In this document: positions 1-64,000 of the stretch, one piece after another
Layout of the letters: each line of letters starts with the position of its first letter
Numbering within the stretch: the first letter of the stretch is position 1
Source: a virus
IMG/VR virus record: IMGVR_UViG_3300031772_000003
Location: 32,001-96,000 of that record
Strand: one strand, 5' to 3'
Length of the DNA: 64,000 nt
Notes under the pieces: model-generated
The model's database searches: none
What the model saw: only the letters and a program-made list of their open reading frames with translations
Told to the model about the DNA's origin: nothing
Position numbers and translations under genes: made by a program

Positions 1-162
1 CAGAGCATACTTTAGCTGCTCCACATCCATATCGGCCTCATGGCCAGCCCGCGCAAGTCCTGTGATGCGGTTGCAGTCGACGCAGTTATGTCCACACACA
101 TAGGTAATATCGATCTCAAGGCGGTGGGGGTTAAGCCAAGCCTGCGTAGAGTATGGAATCAT
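1..162 (-). CDS. Radical SAM protein, N-terminal fragment (runs off the window edge; absent from the ORF track)
   Basis: Hand translation from ATG at 162 gives MIPYSTQAWLNPHRLEIDITYVCGHNCVDCNRITG..., with CxxxCxxC preceded by the typical EIDIT strand. The start overlaps the upstream glycosyltransferase stop (ATGA). Confidence 0.8.
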   Translation of the reverse strand, partial: MIPYSTQAWLNPHRLEIDITYVCGHNCVDCNRITGLARAGHEADMDVEQLKYAL

Positions 163-1220
163 TGTAAGACTCCCAACCACGCGGTCCGAAACACATCCAA
201 TCCCATCTCCCGCATCGCTTTAGCTCTGGCAGCCTGCCCCATGGCTACACGCTCCTTTGGGTTATCCCGCAGCCACTTGAGCCTATCTATGAATTGCTGT
301 CGGTCACCATATGGTACGAGGAAGCCCGTTATCCCGTCCTCGACTTGCTCCACGTTGCCTCCGCGGGCCTCAGAGACCACGGGGATGGCCGCGGCCATCA
401 TCTCAGCTATCGCCAGGGAATAACCCTCCACGAAATGCTCTGCATTCCTGTAAATCGCGCAGTCCATCTGCTGTAAATAGCCAAACCTGGCCGTGATCGA
501 TGGGGGTACGAAGGAGACCTTGCCTAGAAGCCCCCTGGCCCTGAACTGTTCTTTGGGGGTATCTCCCACAATGATCCCCCGAGTGGCCGTTGATATGACA
601 GACTCGAATATCTCTGCGAGGTCACTGGGGTACTTCTCGGGCAGATCACTGCCGTAACGTCCAATGACGCATGACCCGAGCCGTGCAGGATCATCCTGGG
701 CAAGCTTAGTGGCTGTGATTGAGCCCACATCGACACAGCCATGTATGAGCGTTGCTTTGTCCCGAAGGGGGGGCGGGAGGGTCTGCAGTCCCGCAGCACA
801 GACACAAACATGGTTGTGCATGCCAGCTACCCAACCCGGCCTGGGGTTGTGGTAAACCGCTGTGTACTTGGGCCCAGGAGTAGAAAGCCTTGATGGGATA
901 CGGCTCAAGTCGTTCCACGCATGGTTGACTACGGCATCGGGCCGAAGACTCGCCACATGAGCACAGACACAGTGGTCCCTGGCTTGGTACACCTTAGCTC
1001 CTGCTTGAAGCAGGGCTTGGCGCATGGTCTCATCGGTCCAGTTGCTGTCGATGATGATATGGTGGTCCCACTCATAGAGTGCCCTTACCATGTGGGCGAC
1101 GTAACTCTCGGCTCCACCGATGACTAGGAATTGAAGGTAATGGAGGCAGATACCACCGGTTCCCCGTTGAGTGGAGCGCTCCCGCCACGATTCATCCCAT
1201 TGGGGCCAGGGGGCATTCAC
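159..1220 (-). CDS. Glycosyltransferase, GT-B fold (GT4-like)
   Basis: N-terminal GGAE motif; C-terminal EGYSLAIAEMMAAAIPVV...GGNVEQVEDGITGFLV signature. Confidence 0.9.
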   Translation of the reverse strand: MNAPWPQWDESWRERSTQRGTGGICLHYLQFLVIGGAESYVAHMVRALYEWDHHIIIDSNWTDETMRQALLQAGAKVYQARDHCVCAHVASLRPDAVVNHAWNDLSRIPSRLSTPGPKYTAVYHNPRPGWVAGMHNHVCVCAAGLQTLPPPLRDKATLIHGCVDVGSITATKLAQDDPARLGSCVIGRYGSDLPEKYPSDLAEIFESVISTATRGIIVGDTPKEQFRARGLLGKVSFVPPSITARFGYLQQMDCAIYRNAEHFVEGYSLAIAEMMAAAIPVVSEARGGNVEQVEDGITGFLVPYGDRQQFIDRLKWLRDNPKERVAMGQAARAKAMREMGLDVFRTAWLGVLQ

Positions 1221-3395
1221 CTACCATCTCCTCGCAGTCTCGGCATACCAACTCCCCATTTCCACATCCAAGACAAAATCGAAATACTTGAGGTACTGTG
1301 GGATCACGGCGTCGATGGAGTAGAGCCTGATGGCCCGCTCTCGTATGTAGATGGGGTCAAGCTCGGGGACATGGAGGAGGGCGTAACTGAACTCCGACAT
1401 GGTACGGCACCGGAAACCGGTCTTGCCGGGCTCGACTACCTCACTGAAGCTCCCCCAGTCTGTGGATATTACCGGCACCCCTGCCATTTGGCTCTCCGCA
1501 GCCACGAGACAGAACGGTTCCTGGTAGATTGATGGGGTGAAAACAGCGATGGCATTTGCGATCACCTTAGCTTTTTCTGCCCCTACGAGCCCATCATGGT
1601 ATGCCCTAAGCTTAACTTTGTGCTTGTCACAGACCTGTTGGGCAATGTACTCGCCTTTATCGACGTTGTTGCGCCCAATGAACAGGGCGTAATCCCCGGT
1701 TTTGTGTTCCGCTGGTGGGTAGTCACTGGGATCGAGGAAGTGGGGAATCACGGTGTCGAACCACTTGTAGCGCTCCGTTCGTCCGGGGTCTGTGGCATAA
1801 AGGATGGTCTGCTGGGCATAGCTTGGAAAGACCTTGTACGTGGCCCAGACCGAGGGGTAACCGGCCAGCACCTCGATGATAGGTGGCATGGCATAGGAGT
1901 GGACCCCTGCATGGGCCCAACCGTAAGTGGACGCCGCGATCTGCCGCCAGTTTTGGGCGTGGCTTACACCCATTGCGAACGCCGCGGAAAGCCGCTTGGT
2001 GTACTCCTCATGCCATTCATTGTTCCATGCCCATGTGCTTGCTGTTGGCAATCCGAGGCTCACGAATTGCCCCCCCTCCGGCACTTTAGATCCCTCAATG
2101 CCGTAGTAGGAGTAGGGAACGTGGGCGCGGGAGAGGAGGCGGCAGAACAGGGCGGCGCAAGCAAGTTGGGCGTCACTGGGGGCCGCCAGGATGTCCAGTG
2201 GAAGCGTAGGGTGCCCAAAAACATGGACGGATAGTGGAGGGGTTGCGGTTAGATGTGTAGTTACGGATATGCTACCCGAGATTTCACTTCTGCCTCCTTG
2301 CTGGTACGCAATGGGGGGTTGGGTTGCATATTTCTCTACTCCCACAAGCCTGCACAAACAAGCATCGTTGATGGCTCTGGGCTGGGCCTCCTCCCATTCC
2401 CGCAGCACGGCCTCGTATGCTCCCTGGAACACGATGTAGGCAATACCACCCATAAAGCCCTGCCCCTTGATGAGATGGGTGGAATACTGCTGCTGATTGC
2501 CGCGATTGAAACCACCGAGGTAAAGCAGACCAGCCGTTGCTGGGGCCTCTGCGAGGGCCTGGGGGATTACGGCCACGGCCTCTGGGGTGAAAGCCGCGTC
2601 GTCCTCCAACACCAGGACCGCGGGGTATCCTCGGCGCTGAGCTTCACGGACGACCCCGATGTGGGAGAGCAAACAACCGTACATCCCAGCCCTGGTTGCT
2701 CCACCCTGCCGGGGTGGATCGAAGCCAGAGGGTACATCGGCATCCTCGATGATGATGCCTGGGAAGCGCTCCAAGGTGAGGAGCGGCCCTACGGTATCTC
2801 GAACCCTGGCTAGGAAGGAATCTTTACGGTCGGGGCTGCGAGCAAGATTGATGTAGAACGCTGGTAGGGGACATCGGACCCCACACTTCGGCAGCTTCCC
2901 ATGAGGATAAAGCCAGATGAGCGAATTGCGGCGCTCAAACTGCAGGCCAGTCTCGGTGACGGTCTTTATAACCCCCACGAACCCTAAGATGTAATCATGG
3001 AATACAGCAACGCCACCGGGGGCCACAAGCGCCGTCCACCTCTCGTAGTCGGCTTTGCAGGCAGCATAGTGGTGGTCGGCATCGATGAGAAGGAGGGCAA
3101 TCGGCCCTGTGGGAAGCGGAACTTCCTGAGTCTTGCCGCAAAGTGCTTGGATATTGTGGTAGGGGGCCGTGGTGTCTTGGAACTCCATGAGTTGGTTGGG
3201 TCTCTCTATATTATCAAATGTGTCCACTGCGATGATGATGCGCTCAGGGGCGGTCTGGGCCAGCATGACCGTGGTTCGCCCAAGGAAGCAACCCAACTCC
3301 ACGATGCACCCTGGGATGTCCTTTACCCCCTCCACGAGTTGGAGAAGTTGCTCGATCTCATCGGGGGCCAAGCTCCACATCACGTCATCTGCCAC
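1221..3395 (-). CDS. Three-domain protein: class I SAM methyltransferase + GT25-like + GT4-like glycosyltransferase
   Basis: VELGCFLGRT, IDADHHY and VFHDY (Methyltransf_24-like); YINLARSPDRK...GCLLSH...LVLEDDA (GT25); EPFCLVAAESQMAGVPVISTDWG (GT4). Confidence 0.85.
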   Translation of the reverse strand: MADDVMWSLAPDEIEQLLQLVEGVKDIPGCIVELGCFLGRTTVMLAQTAPERIIIAVDTFDNIERPNQLMEFQDTTAPYHNIQALCGKTQEVPLPTGPIALLLIDADHHYAACKADYERWTALVAPGGVAVFHDYILGFVGVIKTVTETGLQFERRNSLIWLYPHGKLPKCGVRCPLPAFYINLARSPDRKDSFLARVRDTVGPLLTLERFPGIIIEDADVPSGFDPPRQGGATRAGMYGCLLSHIGVVREAQRRGYPAVLVLEDDAAFTPEAVAVIPQALAEAPATAGLLYLGGFNRGNQQQYSTHLIKGQGFMGGIAYIVFQGAYEAVLREWEEAQPRAINDACLCRLVGVEKYATQPPIAYQQGGRSEISGSISVTTHLTATPPLSVHVFGHPTLPLDILAAPSDAQLACAALFCRLLSRAHVPYSYYGIEGSKVPEGGQFVSLGLPTASTWAWNNEWHEEYTKRLSAAFAMGVSHAQNWRQIAASTYGWAHAGVHSYAMPPIIEVLAGYPSVWATYKVFPSYAQQTILYATDPGRTERYKWFDTVIPHFLDPSDYPPAEHKTGDYALFIGRNNVDKGEYIAQQVCDKHKVKLRAYHDGLVGAEKAKVIANAIAVFTPSIYQEPFCLVAAESQMAGVPVISTDWGSFSEVVEPGKTGFRCRTMSEFSYALLHVPELDPIYIRERAIRLYSIDAVIPQYLKYFDFVLDVEMGSWYAETARRW

Positions 3396-3433
3396 GACAT
3401 GTCTCCTCTACATTCCCTCTAACAGTCGTTGCC

Positions 3434-5053
3434 TCACTTGGCACCATGTTCTCGGAACGAAGCCCAAAAGTCCAAGTAACGCTGGGCCTCTTTGGGTGTG
3501 TATTCTACAAACCTGCCCTCTGCTCCCAAACGGACGCCGCAGAGAAGAACAAGTAGGGCTGGCCGGCTTGCGGCTGCGCCCCACGCGAGAGTGATCTCGC
3601 CTCCACGGACTTCACACCCTGGGATTCCGTCACACCACTCCGTAGGCTGGACACTCACGACTCGGATCGTCCCAGGCACACATGCTTCTACGAAGAGAGG
3701 GTCAATGGCTGCCCGCACCGAACCGCTCGGGACCGTCATGACCTCCATGAACCGCGACTCCGGCATCTCCATAGGGGTCAAAGCGCGCAACCGCCCACCG
3801 AGCCGCATTACATAAGGACCCTTATCACCCTTTGGACCACTAGGCCCGGATGGGCCGGATGGACCGGAGGGTCCGCTAGGACCCGAGGGTCCTGACAAAC
3901 CGGAGGGTCCGCTGGGACCCGATGGGCCGGATGGACCGGAGGGTCCGCTAGGACCCGAGGGTCCTGACAAACCGGAGGGTCCGCTAGGACCCGAGGGTCC
4001 TGACAAACCGGAGGGTCCGCTAGGACCCGAAGGCCCGGATGGACCCTCGGGTCCTGACAAACCGGAGGGTCCGCTAGGACCCTCCGGCCCGGCTGGGCCG
4101 GATGGGCCGGGTGGCCCAACCTGCTTCCCTACCGCCTCGCAGCTTATTTGGCATGTCTGCGCTTGGCAGGCCCATACTTGGCATGCGTTCTCACAGGCAA
4201 AAGTGCATGATGCGGCTTGGCATGCGGCTTCGCACACGGCTTGGCATCGGATGATGCACTGGGTCTGGCACGTCTGCTCCACTATGGTCTGACAGACCAA
4301 CTGGCAGAATGCACCCTCGCAACCCAACTGACAGTATCCCTGGCAGTTGGCTTGGCATGCAGTAATACAATCGATGGTCACGGCTAGGGTAGTGAGGATT
4401 GGCCCATGTGTGTCGGTGAAGCTGCCCGAGACAGAACTGCCCAACAGCGTCTCGGTCGGGACCGGGATCGTCGTCGGCAACTCGCTAAGCCACTGCCAGC
4501 ACCGCAGAATGACGTGGATGGGCCGGACCGATTCGATGGCCGTGACTTTTTCCCTGGCATCGGCGACGGGCAGGTACGCGGGGAGGCCCGCGACCATCCT
4601 GTAAAGATCGAAACGGGCGGCGCGCAGTGTATGGGCGTAGTCCAGAGTGCGGGAGTAGTCCCCATCCTCGTGGAGCGTAGTCTTGTAGAGTTCCCATGCC
4701 TTGATGCGGTCGTTGAGGCTCCACAAGAACGTCTTGTCCCAGGAGGGGTGCGTCCCCTTGATCTTGTAGAAGTAGGTCACGTTCTTGAGGAACCAGCGGC
4801 GGAAATCCTCCGCCTTCTCACTACCTGTGAGGGCTCCGATGAGGTAGGAGAGGTAGAGGATGTACTTGGCATCGCAGTAGTCGGGGTCGAAACACTTGAG
4901 CAGGAGTTGGCCGATCTCTGTGTTTGTAGTCTCAAACTCGGTCTGGATCGCGTCGAGGACGCGCTCCAGGTTGCCGGTTTCCCCAAAGCCGCCAGCCGCA
5001 AATTTGTCTCTGGCACGGATCACTTCAGGCAAAAGGCGATATAGACTAACCAC
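3434..5053 (-). CDS. Baseplate wedge/tail protein (P2 gpI-like N-terminus) with CXXX repeat, collagen-like region and C-terminal domain
   Basis: LYRLLPE..R..D, FDPD.C...YL.YL...G, YKIKGT and RPIHV motifs; located downstream of baseplate J; 18-Cys repeat; about 34 Gly-X-Y triplets. Confidence 0.75.
3812..4117 (-). repeat. Collagen-like (Gly-Pro-Ser)n coding repeat, about 34 triplets
   Basis: [21 protein letters not shown]...GPKGDKGPY, with near-identical nucleotide blocks such as gggtcctgacaaaccggagggtccgctaggaccc. Confidence 0.95.
4139..4369 (-). repeat. CXXX cysteine repeat (18 Cys in 77 aa)
   Basis: [26 protein letters not shown]...[10 protein letters not shown]. Confidence 0.95.
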
Positions 5054-5071
5054 GACTCTGTACCCCTACAG

Positions 5072-6022
5072 TTACGGAAATACGGGCGTGGTTTGGGTCA
5101 TTTTTTGACATGTGAGTTGACACGATTGGTTACACGTAGAAGTGCAGGACGCTTCGCACCCAGTCATACACCCCCCGGGGGCTCCGGTGCATGCGATTTG
5201 GCACGATACGGTGCAAGCACCCGTGGTGCAGGAGATCATGCAATAATTCGTGCAATTCCCCTGACATGAACACTGACAGAACCCCACGCAGGTCGTCGTG
5301 ATCTCCAAGCCACGGGCCCCACAAGCATCGGGGAACACGGGATCGAACCAGATACCGGCGTCGTTGGGGCTGGTGGCCGTGTCCACGAACGAGCCGCTCA
5401 CGCTCTGTATATCCAGGGGATCGCCGGCGTAATCCGTGTCCGAGGGGACGGGCACCGTAGTCGTAGGGACCTCCGTGGTTCCACCAGGCTTCCGGATGAG
5501 GACGTGGATGGGCCTGAAGGGCTCGGCCACGCCTCCAACGTCCACGCCCTGGTCCCCAGTGGTCATGCTGGGGGTACGGACATCGACCCTGGCCGCCTTT
5601 ATGGTGTGGGCGTAATCGGTGTAGAGCGAGTAGTCGCTCTCCTCATGCAGCTTGGTCTTCCAGAGTTCCCAGGGGAAGTGGTTGATGAAGCCGTGGCACC
5701 TGAGCATCGCCTCCCAGGACGGGCGAGTGGCCTTGATGTGCCACAACAACCCGATAGTCTTGAGGAAGACTCGGCGCTTCGCCGTGGACCAAGTCTTGCT
5801 CGTGCCGAGCCCGAGCAGCTGGCCCATCAAGGCAATGTAGGTGGGGTCAACGGTATCAGGGTCGCGTAAGGTCTTAAGATCCGTGATCTCGGTGGTTGTG
5901 GCTTCTAGTTCCTGCTCCAGCGACTCCACGATCTTCTGGAGTGTACCGATGCTCTCCCCACCCCGCGCCGCGGCGTCGTAGGTCCTCACGACCTCGGGCA
6001 GGAGCCGGTAGAGACCTAACAC
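5072..6022 (-). CDS. Second P2 gpI-like baseplate wedge paralogue with C-terminal CXXX repeat
   Basis: Paralogous to 3434-5053 ([27 protein letters not shown]...DYAHT..AAR, RPIHV, VSGSF.DT); 16 Cys at 5108-5290. Confidence 0.75.
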   Translation of the reverse strand: MLGLYRLLPEVVRTYDAAARGGESIGTLQKIVESLEQELEATTTEITDLKTLRDPDTVDPTYIALMGQLLGLGTSKTWSTAKRRVFLKTIGLLWHIKATRPSWEAMLRCHGFINHFPWELWKTKLHEESDYSLYTDYAHTIKAARVDVRTPSMTTGDQGVDVGGVAEPFRPIHVLIRKPGGTTEVPTTTVPVPSDTDYAGDPLDIQSVSGSFVDTATSPNDAGIWFDPVFPDACGARGLEITTTCVGFCQCSCQGNCTNYCMISCTTGACTVSCQIACTGAPGGCMTGCEASCTSTCNQSCQLTCQKMTQTTPVFP

Positions 6023-6031
6023 GAGCGGCTC

Positions 6032-8686
6032 CTACGTTGCAGCGGCGATGGTGGTAACGGCGATGGTGCCGGGGACCAGAAGCTGATCGGGGCCCAGTGG
6101 CACGTCCTCCGATGGGGTGCGGAGCAACTGCCTGTAGGTGCTGTAGATTTTCGTTCCCGCGGCGGGCACGACGGCGAAGGTGAACTTATAGGCCCCTGTA
6201 TCGTAGTTGATGTAATTCGTACCCGGGGCTACGTCCCCGATCAAGACGCCGTAGCCGTCGTCCACGACGGTTTGCGAGCCCGTCGTGAAGGCGATGCCAC
6301 CAATGGCCAGGATGTCATCGTGGGGGACGATGGGTGGGAACTTGACGGAGCCCTCGACCTCACCCGTGGTCCCATCCATGACTGCCTCCTGCCCGCCCCG
6401 CTGGTAATCGATGAGGTGGCGGAACTCCGCGTTGACCGTTTCGCCCAGCGCTGGGGCACCCGAGAACGTCACATCCACGGCACCCGTCTCGTAATCGATG
6501 GTGTTGGCCCCAGCGGGATCGACGCTCCCGACCAGGAGGCCGTCGCCGTCATCAATGACTACCAAGGTCCCAGCGTCGATCCTCACGGTTCCGGGGATGA
6601 TCGTGAGGTAACGGGTGATGGGGGGGGTGAATGGGAAATTAGTGGCCACGCCGTCACCCGTGGCCACGGTGGACTCAGTTTTGACCGAGGCGGTCATGAC
6701 GTTGATCAATCCATGAGCGACGCCGGCGCTGTCCTGAATCGCGTTGTAGGCCCTGGACAGGTGGAAGTCATCGCCGGGCTCGTAGTCATCGAGCAGGTTC
6801 CTGACTGCCACAGCGACGTTAGTGGAAACCTCGGTGGCGGCGAAGTCGCTCATCAACTGGACCTCGATGCTGAGATCGAGGTAGACGATGATGCCGTCGA
6901 CCACCTCTACGTCGGTACAAATGACCCGGATCGCGCCCTGTCCGTTGTTCATGAAGTAGTTGTACAGCGCGGCCTTGAGGCCCGCGGACGGAGCCACGAT
7001 GGCTCCGGCGTAATCACGGGCCCAAATCGCGGCGCAAACCATATTGTACTCCGGGACCTCCTGCTTCAACCAGCACGACACGAATGCAGGGGCCCCGTAC
7101 ACGGGGTCGCGGAACGCATTGGCCAGGGCATTGAAGTCCGCCCGGGTCACGGCCCTGCCGTTGGCACTGACCCACGGCGGAATCCAGCGGCGGGCATGCT
7201 CTAGGGTCTCCCGGTCGAGCCCGCCGCTGCCCGGCTCCTCGTTCAGGAGATCCATTGGGATCGCCTGGGGCGGCGCGACGCCGTCGAGCCAGCCCGTGAC
7301 CGCGGTGTCGATGGCCCCGATGGGGACGTTGCCGACGAGACCGCCGCCTACACGGTAGGACACGGTGATCGCGGCCCCGTTGGGAGGCAGAGCACCACAA
7401 TCGCCGTCCCCGAATTGGATGTAGCCGTAGTCGTCGTCGTCATAGTCAATGGCGTAGACCTTAGCGGTCCCGTCGCTATAGATCAGCGACTCCACTTCGG
7501 TCCAGTCCACCCCCGCAACCCTTACGACCAGCGAGCCGTCTACGACCTCGGGCACGGTGAGCTTGAACTTCTGCCACGCCGCTCCATCGGAGGTGAAAGC
7601 ATCGGCCTGATCGAGACCCTCCACAAAGGTCAGTAAGGCCGTGAGGTCACCTGCGGGTATCCGCTGGTCCACGACGGTACGGAACGTCACGTCCCCCGTG
7701 GCTGATACCGTGGTGCCGCTGGGCAAAATCGTGTCGTTGGTCTGGACCGACCCGATCGTGGCCTTCACGCGCACTGCCGCCGCTGAGGCGGGCCGGAGCT
7801 TATACCCGACGAGCTTGCCGAGATTGACGATGCTCTCGCGGTGCTGCAATGTGGGGAGGAAGCCTTCGTTGGCGGTGTAGTCGAGGAAATAGCTTAACTG
7901 ATCTGTGCAGTTGTGCAGGAAACACCCCACCGAGAGGCCAAAGTTATGGGGCCCCTCAAGGATGCTGATGTCATATACATCCTCACGCTCTTGGAGTGCC
8001 CGCACAGAAACGATTTTGTGGTTAGCTTGGGCGAGTCGGGCCTTCACAGTGTCCTTCGAGCAAGACAACTGCCGGCTGATCTCTGGAACCGACAGTCCCT
8101 CCTGGCGAAGCCTGATCACGTCTGCTGGCAGGTGGTGGACAATTTCAGACCTCTCCCCAGGAGCGCAGAGGTTATGGGTTCCGACCCACCGCCCTGTTGC
8201 AGGGTTCTTGGTCTGTTCATAACCACGACCAGACTGCCGCCGGTACAGGGGCATCAGGCTGTCCCCCTGCTGAAGTTCGCAGGCTGGTTTATAGGTGCTG
8301 TCACGCATGAGCCACAGGTGGTTAGGTGTGCAGCGGACAGACTTCCCATTGTCAAGAGTGACCTCGACAAGTTCTGCGTCCTGCCGCGTTAGTTTGGCCT
8401 CCGCCAAAGCAGGGACGATATTCTGGCTTTGCTCATCTGCGGCATAGACCCAGAATGGCTCTCGACCTACTAGGTCCTTGATCTCTGCCTCTGCCCCATC
8501 AAGCAGAGGAATCTTTGTCTCCCCTACTACGCAATAGGCAGTGAGCTCTAGCAACGCCATGCCGATGCTGGAGGCGTACAGATCCTGCCAATCACTCGGG
8601 AACCGCGCCTTGATGTGGGAGATGAGCAGGGCCCGAATCGTTGAATAGTCCCTACCCGTGTAGTTGATCGCTGGCAATTGTGCCAT
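6032..8686 (-). CDS. Baseplate wedge protein (baseplate J / T4 gp6-like), intein-containing
   Basis: NYTGRDY...ELTAY/.DQLSYFLD..ANE.FL.T, YIQFGDG..G..P, YRVGGG..GNV, GG.DRET and RAVT..DF motifs; follows the gp25-like gene. Confidence 0.9.
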   Translation of the reverse strand: MAQLPAINYTGRDYSTIRALLISHIKARFPSDWQDLYASSIGMALLELTAYCVVGETKIPLLDGAEAEIKDLVGREPFWVYAADEQSQNIVPALAEAKLTRQDAELVEVTLDNGKSVRCTPNHLWLMRDSTYKPACELQQGDSLMPLYRRQSGRGYEQTKNPATGRWVGTHNLCAPGERSEIVHHLPADVIRLRQEGLSVPEISRQLSCSKDTVKARLAQANHKIVSVRALQEREDVYDISILEGPHNFGLSVGCFLHNCTDQLSYFLDYTANEGFLPTLQHRESIVNLGKLVGYKLRPASAAAVRVKATIGSVQTNDTILPSGTTVSATGDVTFRTVVDQRIPAGDLTALLTFVEGLDQADAFTSDGAAWQKFKLTVPEVVDGSLVVRVAGVDWTEVESLIYSDGTAKVYAIDYDDDDYGYIQFGDGDCGALPPNGAAITVSYRVGGGLVGNVPIGAIDTAVTGWLDGVAPPQAIPMDLLNEEPGSGGLDRETLEHARRWIPPWVSANGRAVTRADFNALANAFRDPVYGAPAFVSCWLKQEVPEYNMVCAAIWARDYAGAIVAPSAGLKAALYNYFMNNGQGAIRVICTDVEVVDGIIVYLDLSIEVQLMSDFAATEVSTNVAVAVRNLLDDYEPGDDFHLSRAYNAIQDSAGVAHGLINVMTASVKTESTVATGDGVATNFPFTPPITRYLTIIPGTVRIDAGTLVVIDDGDGLLVGSVDPAGANTIDYETGAVDVTFSGAPALGETVNAEFRHLIDYQRGGQEAVMDGTTGEVEGSVKFPPIVPHDDILAIGGIAFTTGSQTVVDDGYGVLIGDVAPGTNYINYDTGAYKFTFAVVPAAGTKIYSTYRQLLRTPSEDVPLGPDQLLVPGTIAVTTIAAAT
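7910..8533 (-). mobile_element. Intein (208 aa) with a degenerate homing-endonuclease/HTH insert
   Basis: Starts CVVGETKIPLLDG (block A); CTPNHLWL (block B TxxH); EDVYDISI...HNF (block F); ends FLHN followed by +1 Cys. Excision restores ELTAY-CTDQLSYFLD. Confidence 0.92.
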
Positions 8687-9114
8687 CAGGGTGTTCCTCC
8701 TTGCGCGTAGTAGCTGGGGCTCAACGCGATGTCCACGACATCCACCGCGTCTGCCATTGGGTCCTTCACGTTCTTCGTGATGACTTGGATGTTGAGTTGG
8801 TCCCCATCCCTGACGGCCTTCAGGTCGACAAAGGCGATCCGGGGATCGGGCACGTCGTACTCGTTGGTCTCGTAGGTCATTATGGCCTGCTGGACCTCCG
8901 TGCGCGCCGCCGCAACGAGCCGGGCGTCGTTGGGCTCATGGACCATGTCCGGAAGCGACGTGCCGAAGTCCGGCCTCATGCGGCGCTCGCGCTTCCGGGT
9001 CAGCAAGATCCAGAAGACGCTGCTGCGCAGTACCTCTTTGTCGTCTTTGGATGAGACGAGGGTCTGGACCGCGGGGCCCCACGGCAACGACATGCCGCAC
9101 CATATTCGAGGCAT
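8686..9114 (-). CDS. Baseplate wedge subunit, GPW/gp25 family
   Basis: ILLTRKRERRMRPDFGTSL...EP...PRI signature. Confidence 0.9.
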   Translation of the reverse strand: MPRIWCGMSLPWGPAVQTLVSSKDDKEVLRSSVFWILLTRKRERRMRPDFGTSLPDMVHEPNDARLVAAARTEVQQAIMTYETNEYDVPDPRIAFVDLKAVRDGDQLNIQVITKNVKDPMADAVDVVDIALSPSYYAQGGTP

Positions 9115-9116
9115 AA

Positions 9117-9857
9117 CTAAGCTCCTGTAGGATGCGTGTCGAACCCGTGGGCCTCGGGGGCGTAGCCCTCGATCTTGGTGTCACTCTCCAACTTGGCGAG
9201 TGTGGCCCCCTTGCCCGTCAGTGTCGCTGCCGCGTCCAGAACGATGTCCGTGCCCGTGAGGGTCAGCGACTCCTGGGCCTCGATCACGATGTCCTTGCCT
9301 TTCAGGGTCAGGGTCTTGTCTTCGCTCCCGACGATGACTTCCCAGTCTTTGCCCCACAGCTTCACATGCTTCTGGTCTTTGTTGAACTCCAAGTAGTATT
9401 TGTCCTTCTCCCATACCAGTTCCAGCTTCTTCTCGTGGAGGCGCAGCCACACCCCCTCGACGCCGGGCACGGGGAAGCGGAGGCACCAAATCTTGGGGTA
9501 GGGCTCGCCCATGTCGCTGATGCACTCCTGGCCTAGTTCCGGTGTCCCGTCCTTCTCGCCGAAACACTGCCCGATCCAGATGGGGCTGTTGGGATCGCCC
9601 TGCTCGAACTCGACCCAGACTTCTGTGCCCACGGCAGGGACGGCGAAGAAACCGTAGGCAGTACCATCAGATCTGCCGCCCCCAACGGCAAAGCAAGGCC
9701 AAGCCCAGGGAAGCTCATCATCCTTCACGTCCTTGCCGTAGACCTGATCGACACGGGCCCTGATGCGGCCCATGTGGGGGTGCTTCGTTTCGCTGTCGTT
9801 GTTCTTGACGACGATGCCACGATAAGGGCCGTAGTAGCGCCCGGGGCTCTCGGTCAT
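9117..9857 (-). CDS. Baseplate spike / assembly protein V (gp5/VgrG OB-fold)
   Basis: YRGIVV.N.D...MGRIRARV..V.G...LPWAWPC...VPAVGTEVWVEFEQGDPNSPIWIG. Confidence 0.9.
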   Translation of the reverse strand: MTESPGRYYGPYRGIVVKNNDSETKHPHMGRIRARVDQVYGKDVKDDELPWAWPCFAVGGGRSDGTAYGFFAVPAVGTEVWVEFEQGDPNSPIWIGQCFGEKDGTPELGQECISDMGEPYPKIWCLRFPVPGVEGVWLRLHEKKLELVWEKDKYYLEFNKDQKHVKLWGKDWEVIVGSEDKTLTLKGKDIVIEAQESLTLTGTDIVLDAAATLTGKGATLAKLESDTKIEGYAPEAHGFDTHPTGA

Positions 9858-10963
9858 GACATGGTCCTCCGCTCCAGGTACAGTACGGTCTTGTAGCTCG
9901 TGGGCCTAATGAGGTGGCGGATTGCGTAGACGAAATAGCGGCCCCCCAAGAAGTGATCACGGCCCTGCGAATCCTTGACCTCCAGCGACACTATGGATGC
10001 GACTTCCGCCTCGGGAAGGGGCAGGACCCGCAGGGCCACTCTGAAGAGGCCGTGGAGTTCGCGGCTCCACGTCGATTTCGCTCGGTTCCCCACGTCTTGG
10101 TTGCGGAACGCATCGGGGTGTGGCTCGACCACGGAGAGAACCGTTGACGGTTTGTCCGGGGCGGGCAGGGTCCTGCTGGCCAAGTGGGTGTAGGTCACGG
10201 AGTTGTCATCGGCCTTCCAGAATACTGGCACCTTCTTGAGGGGATCGAATCCTCGGGCGGCGGTGGACAGCGACCCGTCCAAGGGGAGATAGAGCCGGCG
10301 GTAATCGATGCGAAGCGCGGCGACATCCGTGGGATTCTGCTGGCCCGTTGTAGGGGCGAGCCGGAACGTATAAGCAGCCTCACCTAGTTCCGGGGGCTTG
10401 AATACGAGGGTATCCCCATTGGAGACGTAGAGGTAGAAATCGGCGCGGCCTGTGGCCGACACGGCTCGCGGAAGGAGTTCGTGCCGCAGGAATGCTCCAT
10501 CATCCAGGGTACAGGTGTAGAGCGTCCACTTCCCCTCCGTTTCCTCCACGTCGGGCTTGAGATTAGCATTCTTGGCAATCTTGCGGACCATCTCAGCGAT
10601 GGTCGTGTCCACGAAGGCGCGCTCGGAGCAGGTTTCTCGGAGCCTGATTCCGGTGTCCGTGGCTTGGACACTGGCCCGTAATGAGCCGTAGCGGTAGTGG
10701 AACCTGCCACCATTCACGAGTACGGTCCGCCACTGCCCCCAATGGTCTTGGTTGCCGGCGGTGTAGCCCCACCGCAGTTTGCATGGGGTCTTCGCCCCAT
10801 CTTGGATCACGCCGTCCCAGCCTTCCCACCGGTCCGTCGTGGTCGAGAGGGCCCAAGCGGCGCAGCCGTAGACGCTCTCGAAGTAGGTGAAACTGTGGAA
10901 GCCCTTTTCCACTTCGAGGTCTTCGCCGCCGGCCATGAGTGTGACGCGGGGACTAATGATCAT
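9854..10963 (-). CDS. Baseplate hub (gp27/gpD-like); start revised to ATG 10963
   Basis: Lies between the LysM-like and spike genes; WGY motif and GRYFV.AIRH C-terminus; ATGA overlap with the upstream stop. Confidence 0.7.
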   Translation of the reverse strand: MIISPRVTLMAGGEDLEVEKGFHSFTYFESVYGCAAWALSTTTDRWEGWDGVIQDGAKTPCKLRWGYTAGNQDHWGQWRTVLVNGGRFHYRYGSLRASVQATDTGIRLRETCSERAFVDTTIAEMVRKIAKNANLKPDVEETEGKWTLYTCTLDDGAFLRHELLPRAVSATGRADFYLYVSNGDTLVFKPPELGEAAYTFRLAPTTGQQNPTDVAALRIDYRRLYLPLDGSLSTAARGFDPLKKVPVFWKADDNSVTYTHLASRTLPAPDKPSTVLSVVEPHPDAFRNQDVGNRAKSTWSRELHGLFRVALRVLPLPEAEVASIVSLEVKDSQGRDHFLGGRYFVYAIRHLIRPTSYKTVLYLERRTMS

Positions 10964-11316
10964 CGCTCGGGCAGGCCGCGGACGAAGGCCGCAGCCACCT
11001 CCTTGGGATCGGGGATTAAGAGCGTTTGCCCCACCGCGAGGTCGGTGAGGGGGTTCTTGATCCCGTTGATTCTCGCAATGACCCACCACATCGTGCAGTC
11101 CCGGTAGTGGTCCCACGCGATGAGGTCGATGCAGCCGATGTCGCTTTGGCGCACGACATGGCGCTTCGCCCCCGTGAGCCTGATCTGGGGGATCTTCCAG
11201 AGCCCGAGGCATTGCCGCCCCGGGGCGATGCGGGTATCGGTGTGGAGCTTGGTCAAGGCGTAGCGGCCCGCATTGGCCCTAACCGACTCCAGTGTGGGAT
11301 CGTTGAGTTCTGCCAT
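10960..11316 (-). CDS. LysM-like / gp53-like baseplate protein; start revised to ATG 11316
   Basis: IDLIAWDHY.D..MWWVIARINGIKNP.TDL.VGQTLLIP; GAGGAG RBS upstream. Confidence 0.85.
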   Translation of the reverse strand: MAELNDPTLESVRANAGRYALTKLHTDTRIAPGRQCLGLWKIPQIRLTGAKRHVVRQSDIGCIDLIAWDHYRDCTMWWVIARINGIKNPLTDLAVGQTLLIPDPKEVAAAFVRGLPER

Positions 11317-11326
11317 ACCATTCTCC

Positions 11327-11917
11327 TCACCCGCCAGCAGCACGCGCGGTGCTGGATGGGCTACTTGTGAATCCGGGGTGCTCTCCGAACTTCCAGGGCC
11401 TGCACGGCAGCCTGGAAGCATCCGCGGCAGCATCCGCGTCCCGTCCGTAATGCGGGGTTAGCACGAGGGTAACCGTGGCCCGCAGCGGCATGCCGGTAAT
11501 GATGTCCCATGGGTACTCGAACTTGACTTTGATGGTCTTGACGATGTTGTCTCTGGAGAACCAACATACACCACCGCTACCCTCCACGCGCATGTTTACG
11601 ATCCCCACCTGCTTCATCCCCCTCACAGGGAGAGCCAAATCGTACAGGCACTCGATGATCTGGATCAGGTGTTGGGGTTCGGAGATCGACTCCGACGCCC
11701 CAACGGCGAGTTTAAGCTCCAGGGTGATGTCATCGACATGACCACCTTGGTACAGAACCTGCACATAGTGGGTCGAGCGGATACCTTCCACCGACTCGAG
11801 CTTATTCTCATATCCATCCTCGAACCCATCCTGGAGGGCGAAGACCAGGTACGGTTCCCCAATTGGGCCTCCAATCGCGGAGAGGCGGATCGTGGCGGGG
11901 GCGGATGGCTTCTCCAT
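11327..11917 (-). CDS. Tail tube initiator / baseplate hub-associated protein
   Basis: Lies between the tape measure and LysM genes; beta-rich, ending IKVKFE.PWD..TGMPLRATVTLVL. Confidence 0.6.
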   Translation of the reverse strand: MEKPSAPATIRLSAIGGPIGEPYLVFALQDGFEDGYENKLESVEGIRSTHYVQVLYQGGHVDDITLELKLAVGASESISEPQHLIQIIECLYDLALPVRGMKQVGIVNMRVEGSGGVCWFSRDNIVKTIKVKFEYPWDIITGMPLRATVTLVLTPHYGRDADAAADASRLPCRPWKFGEHPGFTSSPSSTARAAGG

Positions 11918-14046
11918 TAAGCGAAAGTCCCCAAATGGATGAGGTGGCTGGACACGTCCGCCTCCTCCTCATCCTGCTGAGTGATACGGGTAGCGTACTT
12001 GTCGATCTTGCTGCCGATCCCGCTGAGTACGCGCGTCACGGGATCGATGGCATCCCCCATAGCCTGGGCAACAAGCGTTGGTTTGGCCATGGTGGGCATA
12101 GCCGCTGCTCTAGGCACAGCGAGGATGCTGGGTTTCCCAGCAGGCCCCGCGGGCCCTGCCTCTCCATGCGCACCGCCTCCCTTTGGAAAGGAAATCACGG
12201 GCGGGGGGGCGGGAGAGACTGGGGTTAGGGAATGGCCTGCCTCCCGTCCTGGAGCAGAGGAGACAGGGGTGCTACCTCGCGCAGCACCTGCTTCTCTGGG
12301 GGGCCCGGGCAGAAGGACAGGACTAAAGAGGCCCCTTAACCCCGCCGCAACGGTCCTACCTGGTGCAGCAAGCCAGGACATTGCTTCCCCAGCCGCACGA
12401 ATTGCCCCAGCCAAGTTTTCCCATGCGGCGGCAAGTGCTTGAACCAATGGGACCAGTGGAGTGAGAAGGCGCTGCAGCTTTGGGTTGATGAGGCGCAGCA
12501 AGCCGCCGAATGCCGCTACGAGTCCCACTAGTGCCGTGATAAGCAGTCCGATCGCCCCAATGAAGGCGAAGATCGGGTTGGCCCACATCGCCACATTGAG
12601 CAGCCATTGAACCGCTGTCCATATAAGGATTCCTGCTGCGATTAGCGTTAGGATAGGCGGCATATACTTCAGGATTGCGACGAACGCTGCTAAGATTCCG
12701 AGACTGGCCCATATCGGGTTGGCCCACATCGCTGTGTTGAGCAGCCACTGTGCCGCCACCAATACGATGAATCCACCTACGACAAGTTTCAGGGCCAACG
12801 GCAACTTGCTCAGAAACATCAGGAAAGCCAGCCCGACCACGGCGGCGCGCCACCACGGGCTTGCTGCCGTCGCCGTATTAAGGGCCCACTGCGCCGTTGC
12901 TAGAAAGAGGAGTCCCGTAGCAACGGCAGGGATGACACCCTTGCCTCGGATGAGCCAATCAATCACCCCACTAAGCCACGTCACCATGGGCCTGAGAGCG
13001 TTCACCACGGGCAGGAGAGCATCGTGAAGCGCCGGGATCAAAGTATAGATCAATGGACGCAACGCATTGACGAGAGTCAGCAGCGCATCTTGAAGGGGTA
13101 TGAATAAAGGCATGATGGCATTCTTGAGAACGGTGAACACAGGCATCAGGGCCTCTGCGAGCAAGCGCATCGGAGCTATTGTTTGGAGCAGCGGCATGAG
13201 ACCTGTTTTGAGAGCAGTTAGCCAACCAAGTTCCTTTGGTGCGCCAGCACCGGGACCCGCCACTACTGGTGCGCCAGCACCGGGACCCGCCACTACTGGT
13301 GCGCCAGCACCGGGACCCGCCACTACTGGTGCGCCAGCACCGGGACCCGCCACTATGGGCTCGCGGGGCATCTCTGCCTCCAGTAGTCCCCTGATCTTTA
13401 CCTGTTTCTCTTTCTTGCTCAGTCCCGCCATCGAGGTATCGAATGCCTGCTGCACGGCAGGAAGCATTGCCCGGTTCATTATGCCGAGGAGGGCCATTGC
13501 GTAATCAGGTCCCGCCTGAACCGCGCTTTCGATAAGTACGGCCCGCATGCTGGCGCTGAGGTTTTCGGGGCCAACCTCATACACCATGTCACCCACCTTC
13601 GCCATGAAATCCCTGACCCCCATGTCGGCGAGGTGCCGGGTCAAGTCACGGGCCGTATGTCCCGTGGCAAGTATGGCCTCTTGAGCCAGCATGAGATCGC
13701 GGGCCAACTCCTTGGGGGATGACCCGGCGGCGAATGCTTCTATCTTGACCCGCCCCATTGTGTCTACGACCCGATCTAACTCCGAGGTCATGGCTCCCAC
13801 ATAGGCAGGCCCCCTGCGCGTAAGTCCCTGCCAGAAACCTTGCCCGAAGTTCTGGGCTGCCGCTGTGAGGGTCTTGAAGGTCGTTGTGATATGGCCCGTT
13901 GCAGGAGGGAGACTGAGGGCGGCCTGCTGCATCGCCCACATGCCGGCCTCGAAACCGCGGGACATGGTCCTGATGGGAGCGGAGACGTTGTCCCGGAGCG
14001 CCGCGATCCATTGGAAGACGCGGGTAGTTGTCCCTGGAGCGGCCAT
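11917..14046 (-). CDS. Tape measure protein
   Basis: Follows the tail chaperones; Ala/Leu-rich helical sequence with repeated AQW(A/L)LN.AM.ANP units and hydrophobic segments. Confidence 0.8.
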   Translation of the reverse strand: MAAPGTTTRVFQWIAALRDNVSAPIRTMSRGFEAGMWAMQQAALSLPPATGHITTTFKTLTAAAQNFGQGFWQGLTRRGPAYVGAMTSELDRVVDTMGRVKIEAFAAGSSPKELARDLMLAQEAILATGHTARDLTRHLADMGVRDFMAKVGDMVYEVGPENLSASMRAVLIESAVQAGPDYAMALLGIMNRAMLPAVQQAFDTSMAGLSKKEKQVKIRGLLEAEMPREPIVAGPGAGAPVVAGPGAGAPVVAGPGAGAPVVAGPGAGAPKELGWLTALKTGLMPLLQTIAPMRLLAEALMPVFTVLKNAIMPLFIPLQDALLTLVNALRPLIYTLIPALHDALLPVVNALRPMVTWLSGVIDWLIRGKGVIPAVATGLLFLATAQWALNTATAASPWWRAAVVGLAFLMFLSKLPLALKLVVGGFIVLVAAQWLLNTAMWANPIWASLGILAAFVAILKYMPPILTLIAAGILIWTAVQWLLNVAMWANPIFAFIGAIGLLITALVGLVAAFGGLLRLINPKLQRLLTPLVPLVQALAAAWENLAGAIRAAGEAMSWLAAPGRTVAAGLRGLFSPVLLPGPPREAGAARGSTPVSSAPGREAGHSLTPVSPAPPPVISFPKGGGAHGEAGPAGPAGKPSILAVPRAAAMPTMAKPTLVAQAMGDAIDPVTRVLSGIGSKIDKYATRITQQDEEEADVSSHLIHLGTFA
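13238..13355. repeat. 30-bp tandem repeat, about 3.9 copies, encoding (VVAGPGAGAP)n
   Basis: ggtgcgccagcaccgggacccgccactact repeated exactly. Confidence 0.95.
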
Positions 14047-14055
14047 TGGAGTGCC

Positions 14056-14328
14056 TCAACTGATACGGGCCCGGCCCAGCAGACCTTGGGGCAGCGCACC
14101 GCCCTCATCGCCTTGGCCCCGCTGTTCCATCTCCACGTTCTCATTGAGGCACCGCACGTGGCGCTGCCTCTCCGTGGGACTCATCCGGCCCGATGCGTCG
14201 AGCCCGACGCCGCCGTGCCTGGAAAGGATTAGCTGTTCTTTGGTCACGTTATCCAGGCGCTCGCGGGCGGCTTGCTGGTCCTCGGCGCTATCCCCCGGGG
14301 TGAGATCGTGGACAAAAGAACTCGTCCG
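14056..14328 (-). CDS. Second tail assembly chaperone frame (gpGT-like C-terminal part; probably reached by frameshift, or from GTG 14247)
   Basis: Frame is open from 14328, overlaps the end of the upstream chaperone and lies directly before the tape measure gene. Confidence 0.5.
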   Translation of the reverse strand, partial: RTSSFVHDLTPGDSAEDQQAARERLDNVTKEQLILSRHGGVGLDASGRMSPTERQRHVRCLNENVEMEQRGQGDEGGALPQGLLGRARIS

Positions 14329-15079
14329 TCAGGGGCACCTCCGCTCGCCACTCGAATCCGCATGTGGGACACACCGCTTGGAGAGCCAAGTCGACGCCGC
14401 AGTGGTTGGCATCAATGGTCTGCTGGAGCACCCGGGAATCCCTGCCATGTAGGGGTGGGCGCTCCAGGAATCTCTGGGCTTTGACCCCGTCGACTTTCTC
14501 ACCGTCGATACTGGCGATAGTGAGGGAGAGGGAGTAGAGGTACGACGGATCGCCATTGTCGGCCTCATTGGCATTGATGCTGCCGCGCTGCCTCATGAAG
14601 CGGCGGACCGCGATCTCATCGGTCCCGCGCAGGTGCCGAAGCTCCAACTCCCTGCCGCATACGGGGAGCTTGACCTTGAAGGTCTCGGCGTCCTCATCGG
14701 TGAGTTCCCTGACTTCGAGATCGCGTTTGAGATCGGCCCGATGCGTCGATGTCTTGCCGCATTGCCGGCACTGGAGCGGGAATTGGTACTCGGGCCATAA
14801 GGTGATGCAGCGCAGGGCCAGCAGCATGAACGCCTTGTCCCCGACCAGATACTGATCGAGGGGCAGGGTGTGGGTGAGCAGGCACGCATTGAGGACGCGG
14901 TCGACGACCTCCTCCCGGTTCCTACGGGTGGTGAGGAGCAGTTTCTCCTCGTCCGTGGACCACGGCCTGACCCAGACCTTGCCCTCGGGGATGGCCCCGG
15001 CGTAGAACCGCCCGCCGCTGGGGAGTGTGATTTCCTCGCTCCCAGCCGGGGGTGCCTCAACCCTGGTTTCGTCCGACAT
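14288..15079 (-). CDS. Tail/baseplate assembly chaperone (T4 gp26-like)
   Basis: LPS.GRFY, VRP.ST.EEK.L, GD..F.LL.LR, two CxxC pairs, VKLP, ends with EFF.P. Confidence 0.75.
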   Translation of the reverse strand: MSDETRVEAPPAGSEEITLPSGGRFYAGAIPEGKVWVRPWSTDEEKLLLTTRRNREEVVDRVLNACLLTHTLPLDQYLVGDKAFMLLALRCITLWPEYQFPLQCRQCGKTSTHRADLKRDLEVRELTDEDAETFKVKLPVCGRELELRHLRGTDEIAVRRFMRQRGSINANEADNGDPSYLYSLSLTIASIDGEKVDGVKAQRFLERPPLHGRDSRVLQQTIDANHCGVDLALQAVCPTCGFEWRAEVPLTDEFFCPRSHPGG

Positions 15080-15126
15080 CTGCTACCTCCTCAGTTGCCT
15101 CCCTGTAGTTCCTACTACTCTATCCA

Positions 15127-15690
15127 TCAGGCTGGGTAGGCCGATACCCAATTACTCTCGGCCCTATAGAACCGGTCACACTGAATCGTCAACTCCATGG
15201 TCATCGCCGCCGCGGTGGTCATGTCACCCTTACCGGGAGAGAACTTCATGGGCCACACCCCCCGGAGGGTCCACGGACGCCAGTTGGCCCCCGCCGGCCC
15301 CATCTTGAGCAGGGTTGCCGAGTCAACCTTGTAGTCCTTGGCCAGTCCCATGTTGCCCGTGGTTGGATCGTAGACCTTCTTGACCCAATCCCAGATGATC
15401 TGCTCAGCACTTTCCTCGTCAAGGAAGTCATAGAGGGTGATCTCGATGGGCTCCGTCTTGTGCCGGCCTGCAACGAACACGACCTCATTGACGAACTCGA
15501 TGGGGATTGCCTCGACGTTGAGGGCGGGGAATGCCAGCACCCGAACGGCGCGGCAGAGGATTTCCTCTGATATTCGTTCCCCCACGCCCTTGGGGTTGAG
15601 GCGAAGCATGAATTGGTTGGTGCGCTGGGGCTCATATCTCCCATCAGCGGCTGCGATGAAGCTGGCAGAGGTGTTGCTTACGACAGGCAT
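15127..15690 (-). CDS. Tail tube protein (T4 gp19-like)
   Basis: YEPQRTNQF, IWDW...VYDPTTG.MGLAKDYK, W.L.GVWP; follows the sheath gene. Confidence 0.9.
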   Translation of the reverse strand: MPVVSNTSASFIAAADGRYEPQRTNQFMLRLNPKGVGERISEEILCRAVRVLAFPALNVEAIPIEFVNEVVFVAGRHKTEPIEITLYDFLDEESAEQIIWDWVKKVYDPTTGNMGLAKDYKVDSATLLKMGPAGANWRPWTLRGVWPMKFSPGKGDMTTAAAMTMELTIQCDRFYRAESNWVSAYPA

Positions 15691-15716
15691 TGCGGCTCTC
15701 CTTGAGAAGTAGGACT

Positions 15717-17252
15717 TTACTGGATACCCGCGAACTCCTCGAACTGGGCCGCGGCACTGAGCAGCACGTAGTTGACGATGATCTTCTCGGCCCCCTTCTG
15801 AGGCTTGATCAGGACGTTGCCGATCATCTCGGAGCGGTCCCTGGCATCGGGGGTGTTGGTGGTCTCGTCGCAGATGACCCGGTAGTCCTCGATGCCACGC
15901 CGGCGCAAGATCATCTCACAGACAGGCTCTACCATGCGGATGAACCGCAGCCAGGTGAACCTGTCATCTGGTTCATGAACGAGATACCTGACCGAGGTGG
16001 CGATGGACTTTTCGAGGTACAGGAGCATGCGGCGGACGTTCACGCGATCCAGGGCAGTCGAGGCCCTGGCGAGTGTCTGCTGGCCCCACACCGCGGGACC
16101 AATCCCTGTGAAGTTGACGATGGGATTGACGCAGTTGCCCCCGCCGAGCATGTAATCCCGGTCGCCTTGGTTCGGTGAGTACCGCACGTCCAGCACGTCG
16201 GTGAGCATGCCGCGATTGAGGCCCGCTGGATTGAACCAGGGATCAGCGATATAGTCGGTATAAGCATACACGCCCGCTACGTGCCCGCTCGGCGGAATCC
16301 ACACGTCGGCATCGGCGTAGCCGTCGTGGACTTGAACCCAGGGGTGATAGGTCGCGGCGTAGCTGCTGTTGAGGGCTACGGCTGGACCGCCAGCGTACAC
16401 GCCGTTGTGCCAGTCCACCACCTCCTGGACCGTGAGGTAGTCTGGCGGATCGATCAGGGACATGCAATCGGCACGGGTAGCCGCAATGTCAATGAGTTCC
16501 GTGACCACACTGGGATCGCTCTGGCCCGGTGCGGCGAGGAGATTGATGTCGATGGTCTCGGACTGCCGGAAGATTTGGAGGCCCGTGGGTGGAATGAGTG
16601 GGGGGCTGCCGCCGGCCCCGATGATCTCCGAGGCGCTGACACCGGCCCCATCATCTCCGCCCACGAGTGCGTAGGTGCCGGTCCGGAGCGTCGTTTTCGT
16701 GGTGTCGGGCGCGACCGAGACGTAAGAGCTACCCGGGTACTTGTACGTGGTGTCCCCGTTGATCCACTTGCCGACGTAGTTGCGGTCACTCACGTAAGCG
16801 GCACCAACCCTGATCTGATCGTAGACCTCGGCCACGGCCCCTTGGTCCGTGATCACGATGCGGTAGGCCCCCGATACCACGGATGCCGAGATGACGATCT
16901 GCACCGTGTTGGCCCACGACCCCGAAGTGTCCGCGGTAAAGGCCAAGGCGGTGCCGGTGAGGCCGGCATCCTGCACCACGACCGAAGCGGCGGCGTCGTA
17001 GTGGGCAACCCTGACGACCTTCAGTTGCGTGCCCTTTCGGAGGTAGCGGATCGCGGAGAGGCCGCCGAGATGGGCCAGCGAGGGCTTGCCGAAGGTCCGG
17101 ACGTAGCTGGGCTCATCGGTGATCAGCGTCATCGCGTTCACCGGACCCTTCGCAGCCGTAGTGACGATGCCAAAGCTGGACGTAGAGAGCATGCGGACGT
17201 AGTTGCTGTAGTCCAGCTCGCGCCAGTACGCACCAGGGGAGAGAACGATCAT
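15717..17252 (-). CDS. Contractile tail sheath protein (gp18-like)
   Basis: LSPGAY..E.D.S, KGP, PPSGHVAGV, WFNPAGLNRG, VNPI, VWGQQTL...SALDRVNVRR. Confidence 0.95.
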   Translation of the reverse strand: MIVLSPGAYWRELDYSNYVRMLSTSSFGIVTTAAKGPVNAMTLITDEPSYVRTFGKPSLAHLGGLSAIRYLRKGTQLKVVRVAHYDAAASVVVQDAGLTGTALAFTADTSGSWANTVQIVISASVVSGAYRIVITDQGAVAEVYDQIRVGAAYVSDRNYVGKWINGDTTYKYPGSSYVSVAPDTTKTTLRTGTYALVGGDDGAGVSASEIIGAGGSPPLIPPTGLQIFRQSETIDINLLAAPGQSDPSVVTELIDIAATRADCMSLIDPPDYLTVQEVVDWHNGVYAGGPAVALNSSYAATYHPWVQVHDGYADADVWIPPSGHVAGVYAYTDYIADPWFNPAGLNRGMLTDVLDVRYSPNQGDRDYMLGGGNCVNPIVNFTGIGPAVWGQQTLARASTALDRVNVRRMLLYLEKSIATSVRYLVHEPDDRFTWLRFIRMVEPVCEMILRRRGIEDYRVICDETTNTPDARDRSEMIGNVLIKPQKGAEKIIVNYVLLSAAAQFEEFAGIQ

Positions 17253-17266
17253 GTGAAGCTCCTAAG

Positions 17267-18031
17267 CTACGGTCCTGGAGTAACGACGGTAGTGGTTTCA
17301 GTCACTTCAACGGTCTCGAACAGGCCGCCCTCCTCACCAGCGGCGGTAAGTTCGTGGACCGGTATCGTGATCTTCTCGACAATCGGCACCTCGACCTGCG
17401 GACGCGCGATCCACCCTTCCATCTGGAACGACAGCATCCATCGCAACTGCCGCTGGTCCGTGGGGTGTTCCAACACCGAAAGGTCACGATTCTCCATCAG
17501 TTGCGTGAAGACGCGCAGCGTCCCGTAGGGGAAGGGATGCTCTACCCGAATGAAGGTGCTCCAGCCCTCGGTCATGGCCAGCAGAAGCTGGTTTGCTAGG
17601 GCTTGTAGCTCCTCCAGGTTTCGGCCCCAGAGATCGACTTGGTACGTCAGGTTCACGGCTTGGGGCCACGGGGCTCCGATGTAACGGTTGGTGTCGACGT
17701 TGCGATAGAGCCGGGAGTGGCCGCAGATCGCGTATCGGGTATGGTCGAGGGCCAAGCCCGTTCTGGAAATCGAGCCCCAAGGCAAGGGATAGACGAGGCC
17801 CTGTATCGGATGGGCCTGATGATCGGGGAGGGGTTTCCGGGTCCTGCCCGCCAGCTTTTTCTCCAACGCTGCAAAGGCCCGCTCCGGCGTCGCAAAGACG
17901 TACTCGATGGGCTTGCCGTCGTGCAGGGTGTGGGCCCGGACCCAGTCCACGAAGGCTTTGCCATAGTTGCGGTAGAGTTGGACGCCGGTGTCAAGCGACA
18001 CTGTTACGCTCCAAGGAGGCCACGGCCTCAT
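17267..18031 (-). CDS. Tail completion/terminator protein (gp15-like); start uncertain
   Basis: Directly upstream of the sheath gene; VFATPERAF, LP..SISR and P..VNLTYQVDLW motifs. Confidence 0.6.
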   Translation of the reverse strand: MRPWPPWSVTVSLDTGVQLYRNYGKAFVDWVRAHTLHDGKPIEYVFATPERAFAALEKKLAGRTRKPLPDHQAHPIQGLVYPLPWGSISRTGLALDHTRYAICGHSRLYRNVDTNRYIGAPWPQAVNLTYQVDLWGRNLEELQALANQLLLAMTEGWSTFIRVEHPFPYGTLRVFTQLMENRDLSVLEHPTDQRQLRWMLSFQMEGWIARPQVEVPIVEKITIPVHELTAAGEEGGLFETVEVTETTTVVTPGP

Positions 18032-18329
18032 CTAGGTCCAGCAAGCCGCGCTCGCAGGCCCCCACGGCCTCCCCTCGGGTCCAAGGCTCGCGGAGGGTGA
18101 GGGCCTCAAATATGGCACGGAAGCGGCCTAGACGCTCGCAGGCACGCTTCCGGCTCTTCACGCGGCCTCCGGGCCTCATGAGGAGCCGGCTCAACGCCTT
18201 GGCGTGTGCGCGGGCCTCTAGGACCGTTGCGGGAGCCGCGAGACCCAGAGCTTCTCGGCAGGTCCCACCTGACAGATTCCGGACCCATCGGGCGTAAGCG
18301 GCAAGCACACTTGTGGCTGCGGCGCTCAT
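17991..18329 (-). CDS. Hypothetical protein
   Basis: Packed ORF with ATGA overlap at 18326-18329. Confidence 0.45.
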   Translation of the reverse strand: MSAAATSVLAAYARWVRNLSGGTCREALGLAAPATVLEARAHAKALSRLLMRPGGRVKSRKRACERLGRFRAIFEALTLREPWTRGEAVGACERGLLDLDEAVASLERNSVA

Positions 18330-18787
18330 GCGTGTGCCCTCCGCTCGATCCGTTGCGCCACGGATTCCGCCACGGCCCTAGCCAAGCCATCAATGGCCGC
18401 TCCAACCCTGCTTAGGGGACCCCTAGCGGGGACCGTAGAGGTGCCGTACTCCAGGGCCTCGATGATCTCGGGCGGAACGCCGAGCCGACCCATCCTATCG
18501 GCATCCAGAATCACGGCATAACTGCCGTCCTCATCACCGGGCTCGACTCGTATGGAACTCGTGATCGCGGCCGCGGTCTGGGGCAGATGGGCCAAGGCGG
18601 GCCACGCCAGAATGGCGTCGGGGCTGGGCAGCCAGCCCATGAGGGCGAACCGAACCTCCTCGCGGAGGGCCTCGGCGATGGTGAGGCAGGTATCGCGGGG
18701 CAGGGCCCCGCGGGCCGCCTCCACCTCACCCATGAGGTCGTGGAGAATCGCACCGGCGTCAATGCTTGGCACCGAAATAGACAGCAC
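18326..18787 (-). CDS. Putative tail completion protein (HK97 gp10-like)
   Basis: ALEYGTSTVPARGP motif; located in the neck/tail region. Confidence 0.55.
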   Translation of the reverse strand: MLSISVPSIDAGAILHDLMGEVEAARGALPRDTCLTIAEALREEVRFALMGWLPSPDAILAWPALAHLPQTAAAITSSIRVEPGDEDGSYAVILDADRMGRLGVPPEIIEALEYGTSTVPARGPLSRVGAAIDGLARAVAESVAQRIERRAHA

Positions 18788-18902
18788 TGGCAGGCTCCAC
18801 GGGGCCCTGACCGGGGTAAACCGGCGGCTCGCGCCTTGGGTCCCGACACGGTACTATGCGGACGGTTCTATGGATATTCTACTGTGGGGGGAGAGGAGGC
18901 CA

Positions 18903-19415
18903 TTAGGGCTGTTGGTACGCTTCCAGTGGCTCGCGGTAGCGGGTGCCGCGAATGTCGTACCACAGCGGCACGTCGGTGTTGGCGAAGCGGGTGGCGCAAA
19001 TGACGCTCAACACGTCGTAGACACACTCGGAGAAACGGAAGCGGTCCCCCGCCGCCGCGATGATCGTGGCCGCTAAGGTGTTGGGGTTTTGGGTCGCTAG
19101 GCCCGCTTGGACGAGGCTGAGGACGCTGACCTTCAGCGTCACATCACGGGTCTCCTCCACCCCGTACTTGGTGAGGGGCCTGGCTTCGGCATCGGGTGCG
19201 GGGGCTGCCCGAACCTGATGGGGCGCGGGCCTGCCATCCACACCGTCGGTGAAGACCTTCTCGGCCTCGCGGGCCTCCGCGAACACGTCGTCCACGGCCT
19301 CCGCCGACGTGACCTGCCGCCAGTACGTGATGAGTGGGTAGTGGCGGTTGCAGTAGTCCCTCATGCGGCGTTGGATATTGGCGAGATCGCGGAGGGTTGG
19401 CCACTGGGTCTGCAT
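18903..19415 (-). CDS. Neck / head-closure protein (gp14-like); start revised to ATG 19415
   Basis: DDVFAE, LTKYGVE..RD and GDRFRF....YDV motifs; TGATG overlap with the upstream small ORF. Confidence 0.6.
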   Translation of the reverse strand: MQTQWPTLRDLANIQRRMRDYCNRHYPLITYWRQVTSAEAVDDVFAEAREAEKVFTDGVDGRPAPHQVRAAPAPDAEARPLTKYGVEETRDVTLKVSVLSLVQAGLATQNPNTLAATIIAAAGDRFRFSECVYDVLSVICATRFANTDVPLWYDIRGTRYREPLEAYQQP

Positions 19416-19549
19416 CACTTGGCTCCAAGTGGCTTTACGGCTTCCTGGGGCTTGGCGGGGGTGGTATAACCTGATTTGGAAGCCAGGGCTCCTGCCGCTA
19501 CGGATGCCGCCGCGGCCCACAACACCAAGGGGAGACACAGATGACGCAT
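19415..19549 (-). CDS. Small (44 aa) signal-peptide/membrane peptide
   Basis: MRHLCLPLVLWAAAASVAAGALA...; GAGGAGG RBS at about 19556-19562; TGATG coupling to the next gene. Confidence 0.55.
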   Translation of the reverse strand: MRHLCLPLVLWAAAASVAAGALASKSGYTTPAKPQEAVKPLGAK

Positions 19550-19560
19550 GGTAAACCTCC

Positions 19561-19815
19561 TCACCTCCCCATATGCTGGGCCTCCGGGGCACTGCTGGCC
19601 GACACCCCGGCGTCCCTCTTTTCCATCTGCCGCCGCCGCTCCCGGGCCAACTCGTTGAGACTGATGCCCTCGCGCGCCGCCCACGCCACGACCGCGGGTG
19701 GGAACTTCGCTATGATGAGCAACTCCGCGACCTTTGCCACGCGGTCTACAGTTGTCTCGGTCGGCCACGAGCAACCCGCAAGGATGCAGGTGACGAGGAT
19801 AGCGGCGACGCGCAT
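19561..19815 (-). CDS. Small lipoprotein
   Basis: MRVAAILVTCILAG-C lipobox. Confidence 0.65.
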   Translation of the reverse strand: MRVAAILVTCILAGCSWPTETTVDRVAKVAELLIIAKFPPAVVAWAAREGISLNELARERRRQMEKRDAGVSASSAPEAQHMGR

Positions 19816-19816
19816 G

Positions 19817-19993
19817 CTAATCTCCCGTTTCGTCCCACATGTTCGATACCGAATCGCTGATCGTCAGGTTCGAGTTCCAGCGGGCGTAGCGGATGATTAC
19901 CCGCACGACGATCAGGCACAGCAAACCACGCACTATCCCATAGAGGAGCCAGAGGCCAGCGCCGGCGAGTAGTGCGTAGAGCAGCCAGTTCAT
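19817..19993 (-). CDS. Small membrane protein (58 aa, absent from the ORF track)
   Basis: MNWLLYALLAGAGLWLLYGIVRGLLCLIVVRVIIRYARW...; fills the gap exactly; GGTGAG RBS. Confidence 0.6.
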   Translation of the reverse strand: MNWLLYALLAGAGLWLLYGIVRGLLCLIVVRVIIRYARWNSNLTISDSVSNMWDETGD

Positions 19994-20029
19994 CTTCTCA
20001 CCTGCCCCACAAGAGCCGCAGCACCTCCC

Positions 20030-20485
20030 TCATGGGATTGGAAGCCCTGCCGCAGTGAGAGCGGCCTTGGCGTCGCTCGCCTTCCCATTCAGGTCTTGGC
20101 GGAACTTCGCCACGTAGAACTTGAGGAGCTTTTGTGAATACTCCACGTCCGAGATCGTGCCGGCGGCGTGCCCTTTGACCAAAGGGGCGAGGATGATAAA
20201 TGGTCAGGTCGAGCCGTTATGAACGCCGTCCCAAGTGACCTCGGTGTAGTAGCGGTGGAGGATGTCGAGCGTCCGCCAATCGGGGCCGGCGAGGAACGGC
20301 TTGCAGAAGTCGATGTCGGCTTGGGTCTGGTTCGGCACTCCAACGCTGGAGCACCCGCCCACGTTAATCGGAACCTCGAAGCCGTCGATGACGGTCCTCG
20401 GCCTGCGAACCATGCCCGGCCCGCACGATACCAGGGCCACGGTCAACGCGACGACGGCCTTCTTCGCCCACGACACGTTGCGCAT
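20030..20485 (-). CDS. Lipoprotein with an in-frame TGA at 20204-20206; candidate selenoprotein (151 aa if read through)
   Basis: AGGAGG RBS; LVS-C lipobox; the frame continues 57 codons past the TGA; SECIS-like hairpin downstream. Confidence 0.6.
20170..20188 (-). promoter_or_regulatory. Putative bacterial SECIS hairpin G(C)CCCUUU-GGUC-AAAGGGC
   Basis: 6-bp stem plus one further pair after a bulge; GGUC loop at +24 to +27 after the UGA. Confidence 0.55.
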
Positions 20486-20512
20486 CGGCACGCCTCCTAT
20501 GCCAAAAAAAAG

Positions 20513-21223
20513 TTACATCACCAGCGGCCCTTGGATGCGGCTCAACCGCTTGATCGTCGCCTCGGCTTCCGCGATCAGTTTAGCCGAATCCGTTGCAAGT
20601 TGTGCCGCATTCGTGGCCAACTGGCCCCCGGGGGCAGGCACCATCGGGAACTTGCCCCTGATCTCGGACAGGATGCCCTTGGCATAGCCAAGGACGGCCT
20701 TCTTCAGGACATCGACGTACTGCACCTTGCCTTTCTCGAAGTCGCCGGCATCGAGGGGAACGGCGACGATGTAGGCGATGTCGAAAGGCCCGCCCCAGCA
20801 GTCCACGAAGACCTTCCTGCTCGTCCCGTCGTAGGTCCAGCCGGGCTCCCTGCCCCTCACGCGCTGGTACAGCTTATACTGGCTGCGGTAGAAGTACCAA
20901 TCGCCCACCGGCATCCTCGGCCAAACCATCCTGAACATGAGCTCGAAGATGTTCATTTCCGAGTATTCACGAAGCTCCTGGGGCATCAGGAACTTCATGG
21001 TGAGGATGCCCCTGTCGGTGGGGTTGAGTTGGATCACCACCGATCCAACTTGGCTGCGCAAGACCCGAAGTTCGCGGCCAGAGGTGTAGTGGTTGAAGAG
21101 GTCGAGGGCGTCCTGGACCGATGTGGTGAGGTGGGTCTCGGTAAGCTCGACCTCAACCTCTGGGGCACCTAACCTGGCCTTGATCCAGTCCTTGAGCGTC
21201 GTCGTGAAAGTTTCGGCGGACAT
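20513..21223 (-). CDS. Neck / head-tail adaptor protein (gp13-like)
   Basis: WIKARLGAP.VEVELTE..L...VQDAL; AKGILSEIRGKF..VP.PGG...NA..L. Confidence 0.8.
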   Translation of the reverse strand: MSAETFTTTLKDWIKARLGAPEVEVELTETHLTTSVQDALDLFNHYTSGRELRVLRSQVGSVVIQLNPTDRGILTMKFLMPQELREYSEMNIFELMFRMVWPRMPVGDWYFYRSQYKLYQRVRGREPGWTYDGTSRKVFVDCWGGPFDIAYIVAVPLDAGDFEKGKVQYVDVLKKAVLGYAKGILSEIRGKFPMVPAPGGQLATNAAQLATDSAKLIAEAEATIKRLSRIQGPLVM

Positions 21224-21255
21224 CGCAGGCTCCTCACCTCTATTCTACACCCAGA

Positions 21256-22395
21256 CTAGGAGAGAGTAAGGGGGCCTGGGGGAGGAATAACGAACTTGGA
21301 GCCGTCCCAGTACTTCCTGTGGCGCATCAGTTGGGAGAGAGACGGGCCAGCCACGCCACCGCTTTGCTCGGTGCCCCAGGTCAACTCGTTGTCGGCCTGG
21401 GTGACGTTCGCATACTCGAAGGCGAGCCAGGCGGCGGAGCGGGCGATACCCACGCTCAGGTGCATCTCGTCCAACCGGCCGTCCAGCCAATTGTTCGCTC
21501 CACCCGCATAGTGATTACCGAACAGTCGGTAGGTATTAGATGAGTTCAGGGCGTCAACCGACGTTGTGCTGTATGCTACCTCAATTCCGTCTTTATAAAC
21601 GGATTTTCGGCCATCGGAGACGCTATATCGAGCTGCAACGTGGTGCCACGCGCCCGTGCCCATCGTGTAAGCAACATCGTTATTCCGCGTGCCATTATTA
21701 CCAGTCGATGTGTCGCGCGTGTAGAAGGCTGTTTGAGTAAGTGAAAATGCCCAGTAATCATTACTGCTATAACTCATAAGATGGGATGTGGAACTTGGGG
21801 TGCTGTCAGCATATGCCCATGCCGAGAATGTGATTTCTGACGCGCCATCGATCACGTTCGGCGCAGTGAAGGCGTCCGTGTTGCTGTCGATATCTACGGC
21901 GCTTCCGATCTTGCCAGTCAATCCATAGGCGGGGGTGTTCACCTCCGCCGCTGTGTTCCCGTTGGCGGTGGAATCCGCGAGTGGCGTTGAGGCATCAGAA
22001 CAATGCCAGACGCCCTTGAAGTTGGCATCCCACACGCCTGATGCCGGTGAATAGGCCGTGTCGCCGGCCTTCTCATAGTAGACGCGCACGACGGTCTTGG
22101 TTCCACTGGCCGCGATGCTTGGGATTTTCACCCAGATGGAGGCTGTGACGTTGGACCCTGCACCACCGCTCCACGCCTCGATCTCGCTCGGTATTTCCGT
22201 TTGCGTTGCCGTCTCGTAGAAGTGCACGTCCGCGCCTGTCGCCAGGCAGTTCTTGAACACGACATCGAGCGTCGTGGCGTCGCCGTTTGTGTGCGCACTA
22301 TCGATTGGAAACAGCGCGGGGAAGTCCGTCAATCCGGCTGCCGGGTAGTCAATGGTGACTTCCATGTAGTGCGCGTAGCCACTTGGGTAGGCCAT
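21256..22395 (-). CDS. DUF2341 + LamG/ConA-like lectin domain protein (probable virion decoration or adhesion protein)
   Basis: LTDFP.L, D.HF, EIE.W, IWVKIPSI, VW...F.GVWH, DSTANGN, TFSAW, WHHVA, G.LDE..LS..ARSAAW. Confidence 0.8.
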   Translation of the reverse strand: MAYPSGYAHYMEVTIDYPAAGLTDFPALFPIDSAHTNGDATTLDVVFKNCLATGADVHFYETATQTEIPSEIEAWSGGAGSNVTASIWVKIPSIAASGTKTVVRVYYEKAGDTAYSPASGVWDANFKGVWHCSDASTPLADSTANGNTAAEVNTPAYGLTGKIGSAVDIDSNTDAFTAPNVIDGASEITFSAWAYADSTPSSTSHLMSYSSNDYWAFSLTQTAFYTRDTSTGNNGTRNNDVAYTMGTGAWHHVAARYSVSDGRKSVYKDGIEVAYSTTSVDALNSSNTYRLFGNHYAGGANNWLDGRLDEMHLSVGIARSAAWLAFEYANVTQADNELTWGTEQSGGVAGPSLSQLMRHRKYWDGSKFVIPPPGPLTLS

Positions 22396-22408
22396 GCCTC
22401 AATCCCAT

Positions 22409-22657
22409 TCAGGCAAGATAGGCGGCACAGGCGTTGTAGAGCGCCGTGACCTTCGCCTTGAGCGAGTCGAGCTTGTCCACGTCTGCCTGGTCATACTCGC
22501 CCGTTGCGACACCGGCGATCATGATCAAGCGCGCCTGATTCAGTTCGAGCGCCTTGTTGGCGATGACAACGGCGCTACTCGAAATCTGGCTGAGGCGCCC
22601 CATGATTTCCTCGGCCATTTTCCTTCTGGTTACTTCCACAAATGCGTCACGGGCCAT
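22409..22657 (-). CDS. Hypothetical helical protein
   Basis: ORF with AAGGAG RBS in the head region. Confidence 0.6.
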   Translation of the reverse strand: MARDAFVEVTRRKMAEEIMGRLSQISSSAVVIANKALELNQARLIMIAGVATGEYDQADVDKLDSLKAKVTALYNACAAYLA

Positions 22658-22813
22658 TGCAGTCTCCTTTCAAGCCGCGTGCGGTGCGGCGTAATGGGCC
22701 GGGGCAGAGGATGGCCCGCGGAGCATCCCTTTGTGGGCCGGGCCTTTGGCAGTGTGCCAACCGCGCATTCCCCACCCCTATTCGTTTCACCACTGGGTGA
22801 AGTCCATGTTCCA

Positions 22814-23536
22814 CTACTTAGGTGGCTCCGGCAGCGCCTCATGCTGCTCCTCGGTCAAGCCATGCTTGGCGTAGAGGTGGCCGATGAGGCCGTTGGTGTT
22901 CTTGAACCGCTTCTCCACGCCCTGCTGGGCGCAGACTTTACATAGGGGGAGATTCGCGGGCATTGTGGCTGGGATGACCGCCCCCATGCTTGGTGTCGGC
23001 ACCTGCTCGAAGGCAGGGGCTTGCGGAGGAGCGCTGGGGGCAGGAGGTGTGGGTGGTGCAGCCGCCACAACGCGCGGCGGCACCGAGACGTGGTTGGGGT
23101 GGGCCCGGGCGACATGAGCGTCATGGAGGGCCAATTGGCCTGTTCGGTGGATCTGGCAGACCCGGCAAATGTAGATCCCGCGCCTTCGTTCGTAGGTGTC
23201 GGTTTCTTCCTCGATGGGAGCGAGGGGCTGGGAGGGTGGAGGGCGAGCTACTGGGGGGCTCGCTCTTGGTTGTACCGGGGCCGTGGGGCGGGGTGGTGAG
23301 GGTGCGGGGTGAGTGGTGCTGCGGGGCGCGAGGTAATGAGGCGGCAACATCGGCTGCGCGGGGACCGGTGGAGTTCCGGGTCGATCCGGCACCACGACTC
23401 GGCTCAAGAAATCGGGCCCGACGTGGCGGCTCCACCACGGATCGGGAGAATAGCCCCCGGGTGGGAACGCCACTTGTGCCCCCGCCCTGCTCAGGAATAA
23501 GGGGTGGGGATGAAGGTTCTGGTAAATGACGGCCAT
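22814..23536 (-). CDS. Pro-rich protein with two C2H2-type zinc fingers
   Basis: YICRVC...HVARAH and CKVC...FKNTNGLIGHLYAKH; GAGGAGG RBS. Confidence 0.7.
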   Translation of the reverse strand: MAVIYQNLHPHPLFLSRAGAQVAFPPGGYSPDPWWSRHVGPDFLSRVVVPDRPGTPPVPAQPMLPPHYLAPRSTTHPAPSPPRPTAPVQPRASPPVARPPPSQPLAPIEEETDTYERRRGIYICRVCQIHRTGQLALHDAHVARAHPNHVSVPPRVVAAAPPTPPAPSAPPQAPAFEQVPTPSMGAVIPATMPANLPLCKVCAQQGVEKRFKNTNGLIGHLYAKHGLTEEQHEALPEPPK

Positions 23537-23580
23537 TGCGTCCTCCTCGTTGTCGAGATACCTCCGGCACTCATGTGCAA

Positions 23581-23614
23581 GCGGGACGCCCAGGACTCGG
23601 CCTGAGCGTCCCGC
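23581..23614 (-). terminator. GC-rich stem-loop downstream of the major capsid gene (terminator or processing signal)
   Basis: gcgggacgc-ccagg...cctga-gcgtcccgc inverted repeat; only a weak U-tract. Confidence 0.5.
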
Positions 23615-23617
23615 CTG

Positions 23618-23681
23618 GGTGCTACTCCAAAGTAGCGGTGCTACTCCAAAGTAGTGGTGCTACTCCAAAGTAGCGGTGCTA
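23618..23681. repeat. 19-bp tandem repeat x3.3, each unit internally palindromic
   Basis: ggtGCTACTccaaAGTAGC units at 23618, 23637 (one mismatch) and 23656. Confidence 0.9.
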
Positions 23682-23734
23682 TGCCACGAACGCGGGTCTA
23701 TGTACCTGAGCGGCGATTCTCGTCAAGCCCCTGC

Positions 23735-25201
23735 TCATGGTATGAAGGCCCCACCGGTTTGGATCACGATGCCGCGGATGTACATGTTGGCGTTGACGGG
23801 CTTCCTCGCGGCCCTGTACGCCATGCCCTTGCGGGCCAGAAGGTCATCGAGGATCACGGTGTTCGTGATGTACAGGGGCAGATAGGGGGCCCAAATGTAG
23901 CCGGTATCATTGAAGCCGCTGCCCTTGTAGCCCATCAAGAACTCGTTGCGGCTCGTCTCGCCGCCGTCGTTGCCGAAGCTGGGATCGCGGTAGATCGTCA
24001 GGTCCTCGACGGTGCCGATCTTGCGGACACCGGCCTCGTTGGAGGCACCGGCACCGCTCGACTTGAACCTGTTGAGGGTCTGGAGGATCTCGCAGAACCC
24101 AGGCCCGCCGACGACCCAGTTGGGCGTGACGCGCTGCGTCCGCTCATTGACGGCGATCTGGCCCTGAACCAGTGCGTCGTAGAGGCTTTCCTTGTGCCAA
24201 ATCCACGGCACGCCAAGCGGGGGAGTGCGGTCCCACGAGATGAGGCCGCTGGCCGCGATGGTCCGGAGGTGGCGGATGATCTCGTAGTTGACTTCCTTGG
24301 CGATCTCATTTCTCATGAAACTGACCGCCTCCATCTCCAACTTGAGGCCGTGGTACGCCTCGAAATCCTGGGCCGCTTCGATGCTGTACCTGCAACGCAG
24401 AGCCCATTTCCTGGCGGTCAGGGCCGCCGTGGTCATCTGGAGATCGATCTCGGGGGTATTGGCTTGGCCCTCGGAATTGAACTCGTAGTTGGCCACGACC
24501 GCGGTGCCCGCGTCAGGGGCGGTGGCGAACAGGAGGTCGTAGGCACCGGTCGCATAGTCAACGGTGTTGACCCCGAGGGGATCGACGGAGCCGATGAGGT
24601 GGCCATTGCCGTCATCCACGACTCTCCGGGTGCCGTCCCCGATGACGACGGTGGTGCCCCTCACCGGAACCAGGGCGAGGTTGCCGGTGAAGTGCGTTGC
24701 GGCACCGGTCCCGACCCCCCGCGGCTCATCCTTCACGCGCTCGCCGGTGTAGGTATACTCGGTCGAGGGGCCGCGCCGCACGTCGGACATCTTCGTGCCG
24801 CGCTGAATGCGGCCCTTGGTCGTGCCGTAGATGGGCTCGAAGAAGAACACGAGGCCGGTCGGGGCGTCGAGGGCTTGGACCGTCACCAACTCGGCGGCGA
24901 CGAGGTTGGCCATGTAAGCCCTGATGATCGGGAAGACGAACTTCTCGAAGCTGCCGACGCTGACGCTCGAAGTCGCCTCCTTGAGCTTGCGGATGTGACG
25001 CAGCGTGTTCTCGTACAAGCGTGCGAGATTGCAGCGCTTGTCCTCGTCCGCGATGCCCGCCAAGCAGTCGAGGATCTCGTCTCGGGCCTTGATGTCCCTG
25101 CCGGGCCGTTTCTTCCACGACTCCACGAGTTGGAAATCGGCGGCCCGCCGAGCCTCCCAACCCGCTTGAATATCGAGAATCGGGTTGTCCAGAGCGTCCA
25201 T
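23735..25201 (-). CDS. Major capsid protein (T4 gp23-like)
   Basis: FPIIR....LVA.ELVTVQ.L.APTGLVFF, ARK.ALR..YSIEAAQD..AYHGL..E.E......EIA.EVN.EII, GYKGS...DTGYIWAPY.PL; LKE/A maturation site near the N-terminus. Confidence 0.95.
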   Translation of the reverse strand: MDALDNPILDIQAGWEARRAADFQLVESWKKRPGRDIKARDEILDCLAGIADEDKRCNLARLYENTLRHIRKLKEATSSVSVGSFEKFVFPIIRAYMANLVAAELVTVQALDAPTGLVFFFEPIYGTTKGRIQRGTKMSDVRRGPSTEYTYTGERVKDEPRGVGTGAATHFTGNLALVPVRGTTVVIGDGTRRVVDDGNGHLIGSVDPLGVNTVDYATGAYDLLFATAPDAGTAVVANYEFNSEGQANTPEIDLQMTTAALTARKWALRCRYSIEAAQDFEAYHGLKLEMEAVSFMRNEIAKEVNYEIIRHLRTIAASGLISWDRTPPLGVPWIWHKESLYDALVQGQIAVNERTQRVTPNWVVGGPGFCEILQTLNRFKSSGAGASNEAGVRKIGTVEDLTIYRDPSFGNDGGETSRNEFLMGYKGSGFNDTGYIWAPYLPLYITNTVILDDLLARKGMAYRAARKPVNANMYIRGIVIQTGGAFIP

Positions 25202-25334
25202 GAAAGAACCTCCAGTGGTGCTGCTCCGGGGCAGCTACGTTTGACAGATCGTATCCGATCCGCTACGTCCATCCGCCGAAGGTCCTCCCCCAATGGGGGG
25301 AAGCTCCACAGGACTGACGCCTACGGAATCTCAC

Positions 25335-26861
25335 TCACTTGCCTTCGAGGCTAGACATGGCCTCCATGAGGGTCGGCACCCTGGCGGGCTTCACCTCTTC
25401 CACGACGGTCTTCGGCCCCTCTTTGGGGGCCTCCTTGGGATCAACGGCCTCCTTGATCGGCTTGGGGGCCGGCTTCGGGTCCGCTACGGGGGCGGGCTCG
25501 GGTGTCTCGGTGGGGGCCGGTGCCTCGTCTTCCATGAGCCTGGCCCGCAGCGCCCGCAGGAGGCGCAGCGACTCCGCGTACTTCGCCTCGGCGAGCCGAG
25601 CCCTCCGCTGCCACTTCACAGCGTCGGTGCGGAAATCCTCCGCGACGCGCTTCAGAGTGTCATAACGCTTCCCGCCCGCTCTGGCCTTGAGCTCATCGTT
25701 CTCGGCCTTGAGGGCCGCGACGCGCTCCGCAAGATGCACGGCGACCTCCGCGCCTGTTGCCGTCCCTGCCATTGCCGATCTCCTTGTCTCAGATTTGTGA
25801 CCGTCACCTACACTATACGCGCGAGCCTTGGAGCTCGGTTCCGGGGCTTTCGCTTCTACAAGCTTGGGGGCGGGGGGCTGTTTCGACTCCTTCGTCGGCT
25901 CTGCTTCCGCAGCCTCCTTCTCTTTGTGGGTCTTAGCGGCCTTATCCTCCTCCGGTTCTTTCTTGCCGCCGCCCACGAGGTCCGAGACTTTGCCGGCGAC
26001 GACCTTGCCGAGGGCCAGCAAACCCCCCCGCAGCTTCGAGCCATTGGGGCTATTGTCCGCGCCCAATCTGTCGAGAATGGTCATGACGCGGCTCAGAAGA
26101 TCGGCGAGAGGCCCAGCGGCCTTGCCGGTGTTGATCACGTCCTCAAGCTCGCGCACCAGGGCCTCAGCGGCGGTCACGGTCTCGGGGTCGACACCGTTGC
26201 CGCCTGGAGGCAGGGATCGCTCTTCAGGGGTTGGGGGCTCACCCGCGATCTCGATACCGCCCGCGGCGGGGATCTCACCGGCCTGCTCGCGGAGCCTATG
26301 GAGCGCTGCCATGACCGACTGGTCCGTCACGTAATCCCAAGTGGTGAGTTGGAAGTCGTCCTTCACGTCCTCGCAACCGTCGCCGCCGGGCATCGTTTCG
26401 CCGTCACCCCGTGAAGAGCATCCTACAGCGCATCCGCACCTGAGAAACTCCTCCAGCGTCAAGCCCTCATGGGTACGGAATACCAGGATGTCGCCCACGA
26501 CATAGTCACCGGGCTCGACCCCGGATTTGTGGCCGGGACCAACTGCCTCGATATGCACGGCCTCGATGAGGTGGCTGCCCTTGGAGAGGTCAGAGGTCCC
26601 GCTCGCGGGATGCTCCAACTGGCCAATGACGCGGCGCTCCGCGAGCCGACGCATAAAGGGGCTATCGGCCTTGAAGTTGTTCTCCCATACGCTGCGGCCA
26701 TAGCGCCGCTTATTGGCGTTGGGCTTGCCCACGGCTTGGAGGATCTGGTTCTTGAGCCGGAGCCTGGGAACGCCGTCGCCGAAGGCGGAGCGATCCCACT
26801 CCATCTGGACCGGCTTAGCGAAGAATGGGGCAGTACGCTCGGTAATTATTCCGCGTGGCAT
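25335..26861 (-). CDS. Prohead protease (T4 gp21-like) fused to a scaffold-like C-terminal region; start revised to ATG 26861
   Basis: N.N.R.Y, GQLEHP, SH.I, VGCSSRGDG and FQL.TWDYV.D.S motifs, then charged and coiled-coil segments; GGAGG RBS. Confidence 0.88.
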   Translation of the reverse strand: MPRGIITERTAPFFAKPVQMEWDRSAFGDGVPRLRLKNQILQAVGKPNANKRRYGRSVWENNFKADSPFMRRLAERRVIGQLEHPASGTSDLSKGSHLIEAVHIEAVGPGHKSGVEPGDYVVGDILVFRTHEGLTLEEFLRCGCAVGCSSRGDGETMPGGDGCEDVKDDFQLTTWDYVTDQSVMAALHRLREQAGEIPAAGGIEIAGEPPTPEERSLPPGGNGVDPETVTAAEALVRELEDVINTGKAAGPLADLLSRVMTILDRLGADNSPNGSKLRGGLLALGKVVAGKVSDLVGGGKKEPEEDKAAKTHKEKEAAEAEPTKESKQPPAPKLVEAKAPEPSSKARAYSVGDGHKSETRRSAMAGTATGAEVAVHLAERVAALKAENDELKARAGGKRYDTLKRVAEDFRTDAVKWQRRARLAEAKYAESLRLLRALRARLMEDEAPAPTETPEPAPVADPKPAPKPIKEAVDPKEAPKEGPKTVVEEVKPARVPTLMEAMSSLEGK

Positions 26862-27111
26862 TCGGCAGGTCCTCCGGTGAGATCCACTCGTGCGTATGCT
26901 CCTGGGGATCATACGCCACGGTGTAGAAGTTCCAAACATAGTCTACTGTGAAACCGGGATCGACGTTTCCAAGACTCCACAGCCAAGCCACGAGATCGTC
27001 GGGCACAAGGTCGTAGCTCGACCCGTCGGGGAGCCAGACCGTGATGGCCCTGCCGCCGTGCCTACGGGTGAGGTACAGCGTCCCCGACAGCGCCACGTCT
27101 CGGGGCGGCAT
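26815..27111 (-). CDS. Hypothetical protein (C-terminal part of the 26815-27480 track ORF)
   Basis: Protein-like composition from MPPRDVALSG onward; overlaps both neighbours by about 50 nt. Confidence 0.4.
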   Translation of the reverse strand: MPPRDVALSGTLYLTRRHGGRAITVWLPDGSSYDLVPDDLVAWLWSLGNVDPGFTVDYVWNFYTVAYDPQEHTHEWISPEDLPNATRNNYRAYCPILR

Positions 27112-27823
27112 GATCGGGATCGGTGCCAAAGACCGCCTCCTCGTACAAGGCTGTGAGAGCCGCGGCTTCATCCACCCTTCCCATCTTCGGCTCCCTGCAC
27201 TTGGGGCACACCGGGGTCTGGCCGATTGGAGCGAGGACGGTGGTGCCGCAGTTGGGGCAGACCCACCGCTTCTGATTCGATACCGCATTGGCGTTGGGTA
27301 TGGGTGCGACCTCGGCCACAGCGGCCTCACAGAGAGCCTCCGGGGGCATGCCTGCGAGGAGCAGATCGAACGATTCGAGGCCAAGCCGCTTCTTGACGAC
27401 GCCCATGATGTAGGCCCACTTATCCCCAACCTTGGCCTTCTTCTGTGCAGGCAGGCCATCGTACCGTTTCGCCGTCTCATCCCAATACCGCTTCACCACG
27501 GGCAGGGACTTACCCGCATCCTTGGCGAGGCTGCGGACGTTGGCGGGGGGGCTGAGGCCCTTGCGCTTCTTCTTGGCTTCACTGGGCCCAGCAGGCTCTA
27601 GTTCCCTATCGAGGGCGGAGCAGCGCCAATCCACCCCATTGAGTACCACATCGACACAGTTGAAATTGCCCCCACGTCCTCTGACTGGGGGTACATCGAC
27701 CGCTCCTATGATACCTGCCATACCCGCAGGGAGAATCACGGATGGCCGCCCCGCGTACCCAGAGTAGTAGGGTACACGATCTATTCGCAGCCGAACGCGA
27801 TCTCCGACTCTGAACTTACTCAT
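27062..27823 (-). CDS. Modular putative head protein (SH3-like + helical + Zn ribbon); start revised to ATG 27823
   Basis: KFRVGDRVR; SLAKDAGKSL..VKRYW...WAYIMGVVKKRLGLES; CPNC...CPKC; GAGGAA RBS. Confidence 0.6.
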   Translation of the reverse strand: MSKFRVGDRVRLRIDRVPYYSGYAGRPSVILPAGMAGIIGAVDVPPVRGRGGNFNCVDVVLNGVDWRCSALDRELEPAGPSEAKKKRKGLSPPANVRSLAKDAGKSLPVVKRYWDETAKRYDGLPAQKKAKVGDKWAYIMGVVKKRLGLESFDLLLAGMPPEALCEAAVAEVAPIPNANAVSNQKRWVCPNCGTTVLAPIGQTPVCPKCREPKMGRVDEAAALTALYEEAVFGTDPDHAAPRRGAVGDAVPHP

Positions 27824-27830
27824 TCGTTCC

Positions 27831-28223
27831 TCACGACCCCACAATACCTTCGCGGGGGTGTTCGGGGTACTGGACACGGGTGATCCATACGTTCCCCGTT
27901 GCCTCCGCGGGGGTGCCGGGCATGGCGGTTCCCGTTGCCACCTCAATGCCTACGTACTTCCGGGCCGAGGTGGTGAGAATGGCTACGCGGGCATGCCCCA
28001 CAAGCGTCATTTGGAGCAGACCTGATGCGGCAGTTGTGGAGAATGGTAGGTCATCCCATGTCCCCGTTGCTCCCGTGTCACTATCGCCAAGGGCGAATGT
28101 GACAGGCGTAGCGTCTTTGTTCTGAATGAACAGGGCGACCCCACTGACATCGAATGGGTAGTCATAAGGCCAGATGTAGTCACCATGGACGTGGATGAGT
28201 TCACGAGAAGTTGGCAGATTCAT
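27831..28223 (-). CDS. Hypothetical beta-rich protein (intact copy B2)
   Basis: Clean ORF; N-terminal 46 aa are duplicated at 29036-29200. Confidence 0.65.
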   Translation of the reverse strand: MNLPTSRELIHVHGDYIWPYDYPFDVSGVALFIQNKDATPVTFALGDSDTGATGTWDDLPFSTTAASGLLQMTLVGHARVAILTTSARKYVGIEVATGTAMPGTPAEATGNVWITRVQYPEHPREGIVGS

Positions 28224-28231
28224 CGGTTACC

Positions 28232-29023
28232 TCACTGTTCGTAAGTATTAGACCAAAGCTCCTGTCCATCAGGACCGGAGACTCGAATGAGCGCACTGGA
28301 CCCATCCTCTGAGCCGATGACATCAATCTCAAGGCAGTCCGCCACACCACCCCTATCACGGGCTTTCACCCGAATAGTCATCTGTCCCGACCTGCTTCTA
28401 GGTCCTGTAGCAGCCTTACGCTGCCCATCTACGTCTACAGTGACCCAAGCTGGGCGGACAAACTGGATTTCTGTGAGAGGCTCTTGTTCATCAAGCCCCG
28501 TCTCTTGATCCTTATCTGTCACCCTGAGCATAGGGGGGCGTTTGATACAGAGGACATGATCAACGGCTTCTTCGATAGGGTCATGACGCATTGACATTCC
28601 CTCTTTGGGTTTTCTACCGAACGGGTGAATGAAGTCCCTACTGGCGGGGCAGGGGATGTCACTTGCATGGTACTTGGCGTGCGGGGGTGCCATGCCCCAC
28701 TTATTGAGGTGGATCGTCTGCCCGCACTCCGGGCACTTGATCCATTCCCCGTCAGCGCTCCGGCGCTCCATGGCTTCTTCGATGGGGTCTTTACGGCTTT
28801 GCATTGGACTAGACTCCCCGACACCACGGCGTCTCCCTGCCTTACTGGGGCGGGAGAACACGAGTAAGTCCGGCGACGACTGCTCTATTTTCCACCCCGC
28901 TGCTTGGAGCCGCTCCGCTTCATCGAAGCCCTGTGACGTTCGGAGGTCAACCCTGCGATACTCGTAATCGCCGGGCATCCTGGGATAGCTGGGGTCCATT
29001 TCTTCAATTGGGTCACGAGGCAT
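28232..29023 (-). CDS. Putative internal head protein with three DPIEE modules (copy A2)
   Basis: RDPIEEMD, KDPIEEAME, HDPIEEAVD; C-terminal domain paralogous to 29197-29538. Confidence 0.6.
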   Translation of the reverse strand: MPRDPIEEMDPSYPRMPGDYEYRRVDLRTSQGFDEAERLQAAGWKIEQSSPDLLVFSRPSKAGRRRGVGESSPMQSRKDPIEEAMERRSADGEWIKCPECGQTIHLNKWGMAPPHAKYHASDIPCPASRDFIHPFGRKPKEGMSMRHDPIEEAVDHVLCIKRPPMLRVTDKDQETGLDEQEPLTEIQFVRPAWVTVDVDGQRKAATGPRSRSGQMTIRVKARDRGGVADCLEIDVIGSEDGSSALIRVSGPDGQELWSNTYEQ

Positions 29024-29035
29024 CCGAAAGACTCC

Positions 29036-29200
29036 CTAATCAAAGTACTTACTAACCACATTGCCAAGAGCGAAGGTGACGGGAGTAGCATCCTTGTTCT
29101 GAATGAACAAGGCAACCCCACTGGCATCGAATGGATAATCATAAGGCCAGATGTGGCTGCCGTGGACGTGGACTTGATCACGAAGGGTTGGCTGGTTCAT
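29036..29200 (-). pseudogene. Truncated/chimeric copy (B1) of the 27831-28223 gene
   Basis: HVHG..IWPYDYPFD.SGVALFIQNKDATPVTFALG followed abruptly by NVVSKYFD stop. Confidence 0.65.
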
Positions 29201-29538
29201 TGCTCGTAAGTCTCCGACCAAATGACATTGTTGTCGGGCCCGACGACTTGGACCTCGGTCGTCTCCCTGTCGGCGTTGACGAAGACGTTGAGGCACTGCT
29301 CGATCTGGCCGCGGTTGCGGACCTGAAGACTGATGCCCATTTCGCCCTCGCGCCCTCCGGGACCCGTGGCGCATCTTTGGACCCCATCGGCGACGACGGT
29401 AACCCATGCGGGCCTCACCGCCTCGTCAAGTGGCCCAAGTCCCGTCTCCTGATCCCCCTCACGGACACGGAGCATGTGGGGGCTTCGGATACCCAGCACA
29501 CGGTCAACGGCTTCCTCAATCCAGTCACGCTTTGACAT
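29197..29538 (-). CDS. Putative internal head protein (copy A1)
   Basis: MSKRDWIEEAVDRVL...DQETGL...VRPAWVTV...WSETYEQ. Confidence 0.65.
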   Translation of the reverse strand: MSKRDWIEEAVDRVLGIRSPHMLRVREGDQETGLGPLDEAVRPAWVTVVADGVQRCATGPGGREGEMGISLQVRNRGQIEQCLNVFVNADRETTEVQVVGPDNNVIWSETYEQ

Positions 29539-29556
29539 TGCTCTCTCTCTCTTCGG

Positions 29557-31455
29557 TTACCGGAAGTACTTGGCGATGACGGTCCCGATCTTCGCCACGT
29601 CCGTGGGCTCAGGGGTCGGCATTGGAGGCATCGGCTCGGGGGCCGGTTCCCTATGGGGGGGTGGGGCCACCGGGCTGGGCGGCATCGGGGGCATAGGCGG
29701 CATCGCCTCGTCCTCAATCTCCTCCTCCCCCTTCGGGGGAGGAGAGCCCGCGGCTAGAGCAGCGGGGAGTGAATCGGAGAGGTCGGACTCGAATCCCTCG
29801 TCCGCGGCGGCCTGAAGCGCCTTGGACAAGGCGTCGAGCTTCAGCACGATCTCCTCGCCCTTCTTGGTCGTGATCTTCAATGCCCCTGCATCCTGGAGGC
29901 CGCCCACGAGTTTGCCAAGATCGCCCTTGAGCCCAAGCTCCTCATGGGCAGACTGGAGTTTGGTGTTGAAGTCAGCAAAGGAGCCGCACCATGTCTTGGT
30001 CTCGGCTTCTACTAGCCCCTCGCCCAGGTGACGGACGGTGACGATGCACCAACGGAGGGGGCCACGTATTAGACCAACAACCGTCTCTCCTCGGGATACG
30101 ACCGTAGTGCCCCATGCACCCCCCGCAGATTTGGTTTGAAACCCCTTATCCCGAAGGGCGTCAATCGCATCCTCCACGTCCAAGTGGACCTTGAAGTAGT
30201 CACTGCCGCCCTCGTGGATTTCAACTCCCATTCCCTGGAACAAGTACCGAGCGGACTTGAGCGAATCCACCTGCCCCGCTGAAACCGGGAGTGCCTCGTT
30301 GCAGGACTCAGTGATGGCGGGACCCCAGAGGTCATCGGCATTGCAGGCAGCCGCGGCGTTGCAGATGGAGCATTGGGATTCCGTAATCCCCTGCCGCTCG
30401 ACCCACCTGCCGAGCTTGTGGCCGTGCGCCGCAGCAACAGCCTCAGCAACGGAGAGGAGAGATTCGGTGAGGGGGTTATCAGCAGCATGGGACACCACCG
30501 CCTCACCCGTATGTTTCAGCGGGATTCCTTGTGCCTGTTTGTTACGGCATTGGTTGCAGAGCCCTTTGCCAGCGCATACGAGGCAACCCGGCACCCCACA
30601 AGTACTGCCACAACCGGGGCAGCCCCGCTTGCGCTCAGTCAGCCTTCCCTCCGGCACCGTGACGTTGCAGAAGTAGCAGTAGTTCGTGGGATCGAGGGGG
30701 CCGCTGCACGTGGGGCAGAGCCGTGCCGCTTTGGATTCGCGGCGCAGTGGCCGTGGGGGGCCCAACCGATCGGGACCAATCTGTGTGGTGATGAGGCGCA
30801 GGATCGCAATGGTCGCCGCCTTGGGGTCCATGCGGCCCTCGGCCACGGCATGGACGATGGGGCCGATCTTGTCCTCCATAGGGCCGTCTTCAGTGAGCCT
30901 GTTGTCCGGGACGTCTTCCTTGCAGAGGATGCAGCGGTTGGCGACCATCGGGGACTTGCAGTTGGGGCAGAGGTGGGCGGCCTGGGACTCTCCAAGGAGC
31001 CTGCCCACGGCCTGCTCCAAGTCCTCGCCCCGCTCCACGGCGGCGATGGCCTCGGCCACAATGCCCTCGGCGCTCTCATCGAGGGGTACGACATCGGTGC
31101 TGCTGCACCGCGCGCACTTCCCGGCTTCACCCAACCACTTGGCCCCACACTTCTGGCAGCCTGCAGCCAACGGGGGCTTCGCCCCGACCGGAGCCGGGGG
31201 CGAGGAGGGGAGACCCCCGGCTGCCGGTGGGGCCGGGGCCACGGGCCCCGTCGGTGGACGGCCTGGGACGCGGGGCCGAGGGGGCCTGCCTGCACCCTCG
31301 GGCTCCTCGGCACCCGCCTCTGGCGGTGCGAGTATGGCGGTGAGGTTGAACTTGGTCCCGCACTTGGGGCACACCAGAGTCGCCGCCTCCGTGAGGTCGA
31401 AGGCGTCGAATGGGGACGCGACGTTGCAGTGCGGGCAGGCCACGGCTGGACTCAT
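29557..31455 (-). CDS. Multi-Zn-ribbon modular protein, putative prohead-protease-processed internal protein; start revised to ATG 31455
   Basis: About six CxxC-based modules separated by LxE motifs; AGGAG RBS at 31463-31467. Confidence 0.65.
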   Translation of the reverse strand: MSPAVACPHCNVASPFDAFDLTEAATLVCPKCGTKFNLTAILAPPEAGAEEPEGAGRPPRPRVPGRPPTGPVAPAPPAAGGLPSSPPAPVGAKPPLAAGCQKCGAKWLGEAGKCARCSSTDVVPLDESAEGIVAEAIAAVERGEDLEQAVGRLLGESQAAHLCPNCKSPMVANRCILCKEDVPDNRLTEDGPMEDKIGPIVHAVAEGRMDPKAATIAILRLITTQIGPDRLGPPRPLRRESKAARLCPTCSGPLDPTNYCYFCNVTVPEGRLTERKRGCPGCGSTCGVPGCLVCAGKGLCNQCRNKQAQGIPLKHTGEAVVSHAADNPLTESLLSVAEAVAAAHGHKLGRWVERQGITESQCSICNAAAACNADDLWGPAITESCNEALPVSAGQVDSLKSARYLFQGMGVEIHEGGSDYFKVHLDVEDAIDALRDKGFQTKSAGGAWGTTVVSRGETVVGLIRGPLRWCIVTVRHLGEGLVEAETKTWCGSFADFNTKLQSAHEELGLKGDLGKLVGGLQDAGALKITTKKGEEIVLKLDALSKALQAAADEGFESDLSDSLPAALAAGSPPPKGEEEIEDEAMPPMPPMPPSPVAPPPHREPAPEPMPPMPTPEPTDVAKIGTVIAKYFR

Positions 31456-31465
31456 CAGCAAACTC

Positions 31466-31699
31466 CTAGCTTTCCCACTGACTCGATGGGCCGTAGGGCA
31501 GGGCCTCACGGGCATGAATGAGGTTGGAGCGGAACTCTCGCATTGCCATTGACATCGTGCTGTCACCCGCCGCGGTCTCGTAGACGTAGGTGCGGTCGAT
31601 CAAGAATGAGAGGGTACGGCGGACGCATGCCAAGTCCTCATCGGGTACATCCGCTTCACTGAGCAGATGATCCACGGCTTCCTCGATGAGGTCTCGCAT
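31466..31699 (-). CDS. Small putative internal head protein
   Basis: MRDLIEEAVDHLLSEA...; TGATG overlap with the upstream stop. Confidence 0.6.
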   Translation of the reverse strand: MRDLIEEAVDHLLSEADVPDEDLACVRRTLSFLIDRTYVYETAAGDSTMSMAMREFRSNLIHAREALPYGPSSQWES

Positions 31700-32313
31700 C
31701 AGATCACTCCTGGCTCGGCGTCGCCGGCCATCGGCACCTCGATGTCCACGAGCCCCATAGGCTCCACGGCCTGGGGAACATTGGATGTCTTGGTCAGGGT
31801 CAGGGCCCACCCCGTCTTTTCCTCCCCACCGGTCTGGGCCGCCTGGACATCGAAGCCTCTGGTCTTAGCATACTGGGAGAGGGTGTCAAGGACGCTTTGT
31901 GACACATCGGGGTAGAAGTAGAGGACGATGACGGAGTTATCGACGCTGAGGTCAGCCCCCGCATATTGGGGCAGGACGCGGAGGCCGTTGATATGCAGCA
32001 TGAAGTCATCGAGGTCGCGGCCCAGCGGCGTCTCCCGCTTGTCCTCATCCCCCAGCATCGCCTCGGTCCTCAAGAGGACCCCCACCGCAGTGGCCGCGGT
32101 CATGCGGCCCTCCACGAGGGCCTCCACAACGGCCTCAACATCCACGGGAGCCATGAGGTCGAGTCCGCATGAGGGGCATCGGCGGGGGTAGCGGCCGGGG
32201 TATCGGGGGACACGGAGCCCACAGGATCGGCAGGTGTGGTGAAGCCGCTCGGGGTCGAGCCTACGGTCGTAGGCCCGGTACATACCGGGCGTCAGGCGTA
32301 CCTGTTTGGACAT
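31699..32313 (-). CDS. Zn-ribbon protein, first gene of the putative late block; start revised to ATG 32313
   Basis: CRSCG...CPSCG; AVVEALVEG...LLRTEA; GAGGAG RBS. Confidence 0.65.
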   Translation of the reverse strand: MSKQVRLTPGMYRAYDRRLDPERLHHTCRSCGLRVPRYPGRYPRRCPSCGLDLMAPVDVEAVVEALVEGRMTAATAVGVLLRTEAMLGDEDKRETPLGRDLDDFMLHINGLRVLPQYAGADLSVDNSVIVLYFYPDVSQSVLDTLSQYAKTRGFDVQAAQTGGEEKTGWALTLTKTSNVPQAVEPMGLVDIEVPMAGDAEPGVI

Positions 32314-32319
32314 GCACGT

Positions 32320-32349
32320 TCTCCTCGCATAGATCATACTGCGAGGAGA
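32320..32349 (-). promoter_or_regulatory. Perfect 10-bp hairpin occluding the RBS, with TATGAT in the loop
   Basis: TCTCCTCGCA-GTATGATCTA-TGCGAGGAGA-acgtgc-ATG on the minus strand. Confidence 0.6.
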
Positions 32350-32358
32350 CGAGATGCG

Positions 32359-32823
32359 TTAGCTGAGGATGGATTGGATAGCGGCAAGGCAGGAAGGGGA
32401 GAGGCGGAACCGCAACTCCGGCTCAGCGGCCCATAGCTGAACTATCCCATCGGGGTTGATGCTGAAGCTGGCAGCGGGTGAGCATACCACCCGCTCCCTG
32501 TCGGAGACTCGGATGCACTCCATCCCGATACGCACCACCCCATCGCTCCCCGCGAGGGGGGCATCGACTTCGTCCACAAGCAGGCCGGGGCATGCTGTCT
32601 CGATTGCTTGCGCAATGGCTCGCTCGCGCTCCGTTGCGGGGCCTGGGGACCACCCGTACCCATCAAGATAGTTGTCCGCCTCGGCCTCGGTGAGGCCCGG
32701 CAGCGCCGCCACAACGTCGTGCTGCTTGTCCCCTGTGTGCAACCTCGCAGAGGACAAGGAACCCTCGGGGGAAAAAATGAGGCTTAGCGTATCACCGTTG
32801 GCCCTGTGGAACTCAAGCATCAC
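32359..32823 (-). CDS. Hypothetical protein
   Basis: ORF with AGGAGG RBS. Confidence 0.6.
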   Translation of the reverse strand: MMLEFHRANGDTLSLIFSPEGSLSSARLHTGDKQHDVVAALPGLTEAEADNYLDGYGWSPGPATERERAIAQAIETACPGLLVDEVDAPLAGSDGVVRIGMECIRVSDRERVVCSPAASFSINPDGIVQLWAAEPELRFRLSPSCLAAIQSILS

Positions 32824-32854
32824 GTCCCTCCTTCAGCAGGCCCTCCGCAGCGCG

Positions 32855-33949
32855 TCAGTTCTCCTTCCCTGTAAGTCGCTCGGGCCTGTAGGTCTCCCGC
32901 ATCCACGCCCGAGCCCCCAGGGTAGTCTTGCCGGCCCGCCGCAGAAACAACCACGGAGAGAGTGGGGTATCCTTCACTGCCGCGGCAAAGTCCTTCTGGC
33001 TCGGGGCGTCGTGGTGCAGGGTCCACAGTGCCTCCGCGCCGGCGGCCATGCGCTCGACCCTCAACTCATAGCCGGCGATCCTCGCCGCGAACTCCGGGAA
33101 GTAGCCCTTGATCTCCGCGGTGTCTCCGAGCAGCGCGAGGCGGGCGAAGTGCTTCTCCTTCTCGCCGCTGCCGGCATTGACGGCGTGGAAGATAGCGAGA
33201 TAGCTTGGGTCCTTCACCTTGATCCTGTTGCAGGCCCCATCACGTACCACGTAACCCTCAGATAGAGGAGGCAGGGTAGAGAATGATGCTTGTAGCGCCT
33301 CCAAGGTCCGGGGCAGATCGTAGCGGCACGGGCGGCTGAAGGGCCACTCCACTGCGTGCTCAGCCCCTAGCAGTTCTACCTGCCGCCGCCGGTCCATTAA
33401 AGCCAACAAGTACAGGTCCTCGCAGTCGTACCTTGTGACGATGCGATTGTAGGGCCCCACGTACTCGCAGATGAAGCAGTGGTCCTCATTCTCGTCGGCA
33501 AAGAGGCCGTCAGGCGAACCGCCAGTCTCGCGCTCTATGAGAGCCAAAACACACGCCCTGAAGGTGCCCGGTGCATCGCTGAAACCTCCCTCCGCATCCA
33601 GCGTCCCTCGGGTATGGAACGTCCAGTGCTCGCCGTCACGGTAGAAGACGATGAGCGAGCCGTCTACCTTCTCCTCGACCGCGGCGGTCGCCCAGTCGAT
33701 CTTGGCGGCTTGGCCCTCATGGGCGTTGTAGAACCGCTTGAAGCTCATGCTCAACACATCGAAGGACGGCAGGGCCAGCATCAGGGCCCTGCACTCGCCG
33801 TACATGCCGCCCTTCGGGGTATCGAGACCGTAGTTGAGCAGAGCCCGTCTGCCATCAGTCACCACGACGACGCCGTGGGGGGGCTGGCGGATCGCCTCAA
33901 GCGCGACTCGTGGAGTGGGGAACGAGCGCAGGAAGTCCTGGACGATCAT
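32855..33949 (-). CDS. RNA ligase, T4 Rnl1-like; start revised to ATG 33949
   Basis: ECRAL.L, KRFYN..E, EEKVDGSL (motif I), HTRG, EGYVV (motif IV), RIKVK (motif V). Confidence 0.88.
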   Translation of the reverse strand: MIVQDFLRSFPTPRVALEAIRQPPHGVVVVTDGRRALLNYGLDTPKGGMYGECRALMLALPSFDVLSMSFKRFYNAHEGQAAKIDWATAAVEEKVDGSLIVFYRDGEHWTFHTRGTLDAEGGFSDAPGTFRACVLALIERETGGSPDGLFADENEDHCFICEYVGPYNRIVTRYDCEDLYLLALMDRRRQVELLGAEHAVEWPFSRPCRYDLPRTLEALQASFSTLPPLSEGYVVRDGACNRIKVKDPSYLAIFHAVNAGSGEKEKHFARLALLGDTAEIKGYFPEFAARIAGYELRVERMAAGAEALWTLHHDAPSQKDFAAAVKDTPLSPWLFLRRAGKTTLGARAWMRETYRPERLTGKEN

Positions 33950-34149
33950 TGTGGCTCCAACGTTGCGATGCGGATCACCAAGTCCTCGTCCTCCCAACCC
34001 TCGTGCTAGCGGCGGCGAGGGGTTCGAGAAGAGGTGACGACGTTGGGGTGAGGGCCGCAATGGATGTTGTGGTAGGAGGGACGGGAGCTCTTGGGTTTGT
34101 CCCCGGCGCGAGCGGCTCGGCCCTTCTCGTATGCGCAGCGACGGTTCAC
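33946..34149 (-). pseudogene. Probable decayed Rmf/CrpP-fold gene with an in-frame TAG
   Basis: AYEKGRAARAGDKPKSSRPSY...RRR*HEGWED; TAG at 34006-34008 where Trp would fit; stop is coupled to the ligase ATG. Confidence 0.4.
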
Positions 34150-34300
34150 GAGCCATCCTCCAACGTCAGGATGCCGGCGATGTCGGTGATGTTGATGTCG
34201 CAGAAGGTCCGAACAGATTCTCGGAGAGCGAGACTCCCTTGGCCTCGCTCTCCCGGTCGACTCTCGTCACCAACGAGCGCGTGGCCAAAAGGTGCCACTG

Positions 34301-34723
34301 TCACTTGCCATGCTCGGTCTCCTTCTTCGCGGCTCGGTAAGCCGTCTCAGCGTCCCGCAGAGCCAAAATCTGCACGGAGAGGCACCCGTCGACCGCAGCG
34401 CAGTAACCCCGCGCCAGCGCCGACGCGGCGAGCAGGGCCTCGACCGCCGCAGACATTCCCTCGCGCGTGACAGGGCCAGCCCCAGTCGCCACTGCGTAGC
34501 TGGTGATCCGCTCCCAACAGATGGCATTCTCCGCCGCCAACCCGTTGCGGACGGCCTCCAGGTGTGCGACCCGCGCCCGGAGCGCGTCTGCGGCGTGGGC
34601 CTCCGCGAACAACTCCTTCGCGTACTCCTCAATGAAATCATCACCTTCTTCAAGCCGCTTGAGCAGATCAGCGTCCATCGGCAGCCTCCTTCTCGGCAGC
34701 GCGGTAAGCTGCGATGAATCCAT
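34301..34723 (-). CDS. Hypothetical coiled-coil protein (true start probably 34678)
   Basis: Packed ORF; C-terminus related to that of the 34668-35492 ORF. Confidence 0.5.
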   Translation of the reverse strand: MDSSQLTALPRRRLPMDADLLKRLEEGDDFIEEYAKELFAEAHAADALRARVAHLEAVRNGLAAENAICWERITSYAVATGAGPVTREGMSAAVEALLAASALARGYCAAVDGCLSVQILALRDAETAYRAAKKETEHGK

Positions 34724-35492
34724 TCAAGACGCACCGATGGGAACTTGACTCCCAATCGGAGTCCAGTGTGAACTTCGCCAGCGCCGACGCGGCGAGCATC
34801 ATGCGCGCGTGGGAGCCACTATCCGGAAGCGCCGACAGCGCGGCATCCGCAATCGTCTTGGCGTGCCCATAGAGGCCAGGGCGCAAGCCGGGGACAACCC
34901 ATTTCTCTGCCGCAATGTCTTGAAGGGCCGCCGTCAGCCTCTGGCACTCGGCCTCCAGTTCCTTGACCCGCCCCTCAAGCGCTCGCATCGGGTGCTTCGC
35001 ACACTGACACTGGGTGTAGTGTTCCTGCGGTGCTGCACTTGTCGGGTGTCCTTTGATCATCATCCCGCACCAAACACAGATGGTCGTGGCCTTGGGGCAT
35101 TGCCTGCTGTGAGCCAGGTAATCCTGCAGAGCGCTCCCGATTTCATTCAGATCGGCTACCGCGAACAGAGCGCCACAAGGGCAACGGAATCCCATGGGAC
35201 TGTGGTGCCACTTCTCCAGTTCAGCCTCCACGGTCTCAAGCCGCCCCCGCAGGGCAGCCATCGGGTGCTTCTCGCAGTGCTCGATGTGGTCCTGCATCAA
35301 CGGGCCGTCGACGGGGCCGGGAACTCGGATGCCGCAGAAGCCGCAGTGGCTGCCCCACGTCACCACGGGGCAGTGCTTAGCGTGTGCCACATAGGCGTCT
35401 ACCGCGGCCACGATACCATGGGGTGGCGGGCCGATCTCGAACTCGGCTCCGCATGCACACCGATAGCCGCACGCCTTCTGCTCGGTCTCCAC
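34668..35492 (-). CDS. Protein with a duplicated Cys/His Zn-binding unit and coiled coils
   Basis: Two copies of CxCGA.F...H...CP....C..CG....H...C.KHPM.AL.GR. Confidence 0.6.
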   Translation of the reverse strand: METEQKACGYRCACGAEFEIGPPPHGIVAAVDAYVAHAKHCPVVTWGSHCGFCGIRVPGPVDGPLMQDHIEHCEKHPMAALRGRLETVEAELEKWHHSPMGFRCPCGALFAVADLNEIGSALQDYLAHSRQCPKATTICVWCGMMIKGHPTSAAPQEHYTQCQCAKHPMRALEGRVKELEAECQRLTAALQDIAAEKWVVPGLRPGLYGHAKTIADAALSALPDSGSHARMMLAASALAKFTLDSDWESSSHRCVLNGFIAAYRAAEKEAADGR

Positions 35493-35529
35493 CCCTTAGT
35501 CTCCTCATGTCCCTCCACCCCTAATCAAG

Positions 35530-35949
35530 TCATTGCGATCTCCCGCCCCCAACACGATGCCCCATGTCATCCAGGGCCTCCCTCACATCCTCGTACCACT
35601 CCTGGCCTAAGCTCTGCCCCATGTCGGCACCAGAAGCGATCAGGGCGGGTTGGGCCGCGGCAAAGCGCTGGCCCACCTCAGACTCGAGGAACGCCGTCAC
35701 TGCCTCAAGGGTAGTGGTGTCGTAGTAGTTGAGGCACAAGGCCAAGGTACTCTCCAGTAGCTGCTGCTCCCACTTCAGTCTGCATCTCTTAATTGCGACG
35801 GCGACGTTGCACACATCCTCTGGGTTAGTGTTCCGGAGAATGGACGCCACGAACTGATCCAACACCAAGTGCAGGTTCCGGGCCGCCCCTGTAGCCTCGA
35901 CGTAACGCCGCACCAACTCATCCCGTGCCTTTCTCCCTTTTGGTTCCAT
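35530..35949 (-). CDS. DUF2059-like protein
   Basis: YYDTTTLEAVTAFLESEVGQRF..AQP.L. Confidence 0.6.
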   Translation of the reverse strand: MEPKGRKARDELVRRYVEATGAARNLHLVLDQFVASILRNTNPEDVCNVAVAIKRCRLKWEQQLLESTLALCLNYYDTTTLEAVTAFLESEVGQRFAAAQPALIASGADMGQSLGQEWYEDVREALDDMGHRVGGGRSQ

Positions 35950-36206
35950 GTCCTCACTCCTTTATGCTTCCCCCCTGCCGCATCGGGTCGCCTGCATGCC
36001 CGGGGGGATAGTGGGGGCCCTGCGCTTGGCCTGCTCCATGTCGTGCATGATCCAGCCCATACTGAACGACACAAAGGCCGCCCCAGCGGGCGACATTCCC
36101 TGAGTGATCCTGGCGAACCACGCCGCGAGCTTGATCGGCCCGTCCTGGCCGAACTCGGCCTCGAACTGGGGCACCAGGACATCCATCCCTCACCCCTAGA
36201 ATCAAG

Positions 36207-37721
36207 TCACTTGAGCGCATGCTTGGCCCGTGGAATAGCGAGGTCGAGGAGGTAGTGGCGGTCGCTATCGATCCCACAGGCCCTGAATCCATCGGCTATA
36301 GCCGCCACGATAGTCGAGCCGCTGCCGACGAAAGGATCGAGGATCTCGCCATCGGGGGGGCAGATGAGACGGCAGAGATACCGGAGCAACGCCTGTGGCT
36401 TAACTGTAGGATGATCTGCCCTCACGTCCTGGGGGAGCCCCTTCCGCCGTTCGCTCCTGGATGCCTTGGAGCAGTAGATGAGGCGCAGGGCCTCCTCGTC
36501 CTCGGGCCCGTAAGGACAGGACTTGAAGAATCTCGCGGCGGAGCCCGCATCCCCTCTCTTAAGAGAGGGGATGCGCCCGTACTCACCGTAGGTAGCGCCG
36601 TTCTCATCGCCGGTATGGCTCGGCTCCGTGCCTTTGACACCCCCTTGCTGGCCTTTGGATTGGGGGAAGCAGGACAGCACGGCCTCTGAGCCATCCAAAA
36701 TGAGATTGGCAGGCCACCTCCCCCTGAGCGGGGGCCGCTGGAACTCCACCCTCTCCATGTCCCGCCCCGCGTCGGGCTCGGCCCCGATGGCCCCTGAGTC
36801 CTTGGAGGTGCAGCGTCCCTGGGGCGTCGCGGATGCCTTATCGGCCTCGGATTCATAGCCGACGCGGCAGGCATCGATGTTCAACCCCCCACAGCGTTGC
36901 TTGAGGGTATTGGCGGCCACGGTGCCGTCGAGGGGCTTGCGGCAGAGCAGGATCGGCTCCCAAGCCGGTTTTAGGGCCGTACCCCAACCCTCCCACTGCT
37001 TCGCTGCATCTGTAGCAGGAGCCGTTACATCCAGCGTCCGCCTGCCACTCGCGGTGAAGCTGCCGGGAGCAGCCTCGGCATCTGGGTCCTTGGCCTGCTT
37101 GAGGTTCCATTCCGGCTGCTCCGGGGGATGGTACTTACCTACAACCTTTCGCTCAGCCCCAGCGGCCTTGTCAATGGCTTTGTCCACAGACAATGACTTC
37201 GGGAAGCCGGAGGAGTACACCCACATCAACGTGTCCCTGATCTCCCATCCCGCATCCTCTATGGCACAGACGAGCCGATGCCAGGTACGGGTGCCACCGA
37301 AGACCAGCATATAGGCACCGGGCTTGGCGACGCGGAGACACTCAGTAGCCCATGTGGTACACCATGCCTGGAACTTCGCCATATCGGCCAAGCGATGGTC
37401 AAGCTCGTCAAACTGCGGCATCTCACAAGTGCAAGGGGTATGGGACTTGCTACCCCGCTTGTGCTTGTGGCAGACCTTGCACATGGGATTGCGTGTGGAC
37501 GTGAAAGATGGTCCGGGGTTCCTGGACTTGCCATCCTTGAAGCCGAACGCCTGCATCCCGTACTTCCACGGTGCATCCCACTCCTGGCCCATGAACTCAA
37601 GGCCATAGGGTGGGTCCGTGACGATGGCATGGAACCTGTTGGCCTCCAAACCAGGCAGGACCTCCAAACAGTCCCCGAGGTACAGGGCCACTCCGGCCTC
37701 AACCCACGGTTCCTTCAGCAT
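36207..37721 (-). CDS. DNA amino-methyltransferase (N6/N4, beta order) with large insertions; start revised to ATG 37721
   Basis: VTDPPYGL.FMG..WD, IEDAGWEIRD, GFPKS, GWGTALKPAWEPI, GRWPAN, HPTVKP, LDPFVGSGST. Confidence 0.92.
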   Translation of the reverse strand: MLKEPWVEAGVALYLGDCLEVLPGLEANRFHAIVTDPPYGLEFMGQEWDAPWKYGMQAFGFKDGKSRNPGPSFTSTRNPMCKVCHKHKRGSKSHTPCTCEMPQFDELDHRLADMAKFQAWCTTWATECLRVAKPGAYMLVFGGTRTWHRLVCAIEDAGWEIRDTLMWVYSSGFPKSLSVDKAIDKAAGAERKVVGKYHPPEQPEWNLKQAKDPDAEAAPGSFTASGRRTLDVTAPATDAAKQWEGWGTALKPAWEPILLCRKPLDGTVAANTLKQRCGGLNIDACRVGYESEADKASATPQGRCTSKDSGAIGAEPDAGRDMERVEFQRPPLRGRWPANLILDGSEAVLSCFPQSKGQQGGVKGTEPSHTGDENGATYGEYGRIPSLKRGDAGSAARFFKSCPYGPEDEEALRLIYCSKASRSERRKGLPQDVRADHPTVKPQALLRYLCRLICPPDGEILDPFVGSGSTIVAAIADGFRACGIDSDRHYLLDLAIPRAKHALK

Positions 37722-38093
37722 CCTCAGCCTCCGCGTTGCGCCGGGCACTCCTGCCTGGCGAGACCGCGGCTCCGCTGCCACACGCGAGACAGGTACGGTA
37801 TGCCCAAGTGCTTCCCACACCTTGGCTTACCTCTATCACGCTCCCCTATACACGCTGTGGGGTACCAGCATGCTGTGCAACTCATCTCTCACGCAGTAAC
37901 TCCGTCAGTCCCCTTCCATTCTCGACCCCCTCCGTACCGTTCCTGTCCTATCACGGTAGCCTCATCATCGGTCCCGTTGTCCCGGAGGATACCACGGAAC
38001 ACAACCACCTCGATCCCGGACTCGAAGCTGATCAGGACGCCCGCCTCCGCGGGCCTGTCCTCATGGGTGTTGACGACTTTGAGCCCAACCAAG

Positions 38094-38666
38094 TCACGCC
38101 ACTGCATCGTCATCTCCTTTGGCCCCCTCCCGCCAGTCCACGAACCGGACCCGCGGGGCGAATGGGTCTTCCCTTGCATCACCCTCAAAGATGACGAGGA
38201 CTGAGGGGAATGGTGCCCCCACTGATCCTGCTACCCCCTCAAAGTGAATGCGTCCGCGGAGAAAGAGGATTTCCTTGGCTGCGGGGGCATTTTCTTGGAA
38301 CCATCGAGTGTCTGTCCTTGCCGGCAACAGGCATACCACGGTTGCCCCTGCTTCTGCTTCGATGCGAGCCTTATCGACCCATTTGCCTATGTCTTTTCCA
38401 TAAGGTGGGTTCAACCAGTTTGCCCCAACATATTCTGTCACGAGCATAGTCTTGAGGTCTATGCTAGGTAGTCCCCTACGATCCCACACCTGCTTCAACC
38501 CGTCCTGTTCCGGGCTGAAGAACTTAGGGGCCTTCGCATTGTCCGCGGTGGCGCACACGTCCAGGATGAACGGTTTGCCGATGTGGTGCTCGCACCTGCG
38601 GACCAGCCACCAAGGAGTTCCCCACTCCTGGTGATGGGAGCTAAAATGAACGGGGGAGACCGGCAT
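38094..38666 (-). CDS. Phage N6-adenine DNA methyltransferase (phage Dam family)
   Basis: EW.TP, LDVCAT..NAK, DGL...W, WLNPPYG, LLPARTDTRWF, GRI.F...APFPS. Confidence 0.92.
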   Translation of the reverse strand: MPVSPVHFSSHHQEWGTPWWLVRRCEHHIGKPFILDVCATADNAKAPKFFSPEQDGLKQVWDRRGLPSIDLKTMLVTEYVGANWLNPPYGKDIGKWVDKARIEAEAGATVVCLLPARTDTRWFQENAPAAKEILFLRGRIHFEGVAGSVGAPFPSVLVIFEGDAREDPFAPRVRFVDWREGAKGDDDAVA

Positions 38667-38864
38667 CTTTTAGTTCCTTCCTGCTGTTGATTGAGCCACC
38701 ACAGTAGCGAGGCAGTGGAGTAATTTGAGGCCGCTGGGGCTCGTACCCGAACTGGCTCGGCAATTGGCATGCGAACTGGCAACTGCTCTAGCAGCAGTCG
38801 GGTATCTCCTCGGGAGCGGTACAACGGCTTGTGACGGGGCTATAGCCACTTCCCCAAGCTCCCT

Positions 38865-39158
38865 CTAGTTCGACTCCCAGGGCCGTTGCCCCTTATCCTG
38901 AGTGTCCCCGTCACCCTCATTGCCCTCTTCGTCCTCACACCATGCCGCTCCAGCCGCGGAGCATGGAGTGATACACCCGAACGTGGGGTCGTCGCGGGGG
39001 TCCGTGACCCCGCCCTTGGGGTCTACCACCAGGGGTACGACCACACCCGCATCAGTGAGGCCCCAGGCAATGAGGGGCTGGACCTCCATCTCATCACCCC
39101 CTTCGTGCATCACGAACCAGCCGTCTGCCGCGATTATCTGGACCAGTTTGCCACTCAC
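38865..39158 (-). CDS. Hypothetical protein
   Basis: VQIIAADGWF...PLIAWGL; GTGA-coupled start. Confidence 0.5.
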   Translation of the reverse strand: MSGKLVQIIAADGWFVMHEGGDEMEVQPLIAWGLTDAGVVVPLVVDPKGGVTDPRDDPTFGCITPCSAAGAAWCEDEEGNEGDGDTQDKGQRPWESN

Positions 39159-39970
39159 TTGAGGTCCCCCTTCCTCCCCCTCTTGCCCCGGAAGTAGCTG
39201 CGGATCGCCAACTCGCCTTCCCGCTGCGGTGCCTCGGGCCGCAGCTTCGTGGGGTGAAACCAAAAGATTCCCTTGTCCTCTAGGCCCCGTGGATCAGTCG
39301 ATGCCCGCCAATGCACGCACATCCCTCTGCCCCCTTCCACGATCCTCAACCCGCACATCCTGCACAGCATCGGGACCAAGTGGTCGTCGGGGATGCTCGT
39401 CACGGTACTCGCGGTCTTGTAGGGCTCCGCGAGCATGCCTTTCCGAGCCATGACCTCCAAAAGGGCTGCCGTGGCAACGAAGCATCCACCCTGAACCCCT
39501 TCCCCCGGTATATAGGCCGGCGGCGGTGGGCCCCACGCCCGCGCGATCTTAGCCTTGTCTTTCTCATATACAAGGGCCCAGTGCTGGTTCTTGTAGTCGG
39601 GGTGGCCGACGAGCCCGATGTCCTCGGCATCGATGAGGCTGAGCAGGTACGCATCCGCTCCCTTCTGGAGCGCCAGGGTGTCGTAGTCGGTACTAAGGAA
39701 GTGGGATACGCCCCACTTCGCTTGGGCATGATGGATCGCATCGACCAGGAGGCCATAGAGCCCGGTGCCCCATCCCCAACGGCGTGTGGAGCAGTAAACT
39801 TCGCACCCCAACCACTTGCGCATCTGCTCCGCAAAACCGGGCCGGCCATCCACTGCGAGCATGATCGACGTAGTGGGGCCGCAGGCCCACTGGAGCGCGT
39901 CATAGGTATCGGCGACGAGGTTGGGGTAGTCGTGGCACCGAATACAAGCCACGAGATCAACGGTACTCAC
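39155..39970 (-). CDS. Putative GT-A fold glycosyltransferase
   Basis: LAVDG, FLSTDYD (DxD), QGGC, DD and HP.K motifs. Confidence 0.55.
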   Translation of the reverse strand: MSTVDLVACIRCHDYPNLVADTYDALQWACGPTTSIMLAVDGRPGFAEQMRKWLGCEVYCSTRRWGWGTGLYGLLVDAIHHAQAKWGVSHFLSTDYDTLALQKGADAYLLSLIDAEDIGLVGHPDYKNQHWALVYEKDKAKIARAWGPPPPAYIPGEGVQGGCFVATAALLEVMARKGMLAEPYKTASTVTSIPDDHLVPMLCRMCGLRIVEGGRGMCVHWRASTDPRGLEDKGIFWFHPTKLRPEAPQREGELAIRSYFRGKRGRKGDLK

Positions 39971-40355
39971 TCAACAATCTCCACAGGGCCTTGGCGACAG
40001 CCTGCTCCTGTCGCTCACCTAACAGCGCAGCGGCGACGGCATCCCACCCCGGGAACCCGCCGAAGTTACGGTCATCGATGTAGACATCGGCATAGACCTT
40101 GCGGCTCTCCCCAAGGTAGGTGAAGGGGTCAAAAAGTCCCGCGGGTAGTTCGTTCGCTCCTGCGATCATAATACCATGCTCGGAGAGCCAGAGCAGAGCA
40201 GCAGAGAGATCCTTGCCCTCCCTACAAGTCCAGAGGATGAGGTGATGCCCCACCGCAGCTAGCCGCTGCAACGTCTCCACGGCACCGGGCAGAGGCTTCC
40301 CGATCTCAGGGTACGAGTGCTCCACCACGGTCCCGTCAAAATCCACAGCGACCAC
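39957..40355 (-). CDS. HAD-superfamily phosphatase (BT0820-like)
   Basis: AVDFDGTVVEH.YP.IG, LILWTCR, RKVYADVYIDDRN. Confidence 0.88.
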   Translation of the reverse strand: MVAVDFDGTVVEHSYPEIGKPLPGAVETLQRLAAVGHHLILWTCREGKDLSAALLWLSEHGIMIAGANELPAGLFDPFTYLGESRKVYADVYIDDRNFGGFPGWDAVAAALLGERQEQAVAKALWRLLSEYR

Positions 40356-40374
40356 CAGATGAATGGCTCTCCTC

Positions 40375-40752
40375 CTATCCCCGACCCTTGGGTCTCATAG
40401 GTCCGAGCGGCGTATCGGGTACGACGATCTGGCTCGCGGCCTGCCGCCGCAACTCCCGAAGCTGAGCAATGACGGCGGCAGTAGCGACTTGGAGGGCATT
40501 GGGGAGTTTCGCCACCGCCTCCTGTAGAGTCTTGGCCTCGATTGGAGCGTCGACGGGCACCTGCCCCACGGGGGTCAGCAGTGTTGCGTGGCCGAAGTAC
40601 ACGACCTCCCGATCCGGATCGGGCGAGCCATCTTCCCGCAGAGGCACCAGCACGCGCAGTCGGGCAGATCCCATGTCGGTAAGCGTCTCCTCTCGGTAGA
40701 GATTTTTCGCATCCAACTCAATGATCGGCATTCCCAGTTCCACGGCACTCAT
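40375..40752 (-). CDS. Hypothetical protein
   Basis: Clean coupled ORF (NLYREE..TD...DGSPD..R). Confidence 0.6.
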   Translation of the reverse strand: MSAVELGMPIIELDAKNLYREETLTDMGSARLRVLVPLREDGSPDPDREVVYFGHATLLTPVGQVPVDAPIEAKTLQEAVAKLPNALQVATAAVIAQLRELRRQAASQIVVPDTPLGPMRPKGRG

Positions 40753-41627
40753 TCTCGGCTCCTTGTCTCCGCGACGGCCTTCTCGACTCGCGGCACCGCG
40801 ATGTCCCAGAAGAAATGGGAATCGGCCTCCACACCTATCACTCTGCGGCCCGCACGGGCCGCTGCTTCAATAGTCGTCCCCGATCCCATGAAGGGGTCAC
40901 ACACAACGGTATCGGGTCCGTGTGTGAAGATTTGGATCAGCCGCTCGGGGAGTTCAAGAGGGAATGAAGCTGGGTGGCCTTTGTATCTGCCCGCTGGCAG
41001 CAACCACGCATCCTTGTAGATCGAAAGGTCGGGGATAGCGTTCTTGCCTCTCTGGCCCGTGCCACCACGATGGAACCATTGCCCCTTCGAGCCGAGCAGA
41101 ATCCACTCGTGGCATGGTCTCATGTACGGATCGCTATCACAACCGGCACGGGTCTCATTGGCGAAGCTGTCGGCCCCGTTGCTGCTCTTGACCCACACAA
41201 TGGGTTCTCGGACGTGGGGATCAATGGCGGCCATCATGTCGAAGACGCGGAAGCCCAGGGGCTCGATGCGGGCCTTACCCACGGTCTTCTCACTGCCCCT
41301 ATGGCTCCGGTACGCGGGGTCCCACCCAAACCAAGTGTGGTTGAACTTATGGTCACGCTGCCACCTGATGACGGGCGGGACGTTCACGGCGAGCGTCCCG
41401 CCGGTGCGGAGGAGCCGGTACGCTTGGCGCAACCACTGCTCCGTGAATACGTAGTAGCGGGGCCACGGCATCTCGTCGTTGACGGTGCCGTAGTCCATTC
41501 GGCAGTTATAGGGGGGAGACGTGACAATGAGGTCAACGCTTCCCTCCACTAACTGCGGCAGCACCGTCAAAGCATCACCGCAGTAGAGCGACACGGCCCC
41601 ATCAGAGGAGGACCAATCAGGGCTCAT
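40749..41627 (-). CDS. DNA N4-cytosine/N6-adenine methyltransferase (beta)
   Basis: VTSPPYN, HPASFPLELPERLI, DPFMGSGTT. Confidence 0.92.
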   Translation of the reverse strand: MSPDWSSSDGAVSLYCGDALTVLPQLVEGSVDLIVTSPPYNCRMDYGTVNDEMPWPRYYVFTEQWLRQAYRLLRTGGTLAVNVPPVIRWQRDHKFNHTWFGWDPAYRSHRGSEKTVGKARIEPLGFRVFDMMAAIDPHVREPIVWVKSSNGADSFANETRAGCDSDPYMRPCHEWILLGSKGQWFHRGGTGQRGKNAIPDLSIYKDAWLLPAGRYKGHPASFPLELPERLIQIFTHGPDTVVCDPFMGSGTTIEAAARAGRRVIGVEADSHFFWDIAVPRVEKAVAETRSRE

Positions 41628-42043
41628 TCCGTTTCCTCTTTGACATACATCAACACTGCCCTTTGACGATTAGGGATCGTCAATCCGGGATAGCACTCCT
41701 TGGCCGTGAGGGTCAGCCGCTTCGCCACCACCTCCATCCTCACGGGCCAGCGGCGTAGCGCCCACGCCGCGAACCACCGGGCCTTGAGGGCCTGCCACCA
41801 ATCCTTGGGGTACTCCACCCGCATCTCCTCACTGATCTCATCCACGACGTGGCCCAGGATGAAACTACGGAAATGGAGGGCAAAATGGCTAGTCACGTAG
41901 TCACAATTCACAGACCAACTGCCGTTGCGTAATAGGTCCTCCGCAACCACAGCTTGGGCCTCTATGGCATAGCGATCCAGGACGATCTGCTTGAGACGCA
42001 TCTCGGCCATTTTTGCCACGTCGAGTTTAGTGGTAAGGTTCAT
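41624..42043 (-). CDS. Hypothetical protein
   Basis: YPKDWWQALKARWF..W.LRRWPV; ATGA coupling. Confidence 0.55.
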   Translation of the reverse strand: MNLTTKLDVAKMAEMRLKQIVLDRYAIEAQAVVAEDLLRNGSWSVNCDYVTSHFALHFRSFILGHVVDEISEEMRVEYPKDWWQALKARWFAAWALRRWPVRMEVVAKRLTLTAKECYPGLTIPNRQRAVLMYVKEETE

Positions 42044-42614
42044 TTCTCTTCCTTTAATGGGCCTCCCGCCTTCTTGCGCTTCGCGGTGGGACCATATCTC
42101 AGTAGGATGTCGAGTTGGGTAGCCAGGTACTCCCGAGTATCGTATACCGCGGACCAGCAATTGGTACGGCTCAGGGCCTTGCAGGCTCGGCGGGCCGCCA
42201 GTAACGTTTCCCTGTTGGAAGAGTACAGTGCTCCACCGGCAGCTTCCATCGCCTTATCTAGCAAACAACAGCCGCGACGCCAACCTCGGGGTTTTCTCAT
42301 CATGCTTTCTCCTTCCTTGCGGCCTCGTTCAGGGGCCGCCGGGCACGGTTGCCTTTGCCGCAACGGCGTTCAGATGGCGGGCCTACCTTTCTCCGCCCAT
42401 CCCGCAACTCCTCCGTGACTTCGAGGCAGCGGCGGATGTGTGCTTCAAGCGGCTCAGGGTCCCCACGCAGGCTCGCCATGAGGGCTCGGACCGCATTTTG
42501 GGCCCAGTGGTGGCCGTTGCACATCACGCCCGCCCCACATTCAATCACGGTCTCGGTGAGGGGGCAGATGATCGCGTAAGCCGCGTTCTCCACGTCATTT
42601 TCGTCCAACACGCT

Positions 42615-43307
42615 TCACTCCTTCTCAGTCTCCCTCAGCAACAGTCGAAACGGCCGGCTCCCCGGCTCCACGGCGATGCGCCCCAAGACCCCTCTGCCCA
42701 AGTACTTAGCAACGCATACCCTAGCCGTGGCCCCGCTCCTCCAATGATAGTCGATCCCGGCGAGAAGCTCCTTGATGGTACAGAGGGGGTGGGCCGCCAC
42801 GAACGCCTCCGCGGCCTCGCATGTGGCCCGGAAGTCGGTATAGAACCGGTACTTCGAGCCCGCCACGCCCATGCGCTGGTGATCGAGGCCACAGCACTCC
42901 AAGAGTCTCGTTGGCTTCTTCCTCATGAAACGGGCCTTATAGTCAATCTCCACGTCGCCGGCCTTGCCTACCCGCAGCACCCCGATGCCCTCATTCTGCA
43001 AGCACCGGTGCGCCACCGGCCCGATTCGGCTCCCCATCTTCTTGAAGCCCCTGCGGCGCACCTCGGGTATGGCGATGCTGATCCAGTTGGCCTCGTATGC
43101 CCAGTACATCGCCTGCTCCAGCACCGCGAAGCCGAAGGTGGTTTTGCAGGCAATGACCCACGCCACGCCGATGCTGCGGCGCAGCGCCACGAGATCAGCC
43201 CGTGGACACGAGCGGGCCAGTTGGACCTCGGGGTACACCTCCCATCCATCCGCAACGAGCCATGCGGAGACGGCAGCAGCCAACTTCTCCTCCGGCGCGT
43301 TAGGCAC
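42615..43307 (-). CDS. PD-(D/E)xK-fold protein (MmcB-like), catalytic motif possibly degenerate
   Basis: GWEVYPEV...RADLVA...WVIACK (ACK instead of ExK)...EQA. Confidence 0.55.
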   Translation of the reverse strand: MPNAPEEKLAAAVSAWLVADGWEVYPEVQLARSCPRADLVALRRSIGVAWVIACKTTFGFAVLEQAMYWAYEANWISIAIPEVRRRGFKKMGSRIGPVAHRCLQNEGIGVLRVGKAGDVEIDYKARFMRKKPTRLLECCGLDHQRMGVAGSKYRFYTDFRATCEAAEAFVAAHPLCTIKELLAGIDYHWRSGATARVCVAKYLGRGVLGRIAVEPGSRPFRLLLRETEKE

Positions 43308-43884
43308 CCGCCAGTCTCCGAAAGAGCACCAGGCACCGGAACCTATGGTTGGTGCTGCGGACCACGCCAATCACGCCGTCGAGAGCCCACTGCTTCTTCG
43401 AGTACATGGGCAGGACCTGATCGAACCACGCAACGCAGCCCCCGAGCTTTACAACTTTCCAACATTCTTGTAAAACATGATTGCGGTTCACCACCCGCGT
43501 CCCATAGTGATCCGCATCCTCAACGGAGTATGGTGGGTCAGCAATGATGAGGTCAAAGGAGTAACCAGCCCACTGAGGACACAACGAGAGGTGGTGGGCA
43601 TCGCACCTCACGTCACAGTCCGCGTCCTCACGAATGTCCACCCTCACGTAGTCCCCGGGGGCCAAGGAGCCACTAAAGAGGTGCATCACGTCTTTGGCAT
43701 CGGGGAATAGGGCCATGACACGCTTCACGAAGCCGGGGGGAAACGAGCCGTAGAGTCCGCTGCCCCTGTAGTCGTTGCCAAGCAGCCAGATGCCGTAGAT
43801 GCGGCCCTGCTGCACCACAGGTGGGGGCCACTTGGGGAACGCTGCGGCATAGGCATCAACTCGGTCTTGGAGGCTGAGGGCCAT
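43300..43884 (-). CDS. Small amino-methyltransferase-like protein
   Basis: YGSFP, HLFSG, VDI, DA..L, FDLIIADPPYS. Confidence 0.75.
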   Translation of the reverse strand: MALSLQDRVDAYAAAFPKWPPPVVQQGRIYGIWLLGNDYRGSGLYGSFPPGFVKRVMALFPDAKDVMHLFSGSLAPGDYVRVDIREDADCDVRCDAHHLSLCPQWAGYSFDLIIADPPYSVEDADHYGTRVVNRNHVLQECWKVVKLGGCVAWFDQVLPMYSKKQWALDGVIGVVRSTNHRFRCLVLFRRLAGA

Positions 43885-44662
43885 TCTGTAGGTCCAGTAG
43901 GGTCCGCGTTACCCGCTCACATGCGAGCGCGAAATAGTCCTGTCTGATCTCGATGCCAATAGCTTTGCGGCCCACCCGTATTGCCGCCTCCATAGCCGTC
44001 CCGGAGCCCATCATCGGATCAAGTACCGTGTCGCCTGGGTTGGAGCTATGCAGGATCGCCCGGGTCGCCAAGGCCATTGGCATCTGCGCGGGGTGAGCCT
44101 TCCGCTTCGTGCCCGGTGCCAGGACCGCCTCCTTCGAGGCCATGCAGCCGCCGCTCACGAACGGGATGTCGTCCCAGATGTCCTTGATGCTGCACCCTTT
44201 GTTAGTCCGCCCCCATGGCAGCGCCGCCTTAGAGACGCGGCGCTGCACCCCATGGTTGAAAATGTAGCTGTGGGGGTCCATGACGTAGTAAAGGATAGGT
44301 TGGTAGCCGAGGCAATATCGAGTCCTGGCCGGCATCGAGGAGTTGAACCAAACGATCAGGTTCCGGAACGCCGCGTAGGTGCCGAGGATCGCCATCATGT
44401 CCCCAACCCGCTCCTGCCGCGTCATCACGTAGATCGACCCGTTGAACGTGACTCGGCTACAGATGTGGCTGAGACAATGCCCAATCCACGCCACGTAAGC
44501 CTCCGGGGCCATCTCATCCTCGTAATCCTTGCCGAGATTGAATGGGGGGTCCACGAAGGCGAGATGGACGCTGCGGGCAGGCAGCTGGGGGAGGACCTCG
44601 CAGCAATCCCTTTTATACAGCGCTACGGAACCATTGGGTGAAGTCCAGTCAGGACTGAGCAT
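43856..44662 (-). CDS. DNA amino-methyltransferase (beta)
   Basis: FVDPPFN, DIWDDIP, HPAQMP, SSNPGDTVLDPMMGSGT. Confidence 0.9.
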   Translation of the reverse strand: MLSPDWTSPNGSVALYKRDCCEVLPQLPARSVHLAFVDPPFNLGKDYEDEMAPEAYVAWIGHCLSHICSRVTFNGSIYVMTRQERVGDMMAILGTYAAFRNLIVWFNSSMPARTRYCLGYQPILYYVMDPHSYIFNHGVQRRVSKAALPWGRTNKGCSIKDIWDDIPFVSGGCMASKEAVLAPGTKRKAHPAQMPMALATRAILHSSNPGDTVLDPMMGSGTAMEAAIRVGRKAIGIEIRQDYFALACERVTRTLLDLQNGPQPPRPS

Positions 44663-45384
44663 TCAGGGCCTCTCGCTTCCGCCGCAGAGCCTTGAGGACC
44701 GCCGCCTTCATGTCCTGGATACAGTGCCAGCAAGACTCGCAAGCCACAAGGCCCAAAGGCCCGGGGAGGAGCCGCCAGTGGTGGGTGTGCCTGCGGCACG
44801 TCTTGACTTGGCAGACCCGAAATGTAGGTTGCTGGGGCAGCCGATGGCCTTTCCAAGGCCCCTCCCCATTGGGGAGATAGAAGGGGCCCTGCCGCCCCCT
44901 GAGATCGGGCTCCCGTGCGTCAACATCATCTTCAGCCATCATCTACTGTCCCGTTGCTGATGAAGACCTGACTCTGCGTTAGGACCGAGTTGATGAGCCT
45001 CCGCATCTCATCCGAGCCGAGGAGTGGCCGCAGGGCCTCAATGAACTCCCCCTCGGTGCTGATGTTAATTTGCGCAGCCTTCCTGGGGTAGCGCGGGGTG
45101 AGGATCAGCGGGTACATCATAACCCCGTGCCTGATGGATAGCAACGGTATCCCAAGGTGGTCCAAGCAGGGAGCTACGAGGTCGAGCGTGTAAATAAAGT
45201 CGGGCTCTGCATCGCTAAGCCGTGGTGGATCAGGCTCTCCCCGATGCACCCGTGCCAGCACGACGTTGCGCATGCGCCGGCCCAGTTCAGCCGCCACTAA
45301 CTGAAGGACCGCGGCGGGGGTACGCTGCTTCACACAGCCAAAAACAGGAGGCCAGAGGTCTAAGACACACATCACACATCTCCT

Positions 45385-46689
45385 CTACGTTTGGATGTCT
45401 TTCAGCTTCTCTACCTCCGCGAGGCCGTGGGAAGCGACCCAGCCCAAGACCTTGCGGAACGCCTCGACGTAGCACCCAATGAGATCAGTCGTGTTGGGAG
45501 GATGCACGCCGCCAATGTAGCTGTGTCGGGCAATGAACTCCGTCGCCACTGGATAATCCTCACCGCGATAGTCGATCCGGCGGCCCCAGGGGCAGGTCCA
45601 CGGGCAGCCCCGGCCATACCCAGCCCGTTGCTGAAACACGTCCTGAGCCGGGACGGGACGGGTCTGCCACTGGCCCAGTGGCACCCCCTCGGCTCGCAGG
45701 GCCTTGACCACGGCGGCCTTGAAGGTGCCGGTGTAGTTGGCGGGGATACCGATGTCCTCGGGCCTCCACGCCACGACGTAGTTGTAGAAGACCTCATGCC
45801 TGCCGTACCGGGGCATAGGGGTAGCGACGCCTCGGATGCCGGTGAGTCCCACCGTGAGGCCCGATGCGAGTTCACGTCTCAGCAGATTCCTCTCCTCCAG
45901 GTGCCGGAGTTGGGACCTACAGAATGCATTGGCCCACTCCGTGGAGCGGTACATCCACCCAATTCCCAGAGCGTTGTAAAGCCGTTCACTACTAGGCCGG
46001 TGGTCTTCCCCGAACTCCCGCATCCTCCGGGCCCTGTCGGCGATTTCGTCGTCGTCGGTCGTAACAAGCCCTCCCTCGGCACTTGAGAGGTTCTTGGAGC
46101 GGTTGGTCGAGAAGGCAGTGGCGCGTGCCACAGAGCCCACCCTACGGCCCTTGTAGGAGGCACCATGGGCCTGGCACGCATCGGCAACGACGACAAGCCC
46201 ATGGATACGGGCGATGGGCAGGATCGCGTCGTAGTCACACGGCATCCCGTGGATGTCCACGGGGACGATGGCGCGGGTGTGGTCCGTGATGGCCGCCTCA
46301 ATGCGGGCGGGGTCCATCGTCCCATCCACGGGGTCGATGTCCACGAACACGGGTATGGCGTTCTGATGGAGGACCGCCGCGGCAGTGGCCCAGTACGTCA
46401 GGGCGGGTACGATGACCTCATCCCCTGGGCCTATGCCAGTAGCGGAGAGGGCGATGTGGATCGCGGCGGTGCCTGAATTGACGACGAGGGCATGCTTCAC
46501 GCCACAGTACTCTGCCCATTCCTTCTGGAGCGCGAGGGCATTGGGGGCGTGGGTGCCGTGCAGGATGCCGCTGTCGAATACGGCCATCACGGCGTCACGG
46601 TCTTCTTGGGTGATAGTGGGCCAAGACTGAACCGCTCCCTCGGGGATGGCTCGGGGGCCACCTAAAATAGCGAGATCGGAACTAGGCAT
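45385..46689 (-). CDS. DegT/DnrJ/EryC1/StrS PLP-dependent sugar aminotransferase
   Basis: NSGTAAIHIAL...GIGPGDEVIVP, PVFVDID, DACQAHGA, FSTNRSKNL..EGG. Confidence 0.93.
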   Translation of the reverse strand: MPSSDLAILGGPRAIPEGAVQSWPTITQEDRDAVMAVFDSGILHGTHAPNALALQKEWAEYCGVKHALVVNSGTAAIHIALSATGIGPGDEVIVPALTYWATAAAVLHQNAIPVFVDIDPVDGTMDPARIEAAITDHTRAIVPVDIHGMPCDYDAILPIARIHGLVVVADACQAHGASYKGRRVGSVARATAFSTNRSKNLSSAEGGLVTTDDDEIADRARRMREFGEDHRPSSERLYNALGIGWMYRSTEWANAFCRSQLRHLEERNLLRRELASGLTVGLTGIRGVATPMPRYGRHEVFYNYVVAWRPEDIGIPANYTGTFKAAVVKALRAEGVPLGQWQTRPVPAQDVFQQRAGYGRGCPWTCPWGRRIDYRGEDYPVATEFIARHSYIGGVHPPNTTDLIGCYVEAFRKVLGWVASHGLAEVEKLKDIQT

Positions 46690-46713
46690 TGGGAGCCTCC
46701 TTCCAATCCGATT

Positions 46714-46983
46714 CTACTTGGCCCCCACCTTCCCCTTCTGAGATTTGCTCCGCTTCTCCCTGTAGGTCGGAACCTTACACTCGCGGTCCGCCATATTGCG
46801 GCGCGGTGCCCAGACACACTCCAGAACCCCCGCCCCGACAGCGGCGCGGACCCGCTGCCTCATCGCCTCATGGGCTGTATCTGCTGCTCGCGAAAGTTCC
46901 ACGACGGTAAACCCCCCGGAATCAGCCTGCGGCTTCCGAGCCTTCTCCAAGGTCCGCAGCAGCGTCAACACATCCATTGCCAT
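46714..46983 (-). CDS. Small winged-helix-like protein
   Basis: FTVVELS......MRQRVRAAV.AGVLE. Confidence 0.45.
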   Translation of the reverse strand: MAMDVLTLLRTLEKARKPQADSGGFTVVELSRAADTAHEAMRQRVRAAVGAGVLECVWAPRRNMADRECKVPTYREKRSKSQKGKVGAK

Positions 46984-47011
46984 TTCGCTATCTCCTCGGT
47001 TCTATCCTCCC

Positions 47012-48145
47012 CTATCCCATAGTCGCCGGCACGATGTCATCAGGCACGGCCCCAAAACCGTGCGGCACCTCAGTCGCGCCCTTGAGGCTCAGCGGCAGCG
47101 TCCACGAGTAGGCCCGACGCTCCGATGTGAGATAGAGCCACTGCTTCGGTTCCGCGAAGGCCCCCATCTCGTCCATCGCCCACGGCCCCGTGGGGCACAT
47201 CGCGCCGTTGATAAACATCAGGTCTTCGAGCAGGTTGGATTGGTGGAAATGGCCGAACTCAATAATCGCCAACCCCTCCTTCTCACGGGCTGCCTTCACC
47301 TGCCTGCTGAGATTCCGCAGGATGTCGCGCGAGAGCCCGTAGATGGGGAGGCCCGCAATGGAGTTGCCGCCCCTCACATGGTCGCCATGTGCCAGCAAGA
47401 CCTTGTGGCCCAGCCGCCTGAACGTGTAGAGCCTGCTGCCCGGAATCGTGATGCCAACGCGCCCGGGGGAGAGGCCACGCACGCCCAGAAGCGAAGCGAG
47501 CCAGCAGTAGATCAGCGTGTCGAGGTTCTCCTCGACGTGGCGCTTCGATTGCGGCTTGTCGTGGAGCCGCCCGTGGTTCCCTGCGACGCACTTGATCTCG
47601 ATGTGCTCGAAGTGTTCGAGCAGCAACAACACTGCTTGGTAAAGGACCCATGAGGTCTGGGCCACCGCGGGAACCGTGGCGAACTCATTGGTGACCTCAT
47701 CATCGAGACGCAACTTACCGTGGGTAATGTCACCCATCAAATCGAGGTGCAGGGTAGAGAGGCCGTAGAGGGGGCGCAGTTCCTCGATCTTGCGGATCAC
47801 GTCGCGGCAGAGGACCCAAAGGGACGAGCAGAACCGGCCGAAATCATACTGGGTCAGTCCATCGGTCTGAGCCTGGGTCCACCGCTCATTGGCGTGGCAG
47901 TCCCCCAGGAGCAGCACCGCATCCATCCGCTCCAGCTTCGGCGTCCCAGAGGCACGCAACTTCCGCGGCATCGGTAGGGTCGGGGCCGCCGCAGCAAACT
48001 CCTGGGCCAGTCTCTTCCAGTCCCCTGACTGCCCCGAGAGCGTTGCGTTCTCACGCCGAAGCCGGCGCACCTCGGCAGCCAGGGCCGCCTGCCCCGAGGC
48101 ATCCGCAACCGCGGCGATACGGCGGGCTTCATTATTCTTGGGCAT
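47012..48145 (-). CDS. Calcineurin-like metallophosphoesterase (phage type); start revised to ATG 48145
   Basis: LGDCH, MGDITHG, AGNHGR, AHGD, GHFH. Confidence 0.85.
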   Translation of the reverse strand: MPKNNEARRIAAVADASGQAALAAEVRRLRRENATLSGQSGDWKRLAQEFAAAAPTLPMPRKLRASGTPKLERMDAVLLLGDCHANERWTQAQTDGLTQYDFGRFCSSLWVLCRDVIRKIEELRPLYGLSTLHLDLMGDITHGKLRLDDEVTNEFATVPAVAQTSWVLYQAVLLLLEHFEHIEIKCVAGNHGRLHDKPQSKRHVEENLDTLIYCWLASLLGVRGLSPGRVGITIPGSRLYTFRRLGHKVLLAHGDHVRGGNSIAGLPIYGLSRDILRNLSRQVKAAREKEGLAIIEFGHFHQSNLLEDLMFINGAMCPTGPWAMDEMGAFAEPKQWLYLTSERRAYSWTLPLSLKGATEVPHGFGAVPDDIVPATMG

Positions 48146-48422
48146 CAATTCTTCTCCTGGGCGTTCCCGCCCGCGCTCCCAATCCCCCACCAACCGAAAA
48201 AAGGACCACAGGCAACCAGTGTCCATGTGCGAGCGCCGCTGCGGCGTAGGCAAACACCAGGAGTGCCAGTATATCCTCCACGAAGACGATGAGGCCACAG
48301 AGGTTCCGCTGGCCCCGCATGAGAGCCTGTATGCGGTGCATAGAGAGCCACCAGCCGACGAAGCCAACCGCGGGCAGGCTGATTAGTACCAGGAGGCTGG
48401 GAAGATTCATTGGCGGCCTCAC
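48132..48422 (-). CDS. Small membrane protein (DUF5698-like)
   Basis: Three hydrophobic segments; R..AL.RG....C..IVFVE pattern. Confidence 0.5.
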   Translation of the reverse strand: MRPPMNLPSLLVLISLPAVGFVGWWLSMHRIQALMRGQRNLCGLIVFVEDILALLVFAYAAAALAHGHWLPVVLFSVGGGLGARAGTPRRRIDAQE

Positions 48423-49029
48423 ACATCAAAGGGCTTCTACTAGAGGAGGCTGCTCCGAGAACCAGGGGCAGCGGGTCACCATCAACGCAAGCTCATTGTT
48501 CTTGCAGACCTCCAGAAGATTAGCGGCGATCCTACACTCCTGGGGGCATCGTGAGCAGTTGAGGCACAAGCATTGGTGCCGGCGCAGCATCTCCATCGGC
48601 ACATTGGTCCAGACCTCCACGCCTTGATGCTCCTGCTTCTCAAGCCTCAAATGGCCCACAAGCCATTCTCCTAGCCCTGTGGCAGGTAGAAGAACTGGAA
48701 CCCCCCGTCACTCAACGCCGTGAGCCGCTCGATCACGAGGGGGCCTTCATCATCATACCAATCCGCAGTGAGCGCTGCGACGGCTTGGATCTGCTGCTGA
48801 GACAGCACAGGGAAATGGTGCTGATTGAAGTCCCAGGGGCCAACACCGAGGGCCCTCGCCAAGTCCTTGGACTGTGCCGTGGTGACGCAGAAGACACAGC
48901 AGGCAAAAACGAGCGTACCGGGTTTGGTTTCGGCGTAGTAGTTATTGGCGTACTCAAGGTAGTTCTTCACGGCGGGGCTATAGGGGCCGAAGGCAACGAG
49001 TTGAGCATCCATACCCATCAGCCACGTCC

Positions 49030-49365
49030 TTAAGAAGCCTCGGGTCTGCTGCATCGTTCTTCATGATCACACGCGATCGTGAGACGGACGTAGTTGATCG
49101 CGTCCAGATACGTGTCCCACACACCCTCATTTTGAGGCTTGCGATCATCCAAGTTCTGGAGGCGGTCGATCTTGAGGCACAAGAGGATCGCTGCCATCTG
49201 CGAGGGCCGAACAGTGGTGCGGAGCAGCGGCGAGATCATCGCGGCCATCCGCTTGAAGTTGCTGAGCTTATCGGCGGTGGCATAGTCGGCGCTCTTACGC
49301 CGCGAGAGTACCAACGCCTCCTGCTCTAACTGCGTGATGAGAGCCTCGAACTCCATCCCGGTCAT
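49030..49365 (-). CDS. Nucleotide-modification-associated domain protein (DUF1599/Nmad1-like)
   Basis: RKSADYA...LSNF, LKIDRL.NL, NE.V.DT.LDAINY. Confidence 0.7.
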   Translation of the reverse strand: MTGMEFEALITQLEQEALVLSRRKSADYATADKLSNFKRMAAMISPLLRTTVRPSQMAAILLCLKIDRLQNLDDRKPQNEGVWDTYLDAINYVRLTIACDHEERCSRPEAS

Positions 49366-50168
49366 GCCGCCCCTCCTATCCGACCGATGCACTCACGATA
49401 GAGCCTCACGCAGTTCCCACAGTCCCGGCACAGCGGCGACTTGGGGGAGCCGCAGAGATGGATGAGCCCCGAGCGGCCCACACGATACTGAATATCAGAT
49501 GTGACCTGCAATTGCCGCTGTCCCAACAGGGACCAGTAGGAGTTGAGGATGTGGGCCTTATGCCCATACTCTACCCACAGTAACACCGGGGGGATCATCC
49601 GGGCATCGGTGTACCGCATCGCCGTGAGCAGCACAGGGACGCCTTGGGCGACGTAGTGGTCGGCTAACGCAACCAAGGTATTCATCTCCCATGAGTTGAA
49701 CCTGATCCTCACCGCCATGACGTTGGGCGGGCAGTCTACGAACAGGGGGATGCGCCCGTTGCAGGTGAACACCACGGGGCCGGGGAAATCAAAGCGCGGT
49801 ATCGAGGTGTTCCAGTAAGGCTGCCTGTAGTAGTACCTGGCCATCTCAATCAGGGTCCCGCGCGTGAACATGATGGCTTTGTCAGCGGGTAGGCCGAGGT
49901 CAGGCAGCAACCAGTGGCCCTGTGGCAGCCTGATCTTGCCGTCTTGGTTACTGTCATGGCCATCATTGATCCTGCAGATTTTTCCCTCGGCCTCCTCGGG
50001 TGAGGGGAATCGGCTGTAGCGGACCGACTCGTAGTAGCCTGGAGCGTTGAAGTAACAGCAGGGGCAAGGTGCAGCCTGCATCGGCGTACCCCCACCGGGG
50101 CATGGCCCGATCTGGGGTCTGCATGTCACGATCTCACTGCCTGCGGTCTTGGGGTTCTCTGTCAACAC
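49362..50168 (-). CDS. Divergent radical-SAM-like protein
   Basis: Cys cluster CRPQIGPCP...CPCCYFN, RINDGHDS, C-terminal C....CRDCGNC; non-canonical spacing. Confidence 0.4.
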   Translation of the reverse strand: MLTENPKTAGSEIVTCRPQIGPCPGGGTPMQAAPCPCCYFNAPGYYESVRYSRFPSPEEAEGKICRINDGHDSNQDGKIRLPQGHWLLPDLGLPADKAIMFTRGTLIEMARYYYRQPYWNTSIPRFDFPGPVVFTCNGRIPLFVDCPPNVMAVRIRFNSWEMNTLVALADHYVAQGVPVLLTAMRYTDARMIPPVLLWVEYGHKAHILNSYWSLLGQRQLQVTSDIQYRVGRSGLIHLCGSPKSPLCRDCGNCVRLYRECIGRIGGAA

Positions 50169-50778
50169 TTGCCGCTCCTTTCAGGCGTGCCACAGACCCA
50201 GCGAATACTGTGGGGTCCACCTCCATCCCAATACACTGTCGCCCCGTCTCCAAGCACGCCATGGCAGTCGTTCCACCACCCAAAAACGGATCACACACTA
50301 ACTCGCCGGGCTCGGTGAGGTTGGTGATCCAATGAGCGAACCAGTAGACCGGTTGCCCCCACTTGTGGTAGCGCTTGTCTTTGCCCCCACCCAGGATGAG
50401 GTCAAACGGCGTCCGGGTGCCTTTGCGTTCGGTCTTGACAAACCACACCGCAGGCTTCCACATGACCGTAACCCACTTGCCGGGCAGCCTCTTATAGGCC
50501 GTATGGCGCATCCCCCCAACCCACCAGTATCGTAGACCTGATGCCCGCAGCACATCGAGAATATCAGGTAGAATGACGTGCCCCGTGAGGGCAACCAACG
50601 AGCGGCCTGGCTTGAGGAGCCTGTAGGCTTGGGCTGCGAACGGTGCCCATACCGGCAGGTCATCTACGCGGTAGGGTGGGTCGGTCAGGAACATGTCAAT
50701 ACTGTCGCTCGCCATCCGTTCCAGCAACGGAACGCAGTCAGAGCAGTAGAGCTTGAGGCCGCCGCGCTCCCATGACAT
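50134..50778 (-). CDS. DNA amino-methyltransferase (compact beta type)
   Basis: LTDPPY, HKWGQP, VCDPFLGGGTT, IGMEVD. Confidence 0.88.
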   Translation of the reverse strand: MSWERGGLKLYCSDCVPLLERMASDSIDMFLTDPPYRVDDLPVWAPFAAQAYRLLKPGRSLVALTGHVILPDILDVLRASGLRYWWVGGMRHTAYKRLPGKWVTVMWKPAVWFVKTERKGTRTPFDLILGGGKDKRYHKWGQPVYWFAHWITNLTEPGELVCDPFLGGGTTAMACLETGRQCIGMEVDPTVFAGSVARLKGAASVDREPQDRRQ

Positions 50779-51111
50779 CTCAGCCAAGCCTCTGCTCCTC
50801 TCGCTCAACCTTCAACCTAGCGATAGCCGCCGCCCTGACTTCGGGGGCGACGACGGCACAGCGGCTCTTGTAGTTCTCGTGGCAGAACCAGCAGGTGAGC
50901 CCGGCGCGCCACGCCACGCCATCCAACCCTACGTCCACACCACAAAAGCGGCACACCCCGATCTGGTGGTGCCACATCCGCCTGGCGATGCGGCGGGTCA
51001 GACGATACAGGCCCAGCCACAACGAGAGTCGCCGGCGGAGGCTGTGCCCCACCCACTGGCCACGAGCATCAAACCGGGAGGGGCTGTATTTCCGCAACTC
51101 GCGCCACTTGC

Positions 51112-51498
51112 TCACCGCTTCCTCCTCCTTGCCCCCCGAAGCCACTCCTCCACGGTCTTGATTTCAACGCCCTCACCAGCGTCTCGGAGGAGGCGGCCCA
51201 CCCTGACCTCTACGGCGGCCCCATGTGACTTCCGCCAGCCTTTGAGCAGTGCCATACCGTCGCACCGGCAGATCGCGGCCACGTCTCGGCGCATGATCCG
51301 GCGGAACAATCCTCTAGGAAGGCCGGGCGTGAACTCATGGAGGTGGAGGAAGACCCTATCCATCTCGGGAGGACTGATTACCCGATAGCCTGCTTTACGG
51401 AGCTCGCGGGCCGCGGCGTCGAATGCGGGGTAGCCCCACTGCCGCTGGCCCCGAATTGGCCCAGAGAGGTACAGGAGCTTGGATCTGGCTCGTTTCAC
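51112..51498 (-). CDS. DUF4406 / nucleoside 2-deoxyribosyltransferase-like protein
   Basis: YLSGPIRG...YPAF..AA..LR..GY.V.SP, M.RDV..I..CD.M.LL.GW.KS.GA..E. Confidence 0.8.
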   Translation of the reverse strand: MKRARSKLLYLSGPIRGQRQWGYPAFDAAARELRKAGYRVISPPEMDRVFLHLHEFTPGLPRGLFRRIMRRDVAAICRCDGMALLKGWRKSHGAAVEVRVGRLLRDAGEGVEIKTVEEWLRGARRRKR

Positions 51499-52216
51499 TG
51501 TGGTTTCCTAATGCGTAGCCACCGTTTATGAACCCACCTGTGGTCGCAGATGAGGCAGGCAAATCCATGTCCCGTAAAGGCGGACCAAAAGGTCAGCAAT
51601 TCAAGGCTAAGTGCGCGGCCTCCACACTTAGGGCAGGGGGGCCACCAAACTTGCGGGGACCAAATATCCTTGCTCTCTATCGTAGTCACAGACACTGCCC
51701 ATCCCCAATGGATGTTCAGTTCCACCAGAGACCGTATCACGACAGCGTGCTATCAGGTACAGTCGTCCCCTCTACTTGGGGCGCGACCTCGCGGGCCACG
51801 AAGGCTGCAACGTCTGGGCCATAGGCCCCAGGGAGAGGATCAGTGGGCAGGAGATCGCGGACCCAGCGCCAGCCTGTTTCGGGGGGCATCTGAACAAGAG
51901 CCTCGGCCTCACCCACCATGTTCCCAAGTTCCACGCTCTCCGGTGGCATCACCCTAGCTACTTTGGGCTTGGGTTTCCCGGTCCAGGAAAGGGTACAGAT
52001 CAACAGCCTGTTGTTGGCATCGCCCCATACAGTAACGCGCTTGTGGAAGCAGCCCCAACGCCTGACGGTATAGATGCCAGGCTGCATCGGCAACCATTGC
52101 TGGCCCTCACTACCAACCCATCGAGCCAACCAGAGACAGATCGGTCGGGGGGCGCGGTAGACTTCCTCGACGGTGTATTTGTGAAACTGCATCACCATTC
52201 TCCTCAAAGAGTGTTT

Positions 52217-52245
52217 TCGTATCCTCCCCTATGGGGAGGATACGA
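52217..52245. promoter_or_regulatory. Perfect 13-bp inverted repeat in an intergenic gap
   Basis: tcgtatcctcccc-tat-ggggaggatacga. Confidence 0.55.
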
Positions 52246-52682
52246 GAGATACCCAGGCTTGGTTGCTCTCAAGATAGTGACCGCACCATTTGTTGTACCT
52301 CACAGCAGCGAGTAGCTCCGTATACGCTGCCTCGTCCGATACGGCTCTGTAGACTAGACACTCTGAAATTGGGGTACTCATATGCTACTCCACGGGACAC
52401 TTGCTCACGGCTCGGGGGCTCGTTGCTTTCCTCCACGCATCATTCATGTCCTTGATGAACCTACGTTCAAGGGAATCGCCTTCAATCCCAGTATCGGGCC
52501 GCAGGAGCAGCATAGGGACATGGCCGCGTCCCCACGCCGCATGTTCTACGTCCCGTGCCTGCTTCAGGGTATGGACGGTCTTCACGCCCCCATAAGGCCG
52601 CCATGTCCCGCCCCAGACCGATCCCTGCATCTCCTGGAAGCGAGCAGTGGGCATCCGTTTGGCCTTCCTCATCAGGTTCTCT

Positions 52683-53492
52683 TCACGCGAGCCGTCGTGA
52701 CTGGCAAAGTGACCGCAGACGGTCGCACCATGCGCAAATGGACACGGGACAGAGCGTACCATCCACGACAGCAACGATGTTCCGACCCCTAAGATTAGAA
52801 TCATAATGCTCAAGGGTACAGAGGCCGGCCCTTGAGCGTTGGGCAGTGGCCCCCGAATCATCCGCCTCCAACTCCACAACGACAACGGGGTCCGGGCTTG
52901 GGATGCCCGTTGGCCCTGTGGGGCCACCTGAGCATCCTACGGTCCCTGTTGGGCCTGTACTACCCGTGTGCAGGATCGGGGTGCCGCAGCAGGAGCACAG
53001 CCGCCTCAGACACCCTACATCGATTGCCCCACGACCCCCTGCGGAGCGGACGCCATCAGGGCACCCCTCACCACAGGGTGCCACAAGCCAGTGGGGATCA
53101 ACGTGGATGTCCACGGCATCGGGTGGGAACGTAGCAGGAGACGCGGGCTCCAGCACGGTGCCTTTGGTCCCCACGGGAATCTTGATGTGGGCGCTGTACT
53201 TTCGCTCACCCTCAATGAACTCCACCCGATCACCCACGGCGAAGCCGGAGGGGTAGACGTAGGGCTCTTTCGGTTTCCTGCTGGGCTTCTTGACCAGCTT
53301 CTTGTTAGAGCATAACTCAAGCACCGTTGCGGGGAGATGCCGCTGTAACTCATGGATCAAGAACGAGACAACCTCCGAGGTCGCGTCAATTTGGAGGGTG
53401 TCCCACATCTCCTGAGCGCACTCATCATTGAGATTGACCCCGAAAGGCACCCTTACATTGCCACACACCAGTTCAATCGGGATTCGGGACAT
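52683..53492 (-). CDS. Hypothetical modular protein (SH3-like domain, short G-P-T repeat)
   Basis: FAVGDRV...GTKGTV; GSTGPTGTVG..GGPTGPTG. Confidence 0.45.
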   Translation of the reverse strand: MSRIPIELVCGNVRVPFGVNLNDECAQEMWDTLQIDATSEVVSFLIHELQRHLPATVLELCSNKKLVKKPSRKPKEPYVYPSGFAVGDRVEFIEGERKYSAHIKIPVGTKGTVLEPASPATFPPDAVDIHVDPHWLVAPCGEGCPDGVRSAGGRGAIDVGCLRRLCSCCGTPILHTGSTGPTGTVGCSGGPTGPTGIPSPDPVVVVELEADDSGATAQRSRAGLCTLEHYDSNLRGRNIVAVVDGTLCPVSICAWCDRLRSLCQSRRLA

Positions 53493-54753
53493 TACTTGCG
53501 TTCCTTCCTAAAACACGGTGATGCCACGTCGCCTTATCCCGGAACTTGGCGACGAGGCGGGTCTGCCACGCCTTGAGTTCGGCATTGGTCAGTGCCTCCG
53601 TGAGCCAAAAGTCGTTTGAGCACTCATCAGTCGTCCCCCACGCCACATCCTTGAACCGGGCAGGGTCGGCCTTGTAGACCGCGGTGCCGGGGTAGGGGCA
53701 GAAGAGCGTGAAGCTGTACTCATCGAGGTCGAGGCCAGCCGCGAACTCCTCGGTGTCCAGCAGGGTCTCGTTGGTCTCTCCGGGCAACCCAATGAGGAAG
53801 TAGCCACGGACTTTGATGCCGGCGCGGTGAGCTAGCAGACGAGCCTTATAGATCATCTTGCGGGTCGTGCCCTTCCCACAGGACCGCAGGATCTCGGAGG
53901 CCCCGCTCTCCACACCAATCCCTACCGCTTCACAGCCAGCCTCCCGCATGAGGCTCATCATCTCGGCATCGACGGGGCCCGCATGGAGGTCGGCGAAGAA
54001 GGGGAGGCGGAAGTCCCGCTTGATCTTCCCGTGGCAGAACTCTTTGACCCATCGCTTGTCCACGTTCCAAGTGGCATCACAGAACCTGGCAAAGTCGAGC
54101 CTGTACTCCTCCGCCACGCTCTGCATCTCATCGAGTAGATCACCTACTGGGCGATGGATCATGTCGTGGCGGCCCAAGACTCTCTGGCCATCGGCACAGA
54201 AGATGCAGTGGTAGGGGCAACCCCTGTGGGCCTGGAACGAGGTGATCCGCTTACCCGTATCCTTCTGGGCTACGGCGATGTTCCGCTCGCACTTGATGAG
54301 CTTGCGGTCGGGCCAGGGGAGATCAGGCCATGATAAGATGCTGCGGGGGCCATAGGTGATCCGCAACTTAGCCCCCGGTTCAATGGGGCCTTGCCCCAAA
54401 ATACTCGACATGGCCTGCTCACCCTCCCCACAAACTACGTAATCAAAGTCCGTGCAGTCCTGTGGCACCGCTGAAGCATGGTAGCCCCCAATGACAGTCA
54501 GGGTATGGGGCGAAGCTTCCTTGATCTGCTTCGCAACGTCGCGGCACCACGCATAAGTAGGAGACGTTGCAGAGAACGCCACGACATCAGCCCCACAAGA
54601 AGCGTAGACGATCAGTGAGCGGTCATCGAAGCAGCCTTGGAAGAATCGGAGGTCAACATTGGGTACATGCTTGCGGAGGTAGGCCCCAATGTAGCCGAGC
54701 CCCAGGGCCTCCCAGGAGTTGAAGTAGGCACCGTGAACTAGGACGACGCGCAT
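53473..54753 (-). CDS. B12-binding radical SAM protein (class B methyltransferase-like)
   Basis: LGLGYIGAYL, VIGGYHAS, GEGE, HRGCPYHCIFC, GVESG, YFLIGLPGET, PYPGT. Confidence 0.93.
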   Translation of the reverse strand: MRVVLVHGAYFNSWEALGLGYIGAYLRKHVPNVDLRFFQGCFDDRSLIVYASCGADVVAFSATSPTYAWCRDVAKQIKEASPHTLTVIGGYHASAVPQDCTDFDYVVCGEGEQAMSSILGQGPIEPGAKLRITYGPRSILSWPDLPWPDRKLIKCERNIAVAQKDTGKRITSFQAHRGCPYHCIFCADGQRVLGRHDMIHRPVGDLLDEMQSVAEEYRLDFARFCDATWNVDKRWVKEFCHGKIKRDFRLPFFADLHAGPVDAEMMSLMREAGCEAVGIGVESGASEILRSCGKGTTRKMIYKARLLAHRAGIKVRGYFLIGLPGETNETLLDTEEFAAGLDLDEYSFTLFCPYPGTAVYKADPARFKDVAWGTTDECSNDFWLTEALTNAELKAWQTRLVAKFRDKATWHHRVLGRNASNVPNPD

Positions 54754-54884
54754 GGGCAGTCACTCCTCTGCCTTAACTTCCTTGACAGGAGATGCCACAA
54801 ACTTCACCATGTCCTCCGGCAGGTGCGTGTTGTGGAAGGGTGCATAATCGGGTGACACTTCAATGGTCCACTTACAGTTGAGCT

Positions 54885-55313
54885 TCATGCCTTTGCCTCG
54901 ATCTGCTCCGAAATCGCCACAACCCTGCCCTTCTCGTCCTTGATGAGCTTGATGAGTTTGATCCGGCCCGACTTGACCGCCCTGTCCCACCGGAGTTTCT
55001 GCGGCTCAGGGAGAAGCCGGTAAGGGCAGCAGATGGTGCAGAACTCATCTCGATAGTAGTCGTCCGGGATACGGTGATCGCGGACCACGGCAACTCCAGG
55101 AGCCAGGACAGCGAGCCCCATGGGGTAGGTGAGGATACCTGTCTCCAAGAGGTGCTCCAGATTCTCCGCGAAGAAGTTGACGATCCTATAGGGCCTGCCA
55201 TCTGATGCGGCCACGGAGAAGCAGTTCCCGTGCTTTGAGGGGAACCCCATCTCCAAATAACCCACGAGAGTTTGCCCCGTGATCTCCGAAAATGTCAGTA
55301 GTTTCCTCTGCAT
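54885..55313 (-). CDS. Hypothetical protein
   Basis: Clean ORF with GAGGAG RBS. Confidence 0.55.
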   Translation of the reverse strand: MQRKLLTFSEITGQTLVGYLEMGFPSKHGNCFSVAASDGRPYRIVNFFAENLEHLLETGILTYPMGLAVLAPGVAVVRDHRIPDDYYRDEFCTICCPYRLLPEPQKLRWDRAVKSGRIKLIKLIKDEKGRVVAISEQIEAKA

Positions 55314-55326
55314 TGGGTTTCTCTCC

Positions 55327-55497
55327 TCAACAATGATCGAGCCAGAGTTCCTCCAGCTTGTCCTGCTGCCTGTCCGTCAGATCATCCCCTCGTCGGTCAT
55401 CGAGGGATTCAATGAAATCGAGTTCCCATTTCGAGAGCCCCGACTCCACCTCCAAGAGGTCATCCAACATGTCCTCCCAATTAACGGGGATGTCCAT
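55327..55497 (-). CDS. Small acidic protein (56 aa, absent from the ORF track)
   Basis: MDIPVNWEDMLDDLLEVESGLSKWELDFIESL...LTDRQQDKLEELW. Confidence 0.55.
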   Translation of the reverse strand: MDIPVNWEDMLDDLLEVESGLSKWELDFIESLDDRRGDDLTDRQQDKLEELWLDHC

Positions 55498-56241
55498 TGT
55501 GGCTCACCCTCAAAGGGGCCGGGTCTGATCCGTCGCCTCCCCACATCTGCACAAACCCTCATCGCGGGGCACCTTCTCTAGCTTTTCGCCCCTATGGTAG
55601 TGCTCCTCGCAGTGTGTCCACGCGATCCCATCATTGGTCAACACCGCAAGATGAGCAGGTGGAGGGCTTACGAGGATGTAGTCGCTCCGCCGCCCGACAA
55701 GCCCGAAGGCGGGCTCAGCGTCAAGCTCGGCTTGGAGTATGTCGTAATCGGCTTGGGTCGGGGGGTGATCGAGGCCGCAGAGGTGCAGGATCTGAAAGCT
55801 ATGGCTCAGCGCAACGATGCCGTGCTTGGGTTGATCCACCACTTCTATCTCTCCTTCTGACTCACGTCAACGATACAGGCATTGCCGGGGATAGTTGCGT
55901 TCAGCAATGCCTTCTTGCCCCCCTCTGGCCTCCGCCGCTCGATGACATCCTTGAGTTCTTGCAGCACAACATCTGCCTCATTCGGTGCCCGTGCTTCGGT
56001 CTGGGCCGCGATCCTGCGAGCCACGGACCTGCTGGGGCAGGGGGCGAGCCCCAGCGTCTCCAGGGATACCTCAGCCTCGGGGATGCCGGCATGGCGGTCG
56101 AACCACCCCGATACATTAAGGACACCTTTGCGCCGGTCCACGATGATGTTGATCCCCATCGCTCCATTAAAGTGGTCAATGATGACGTGAACGAAGCGGC
56201 GTCCGTTTACCTTGGTCTTGAGGACGTAACTGGGGGGGAGT

Positions 56242-57222
56242 TCAGGTGGCATGCTTTGTCTCTTTCCGCAGGAGATAATCCTCCCCATGCAGCTTGAGGA
56301 TGACCCTACCCACACGCTCATCAAACCGCTCGTGAACAGGTTTGATCACGATGCCCTCGCGCACATGATCGGCACCAGGCATTGTGGTCTTGCCGTTAGC
56401 CAAGGCAGTTAGGTCCGGCGACCAGGGGCCGCGGTAGAGCAAGGGCACCAGGGGTAGCCCGAGCCGCTGCACCAACTCCACCATTGAGTCATAATCAAGG
56501 TAGGTGCGGGTCATTGTGTCCAATGCATCGAACACGGTGAGCAGGTACTCGTCACGACCCGCTCCATACTTGAGGTCCTGCACCTGGCCATAGACCTCGC
56601 CGTAGATGGCAATGTTGGGGGTAGCTTGCAGGCAGTTGGCCAAGGCGTATCGTTCCGCAACTCTCCACCACATGTTGGCGGCATCTTGCTTCTTGATACA
56701 GGTGTGTGAGCCAACCCACAACCTACCATCGCGGTGTAGGAATCTGCTACATGCCCCATGGACTTTCTCGGTGATCACTACCTCCTCCCCAGGCACCAGC
56801 ACCTCACCCCACCTGCGCAGCCCCTCAATGTCGGTGTAGACCGGCAGGAAGCCTGGGTCCTTCTCATTCTCACCCCCCATCGTGGCAGGATCAGGTGGCT
56901 CATACTTAGTAATGCCAAGTATGTCCGCTACATCTTGCCCCTCAATCCATGTGGGTTCAGCAGGGGTCAGCAAGCCCATTGAGAAGATACCGCGAAGCCG
57001 CTTGGCCTTGATCCTGTTGTGTCCGTCAAGGAACGCCCACCTGGGGTCAGCAACGGGGACAAGCGAGTCCACAGGGACGTAGACGGCAAGCCCCCCTTCC
57101 TGGAAGTCACCTGTACGGACAACGAGGGGGTAGTCCCAGACGTGGGTGATCGAGAGGGTATCCGCGTTGGGGTGCTTCATTATGGGGCCAACACGGACGA
57201 CTTGGACGTGGAACTCACTCAT
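56242..57222 (-). CDS. RNA ligase, DRB0094/Rnl2-like, with an N-terminal tRNA-binding OB fold; start revised to ATG 57222
   Basis: HPNADTL, VY.PVDS.VP, RLRGIFSMGL, TEKVHG (motif I), IYGEVYG, REGIVIKP, ILK. Confidence 0.9.
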   Translation of the reverse strand: MSEFHVQVVRVGPIMKHPNADTLSITHVWDYPLVVRTGDFQEGGLAVYVPVDSLVPVADPRWAFLDGHNRIKAKRLRGIFSMGLLTPAEPTWIEGQDVADILGITKYEPPDPATMGGENEKDPGFLPVYTDIEGLRRWGEVLVPGEEVVITEKVHGACSRFLHRDGRLWVGSHTCIKKQDAANMWWRVAERYALANCLQATPNIAIYGEVYGQVQDLKYGAGRDEYLLTVFDALDTMTRTYLDYDSMVELVQRLGLPLVPLLYRGPWSPDLTALANGKTTMPGADHVREGIVIKPVHERFDERVGRVILKLHGEDYLLRKETKHAT

Positions 57223-58448
57223 GATCTGTCTTCGCCAGTTTACGGAGCTTATCCAGTGGTACGTAGTACTCGGGGTAGAGCCCACGTAGCCAATTCTCAA
57301 ATGCGATCAACCCCATGCCCATTGGTAGAACATTATGGCATGCCCTATCAGTTAGATTTGATAGGAACATCATGTCCCGGTAACCCTTGGGAGTATCAGC
57401 GGGGTGGTTTTGGCTCGGCGTCGGTGCTCCTGGGTTGCCAGGATGCCCAGACGGTCCTCTAGCGCCACACTTGCAGCTTCCGTACTTGTGCTTGTAGTCC
57501 ACGTGGCAGATAGGGCAGATGTATGTCCCCGGAGGAGGGGCAGGGTGGGGGGTTAGAATGTCGCCTATGTGCCACTTGACCTCCTCGGCGATGTACTCCC
57601 CAAGCCTGCGGAGCTCATGTGCACGATCCTCCGCGGCTTCGGGCAGCAGGGTAGCAGCCTGCGGAATGGAGAGAGGAGGCGGCGATCCCTGAGAACCTGG
57701 ACGGCCGGCTGGCTTCGGTCCTATCGGAGGCCCGTTCACCCCGCCTTTACACACCAGCCCCTCGGAGAGAGTTGACGGCGGAGGTAATGCGGGATCGGGG
57801 GGCTCGATCCGTTCGGTTGGCGGGGGGTTGTAGCCCCGGCGGGCCTTGCTTTCAGGGCTCTCGGGGTAACTACCGGTCATCGCATGCTTCAGCCACACCT
57901 CACGAACCCGCAGCGCCGCGAGCTTGCCGCGCCTGTCGGCGATGCGCCGCCACACTCTCATGGATAAGCCAAGGGGCTTGTCATGAACAATAGTAACACC
58001 CATCTCGAAATCCTGCGTGGCAGTGACCCGAAGGCTGGAGAGGGTTTCAAGTTCGGTCTCAAGGGCGGCGATCCGCTCCCTGGTGTGGTTGAGACGATGC
58101 TCCAAGAACCAATGGCGCAGACTCATGCCTTGCTCCCTCTATGGGCTTCGCGGACCTTCACCGCCTCGGGGTCGTGCTGCCTGCAATAGGGCTTGCCACC
58201 ACGCTCGACCGCGGCGCTGCGGGGGCAGGGGTGGAAACTCGCCACTGAGGCGAGGCCATCGCCGCGGTCGTGTACCCGCTCACAACACCGTTCTTTCTCA
58301 CTCATCATCACCTGGGTCCTGCACCTCCTCCCTTGCAGCCTCCAAGCATACCTCGCATGCCTCCACCTCAATAGTCGTCCCATCCCGCAGGACCGTGGCC
58401 TGCAAGTTCGCTCCACATCGGCAGACGACATCGACGCTCACCGTGATC

Positions 58449-59762
58449 TCAAGCACGGGCCCTCTCCTTCTCTCCCCAGAAATGATCCAAGGCAACTTGG
58501 GTACACAATTCCTGGAACTGCGCTCCTGTCATGCCCTCCCCCCTTCCCACATGCTCCTTGATCCGTTCGGGGCAATCAGCGAGGATGCGCTGAGCCACCT
58601 GCATCCGCTCCTCGGCCCCCAAAGGGCCCAGAGCTATGATCCGGTCAATTCGACCCGGCCTGGTTGCCCCATTGCCTCCTAAAGCTGGATCGAGCAGATC
58701 GGGCCTGTTCGTCGTGATGATCGTCACGACCCCATCGGAGTTCTCGACGCCGTCGATGACATTGAGCAGCGTATCGAAGCTCACGGGACTGCCAAGCTCC
58801 CCGCCCCTCGTCACGTTCTTCCTGTGCTCAAACGTGGCATCGATGTCCTCGATCAAGGCAATGCAGGGGGTCCTGTTCTTGAGCCAATCCCAGTTGCGTT
58901 GAAGGTCGCGGCTGGAATGGCTCGGCAGGTGCAACACGATGATGGGGAGGTCAAGGGCTTGGCCGATCCCACGGACCAGCGATGTCTTGCCCGTGCCGGG
59001 AGCGCCCTTAATGAGCCAGCCTCGATGCCACGGGATGCCGCGGCTCCTGTGCCAGTCCGCGGCGGCGAGCCACCGCCTCAGTTCAGCCACGGCGGCCCAG
59101 ACCTCAGACGGAAAAGCCAAACGGGCCAGTGGGTCGGCGTCAACCGAAAGAGCCTCCCCCACATCTCCCGCGGCCCATCCCACGAGGTGCTTGTCCCAGA
59201 ACCAAGCTCCATCAGCCGCGGGGGTCTCGGGCTGAGGAGGACCGAAGGATGCCGCGCGCTCCTGCCCATTTCCATCCCCGATGGACCCATAAAGCCTGGA
59301 CACGGTGTACCGCCGGTCCGTGGAGCCTGAGTCCTTGTGGCGATTGTAGTCTTCGACAGCAGCGATCAAAAGAGGCTCAATCCGCATGAAGCCCCGCGGC
59401 ACCAGCAGAACTAGTGCCCCCAACCCCTTCCCCTTCTCGCCGTTGTAGCTAACGTGAAGCGGAACGATACCCCGCCAGAATACTTGGGTGGTTCGCCCCC
59501 GAGCCTCATACGCAACCATCTGCCTCCTCCCCCTGGGCCTGACATGGGGCCAGTAGGCACTGTAGCATCTAGTGGTGCCACGGGTGGCCCTGCACGTCCG
59601 GACCAGATGCCCCACCAAGGCTACACCCAATTGATCCTCAAGTTCAACTCGGATGAGGACGAGGTTCCGGAGCCACGCAAAGAGGGCCTTGACTTGGCCC
59701 AGCAAGGCCCCGAACAGACCCCCTATGGCCCCACCGGCCAAGAAAGATGTGCCCGCATTCAT
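58449..59762 (-). CDS. BCS1-like AAA+ ATPase with N-terminal membrane anchor
   Basis: W..SRGIPW.RGWL..GAPGTGKTS, IEDID, LLNVIDGV, ITTNRPD.LDPAL...RPGRID. Confidence 0.88.
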   Translation of the reverse strand: MNAGTSFLAGGAIGGLFGALLGQVKALFAWLRNLVLIRVELEDQLGVALVGHLVRTCRATRGTTRCYSAYWPHVRPRGRRQMVAYEARGRTTQVFWRGIVPLHVSYNGEKGKGLGALVLLVPRGFMRIEPLLIAAVEDYNRHKDSGSTDRRYTVSRLYGSIGDGNGQERAASFGPPQPETPAADGAWFWDKHLVGWAAGDVGEALSVDADPLARLAFPSEVWAAVAELRRWLAAADWHRSRGIPWHRGWLIKGAPGTGKTSLVRGIGQALDLPIIVLHLPSHSSRDLQRNWDWLKNRTPCIALIEDIDATFEHRKNVTRGGELGSPVSFDTLLNVIDGVENSDGVVTIITTNRPDLLDPALGGNGATRPGRIDRIIALGPLGAEERMQVAQRILADCPERIKEHVGRGEGMTGAQFQELCTQVALDHFWGEKERARA

Positions 59763-61293
59763 CTTGAGCCCCCAACGGGACAATCCACTTCAATAGCACC
59801 CGAGTACAAGAACCTAGCCTTGCCGTCCCAGATACCCGTATACAAGGCCCGCCCCTTCAGTGGTGCGAGCCCCACGTCCTCTAAAAGGACTTCCGCTCCA
59901 ACGGGAATGGAATACAGGAGCAGGGCTGGGGGTGCGCTGACCGTAAGGGACCTGCGCCCCTGAACGTAATGAGGGTAGGGTATCCACCCAGGGTCAGGGA
60001 CGTAGCGCGGCTCCACCACGTCCCCACAACGCAGGCACACCAACTCCACTTCCTCATGTTCGTCCAAGCAGTCCTCGCACCGGTGGGTGTAGCGCCGCTC
60101 ATGACACGACCGCTTGAGTCCCTTGTGGGTATGTACCCTACCGCATCCACAAGTGCCCCGCCACTCCGGATCGGGTATGAGGTCGGGGCCCCTTCTATTG
60201 ATCTCGGCCATTTCTTGTCGTGTCTCCACGACGACACCGGGCGGCATCATCCTCACTTCCCCTTACCATTTTGCATACGGCCACTCCCGCCCCGTCATTC
60301 TCTCATAGCGTAGTCGCGCGCGGCGGCGGGACTCCGGGTGCCAGTACGCCCATTGCCTCGGCGACGGATGAGCGGCGCGGAGGAGGCGCATAAGTTCCTC
60401 ACACGCATAGGTGAGGGCGGCCTGGCCGACGAAGCGTCGAACCCAGTACCGGGCGAAGACCTCGGCCCGGAGATCGCATAGAGCATCAAAACCGGCGAAG
60501 GTCACTTACTCCTCCCCCGGGTCATGTTGTAATTGAACCCACAGCCCGCTCGCCTCCACACCGTGCAGTAGCTCCTCAAGATTATTGTCATTTGTCATCA
60601 GCGGCTCTCCTTGCAGGCACGGCGCAGCCGTGCAAGCTCATCTGTAAGAGCAGCACACTCCGCCGCGGATAGGTGAACCCCGGTCAAGACACACCTGCTG
60701 GGTGCTTCAATACTTTGTTCTGCAGTCTCAAGAGCAGCCATAGAGCATACATGCCCAGCGGTGTAGCAGAACTCTACCCCACAACGGTGACACCGGCCCA
60801 CATCGACTTTTTCCCCGTGGAATCTGTGCGTCTCGAATACGCCCCAGTCCTTCGCCTCAAGGTCAGCCATGCTGAGGCAATAAACTGCACCGTGCCTGCC
60901 GACCTGCTCTGGCTTCGCTGGATCAACCGGCAAGCACCAGCGCAACACGTTGTCCAGCCCGTGGCATAAGACGTTTGTCCATTGGCCTCTACGAACCGCC
61001 ATATCTCTACGCTTGCCCTCTAAGATTGCGTCAGGTAAGTTCATGGCTTCTCTCCTACTTTCTCTGTAGTAGTCGCTTCGCAACCAGGGCATCGAATCTG
61101 CCCACCCTGGGGATGGTCAATTACCCTAGTGCCTTTGCATCGAGGGCCGCCCCCATTCTCTTGTTAATATCGGCGACGGTATCCCACGAGCCCCGTCCCT
61201 CCAAGTATCGCTCGAAATCCAACAAGGCATCCAGTTCCCACTTCAATTTCTTGAAGGTTTCAAGGTGGCTCGGCACAAGTTCAGCCTTGCTGT

Positions 61294-61845
61294 TCAATGC
61301 GGTCTCTCCTTCGGGTAGCCCACCAAGGCCACCTGGTACGTCACGTTCACGGGTGGCCACTCCAAAATGACCCTCACTGATGCCATAGTCGCCGTGACGT
61401 TGACGCCCATGGCCTCGGGGCAGTAGATAACTATGGTACGAGGGGTTTGAGGATAGGGACCAGGAGGCGGGGGCTGATGTACCAGGTGCTTGGGGGCCAA
61501 CCGGATAGCATCTTCCAGGTAGGTTAGGTACTGCCTGACACGAACCTCCTCCTTGAGTTTCTTCCGAGAGCCACTCTGCCAGTAGAGGCAGTTCCTACAC
61601 TGTCTCTCTGTCCAGTTGGGATGCTTGGCTCGCATCTTCTCGACATGGGAGGCAAGATCAAACATGGTCCAGACGGCCCAGATGGGCTTGTCGAGATCCA
61701 GCACATCCCCCAACAGTGGGGCCTGTGGGGGGCATGAGGGACGCTTGCCGTGGTTAGGGCAACCGTACTTATGGCCGGGGTATGGCCTGTAGCAAAGGCC
61801 GCGGACCGAGGAGTCAATGACTGGGATCACGAGTTGGTAGGGCAT
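61294..61845 (-). CDS. DUF2284-like metal-binding protein; start revised to ATG 61845
   Basis: LC..PYPGHKYGCPNHGKRPSCPP...PEAMGVNV..TM. Confidence 0.65.
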   Translation of the reverse strand: MPYQLVIPVIDSSVRGLCYRPYPGHKYGCPNHGKRPSCPPQAPLLGDVLDLDKPIWAVWTMFDLASHVEKMRAKHPNWTERQCRNCLYWQSGSRKKLKEEVRVRQYLTYLEDAIRLAPKHLVHQPPPPGPYPQTPRTIVIYCPEAMGVNVTATMASVRVILEWPPVNVTYQVALVGYPKERPH

Positions 61846-62345
61846 CACACAGCCCCTCCATTTTTCCCGCTTTGTGGCCCGGAGAACGGCAGCAGCGGCG
61901 GGGTGCTGCCGCTCGCAAGCAATTCGGAGATTCCACTGGCCATCCGCTTGCCCACGGTCCCGCCAGTGGGCAGGAGCAGCCACGGAAGGAATGCTTCCCA
62001 AGCCTCCCATATCCCATTCTCAACAGCCTCAAGTTGGGCCTTGAGAAGCAGGAGCAGGACCCGCCATTGCTGGCGGCACTCGCGCTCCCATTCAATCAAA
62101 GCGTCAACCTCGGAGCGGCGTCGCCGCTTGCCGGGGGTGAGGCGGAACCGCTCGGCAGCCGCATCGGGCAGGGTCAGGCTCACCTCCAAGTGGAGACTGC
62201 GGTAGCAGAACTGGACGAAGGCCCGCCGCGACCGCACGCTCTGGCCCACCACGATGTCATCGCAGCCGTACCGGCGCAGCGTCCCCTCGATCTCAATGCG
62301 GGAGCGCTCGACCGAAACATGGGTTGAATTGGCAAAGTGGCTCAT
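61845..62345 (-). CDS. Phage hypothetical protein
   Basis: ST.VSVERSR.EIE.TL.RYG...WR.L.L.LKA.LEAVE.GI...EAFL. Confidence 0.6.
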   Translation of the reverse strand: MSHFANSTHVSVERSRIEIEGTLRRYGCDDIVVGQSVRSRRAFVQFCYRSLHLEVSLTLPDAAAERFRLTPGKRRRRSEVDALIEWERECRQQWRVLLLLLKAQLEAVENGIWEAWEAFLPWLLLPTGGTVGKRMASGISELLASGSTPPLLPFSGPQSGKNGGAV

Positions 62346-64000
62346 TTCACACCCTTCCGGTGAAGCCATCCCGGCTCCATCCGCCAGCGCGAGCAGTTAC
62401 GCCAAGCCGCCTCGGCCCGCCTCTGGGCCCACTCCCGAGACAGGGCATAGCCCCTAATGAGGACGGTGCGGCCCGTCTTGTTCCGCCGCTCCACCAGCCA
62501 GCCCCAGCATTGGTGGTCCCCAGACCACCACGTGATGGCCACAAGACTGCCGGGGCCTCGGGGCTCCTCCTCAACCACGACGTTGGTTCCACGCCCACTG
62601 GTATCGCGCCAGTCCAAGTCCACGTCGCGCTCCGGACCGGCTCAGAGCCCCAAGCCGTCCCTGATCTCCTGGGCCGCCTTGTAGTAGAGTTGCTCGATCA
62701 AGGCGAAGTGGGCCGTATATTTCTCCTCGTTATCAGGATCACCACGGAGGTTATTCACTCGGTCCAGCGCCTCGGCGACCGCCGCGATCTTGAGGGCGTT
62801 GTCGAGGTGACCCCGCTGCACCACAGGGGGGCTGACCGAACCTGTGCCCGATGGGGGCTGTCCGACACCACTTCCATTCGACATCTCAGACGCTCCTTTC
62901 CTTGTGTGGAACAAAAGGCTCACTCCTACATAACACGAAACTGGGAAGCATACAAGTGATCCACCTCGGCTCTTTCCACCCACACGCGCTCCATGCTAGC
63001 CTCCTGCTCTCGAAACTGGCGGTGCAGGGTATCTCTGTGGGTATCTGCCAGAGCCTCTGTGCTACACACGGAGCAAACACATAGGGCATCGAACCCTCTG
63101 CCACCAATCGTACCACGAAAGACGAGCCACACATAGGCAGACTGTCGGCCCTGGTTGAGCACAAGGGGGAGGTTGACATGGGTTGCGCGTTTGGATCTAG
63201 CCACATCTGGCCTCCTTACTAGACGTTACGGTAACGTCCCCTGATCTCCTCGCCGTAGTCATGACCATCCACCCTAATGCCCCTCCGTATCTCGGCCCGC
63301 TTGTGGGCCCCAATAGGAATGTGGGCCGTGGTAGAGTGGGTATGGATGGACCTGCCGCAGATATGGCAGACCCACACAAGGGGCTCGCCCAAACTCTTCC
63401 TGCCGTCTCGGCCCAAGCCATCATGCCTCAATGACTGCTCTCCCTTTCTTAGGAGTCGAGCGGCGACGATGCAGGAGGAACAGGCCGTAGAGACTCGTGG
63501 ATGGAGTCCCGAGAATCGCCACGAGTTCCTCCACGAGCGGGCCGACCCGGGCCCAGCACCGGGGACAGACCCAGATGGAGTCCCCGTCATCTATGGGGAC
63601 CCAGAACCAGCCCGTGGCATCCATTACCGCCCCCACGGCGCAACTGGGGCCGGTCTCGTATGGGTGGGTCGCTCCACAATGACAAATCAGCATCGCTATC
63701 TCCTCACTTCAAGAAGCATGCGCCCCCAGCAATCATCACAGTATCGTCCTGCGGTGAGGCCGTAGCCGCTCCTGGGCTTGCCGGGCTTGTCACATGGCAC
63801 CCACTCCCCCGTGGCAGCACGGACATAACACTGACAGTGGTTGCACCCGCATGGGGTCAACGCTAGGGGCTCACAATGCACGGCGAACTTGGCCATCATC
63901 TATTCCTCGCTCAAGAGGCTTATCGTCAACATCCACAATGACGACCCGGCGTGAGCCAATCATTTTCTTGACACGCTCCTCATCCCCCCACCAGCATTGC

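Follow-up and report, generated by a model that had tools for sequence, protein, structure and literature searches.

Analysis of a phage genome of 163.7 kb (about 164 kb) revealed two gpI-like tail proteins with internal C-[E/Q/T]-x-x tracts and, in the same gene string, a radical SAM/SPASM enzyme resembling CteB and PapB. From the anatomy of the tracts, the family of the enzyme and the linkage of the two across phages, we infer that this enzyme probably staples the tracts with thioether bonds. The window analyzed is a 64,000-nucleotide stretch of this genome, to which plain coordinates refer; it contains the tract genes and the wedge genes preceding them:

8686..9114, minus strand: gp25-like baseplate wedge protein W, 142 aa (GPW_gp25, 46.2 bits)
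6032..8686, minus strand: Baseplate J-like protein, 884 aa (Baseplate_J, 21.9 bits), start of the wedge gene set
5072..6022, minus strand: gpI-like wedge protein, paralogue 1, open reading frame of 316 aa
5108..5290, minus strand: Cys tract 1, 16 Cys, residues 245-305 of the 316-aa protein
3434..5053, minus strand: gpI-like paralogue 2, open reading frame of 539 aa
4139..4369, minus strand: Cys tract 2, 18 Cys, residues 229-305 of the 539-aa protein
3815..4123, minus strand: collagen-like Gly-Pro-Ser repeat, directly after tract 2

The 316-aa protein is composed of an N-terminal P2-gpI-like domain and a C-terminal Cys tract. In the 539-aa protein, a gpI-like domain is followed by the Cys tract, a collagen-like (GPS)n stalk, and a C-terminal domain of ~125 aa, and by this domain order it is a wedge-anchored fibre. 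In BLASTP the two proteins align as paralogues (E 2e-50, 36% identity over ~300 residues including the tract), and both tracts are runs of Cys at every fourth residue, exactly as the first-pass annotation had described them in position and Cys count. The spacing in tract 1 is mostly 4, and E, Q, or T comes after the Cys in 11 of 16 cases, as read from the translation. The spacings in tract 2 are 4,4,4,4,5,4,8,4,4,4,4,5,4,4,5,5,4, with E, Q, or T after 15 of the 18 Cys. Compared with the E-rich type, the tracts of this phage are short and Q/T-rich, and the same detection rule found no further tract in the 163.7-kb genome.

The phage's own gpI-like protein scored 22.1 bits (E 1.3e-4) with TIGR02242, against a cut-off of 51.85, and had no Pfam match; a tblastn search of INPHARED phages with the 316-aa protein likewise gave no match. 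Because PF09684 (Tail_P2_I) was detected in relatives of the N-terminal domain (37-69% identity) and the tract genes come after the gp25-like and Baseplate_J genes, preserving the gp25-J-gpI gene order, "wedge protein" is a reasonable name for both paralogues. The Baseplate J-like protein contains an intein at about residues 59-259 (Pfam Intein_splicing, 58 bits). The collagen-like part of the 539-aa protein was recognized by PF01391 at residues 358-413 (54.2 bits, cut-off 27.2), by an Scl-like NCBIfam model at residues 311-413, and by PHROG tail-fibre families, and the tract-then-collagen junction recurs in locus L033. While the collagen-like part is a true tandem repeat at the DNA level, the Cys tracts are not, just one 38-nt trace with a 12-nt period being present inside one of them, so their periodicity is kept at the protein level. 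Promoter and terminator scans of two stretches yielded counts equal or close to those expected from shuffled sequence.

Two further genes of the same minus-strand gene string, both left of the window, are central to the proposed modification:

L002 7684-10272 (G000 23684-26272), minus strand: large radical SAM/SPASM enzyme, predicted tract maturase
L002 6746-7879 (G000 22746-23879), minus strand: GT9 glycosyltransferase, following the large enzyme

The gene for the large enzyme spans 5.7 to 8.3 kb beyond the left edge of the window and, in this phage, is ~9 kb from the tract genes, beyond an inserted glycosylation island. Its radical SAM motif CX3CX2C reads C-C-L-S-C-L-Y-C in the phage's own protein, and its SPASM region comprises CX12GX4C followed by CX2CX5CX3C plus a last Cys (seven Cys). 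Among 15 orthologues, C81, C85, and C88 of the radical SAM site and all seven SPASM Cys are invariant, and the Pfam SPASM model scored 20.2 bits, below its cut-off of 21.5. The gene is interrupted by an HNH intein inserted just before the Cys of GX4C, so protein splicing is needed for activity in this phage. The profile of the orthologues matched CteB (5wgg) over nearly its full length (E 6e-78), the next matches being TigE (1e-39) and anSME (5e-28). An AF2 model of an intein-free orthologue (pLDDT 80) aligned with CteB over 393 residues and through the SPASM region with a Z score of 35.2, compared with 29.5 or less for ChlB and anSME (anSME 28.8). The best NCBIfam families were the PapB (4.7e-54), nif11-type, SCIFF, and QhpD maturases, with an E-value on the phage's own enzyme of 1.5e-47 for the QhpD model; the anSME model gave 4e-28. 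The scores stayed below the equivalog cut-offs (183.8 versus 340 bits for PapB, 170.1 versus 425 for SCIFF, and 164.1 versus 453 for QhpD), indicating a related family of its own rather than an equivalog member. CteB, PapB, and QhpD all form Cys thioethers, and the predicted tract maturase is probably this enzyme, as a relative of their clade.

No canonical winged-helix RRE was seen in the AF2 model. Residues 1-60 instead form a beta-only mini-domain of five short strands without helices (pLDDT 74-92); the CteB alignment starts at chain residue 1 of the model, the N-terminal domain being much shorter than that of CteB. An uncontrolled complex prediction for the intein-free L008 enzyme and the tract end of its gpI scored 0.00 and folded the tract itself with low confidence; it carries no weight on binding in either direction. 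The first-pass annotation had envisaged a RiPP-like CXXX substrate within virion proteins, served by a SPASM maturase; this idea was strengthened, with the difference that the candidate maturase is this second radical SAM enzyme and not the one it had named.

The association between tracts and enzyme was assessed from the enzyme and from baseplate J, after alignment of gpI against IMG/VR had given 3 loci only. On the enzyme side, 26 IMG/VR loci with large-enzyme orthologues (at least 30% identity) were collected. A tract protein was encoded upstream on the same strand in 23 of the 23 loci where at least ~3 kb of upstream sequence is available; the remaining 3 of the 26 end within 1.2 kb upstream of the enzyme. 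The tracts in these 23 loci contain 5 to 126 Cys and are of the C-[E/Q/T]-x-x type (that of L034 being detected by Cys density only), and one tract protein carries up to about 126 C-E-x-x units. A tract upstream of the enzyme was also present in L003/L004, L169, and L171. On the baseplate side, tracts occurred in 7 of 7 loci with a close baseplate J (at least 47% identity), accompanied by the enzyme and GT9 wherever the contig extends that far. In contrast, neither a plus-strand E/Q/T tract nor the enzyme was found in 73 loci (0.94 Mb) with a more distant baseplate J. Co-occurrence thus held in both directions for the large SPASM enzyme, and failed for the radical SAM enzyme that the first-pass annotation had pointed to.

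Across 31 distinct tract proteins, the Cys spacing was 4 in 744 of 860 intervals, and the residue after Cys was E (51%), Q (28%), or T (13%); in L022, T takes this place. The tract-bearing upstream proteins range from 324 to 2676 aa and are of gpI-like and siphovirus types. The module was found in tail modules of myovirus type (gp25-J-gpI) and of siphovirus type (tape measure). Nine tract proteins, of siphovirus type or unclassified, were searched against PHROGs without a usable match, and by their gene position the siphovirus-type proteins may be virion parts. The enzyme tree is deep (median tip branch 1.2). Inherited synteny can partly account for gene linkage inside tail modules.

The glycosyltransferase conserved with the tracts is GT9. 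It was recognized by Pfam Glyco_transf_9 (37.2 bits, cut-off 22), its orthologue profile matched WaaC (2e-21) and TibC (1.7e-4), and the phage GT9s share four invariant C-terminal Cys. The large enzyme and GT9 are fused in L009/L023, and a PfkB kinase or CTP_transf_like gene adjoins GT9 in L024 and L169. The ADP-heptose enzyme HldE combines domains of these two types. These associations suggest that GT9 probably adds heptose to the tract proteins, although the fusion could alternatively reflect joint action of both enzymes on a glycan.

According to the proposed mechanism, the modification would take place in the reducing cytoplasm, prior to tail assembly, and would be catalyzed by the spliced enzyme. 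The enzyme would take a hydrogen from a side-chain carbon of the acceptor residue and bond that carbon to a Cys sulfur, the acceptor most likely being the E, Q, or T after a Cys in a neighbouring repeat. Repetition along the tract would produce a ladder of small, non-reducible thioether rings of the ranthionine type. A ladder of this kind would rigidify the stalk joining the wedge-anchoring domain to the distal fibre, here the collagen-like stalk, and would also eliminate free thiols able to scramble into disulfides outside the cell, while the co-conserved GT9 would probably heptosylate the same proteins. It may also be, although we hold this broader proposal more tentatively and at slightly less than an even chance, that many phage lineages with contractile and non-contractile tails carry baseplate, tail-tip, or fibre rods built of consecutive enzymatic thioether macrocycles, probably heptosylated. 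Such rods would form a class of covalently stapled fibrous protein, produced by a RiPP-type enzyme from virion proteins of full size, and would stabilise the virus particle in a new way.

The radical SAM gene singled out by the first-pass annotation belongs to a different group of genes, which follows the tract genes:

1221..3395, minus strand: Methyltransf_24-GT25-GT4 fusion, 724 aa (Pfam)
159..1220, minus strand: GT4 glycosyltransferase, 353 aa
1..180, minus strand: small twitch-type radical SAM enzyme (first 60 codons), running off the left edge of the window

These genes are present as annotated, including the radical SAM motif CX3CX2C (CGHNCVDC at 96-73), and are closely spaced or overlapping (from a 38-nt gap to a 22-nt overlap). 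In the fusion, Methyltransf_24 was detected with an E-value of 1e-14, Glyco_transf_25 with 25.7 bits (cut-off 24), and Glycos_transf_1 with an E-value of 1e-10. Their position right after the tract genes in the same orientation, together with C-terminal Cys of the radical SAM enzyme consistent with an auxiliary cluster, would fit a scheme in which the small enzyme is the tract maturase and the adjacent GT4/GT25 enzymes S-glycosylate the Cys ladder, but we regard this scheme as highly improbable. The product of the whole gene (L002 15377-16180, G000 31377-32180) is only 267 aa long, with one probable auxiliary-cluster site (C168, C185, C221, and C224, of which C185 is mostly kept and the other three are invariant) and no SPASM domain. 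The radical SAM core begins near residue 20, leaving no room for an RRE. By fold it was closest to two small-molecule dehydrogenases, SpeY (Z 13.5 over 210 aligned residues) and BtrN (Z 12.4); SPASM peptide enzymes reached 11.3 or less, a small margin. A core plus a short C-terminal one-cluster domain is the twitch-type (BtrN/SpeY-like) architecture. Bacterial homologues overlap or abut GT2 genes in two of three contexts, the third (P0010) being uninformative, with the gene at a contig end. The small enzyme was absent from all other tract-bearing loci examined and had no tblastn match among INPHARED phages. We therefore reject it as a SPASM peptide maturase by its size, arrangement of Cys, fold ranking, neighbouring genes, and distribution, and these findings come under the grounds that the first-pass annotation itself had named as refuting its proposal for this gene. 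None of the results points to S-glycosylation or metal loading of the tracts. Its glycosyltransferases also drop out of the tract module: no homologue of the fusion was found in the 26 enzyme-bearing loci (E 1e-4), and no counterpart of the 353-aa GT4 in other tract-bearing loci examined. By distribution, maturation by the small enzyme is largely refuted, and the fusion, the GT4, and the small radical SAM are a separate, phage-specific sugar-building island whose target may be the Ser-rich collagen stalk.

Two other explanations retain the observed linkage. The tract could be an unmodified metal-binding or disulfide ladder, with the SPASM-GT9 pair carried in a tail-accessory block and acting elsewhere, on a glycan, another protein, or a host surface molecule. 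Cys ladders are able to bind metals, the enzyme appears to lack a canonical RRE and is fused to, or precedes, a sugar transferase, and in this phage glycosylation genes surround it and 9 kb separate it from the tracts. We nevertheless consider this explanation unlikely, since the nearest sequence and fold relatives of the enzyme all act on Cys-containing peptides or proteins, the tract is the sole feature common to very different upstream proteins, tract and enzyme are jointly present or jointly absent in about 100 loci, and tails assemble in the cytoplasm, where disulfides cannot form. Less probable still is that the SPASM enzyme acts on the tract with another chemistry (conversion of Cys to formylglycine as by anSME, sactionine formation at C-alpha, carbon-carbon links, or epimerisation) or forms links between subunits rather than within the chain. 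SPASM enzymes catalyze many reactions, the regiochemistry of PapB is determined by the substrate (PMC12373016), and anSME was itself a strong structural match (Z 28.8); on the other hand, the profile and family scores given above favor CteB (6e-78 versus 5e-28) and PapB (4.7e-54 versus 4e-28) over anSME, a ranking by which anSME-type formylglycine formation appears less likely, and the conservation of E/Q/T beside each Cys fits a donor-acceptor pair.

Thioether stapling of the tracts by the large SPASM enzyme, if correct, would represent a radical-based covalent modification of phage tail proteins, of which the literature searched contained no virus example; literature on SPASM or radical SAM thioethers, ranthipeptides, and CXXX repeats in connection with phage tails did not describe the system. 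RiPP-type thioether stapling would then reach beyond short secreted peptides to structural proteins of hundreds to thousands of residues. Such stapling would also explain how virion proteins can accommodate dozens of Cys while folding in a reducing cytoplasm, and offer a natural, genetically encoded route to rigid protein rods that are redox-inert. Two or three genes suffice for a direct test, L008 offering an intein-free enzyme (L008:15607-17130) with its substrate (L008:9905-10975). For annotation, tail-adjacent phage radical SAM/SPASM genes should then not be read as antibiotic-synthesis or auxiliary metabolic genes, a reading given to a phage radical SAM maturase gene in a recent cyanophage paper (PMC12801897).

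Several known systems share parts of this arrangement. The NCBIfam CXXX-repeat systems likewise place Cys at every fourth residue beside a SPASM maturase, but their targets are short stand-alone bacterial proteins, and the target model TIGR04117 stayed far below its cut-off of 50, with 14.7 bits (E 0.024) for tract 1 and nothing for tract 2. The corresponding maturase model TIGR04115 scored 40.6 to 57.9 bits against a cut-off of 350. For the putative heptosylation, the BAHT heptosyltransferases TibC and Aah are GT9-type enzymes that transfer heptose from ADP-heptose onto a repeat-rich fibrous protein, and a four-Cys iron finger is present in the late part of the TibC chain (PMC4358343). The phage GT9 resembles TibC in its four late Cys, which are differently spaced, and by profile score it is much nearer to the LPS heptosyltransferase WaaC, its substrate in the proposed mechanism being a protein. 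QhpD is a SPASM enzyme that cross-links Cys to Asp/Glu side chains in QhpC, a subunit retained in its assembly. QhpC is a small subunit with only a few links. It belongs to a cellular redox enzyme (quinohemoprotein amine dehydrogenase) and, unlike the phage proteins, has no repeat tract.

The PapA/PapB (freyrasin) and CteA/CteB (SCIFF, thermocellin) systems contain the enzymes that the phage enzyme matches best in sequence and fold, and ranthipeptides resemble the phage tracts in having repeated Cys donors a few residues from the acceptor; PapB accepts Asp or Glu C-terminal to Cys (PMC12373016). Ranthipeptide substrates are short leader-plus-core peptides released as products, whereas the phage tracts are internal to structural proteins, reach 126 repeats, and have no cleavable leader, and the phage enzyme differs from PapB and CteB in scoring below every equivalog cut-off and in its beta-only N-domain. 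Finally, CrpC of Methanococcus voltae, a SPASM radical SAM enzyme modelled on CteB, forms ranthionine links on CrpA, a large Cys-repeat protein with a C-X-X-Q/D motif encoded near CrpC (PMC13692751, 2026). That paper makes no mention of phages. The pair functions in an archaeal cell rather than in a virion and has no GT9 partner; the CrpA repeat is of 17 residues in 10 copies, compared with the strict 4-residue period of the phage tracts, and CrpC has a predicted RRE, whereas no canonical one was seen in the phage enzyme. In CrpA/CrpC recognition, domain-domain contacts contribute in addition to RRE and leader (PMC13692751). As a SPASM enzyme paired with a large, nearby-encoded Cys-repeat protein, CrpC/CrpA is a precedent for a large substrate of the kind proposed here.

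The module genes all lie on the minus strand of the source IMG/VR record (163,716 bp, completeness estimate 92%) and read as a single string, with gp25-like W first and a GT9 gene last. Their positions refer to the window (bases 32001-96000 of the record) or to L002, which covers the adjoining 16 kb on the left; adding 16000 to a window position gives the L002 position. G000 denotes coordinates of the full record.

Genes of the module in reading order
8686-9114, minus strand: gp25-like W (first)
6032-8686, minus strand: baseplate J with intein (second)
5072-6022, minus strand: gpI-like protein, 316 aa (third)
3434-5053, minus strand: gpI-like protein, 539 aa (fourth)
1221-3395, minus strand: Methyltransf_24-GT25-GT4 fusion (fifth)
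159-1220, minus strand: GT4 (sixth)
L002 15377-16180, minus strand: radical SAM, 267 aa (seventh)
Between the 267-aa radical SAM and DUF7873, minus strand: three proteins without family
Within the island L002:10496-14544 (G000 26496-30544), minus strand: DUF7873 (210 bits)
After DUF7873 and before the 862-aa radical SAM, minus strand: sialyltransferase/MptE-like protein (phrog_4603, 4e-10)
L002 7684-10272 (G000 23684-26272), minus strand: radical SAM ORF, 862 aa
L002 6746-7879, minus strand: GT9 (last)

The island also holds two paralogous proteins matching phrog_1581, between the fiber genes and the SPASM enzyme. A GC-rich hairpin of 13 bp, followed by a T-rich tail (L002:11361-11391, minus strand), is the sole strong terminator-like site in the string; it lies between DUF7873 and the next gene.

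The 316- and 539-aa proteins are paralogous (E 2e-50), and relatives of both carry the P2 gpI domain. The first-pass annotation had reported tracts with Cys at every fourth residue in these wedge proteins, and its counts (16 and 18 Cys, respectively) and coordinates proved exact. Both tracts are internal. That of the 539-aa protein leads into a collagen-like Gly-Pro-Ser stalk and a C-terminal domain, which makes this protein in effect a fiber anchored by a wedge domain; the collagen part is a tandem repeat at the DNA level, and the tracts are not. A protein of another phage locus (L033:117-1574) similarly passes from a short tract directly into a collagen-like Gly-X-Y repeat. Among 31 distinct tract proteins, 744 of 860 Cys intervals equal 4. 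Each Cys is followed by E in 51%, Q in 28%, or T in 13% of cases; the position after that mostly holds T, V, S, or A, and the closing position of the unit mostly G, T, A, or S. The first tract Cys is usually preceded by a beta-strand-like alternating segment (such as D-T-L-x-I-x-x-x-C or R-L-P-x-x-A-G-C) in the ~35 proteins compared; in the two wedge paralogues, the residues compared lie at 4370-4400 and 5291-5320 of the window. This segment may serve in recognition, possibly by the beta-only N-domain of the large enzyme described below, or as a junction.

The first-pass annotation pointed to the radical SAM gene that is seventh in the string as encoding a possible maturase of these tracts. 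This 267-aa enzyme has a CX3CX2C motif at residues 29-36 and conserved C-terminal cysteines (C168, C221, and C224, with C185 mostly kept), a set that fits one auxiliary cluster rather than a SPASM domain. Its core begins near residue 20, leaving no space for a peptide-recognition domain. Its AF2 model (pLDDT 82) aligned best, and over the full length, with two twitch dehydrogenases, SpeY (Z 13.5) and BtrN (Z 12.4); SPASM peptide enzymes reached Z 11.3 or less. With so small a margin, the ranking indicates enzyme type and not function. Its relatives in bacterial contigs overlap or abut GT2 genes, and no homologue was present in any other tract-bearing locus examined. We therefore read it, along with the surrounding GTs, as part of a sugar-modifying island, an outcome that the first-pass annotation had itself named as refuting. 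The interpretation is thus partly supported: the proposed concept of a Cys tract served by a radical SAM maturase stands, through linkage to a SPASM enzyme, whereas the assignment to this small twitch-type protein is contradicted. With the GT25, the GT4s, the twitch radical SAM, and the island genes, the phage has an unusually large set of sugar genes next to a Ser-rich collagen stalk.

The 862-aa ORF matched the peptide-maturase models QhpD (1.5e-47), nif11-type maturase (5.9e-44), SCIFF maturase (2.3e-41), and PapB (2.3e-36). Its sequence reads, in order, CX3CX2C, CX12GX4C, an HNH intein, CX2CX5CX3C, and a last Cys; orthologue alignment places its true start probably at Met50. The intein starts with C-F-A-G-D-T and ends in V-H-N with Cys at +1, so it is inserted exactly before a SPASM cluster-ligand Cys. 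Orthologues from related phages are 34-39% identical, and all ten cluster cysteines are invariant in 15 of 15; in one orthologue (L003:12891-15290), the third Cys of CX3CX2C is the insertion site of a different, LAGLIDADG-type intein. The orthologue profile retrieved CteB (E 6e-78), and the predicted structure of the intein-free L008 orthologue aligned with CteB over 393 residues (Z 35.2). PapB was the best NCBIfam model for the latter enzyme (4.7e-54), yet below the PapB cut-off. In the model, the first ~60 residues form a small domain of beta strands only rather than a winged-helix RRE. The family is large: over 150 clusters (50% identity) score below E 1e-93. Inteins in these phages sit at the most conserved sites; others occur in the J protein (window 7910-8512) and in an AAA ATPase (L002:1672-3633), and the 1449-aa J of L003 shows intein matches at two sites.

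The enzyme alignment retrieved 76 loci from IMG/VR, and the 26 with orthologues of at least 30% identity were searched in all frames for runs of Cys 4-5 residues apart. A plus-strand tract protein lies upstream of the enzyme in 22 of them. L034 has a short irregular upstream tract, detected only by a Cys-density scan, and the remaining three contigs end less than 1.2 kb upstream. Tracts range from 5 to 126 Cys, the largest belonging to an L016 open frame of 648 residues, nearly all of it C-E-x-x. Most of the 26 loci have GT9 after the enzyme, and two further family members from a wider protein library show the same gene order. The module follows gp25-J-gpI in myovirus-type modules and the tape-measure gene in siphovirus-type ones; in L018 and L024, a small ORF separates it from that gene. 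The tree of the enzymes is deep and calls for no fewer than two changes of tail type. Since the upstream proteins of different loci have nothing in common except the tract, we take this gene linkage as strong evidence for tract and enzyme acting jointly.

In the phage under study, a 9-kb glycosylation island lies between the tract genes and the enzyme gene; in the related contigs L003 and L004, gp25, J, gpI (18 Cys), a 593-aa protein (17 Cys), the enzyme, and GT9 are direct neighbors. A baseplate J scan of IMG/VR yielded 80 loci. In all seven with J at least 47% identical, tracts occur in gpI or the next gene, and every contig that extends far enough has the enzyme and GT9 as well. The 73 loci with J at 24-37% identity (0.94 Mb; 45 with at least 3 kb after J) contained neither a plus-strand E/Q/T tract nor the enzyme, and the gpI of the L005 relative lacks a tract, with no enzyme in the following 6 kb. 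We favor the tracts as substrates of the CteB/PapB-like enzyme that become thioether-stapled. The main rival, in which the tract is an unmodified structural or metal-binding ladder and the enzyme acts elsewhere, we consider unlikely.

The cross-link made by CteB runs from Cys to a Thr side chain, and that made by QhpD from Cys to Glu or Asp. PapB acceptors include Glu and Asp positioned C-terminal to Cys (PMC12373016), and the CrpA motif is C-X-X-Q/D (PMC13692751). By analogy with these acceptors, the conserved E/Q/T after Cys would most simply be the acceptor; each repeat might then hold a small ring, such as one joining C(i) to E/Q/T(i+5). A variant tract of ~70 units, C-T-x-G almost throughout, adjoins an orthologous enzyme (L022:1448-3664) and provides a natural test of the post-Cys residue as acceptor, with Thr replacing Glu/Gln.

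GT9 is co-conserved with the large enzyme and is sometimes fused to it, as in one of the related-phage orthologues. Its neighbors include a PfkB-family sugar kinase (L024:12228-13229) and a CTP_transf_like nucleotidyltransferase (L169:9428-9874). HldE, which makes ADP-heptose, combines these two domain types, a hint that such phages supply their own heptose donor. The GT9 profile matched WaaC (2e-21) better than TibC (1.7e-4), and the phage GT9s have four invariant C-terminal cysteines. TibC heptosylates autotransporter repeats and has a four-Cys iron finger (PMC4358343); protein heptosylation by the phage GT9 is a reasonable guess.

In L036-L085 (e.g., L046:13741-16338, L043:9489-11555, and L058:14647-15276), more distant phage SPASM enzymes (20-26% identity) are followed by one to four paralogous ~200-aa proteins ending in (C-T-C-N-C-N-Y)n. 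A (C-[K/S/T]-G-T)n protein is encoded in L070, and C-Q-V-x repeats occur in L059. These repeats look like a second and third flavor of the enzyme-plus-Cys-repeat theme.

The literature searched contained no description of a phage system combining a Cys tract with a SPASM enzyme. Among experimental precedents, the nearest comes from Methanococcus voltae, where the SPASM enzyme CrpC, which resembles CteB, forms ranthionine links on the large Cys-repeat protein CrpA; its authors count few validated cases on large proteins and do not mention phages (PMC13692751).

Follow-up and report, generated by a model that had tools for sequence, protein, structure and literature searches.

Does an in-frame UGA in a small lipoprotein gene of an uncultured phage end a truncated protein, or is it read as selenocysteine (Sec), as an earlier sequence-only reading of the same DNA had proposed? 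The gene belongs to an IMG/VR record of 163,716 bp (a 164-kb uncultured phage, estimated to be 92% complete), of which positions 32001-96000 were analysed; this whole stretch of 64,000 nucleotides is called the window in the following. According to its PHROG matches the phage is a tailed one, and all structural genes listed in Table 1 are located on the minus strand. From comparison with relatives, the UGA at codon 94 of this gene is very probably decoded as Sec, the actual insertion of selenium being what we infer from that comparative support.

Table 1. Position of the candidate seleno-lipoprotein gene, its sequence elements and surrounding structural genes in the window
Feature	Position in window	Strand	Basis
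Baseplate wedge	6032-8686	-	PHROG
Tail sheath	15717-17252	-	PHROG, E 1e-83
Tape measure, tail fibres		-	PHROG matches
True stop TGA, no hairpin behind it	20030..20032	-	Most family members have their C-terminus, ...AAGLPxP, at this point
57-codon C-terminal part, made only if the UGA is decoded; three of five predicted domain helices	20033..20203	-	Family conservation, AF2, codon-position GC
Candidate seleno-lipoprotein, full frame of 151 codons, ATG at 20485, UGA = codon 94	20033..20485	-	Translation; both halves covered by full-length homologues of 150-216 aa
SECIS-like hairpin, +16..+34 after UGA; stem of 6-7 bp, 5' bulged C, GGUC loop at +24..+27	20170..20188	-	Compared with fdhF
In-frame UGA, codon 94, proposed Sec codon	20204..20206	-	Aligns with invariant Cys; TGA at this column in L009, L013, L017, L018, L019 and L020
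His89 codon, family-invariant, five residues before Sec	20219..20221	-	30-member alignment
Signal peptide and lipobox L-V-S-C (Cys21)	20423..20485	-	Sequence; Cys21 nearly invariant; AF2 helix at residues 5-24
Shine-Dalgarno AGGAGG, 7 nt 5' of ATG	20493..20498	-	Sequence
Head-tail adaptor-like protein (PHROG match), immediately upstream of the lipoprotein gene	20513-21223	-	
Head maturation protease	25335-26939	-	PHROG

Re-reading of the sequence returned the open reading frame, the TGA, the 57-codon continuation and the position of the hairpin as they had been described before. The product preceding the UGA reads ...W-D-G-V-H-N-G-S-T, directly followed by the TGA (20206-20204). The earlier assignment to lipoproteins is likewise borne out: a basic n-region and a hydrophobic core precede L-V-S-C21, a lipobox of the pattern [LVI][ASTVI][GAS]C, whose Cys hardly varies in the protein family described below. 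The tail behind the UGA is of coding-type composition, with a codon-position GC of 0.61/0.42/0.74 as compared to 0.64/0.49/0.69 for the genes of the phage. Gene callers split the gene into fragments of 93 and 50 aa, the shorter one being an ORF with a TTG start (P0017). On the plus strand, a 334-aa ORF (window 20168-21172) overlaps the lipoprotein gene as well as the adaptor-like gene upstream of it; its GC3 of 0.59 lies below that of the minus-strand genes, and it has the appearance of a shadow ORF on the antisense strand of this high-GC region, wrongly picked by crude longest-ORF calling.

The simplest explanations of an interrupted frame would be a sequencing error or a general reading of TGA as a sense codon in the phage or its host (a recoding resembling code 4 or 25), and stop-codon recoding is indeed known in some phages. 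However, an independent Logan assembly of a sediment metagenome run, from which the record probably stems, contains a 54.9-kb contig, which spans positions 19700-20900 at approximately 29x coverage with zero differences, so that the TGA, the base that the sequence-only reading had wanted confirmed, is not an assembly slip (the matching piece of a second run comprises 151 nt, with the UGA outside of it); moreover, the same TGA recurs in many assemblies from different samples. As regards a general recoding, TGA was correctly taken for an ordinary stop elsewhere in this genome: it is the commonest stop codon of the phage and terminates 96 of 162 crude gene calls, and a search of the phage for tRNA genes found none, which also argues against such a recoding. 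The genes neighbouring the relatives that carry TGA at the same position (Sec forms, see below) mostly end in an ordinary TGA, and two of these relatives, L013 and L019, themselves end in a second TGA; the decoding would thus be site-specific. General recoding and sequencing error are therefore both effectively refuted.

Whether the part behind the UGA belongs to the protein can be judged from its relatives. When 5.8 billion proteins were searched by word index with the read-through product, a query that the sequence-only reading had suggested for tBLASTn against viral metagenomes, five full-length homologues were obtained (150-158 aa, 41-52% identity), which span both halves of the frame and contain an invariant Cys at the UGA column, in the motif T-C-P-I/F-L; at the DNA level, eight metagenome loci show TGC or TGT at this column. 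When 1.84 billion representatives were searched exhaustively with a profile, 34 relatives came up. The family consists of about 32 metagenomic proteins, and the UGA aligns with the sole invariant Cys other than that of the lipobox, present in all 24-25 full-length homologues. The aligned column is hence either Cys or a conserved TGA, and homology, the end of which at the TGA had been named beforehand as evidence to the contrary, runs on to the C-terminus. Only four columns are invariant in the alignment of 30 members (Leu65, His89, Cys/Sec94 and Pro95), and the tail of the window protein behind the UGA keeps every invariant residue of the family.

The protein itself falls outside the families recognised so far, as had been supposed: none of the 30 members has a hit in NCBIfam, Pfam gives no hit common to the family members, and PHROGs match the protein at E > 0.2 only. 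A possible identity with SHOCT or DUF1707 (PF08044) was rejected, given a score of 16.7 bits for the tail of the window protein only (gathering threshold 27.6 bits) and no match of any other member. Relatives of the protein were found neither among phage GenBank records and IMG/VR, using tblastn and peptide patterns, nor among 185,579 species genomes.

The UGA is not confined to the window. Seven mutually divergent cluster representatives (50% identity level) have the Thr preceding the Cys column as their very last residue, and P0022, like the TTG ORF P0017 of the window itself, begins a few residues past it. DNA was read for P0018, P0020, P0021, P0033 and P0034 and, via P0022, for a sixth lineage (loci L009-12, L013-16, L017, L018, L019 and L020-22; the assemblies, held in ENA and Logan, stem from numerous different samples), the truncated representatives P0026 and P0035 being known as protein ends only. 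In all six lineages with DNA read, TGA occupies the Cys column and the frame runs uninterrupted across the conserved C-terminal half as far as ...AAGLPxP or beyond; several lineages are represented on three to four contigs (22 for P0026), mostly from different samples. In a maximum-likelihood tree, the six full-length Sec forms share one well-supported clade with 13 Cys forms, between which they are interspersed in such a way that well-supported branches force at least two switches between Sec and Cys and parsimony gives five. Scattering of Sec among Cys forms is the usual pattern of Sec/Cys families. The contigs of the Sec forms all have a GC content of 63-67% (the phage 61%), and those of the Cys forms either 46-47% or 65-68%.

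These lineages bear on the possibility that the TGA arose by a recent nonsense mutation of TGC or TGT, leaving a lipoprotein cut short at 93 residues, or a pseudogene, with a downstream frame that has not yet decayed. One transversion in a Cys codon suffices to yield TGA, and the closest relatives of the window protein by identity are Cys forms (52%). Nevertheless, the six other lineages with TGA, which are only about 40-50% identical, all combine it with intact, conserved coding sequence downstream and with a position-matched hairpin, and the tail of the window protein retains, besides the invariant residues, its coding-type composition.

The hairpin following the UGA in the window, G(C)CCCUUU-GGUC-AAAGGGC, has a counterpart in each of the other UGA forms. 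All seven are predicted to form a hairpin of 5-9 bp with a loop of 3-4 nt beginning with G (GGUC, GUG, GUU, GUU, GGU, GUU and GGA) and energies from -5.2 to -14.5 kcal/mol, the loop starting at +21 in L017 and L018 and at +24 in the other five. Pairs were counted by a loop-anchored script, MAFFT having aligned the hairpins by codon and not by structure: stem levels 1-5 pair in 7/7 forms, with three to four pair types at levels 1, 2, 3 and 5, and levels 6-8 pair in five to six of the seven. The peptides encoded by the hairpins differ (APLVKGH, GPAWRDH, QPKFSAH and others), that is, structure is conserved in these predicted hairpins and sequence is not. Lack of conservation of the hairpin had been put forward as a finding that would speak against Sec; what is seen is a co-varying hairpin kept in every UGA form. 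Under a strict rule (G-first loop of 3-4 nt at +21 or +24, at least 5 bp), which was set after seeing the data, the hairpin is present in 7/7 UGA forms and in 0/5 distinct Cys forms with TGC or TGT (Fisher p = 0.0013, to be read as post hoc); the background of this pattern is 1.15% of the in-frame positions in the phage genes.

Caution should be exercised with regard to the window hairpin when taken alone. Its stability, -5.2 kcal/mol, is the lowest among the seven, an equally stable hairpin occurs at about 25% of in-frame genome positions under loose, bSECIS-like rules, and the 76-nt region is no more stable than its shuffles (z = +1.6). Folding with RNAfold, another check suggested by the sequence-only reading, gave a divided answer, since the hairpin can be found but the minimum free energy structure favours a competing pairing (UGACCA/UGGUCA). 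The window hairpin is thus unremarkable by itself and gains significance only through comparison with its relatives. A search of Rfam returned zero SECIS matches at E up to 10 for the window and the six Sec-form loci, which is unsurprising, as bacterial SECIS elements are heterogeneous and poorly covered by general models (PMC12013277). The unremarkable nature of the window hairpin under loose criteria can be counted in favour of a nonsense mutation; against it stands the Val codon which creates the GGUC loop and which replaces the Gln or Glu present there in the nearest Cys-form relatives of the window gene. Together with the lineages described above, this renders a recent nonsense mutation highly improbable.

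As a separate observation, the UGA is able to pair with a downstream complement, UGACCA/UGGUCA in the window (20182-20206, minus strand) and UGACCCC/GGGGUCA in L009 (673-722), forming a long-range stem that competes with the SECIS hairpin or encloses it. In this way the UGA itself may be embedded in RNA structure, an arrangement also present at the base of the fdhF element.

In its architecture the window hairpin closely resembles the element of Escherichia coli K-12 fdhF (NC_000913, UGA codon 140): both have three pairs below a GGUC loop, then a 5' bulged pyrimidine and another three to four pairs, and the energies of the upper stem-loop are similar (-4.2 kcal/mol in fdhF, -4.8 in the window). 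They differ in the start of the loop, located at +19 in fdhF and five nucleotides farther, at +24, in the window (+21 in two relatives). The bSECIS model of Zhang and Gladyshev from 2005 reportedly allows a spacing of 16-37 nt, and the loop of the window falls within this range.

These features help to weigh a further explanation, namely that the UGA is passed without selenium, either by low-frequency read-through with a near-cognate Cys or Trp tRNA or by reinitiation at the TTG at 20182, giving two products. Hairpins 3' of stop codons can stimulate ordinary read-through, the 50-aa TTG ORF P0017 is listed by gene callers, and Sec decoding presupposes a Sec-competent host. Yet in ordinary read-through the identity of the inserted residue would be unimportant, whereas the column is strictly Cys or UGA, which is a signature of Sec; the small G-first loop, the spacing of the SelB type and the fdhF-like architecture point in the same direction, and no relative (L013, L019 and others) possesses a start codon at the TTG position. 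Selenium-free read-through or reinitiation is accordingly considered very unlikely, and even nonsense mutation, plain read-through, recoding and sequencing error taken jointly make an unlikely account of the locus. The Sec reading of the UGA through a SECIS hairpin, as originally proposed, is by contrast strongly supported by the Cys column, the six TGA lineages and the co-varying hairpins. It is the comparison among aligned relatives that establishes the Sec/Cys column, the recurrence of the UGA and the co-variation of the hairpin.

Under Sec decoding, the gene would give rise to a 151-residue prolipoprotein in the following way. Codon 94 would be translated by the bacterial route, with the mRNA hairpin at +16-34 acting as a SECIS element inside the ORF and recruiting the host SelB.GTP.Sec-tRNA(Sec) complex to the ribosome, after which translation would continue for 57 codons. 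The phage would contribute the signal in the mRNA alone, and SelA, SelB, SelD and tRNA-Sec would be supplied by the host: selA, selB, the tRNA-Sec gene (selC) and selD were searched in the phage and none was found, so that decoding must make use of the host. The product would then be exported and lipid-anchored at Cys21, carrying a compact, all-alpha domain (residues ~51-151) with Sec94 capping a helix at its N-terminal end and the invariant His located five residues ahead of Sec94. Such a protein would possess a single reactive selenol or thiol centre, which may serve redox or thiol-exchange reactions, possibly metal binding, in the host envelope late in infection.

Bacterial genes decoded with SelB and SECIS share with this gene the alignment of the UGA with Cys of homologues and a stem-loop directly 3' of it inside the ORF, and differ from it in that here the gene is carried by a phage without Sec machinery of its own and encodes a protein outside the Pfam and NCBIfam families. 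The BSepDB database holds 111 bacterial selenoprotein families, and its text contains neither phage nor lipoprotein (PMC13326102); the same applies to phages and lipoproteins in the text on deep-Sep (PMC12013277). Viral selenoproteins in a 2021 review on recoding are limited to two poxvirus GPx genes, GPx1-like in molluscum contagiosum and GPx4-like in fowlpox (PMC8310308). As in the phage, these are viral genes depending on the Sec machinery of the host, and fowlpox too has its SECIS inside the coding region (PMC8310308). In contrast to the phage gene, the poxvirus ones belong to eukaryotic viruses, are captured cellular GPx genes and are decoded by eukaryotic SECIS and SBP2, whereas decoding in the phage would be of bacterial type and no cellular counterpart was found for its family. 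The sequence-only reading knew of no characterised phage selenoprotein, and our search of full-text literature likewise found no report of one. As to decoding, the mechanism would be that already known from bacteria; new are its carrier, a phage, the protein family and the predicted fold.

Phage envelope lipoproteins include Llp of T5 and o-spanins such as Rz1 of lambda. The protein described here shares with them its small size, export, a lipobox and a gene located in a phage late region, but shows neither sequence nor fold similarity to them and differs by its Sec/Cys-His centre; o-spanins are also smaller than this protein, which has ~130 mature residues and a predicted folded helical domain.

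The AlphaFold2 model, built on the 30-sequence alignment, has a mean pLDDT of 86 (>90 for residues 51-151) and consists of a signal helix, a linker which is poorly defined and contains a beta-hairpin, and a domain of five helices, in which Sec94 is placed directly before helix 95-108, five residues after His89. Since three of the five helices lie behind the UGA, a product stopped there would have no folded domain; as far as the model goes, this also disfavours a truncated protein left by nonsense mutation, and a domain predicted to be a single folding unit across the UGA disfavours read-through or reinitiation with two products. Comparisons of the model and the sequence with known proteins gave no relative: Foldseek against the PDB had zero matches at E <= 0.001, the best Z in a wide VIA-align search was 4.5, no better than noise for helical proteins, a sequence profile had zero matches in the PDB, and an ESM Atlas feature search with the Cys homologue P0004 as query gave 0.81, the chance level. 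The model therefore represents a predicted new all-alpha fold of no known family. A thioredoxin-fold oxidoreductase was considered and rejected, as the model is all-alpha, T-U-P-F-I lacks the second Cys needed for a CxxC or UxxC motif, and zero PDB matches were obtained.

Two functional suggestions of the sequence-only reading found no support. It had regarded the two other Cys residues of the mature chain as redox partners, but Cys45 and Cys61 vary even among the Sec forms, and the reactive centre would therefore comprise the single Sec/Cys, which is probably assisted by His89. A redox role for Cys-rich virion proteins had also been considered; nothing links these to the lipoprotein, and virions are assembled in the cytoplasm while this protein would be exported. 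Sec at a helix cap, alternating with Cys, is a hallmark of a redox-active or nucleophilic residue, and for this reason we propose, tentatively and on the basis of residue conservation and the predicted model, that the protein uses its selenol for redox or thiol-exchange reactions in the envelope; we regard this role as possible rather than probable.

Some of the relatives are found next to cysteine proteases. In the Cys forms L003 and L004, the next gene downstream (5597-6517 and 1070-1960) contains a caspase domain of Peptidase_C14 (E 2e-22 and 2e-16), and in the Sec form L009 it is a papain-family Peptidase_C1 (857-1627; Pfam E 3e-6, PHROG peptidase E 4e-11). In the phage of the window, a homologous metacaspase is encoded about 73 kb away from the lipoprotein gene, outside the window (G000:C1:125230-126105). 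Apart from the lipoprotein gene, the genes neighbouring it in the window have zero counterparts on the contigs of the relatives at E < 1e-4. This pattern suggests a possible functional link of the lipoprotein with phage cysteine proteases. One could go further and envisage an undescribed family of exported phage seleno-lipoproteins with a new all-alpha fold and a Sec(Cys)-His centre in the envelope, tied to cysteine proteases, for example in an unconventional pathway that lyses Planctomycetota-like hosts or remodels their envelope, with the lipoprotein as redox switch or partner; as a whole, this picture is speculative and its correctness doubtful.

The mention of Planctomycetota derives from a pilin-like ORF of 72 aa, which lacks a hydrophobic stretch at its N-terminus and lies 24.9 kb ahead of the window (G000:C1:6885-7103, minus strand); its single relative among the species genomes is found in Rhodopirellula baltica (46% identity). 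This one match is a weak lead to a planctomycete as the putative host; SelB was searched in that strain of R. baltica and not found, and the methyltransferase and glycosyltransferase genes of the phage, when searched for host-like genes, gave generic matches only. Among 201 sampled Planctomycetota genomes, 144 have SelB above the curated cut-off. SelD has an in-frame TGA in four of five examined Planctomycetota genomes, and the fifth contains two SelD matches, one with and one without TGA; as the single in-frame TGA falls in the motif C-[AG]-G-U-A-[GA]-K (G034, G063, G152, G160, G167; loci L029-L032), SelD itself is a selenoprotein in these planctomycetes. The SECIS loops of these SelD genes are heterogeneous, with one GGUCG at +27, one GUC at +34 and two cases without a clear loop, and are thus compatible and at the same time uninformative.

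Should the Sec reading be correct, phages would tap the host machinery for the 21st amino acid for proteins of their own, bringing along their own SECIS. Annotation would be affected too, with phage genes being systematically truncated at such UGAs. Selenium availability and the Sec capacity of the host could then limit phage fitness and host range, offering a marker for host prediction. The compact, confidently modelled fold with one Sec/Cys-His centre makes the protein a target in the search for new selenol chemistry of the envelope, for which the Sec/Cys pairs inside one clade provide natural experimental controls.

A genome-wide scan of the phage for a second Sec gene left only one weak candidate, an in-frame TGA with coding-like flanks and a G-containing hairpin at G000:C1:99270 on the minus strand, beyond the end of the window (67270 in its numbering), the hairpin of which has -5.6 kcal/mol and a 7-nt loop at +21. 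Directly downstream of the lipoprotein gene (window 19561-19993, minus strand), two further small proteins are encoded, a membrane protein of 58 aa with a single pass and a second lipoprotein of 84 aa with the lipobox L-A-G-C, which may form a small cluster of envelope proteins; the beginning of the 84-aa lipoprotein resembles, at 50% over 30 residues, the sequence downstream of the gene for the Cys form on L005.
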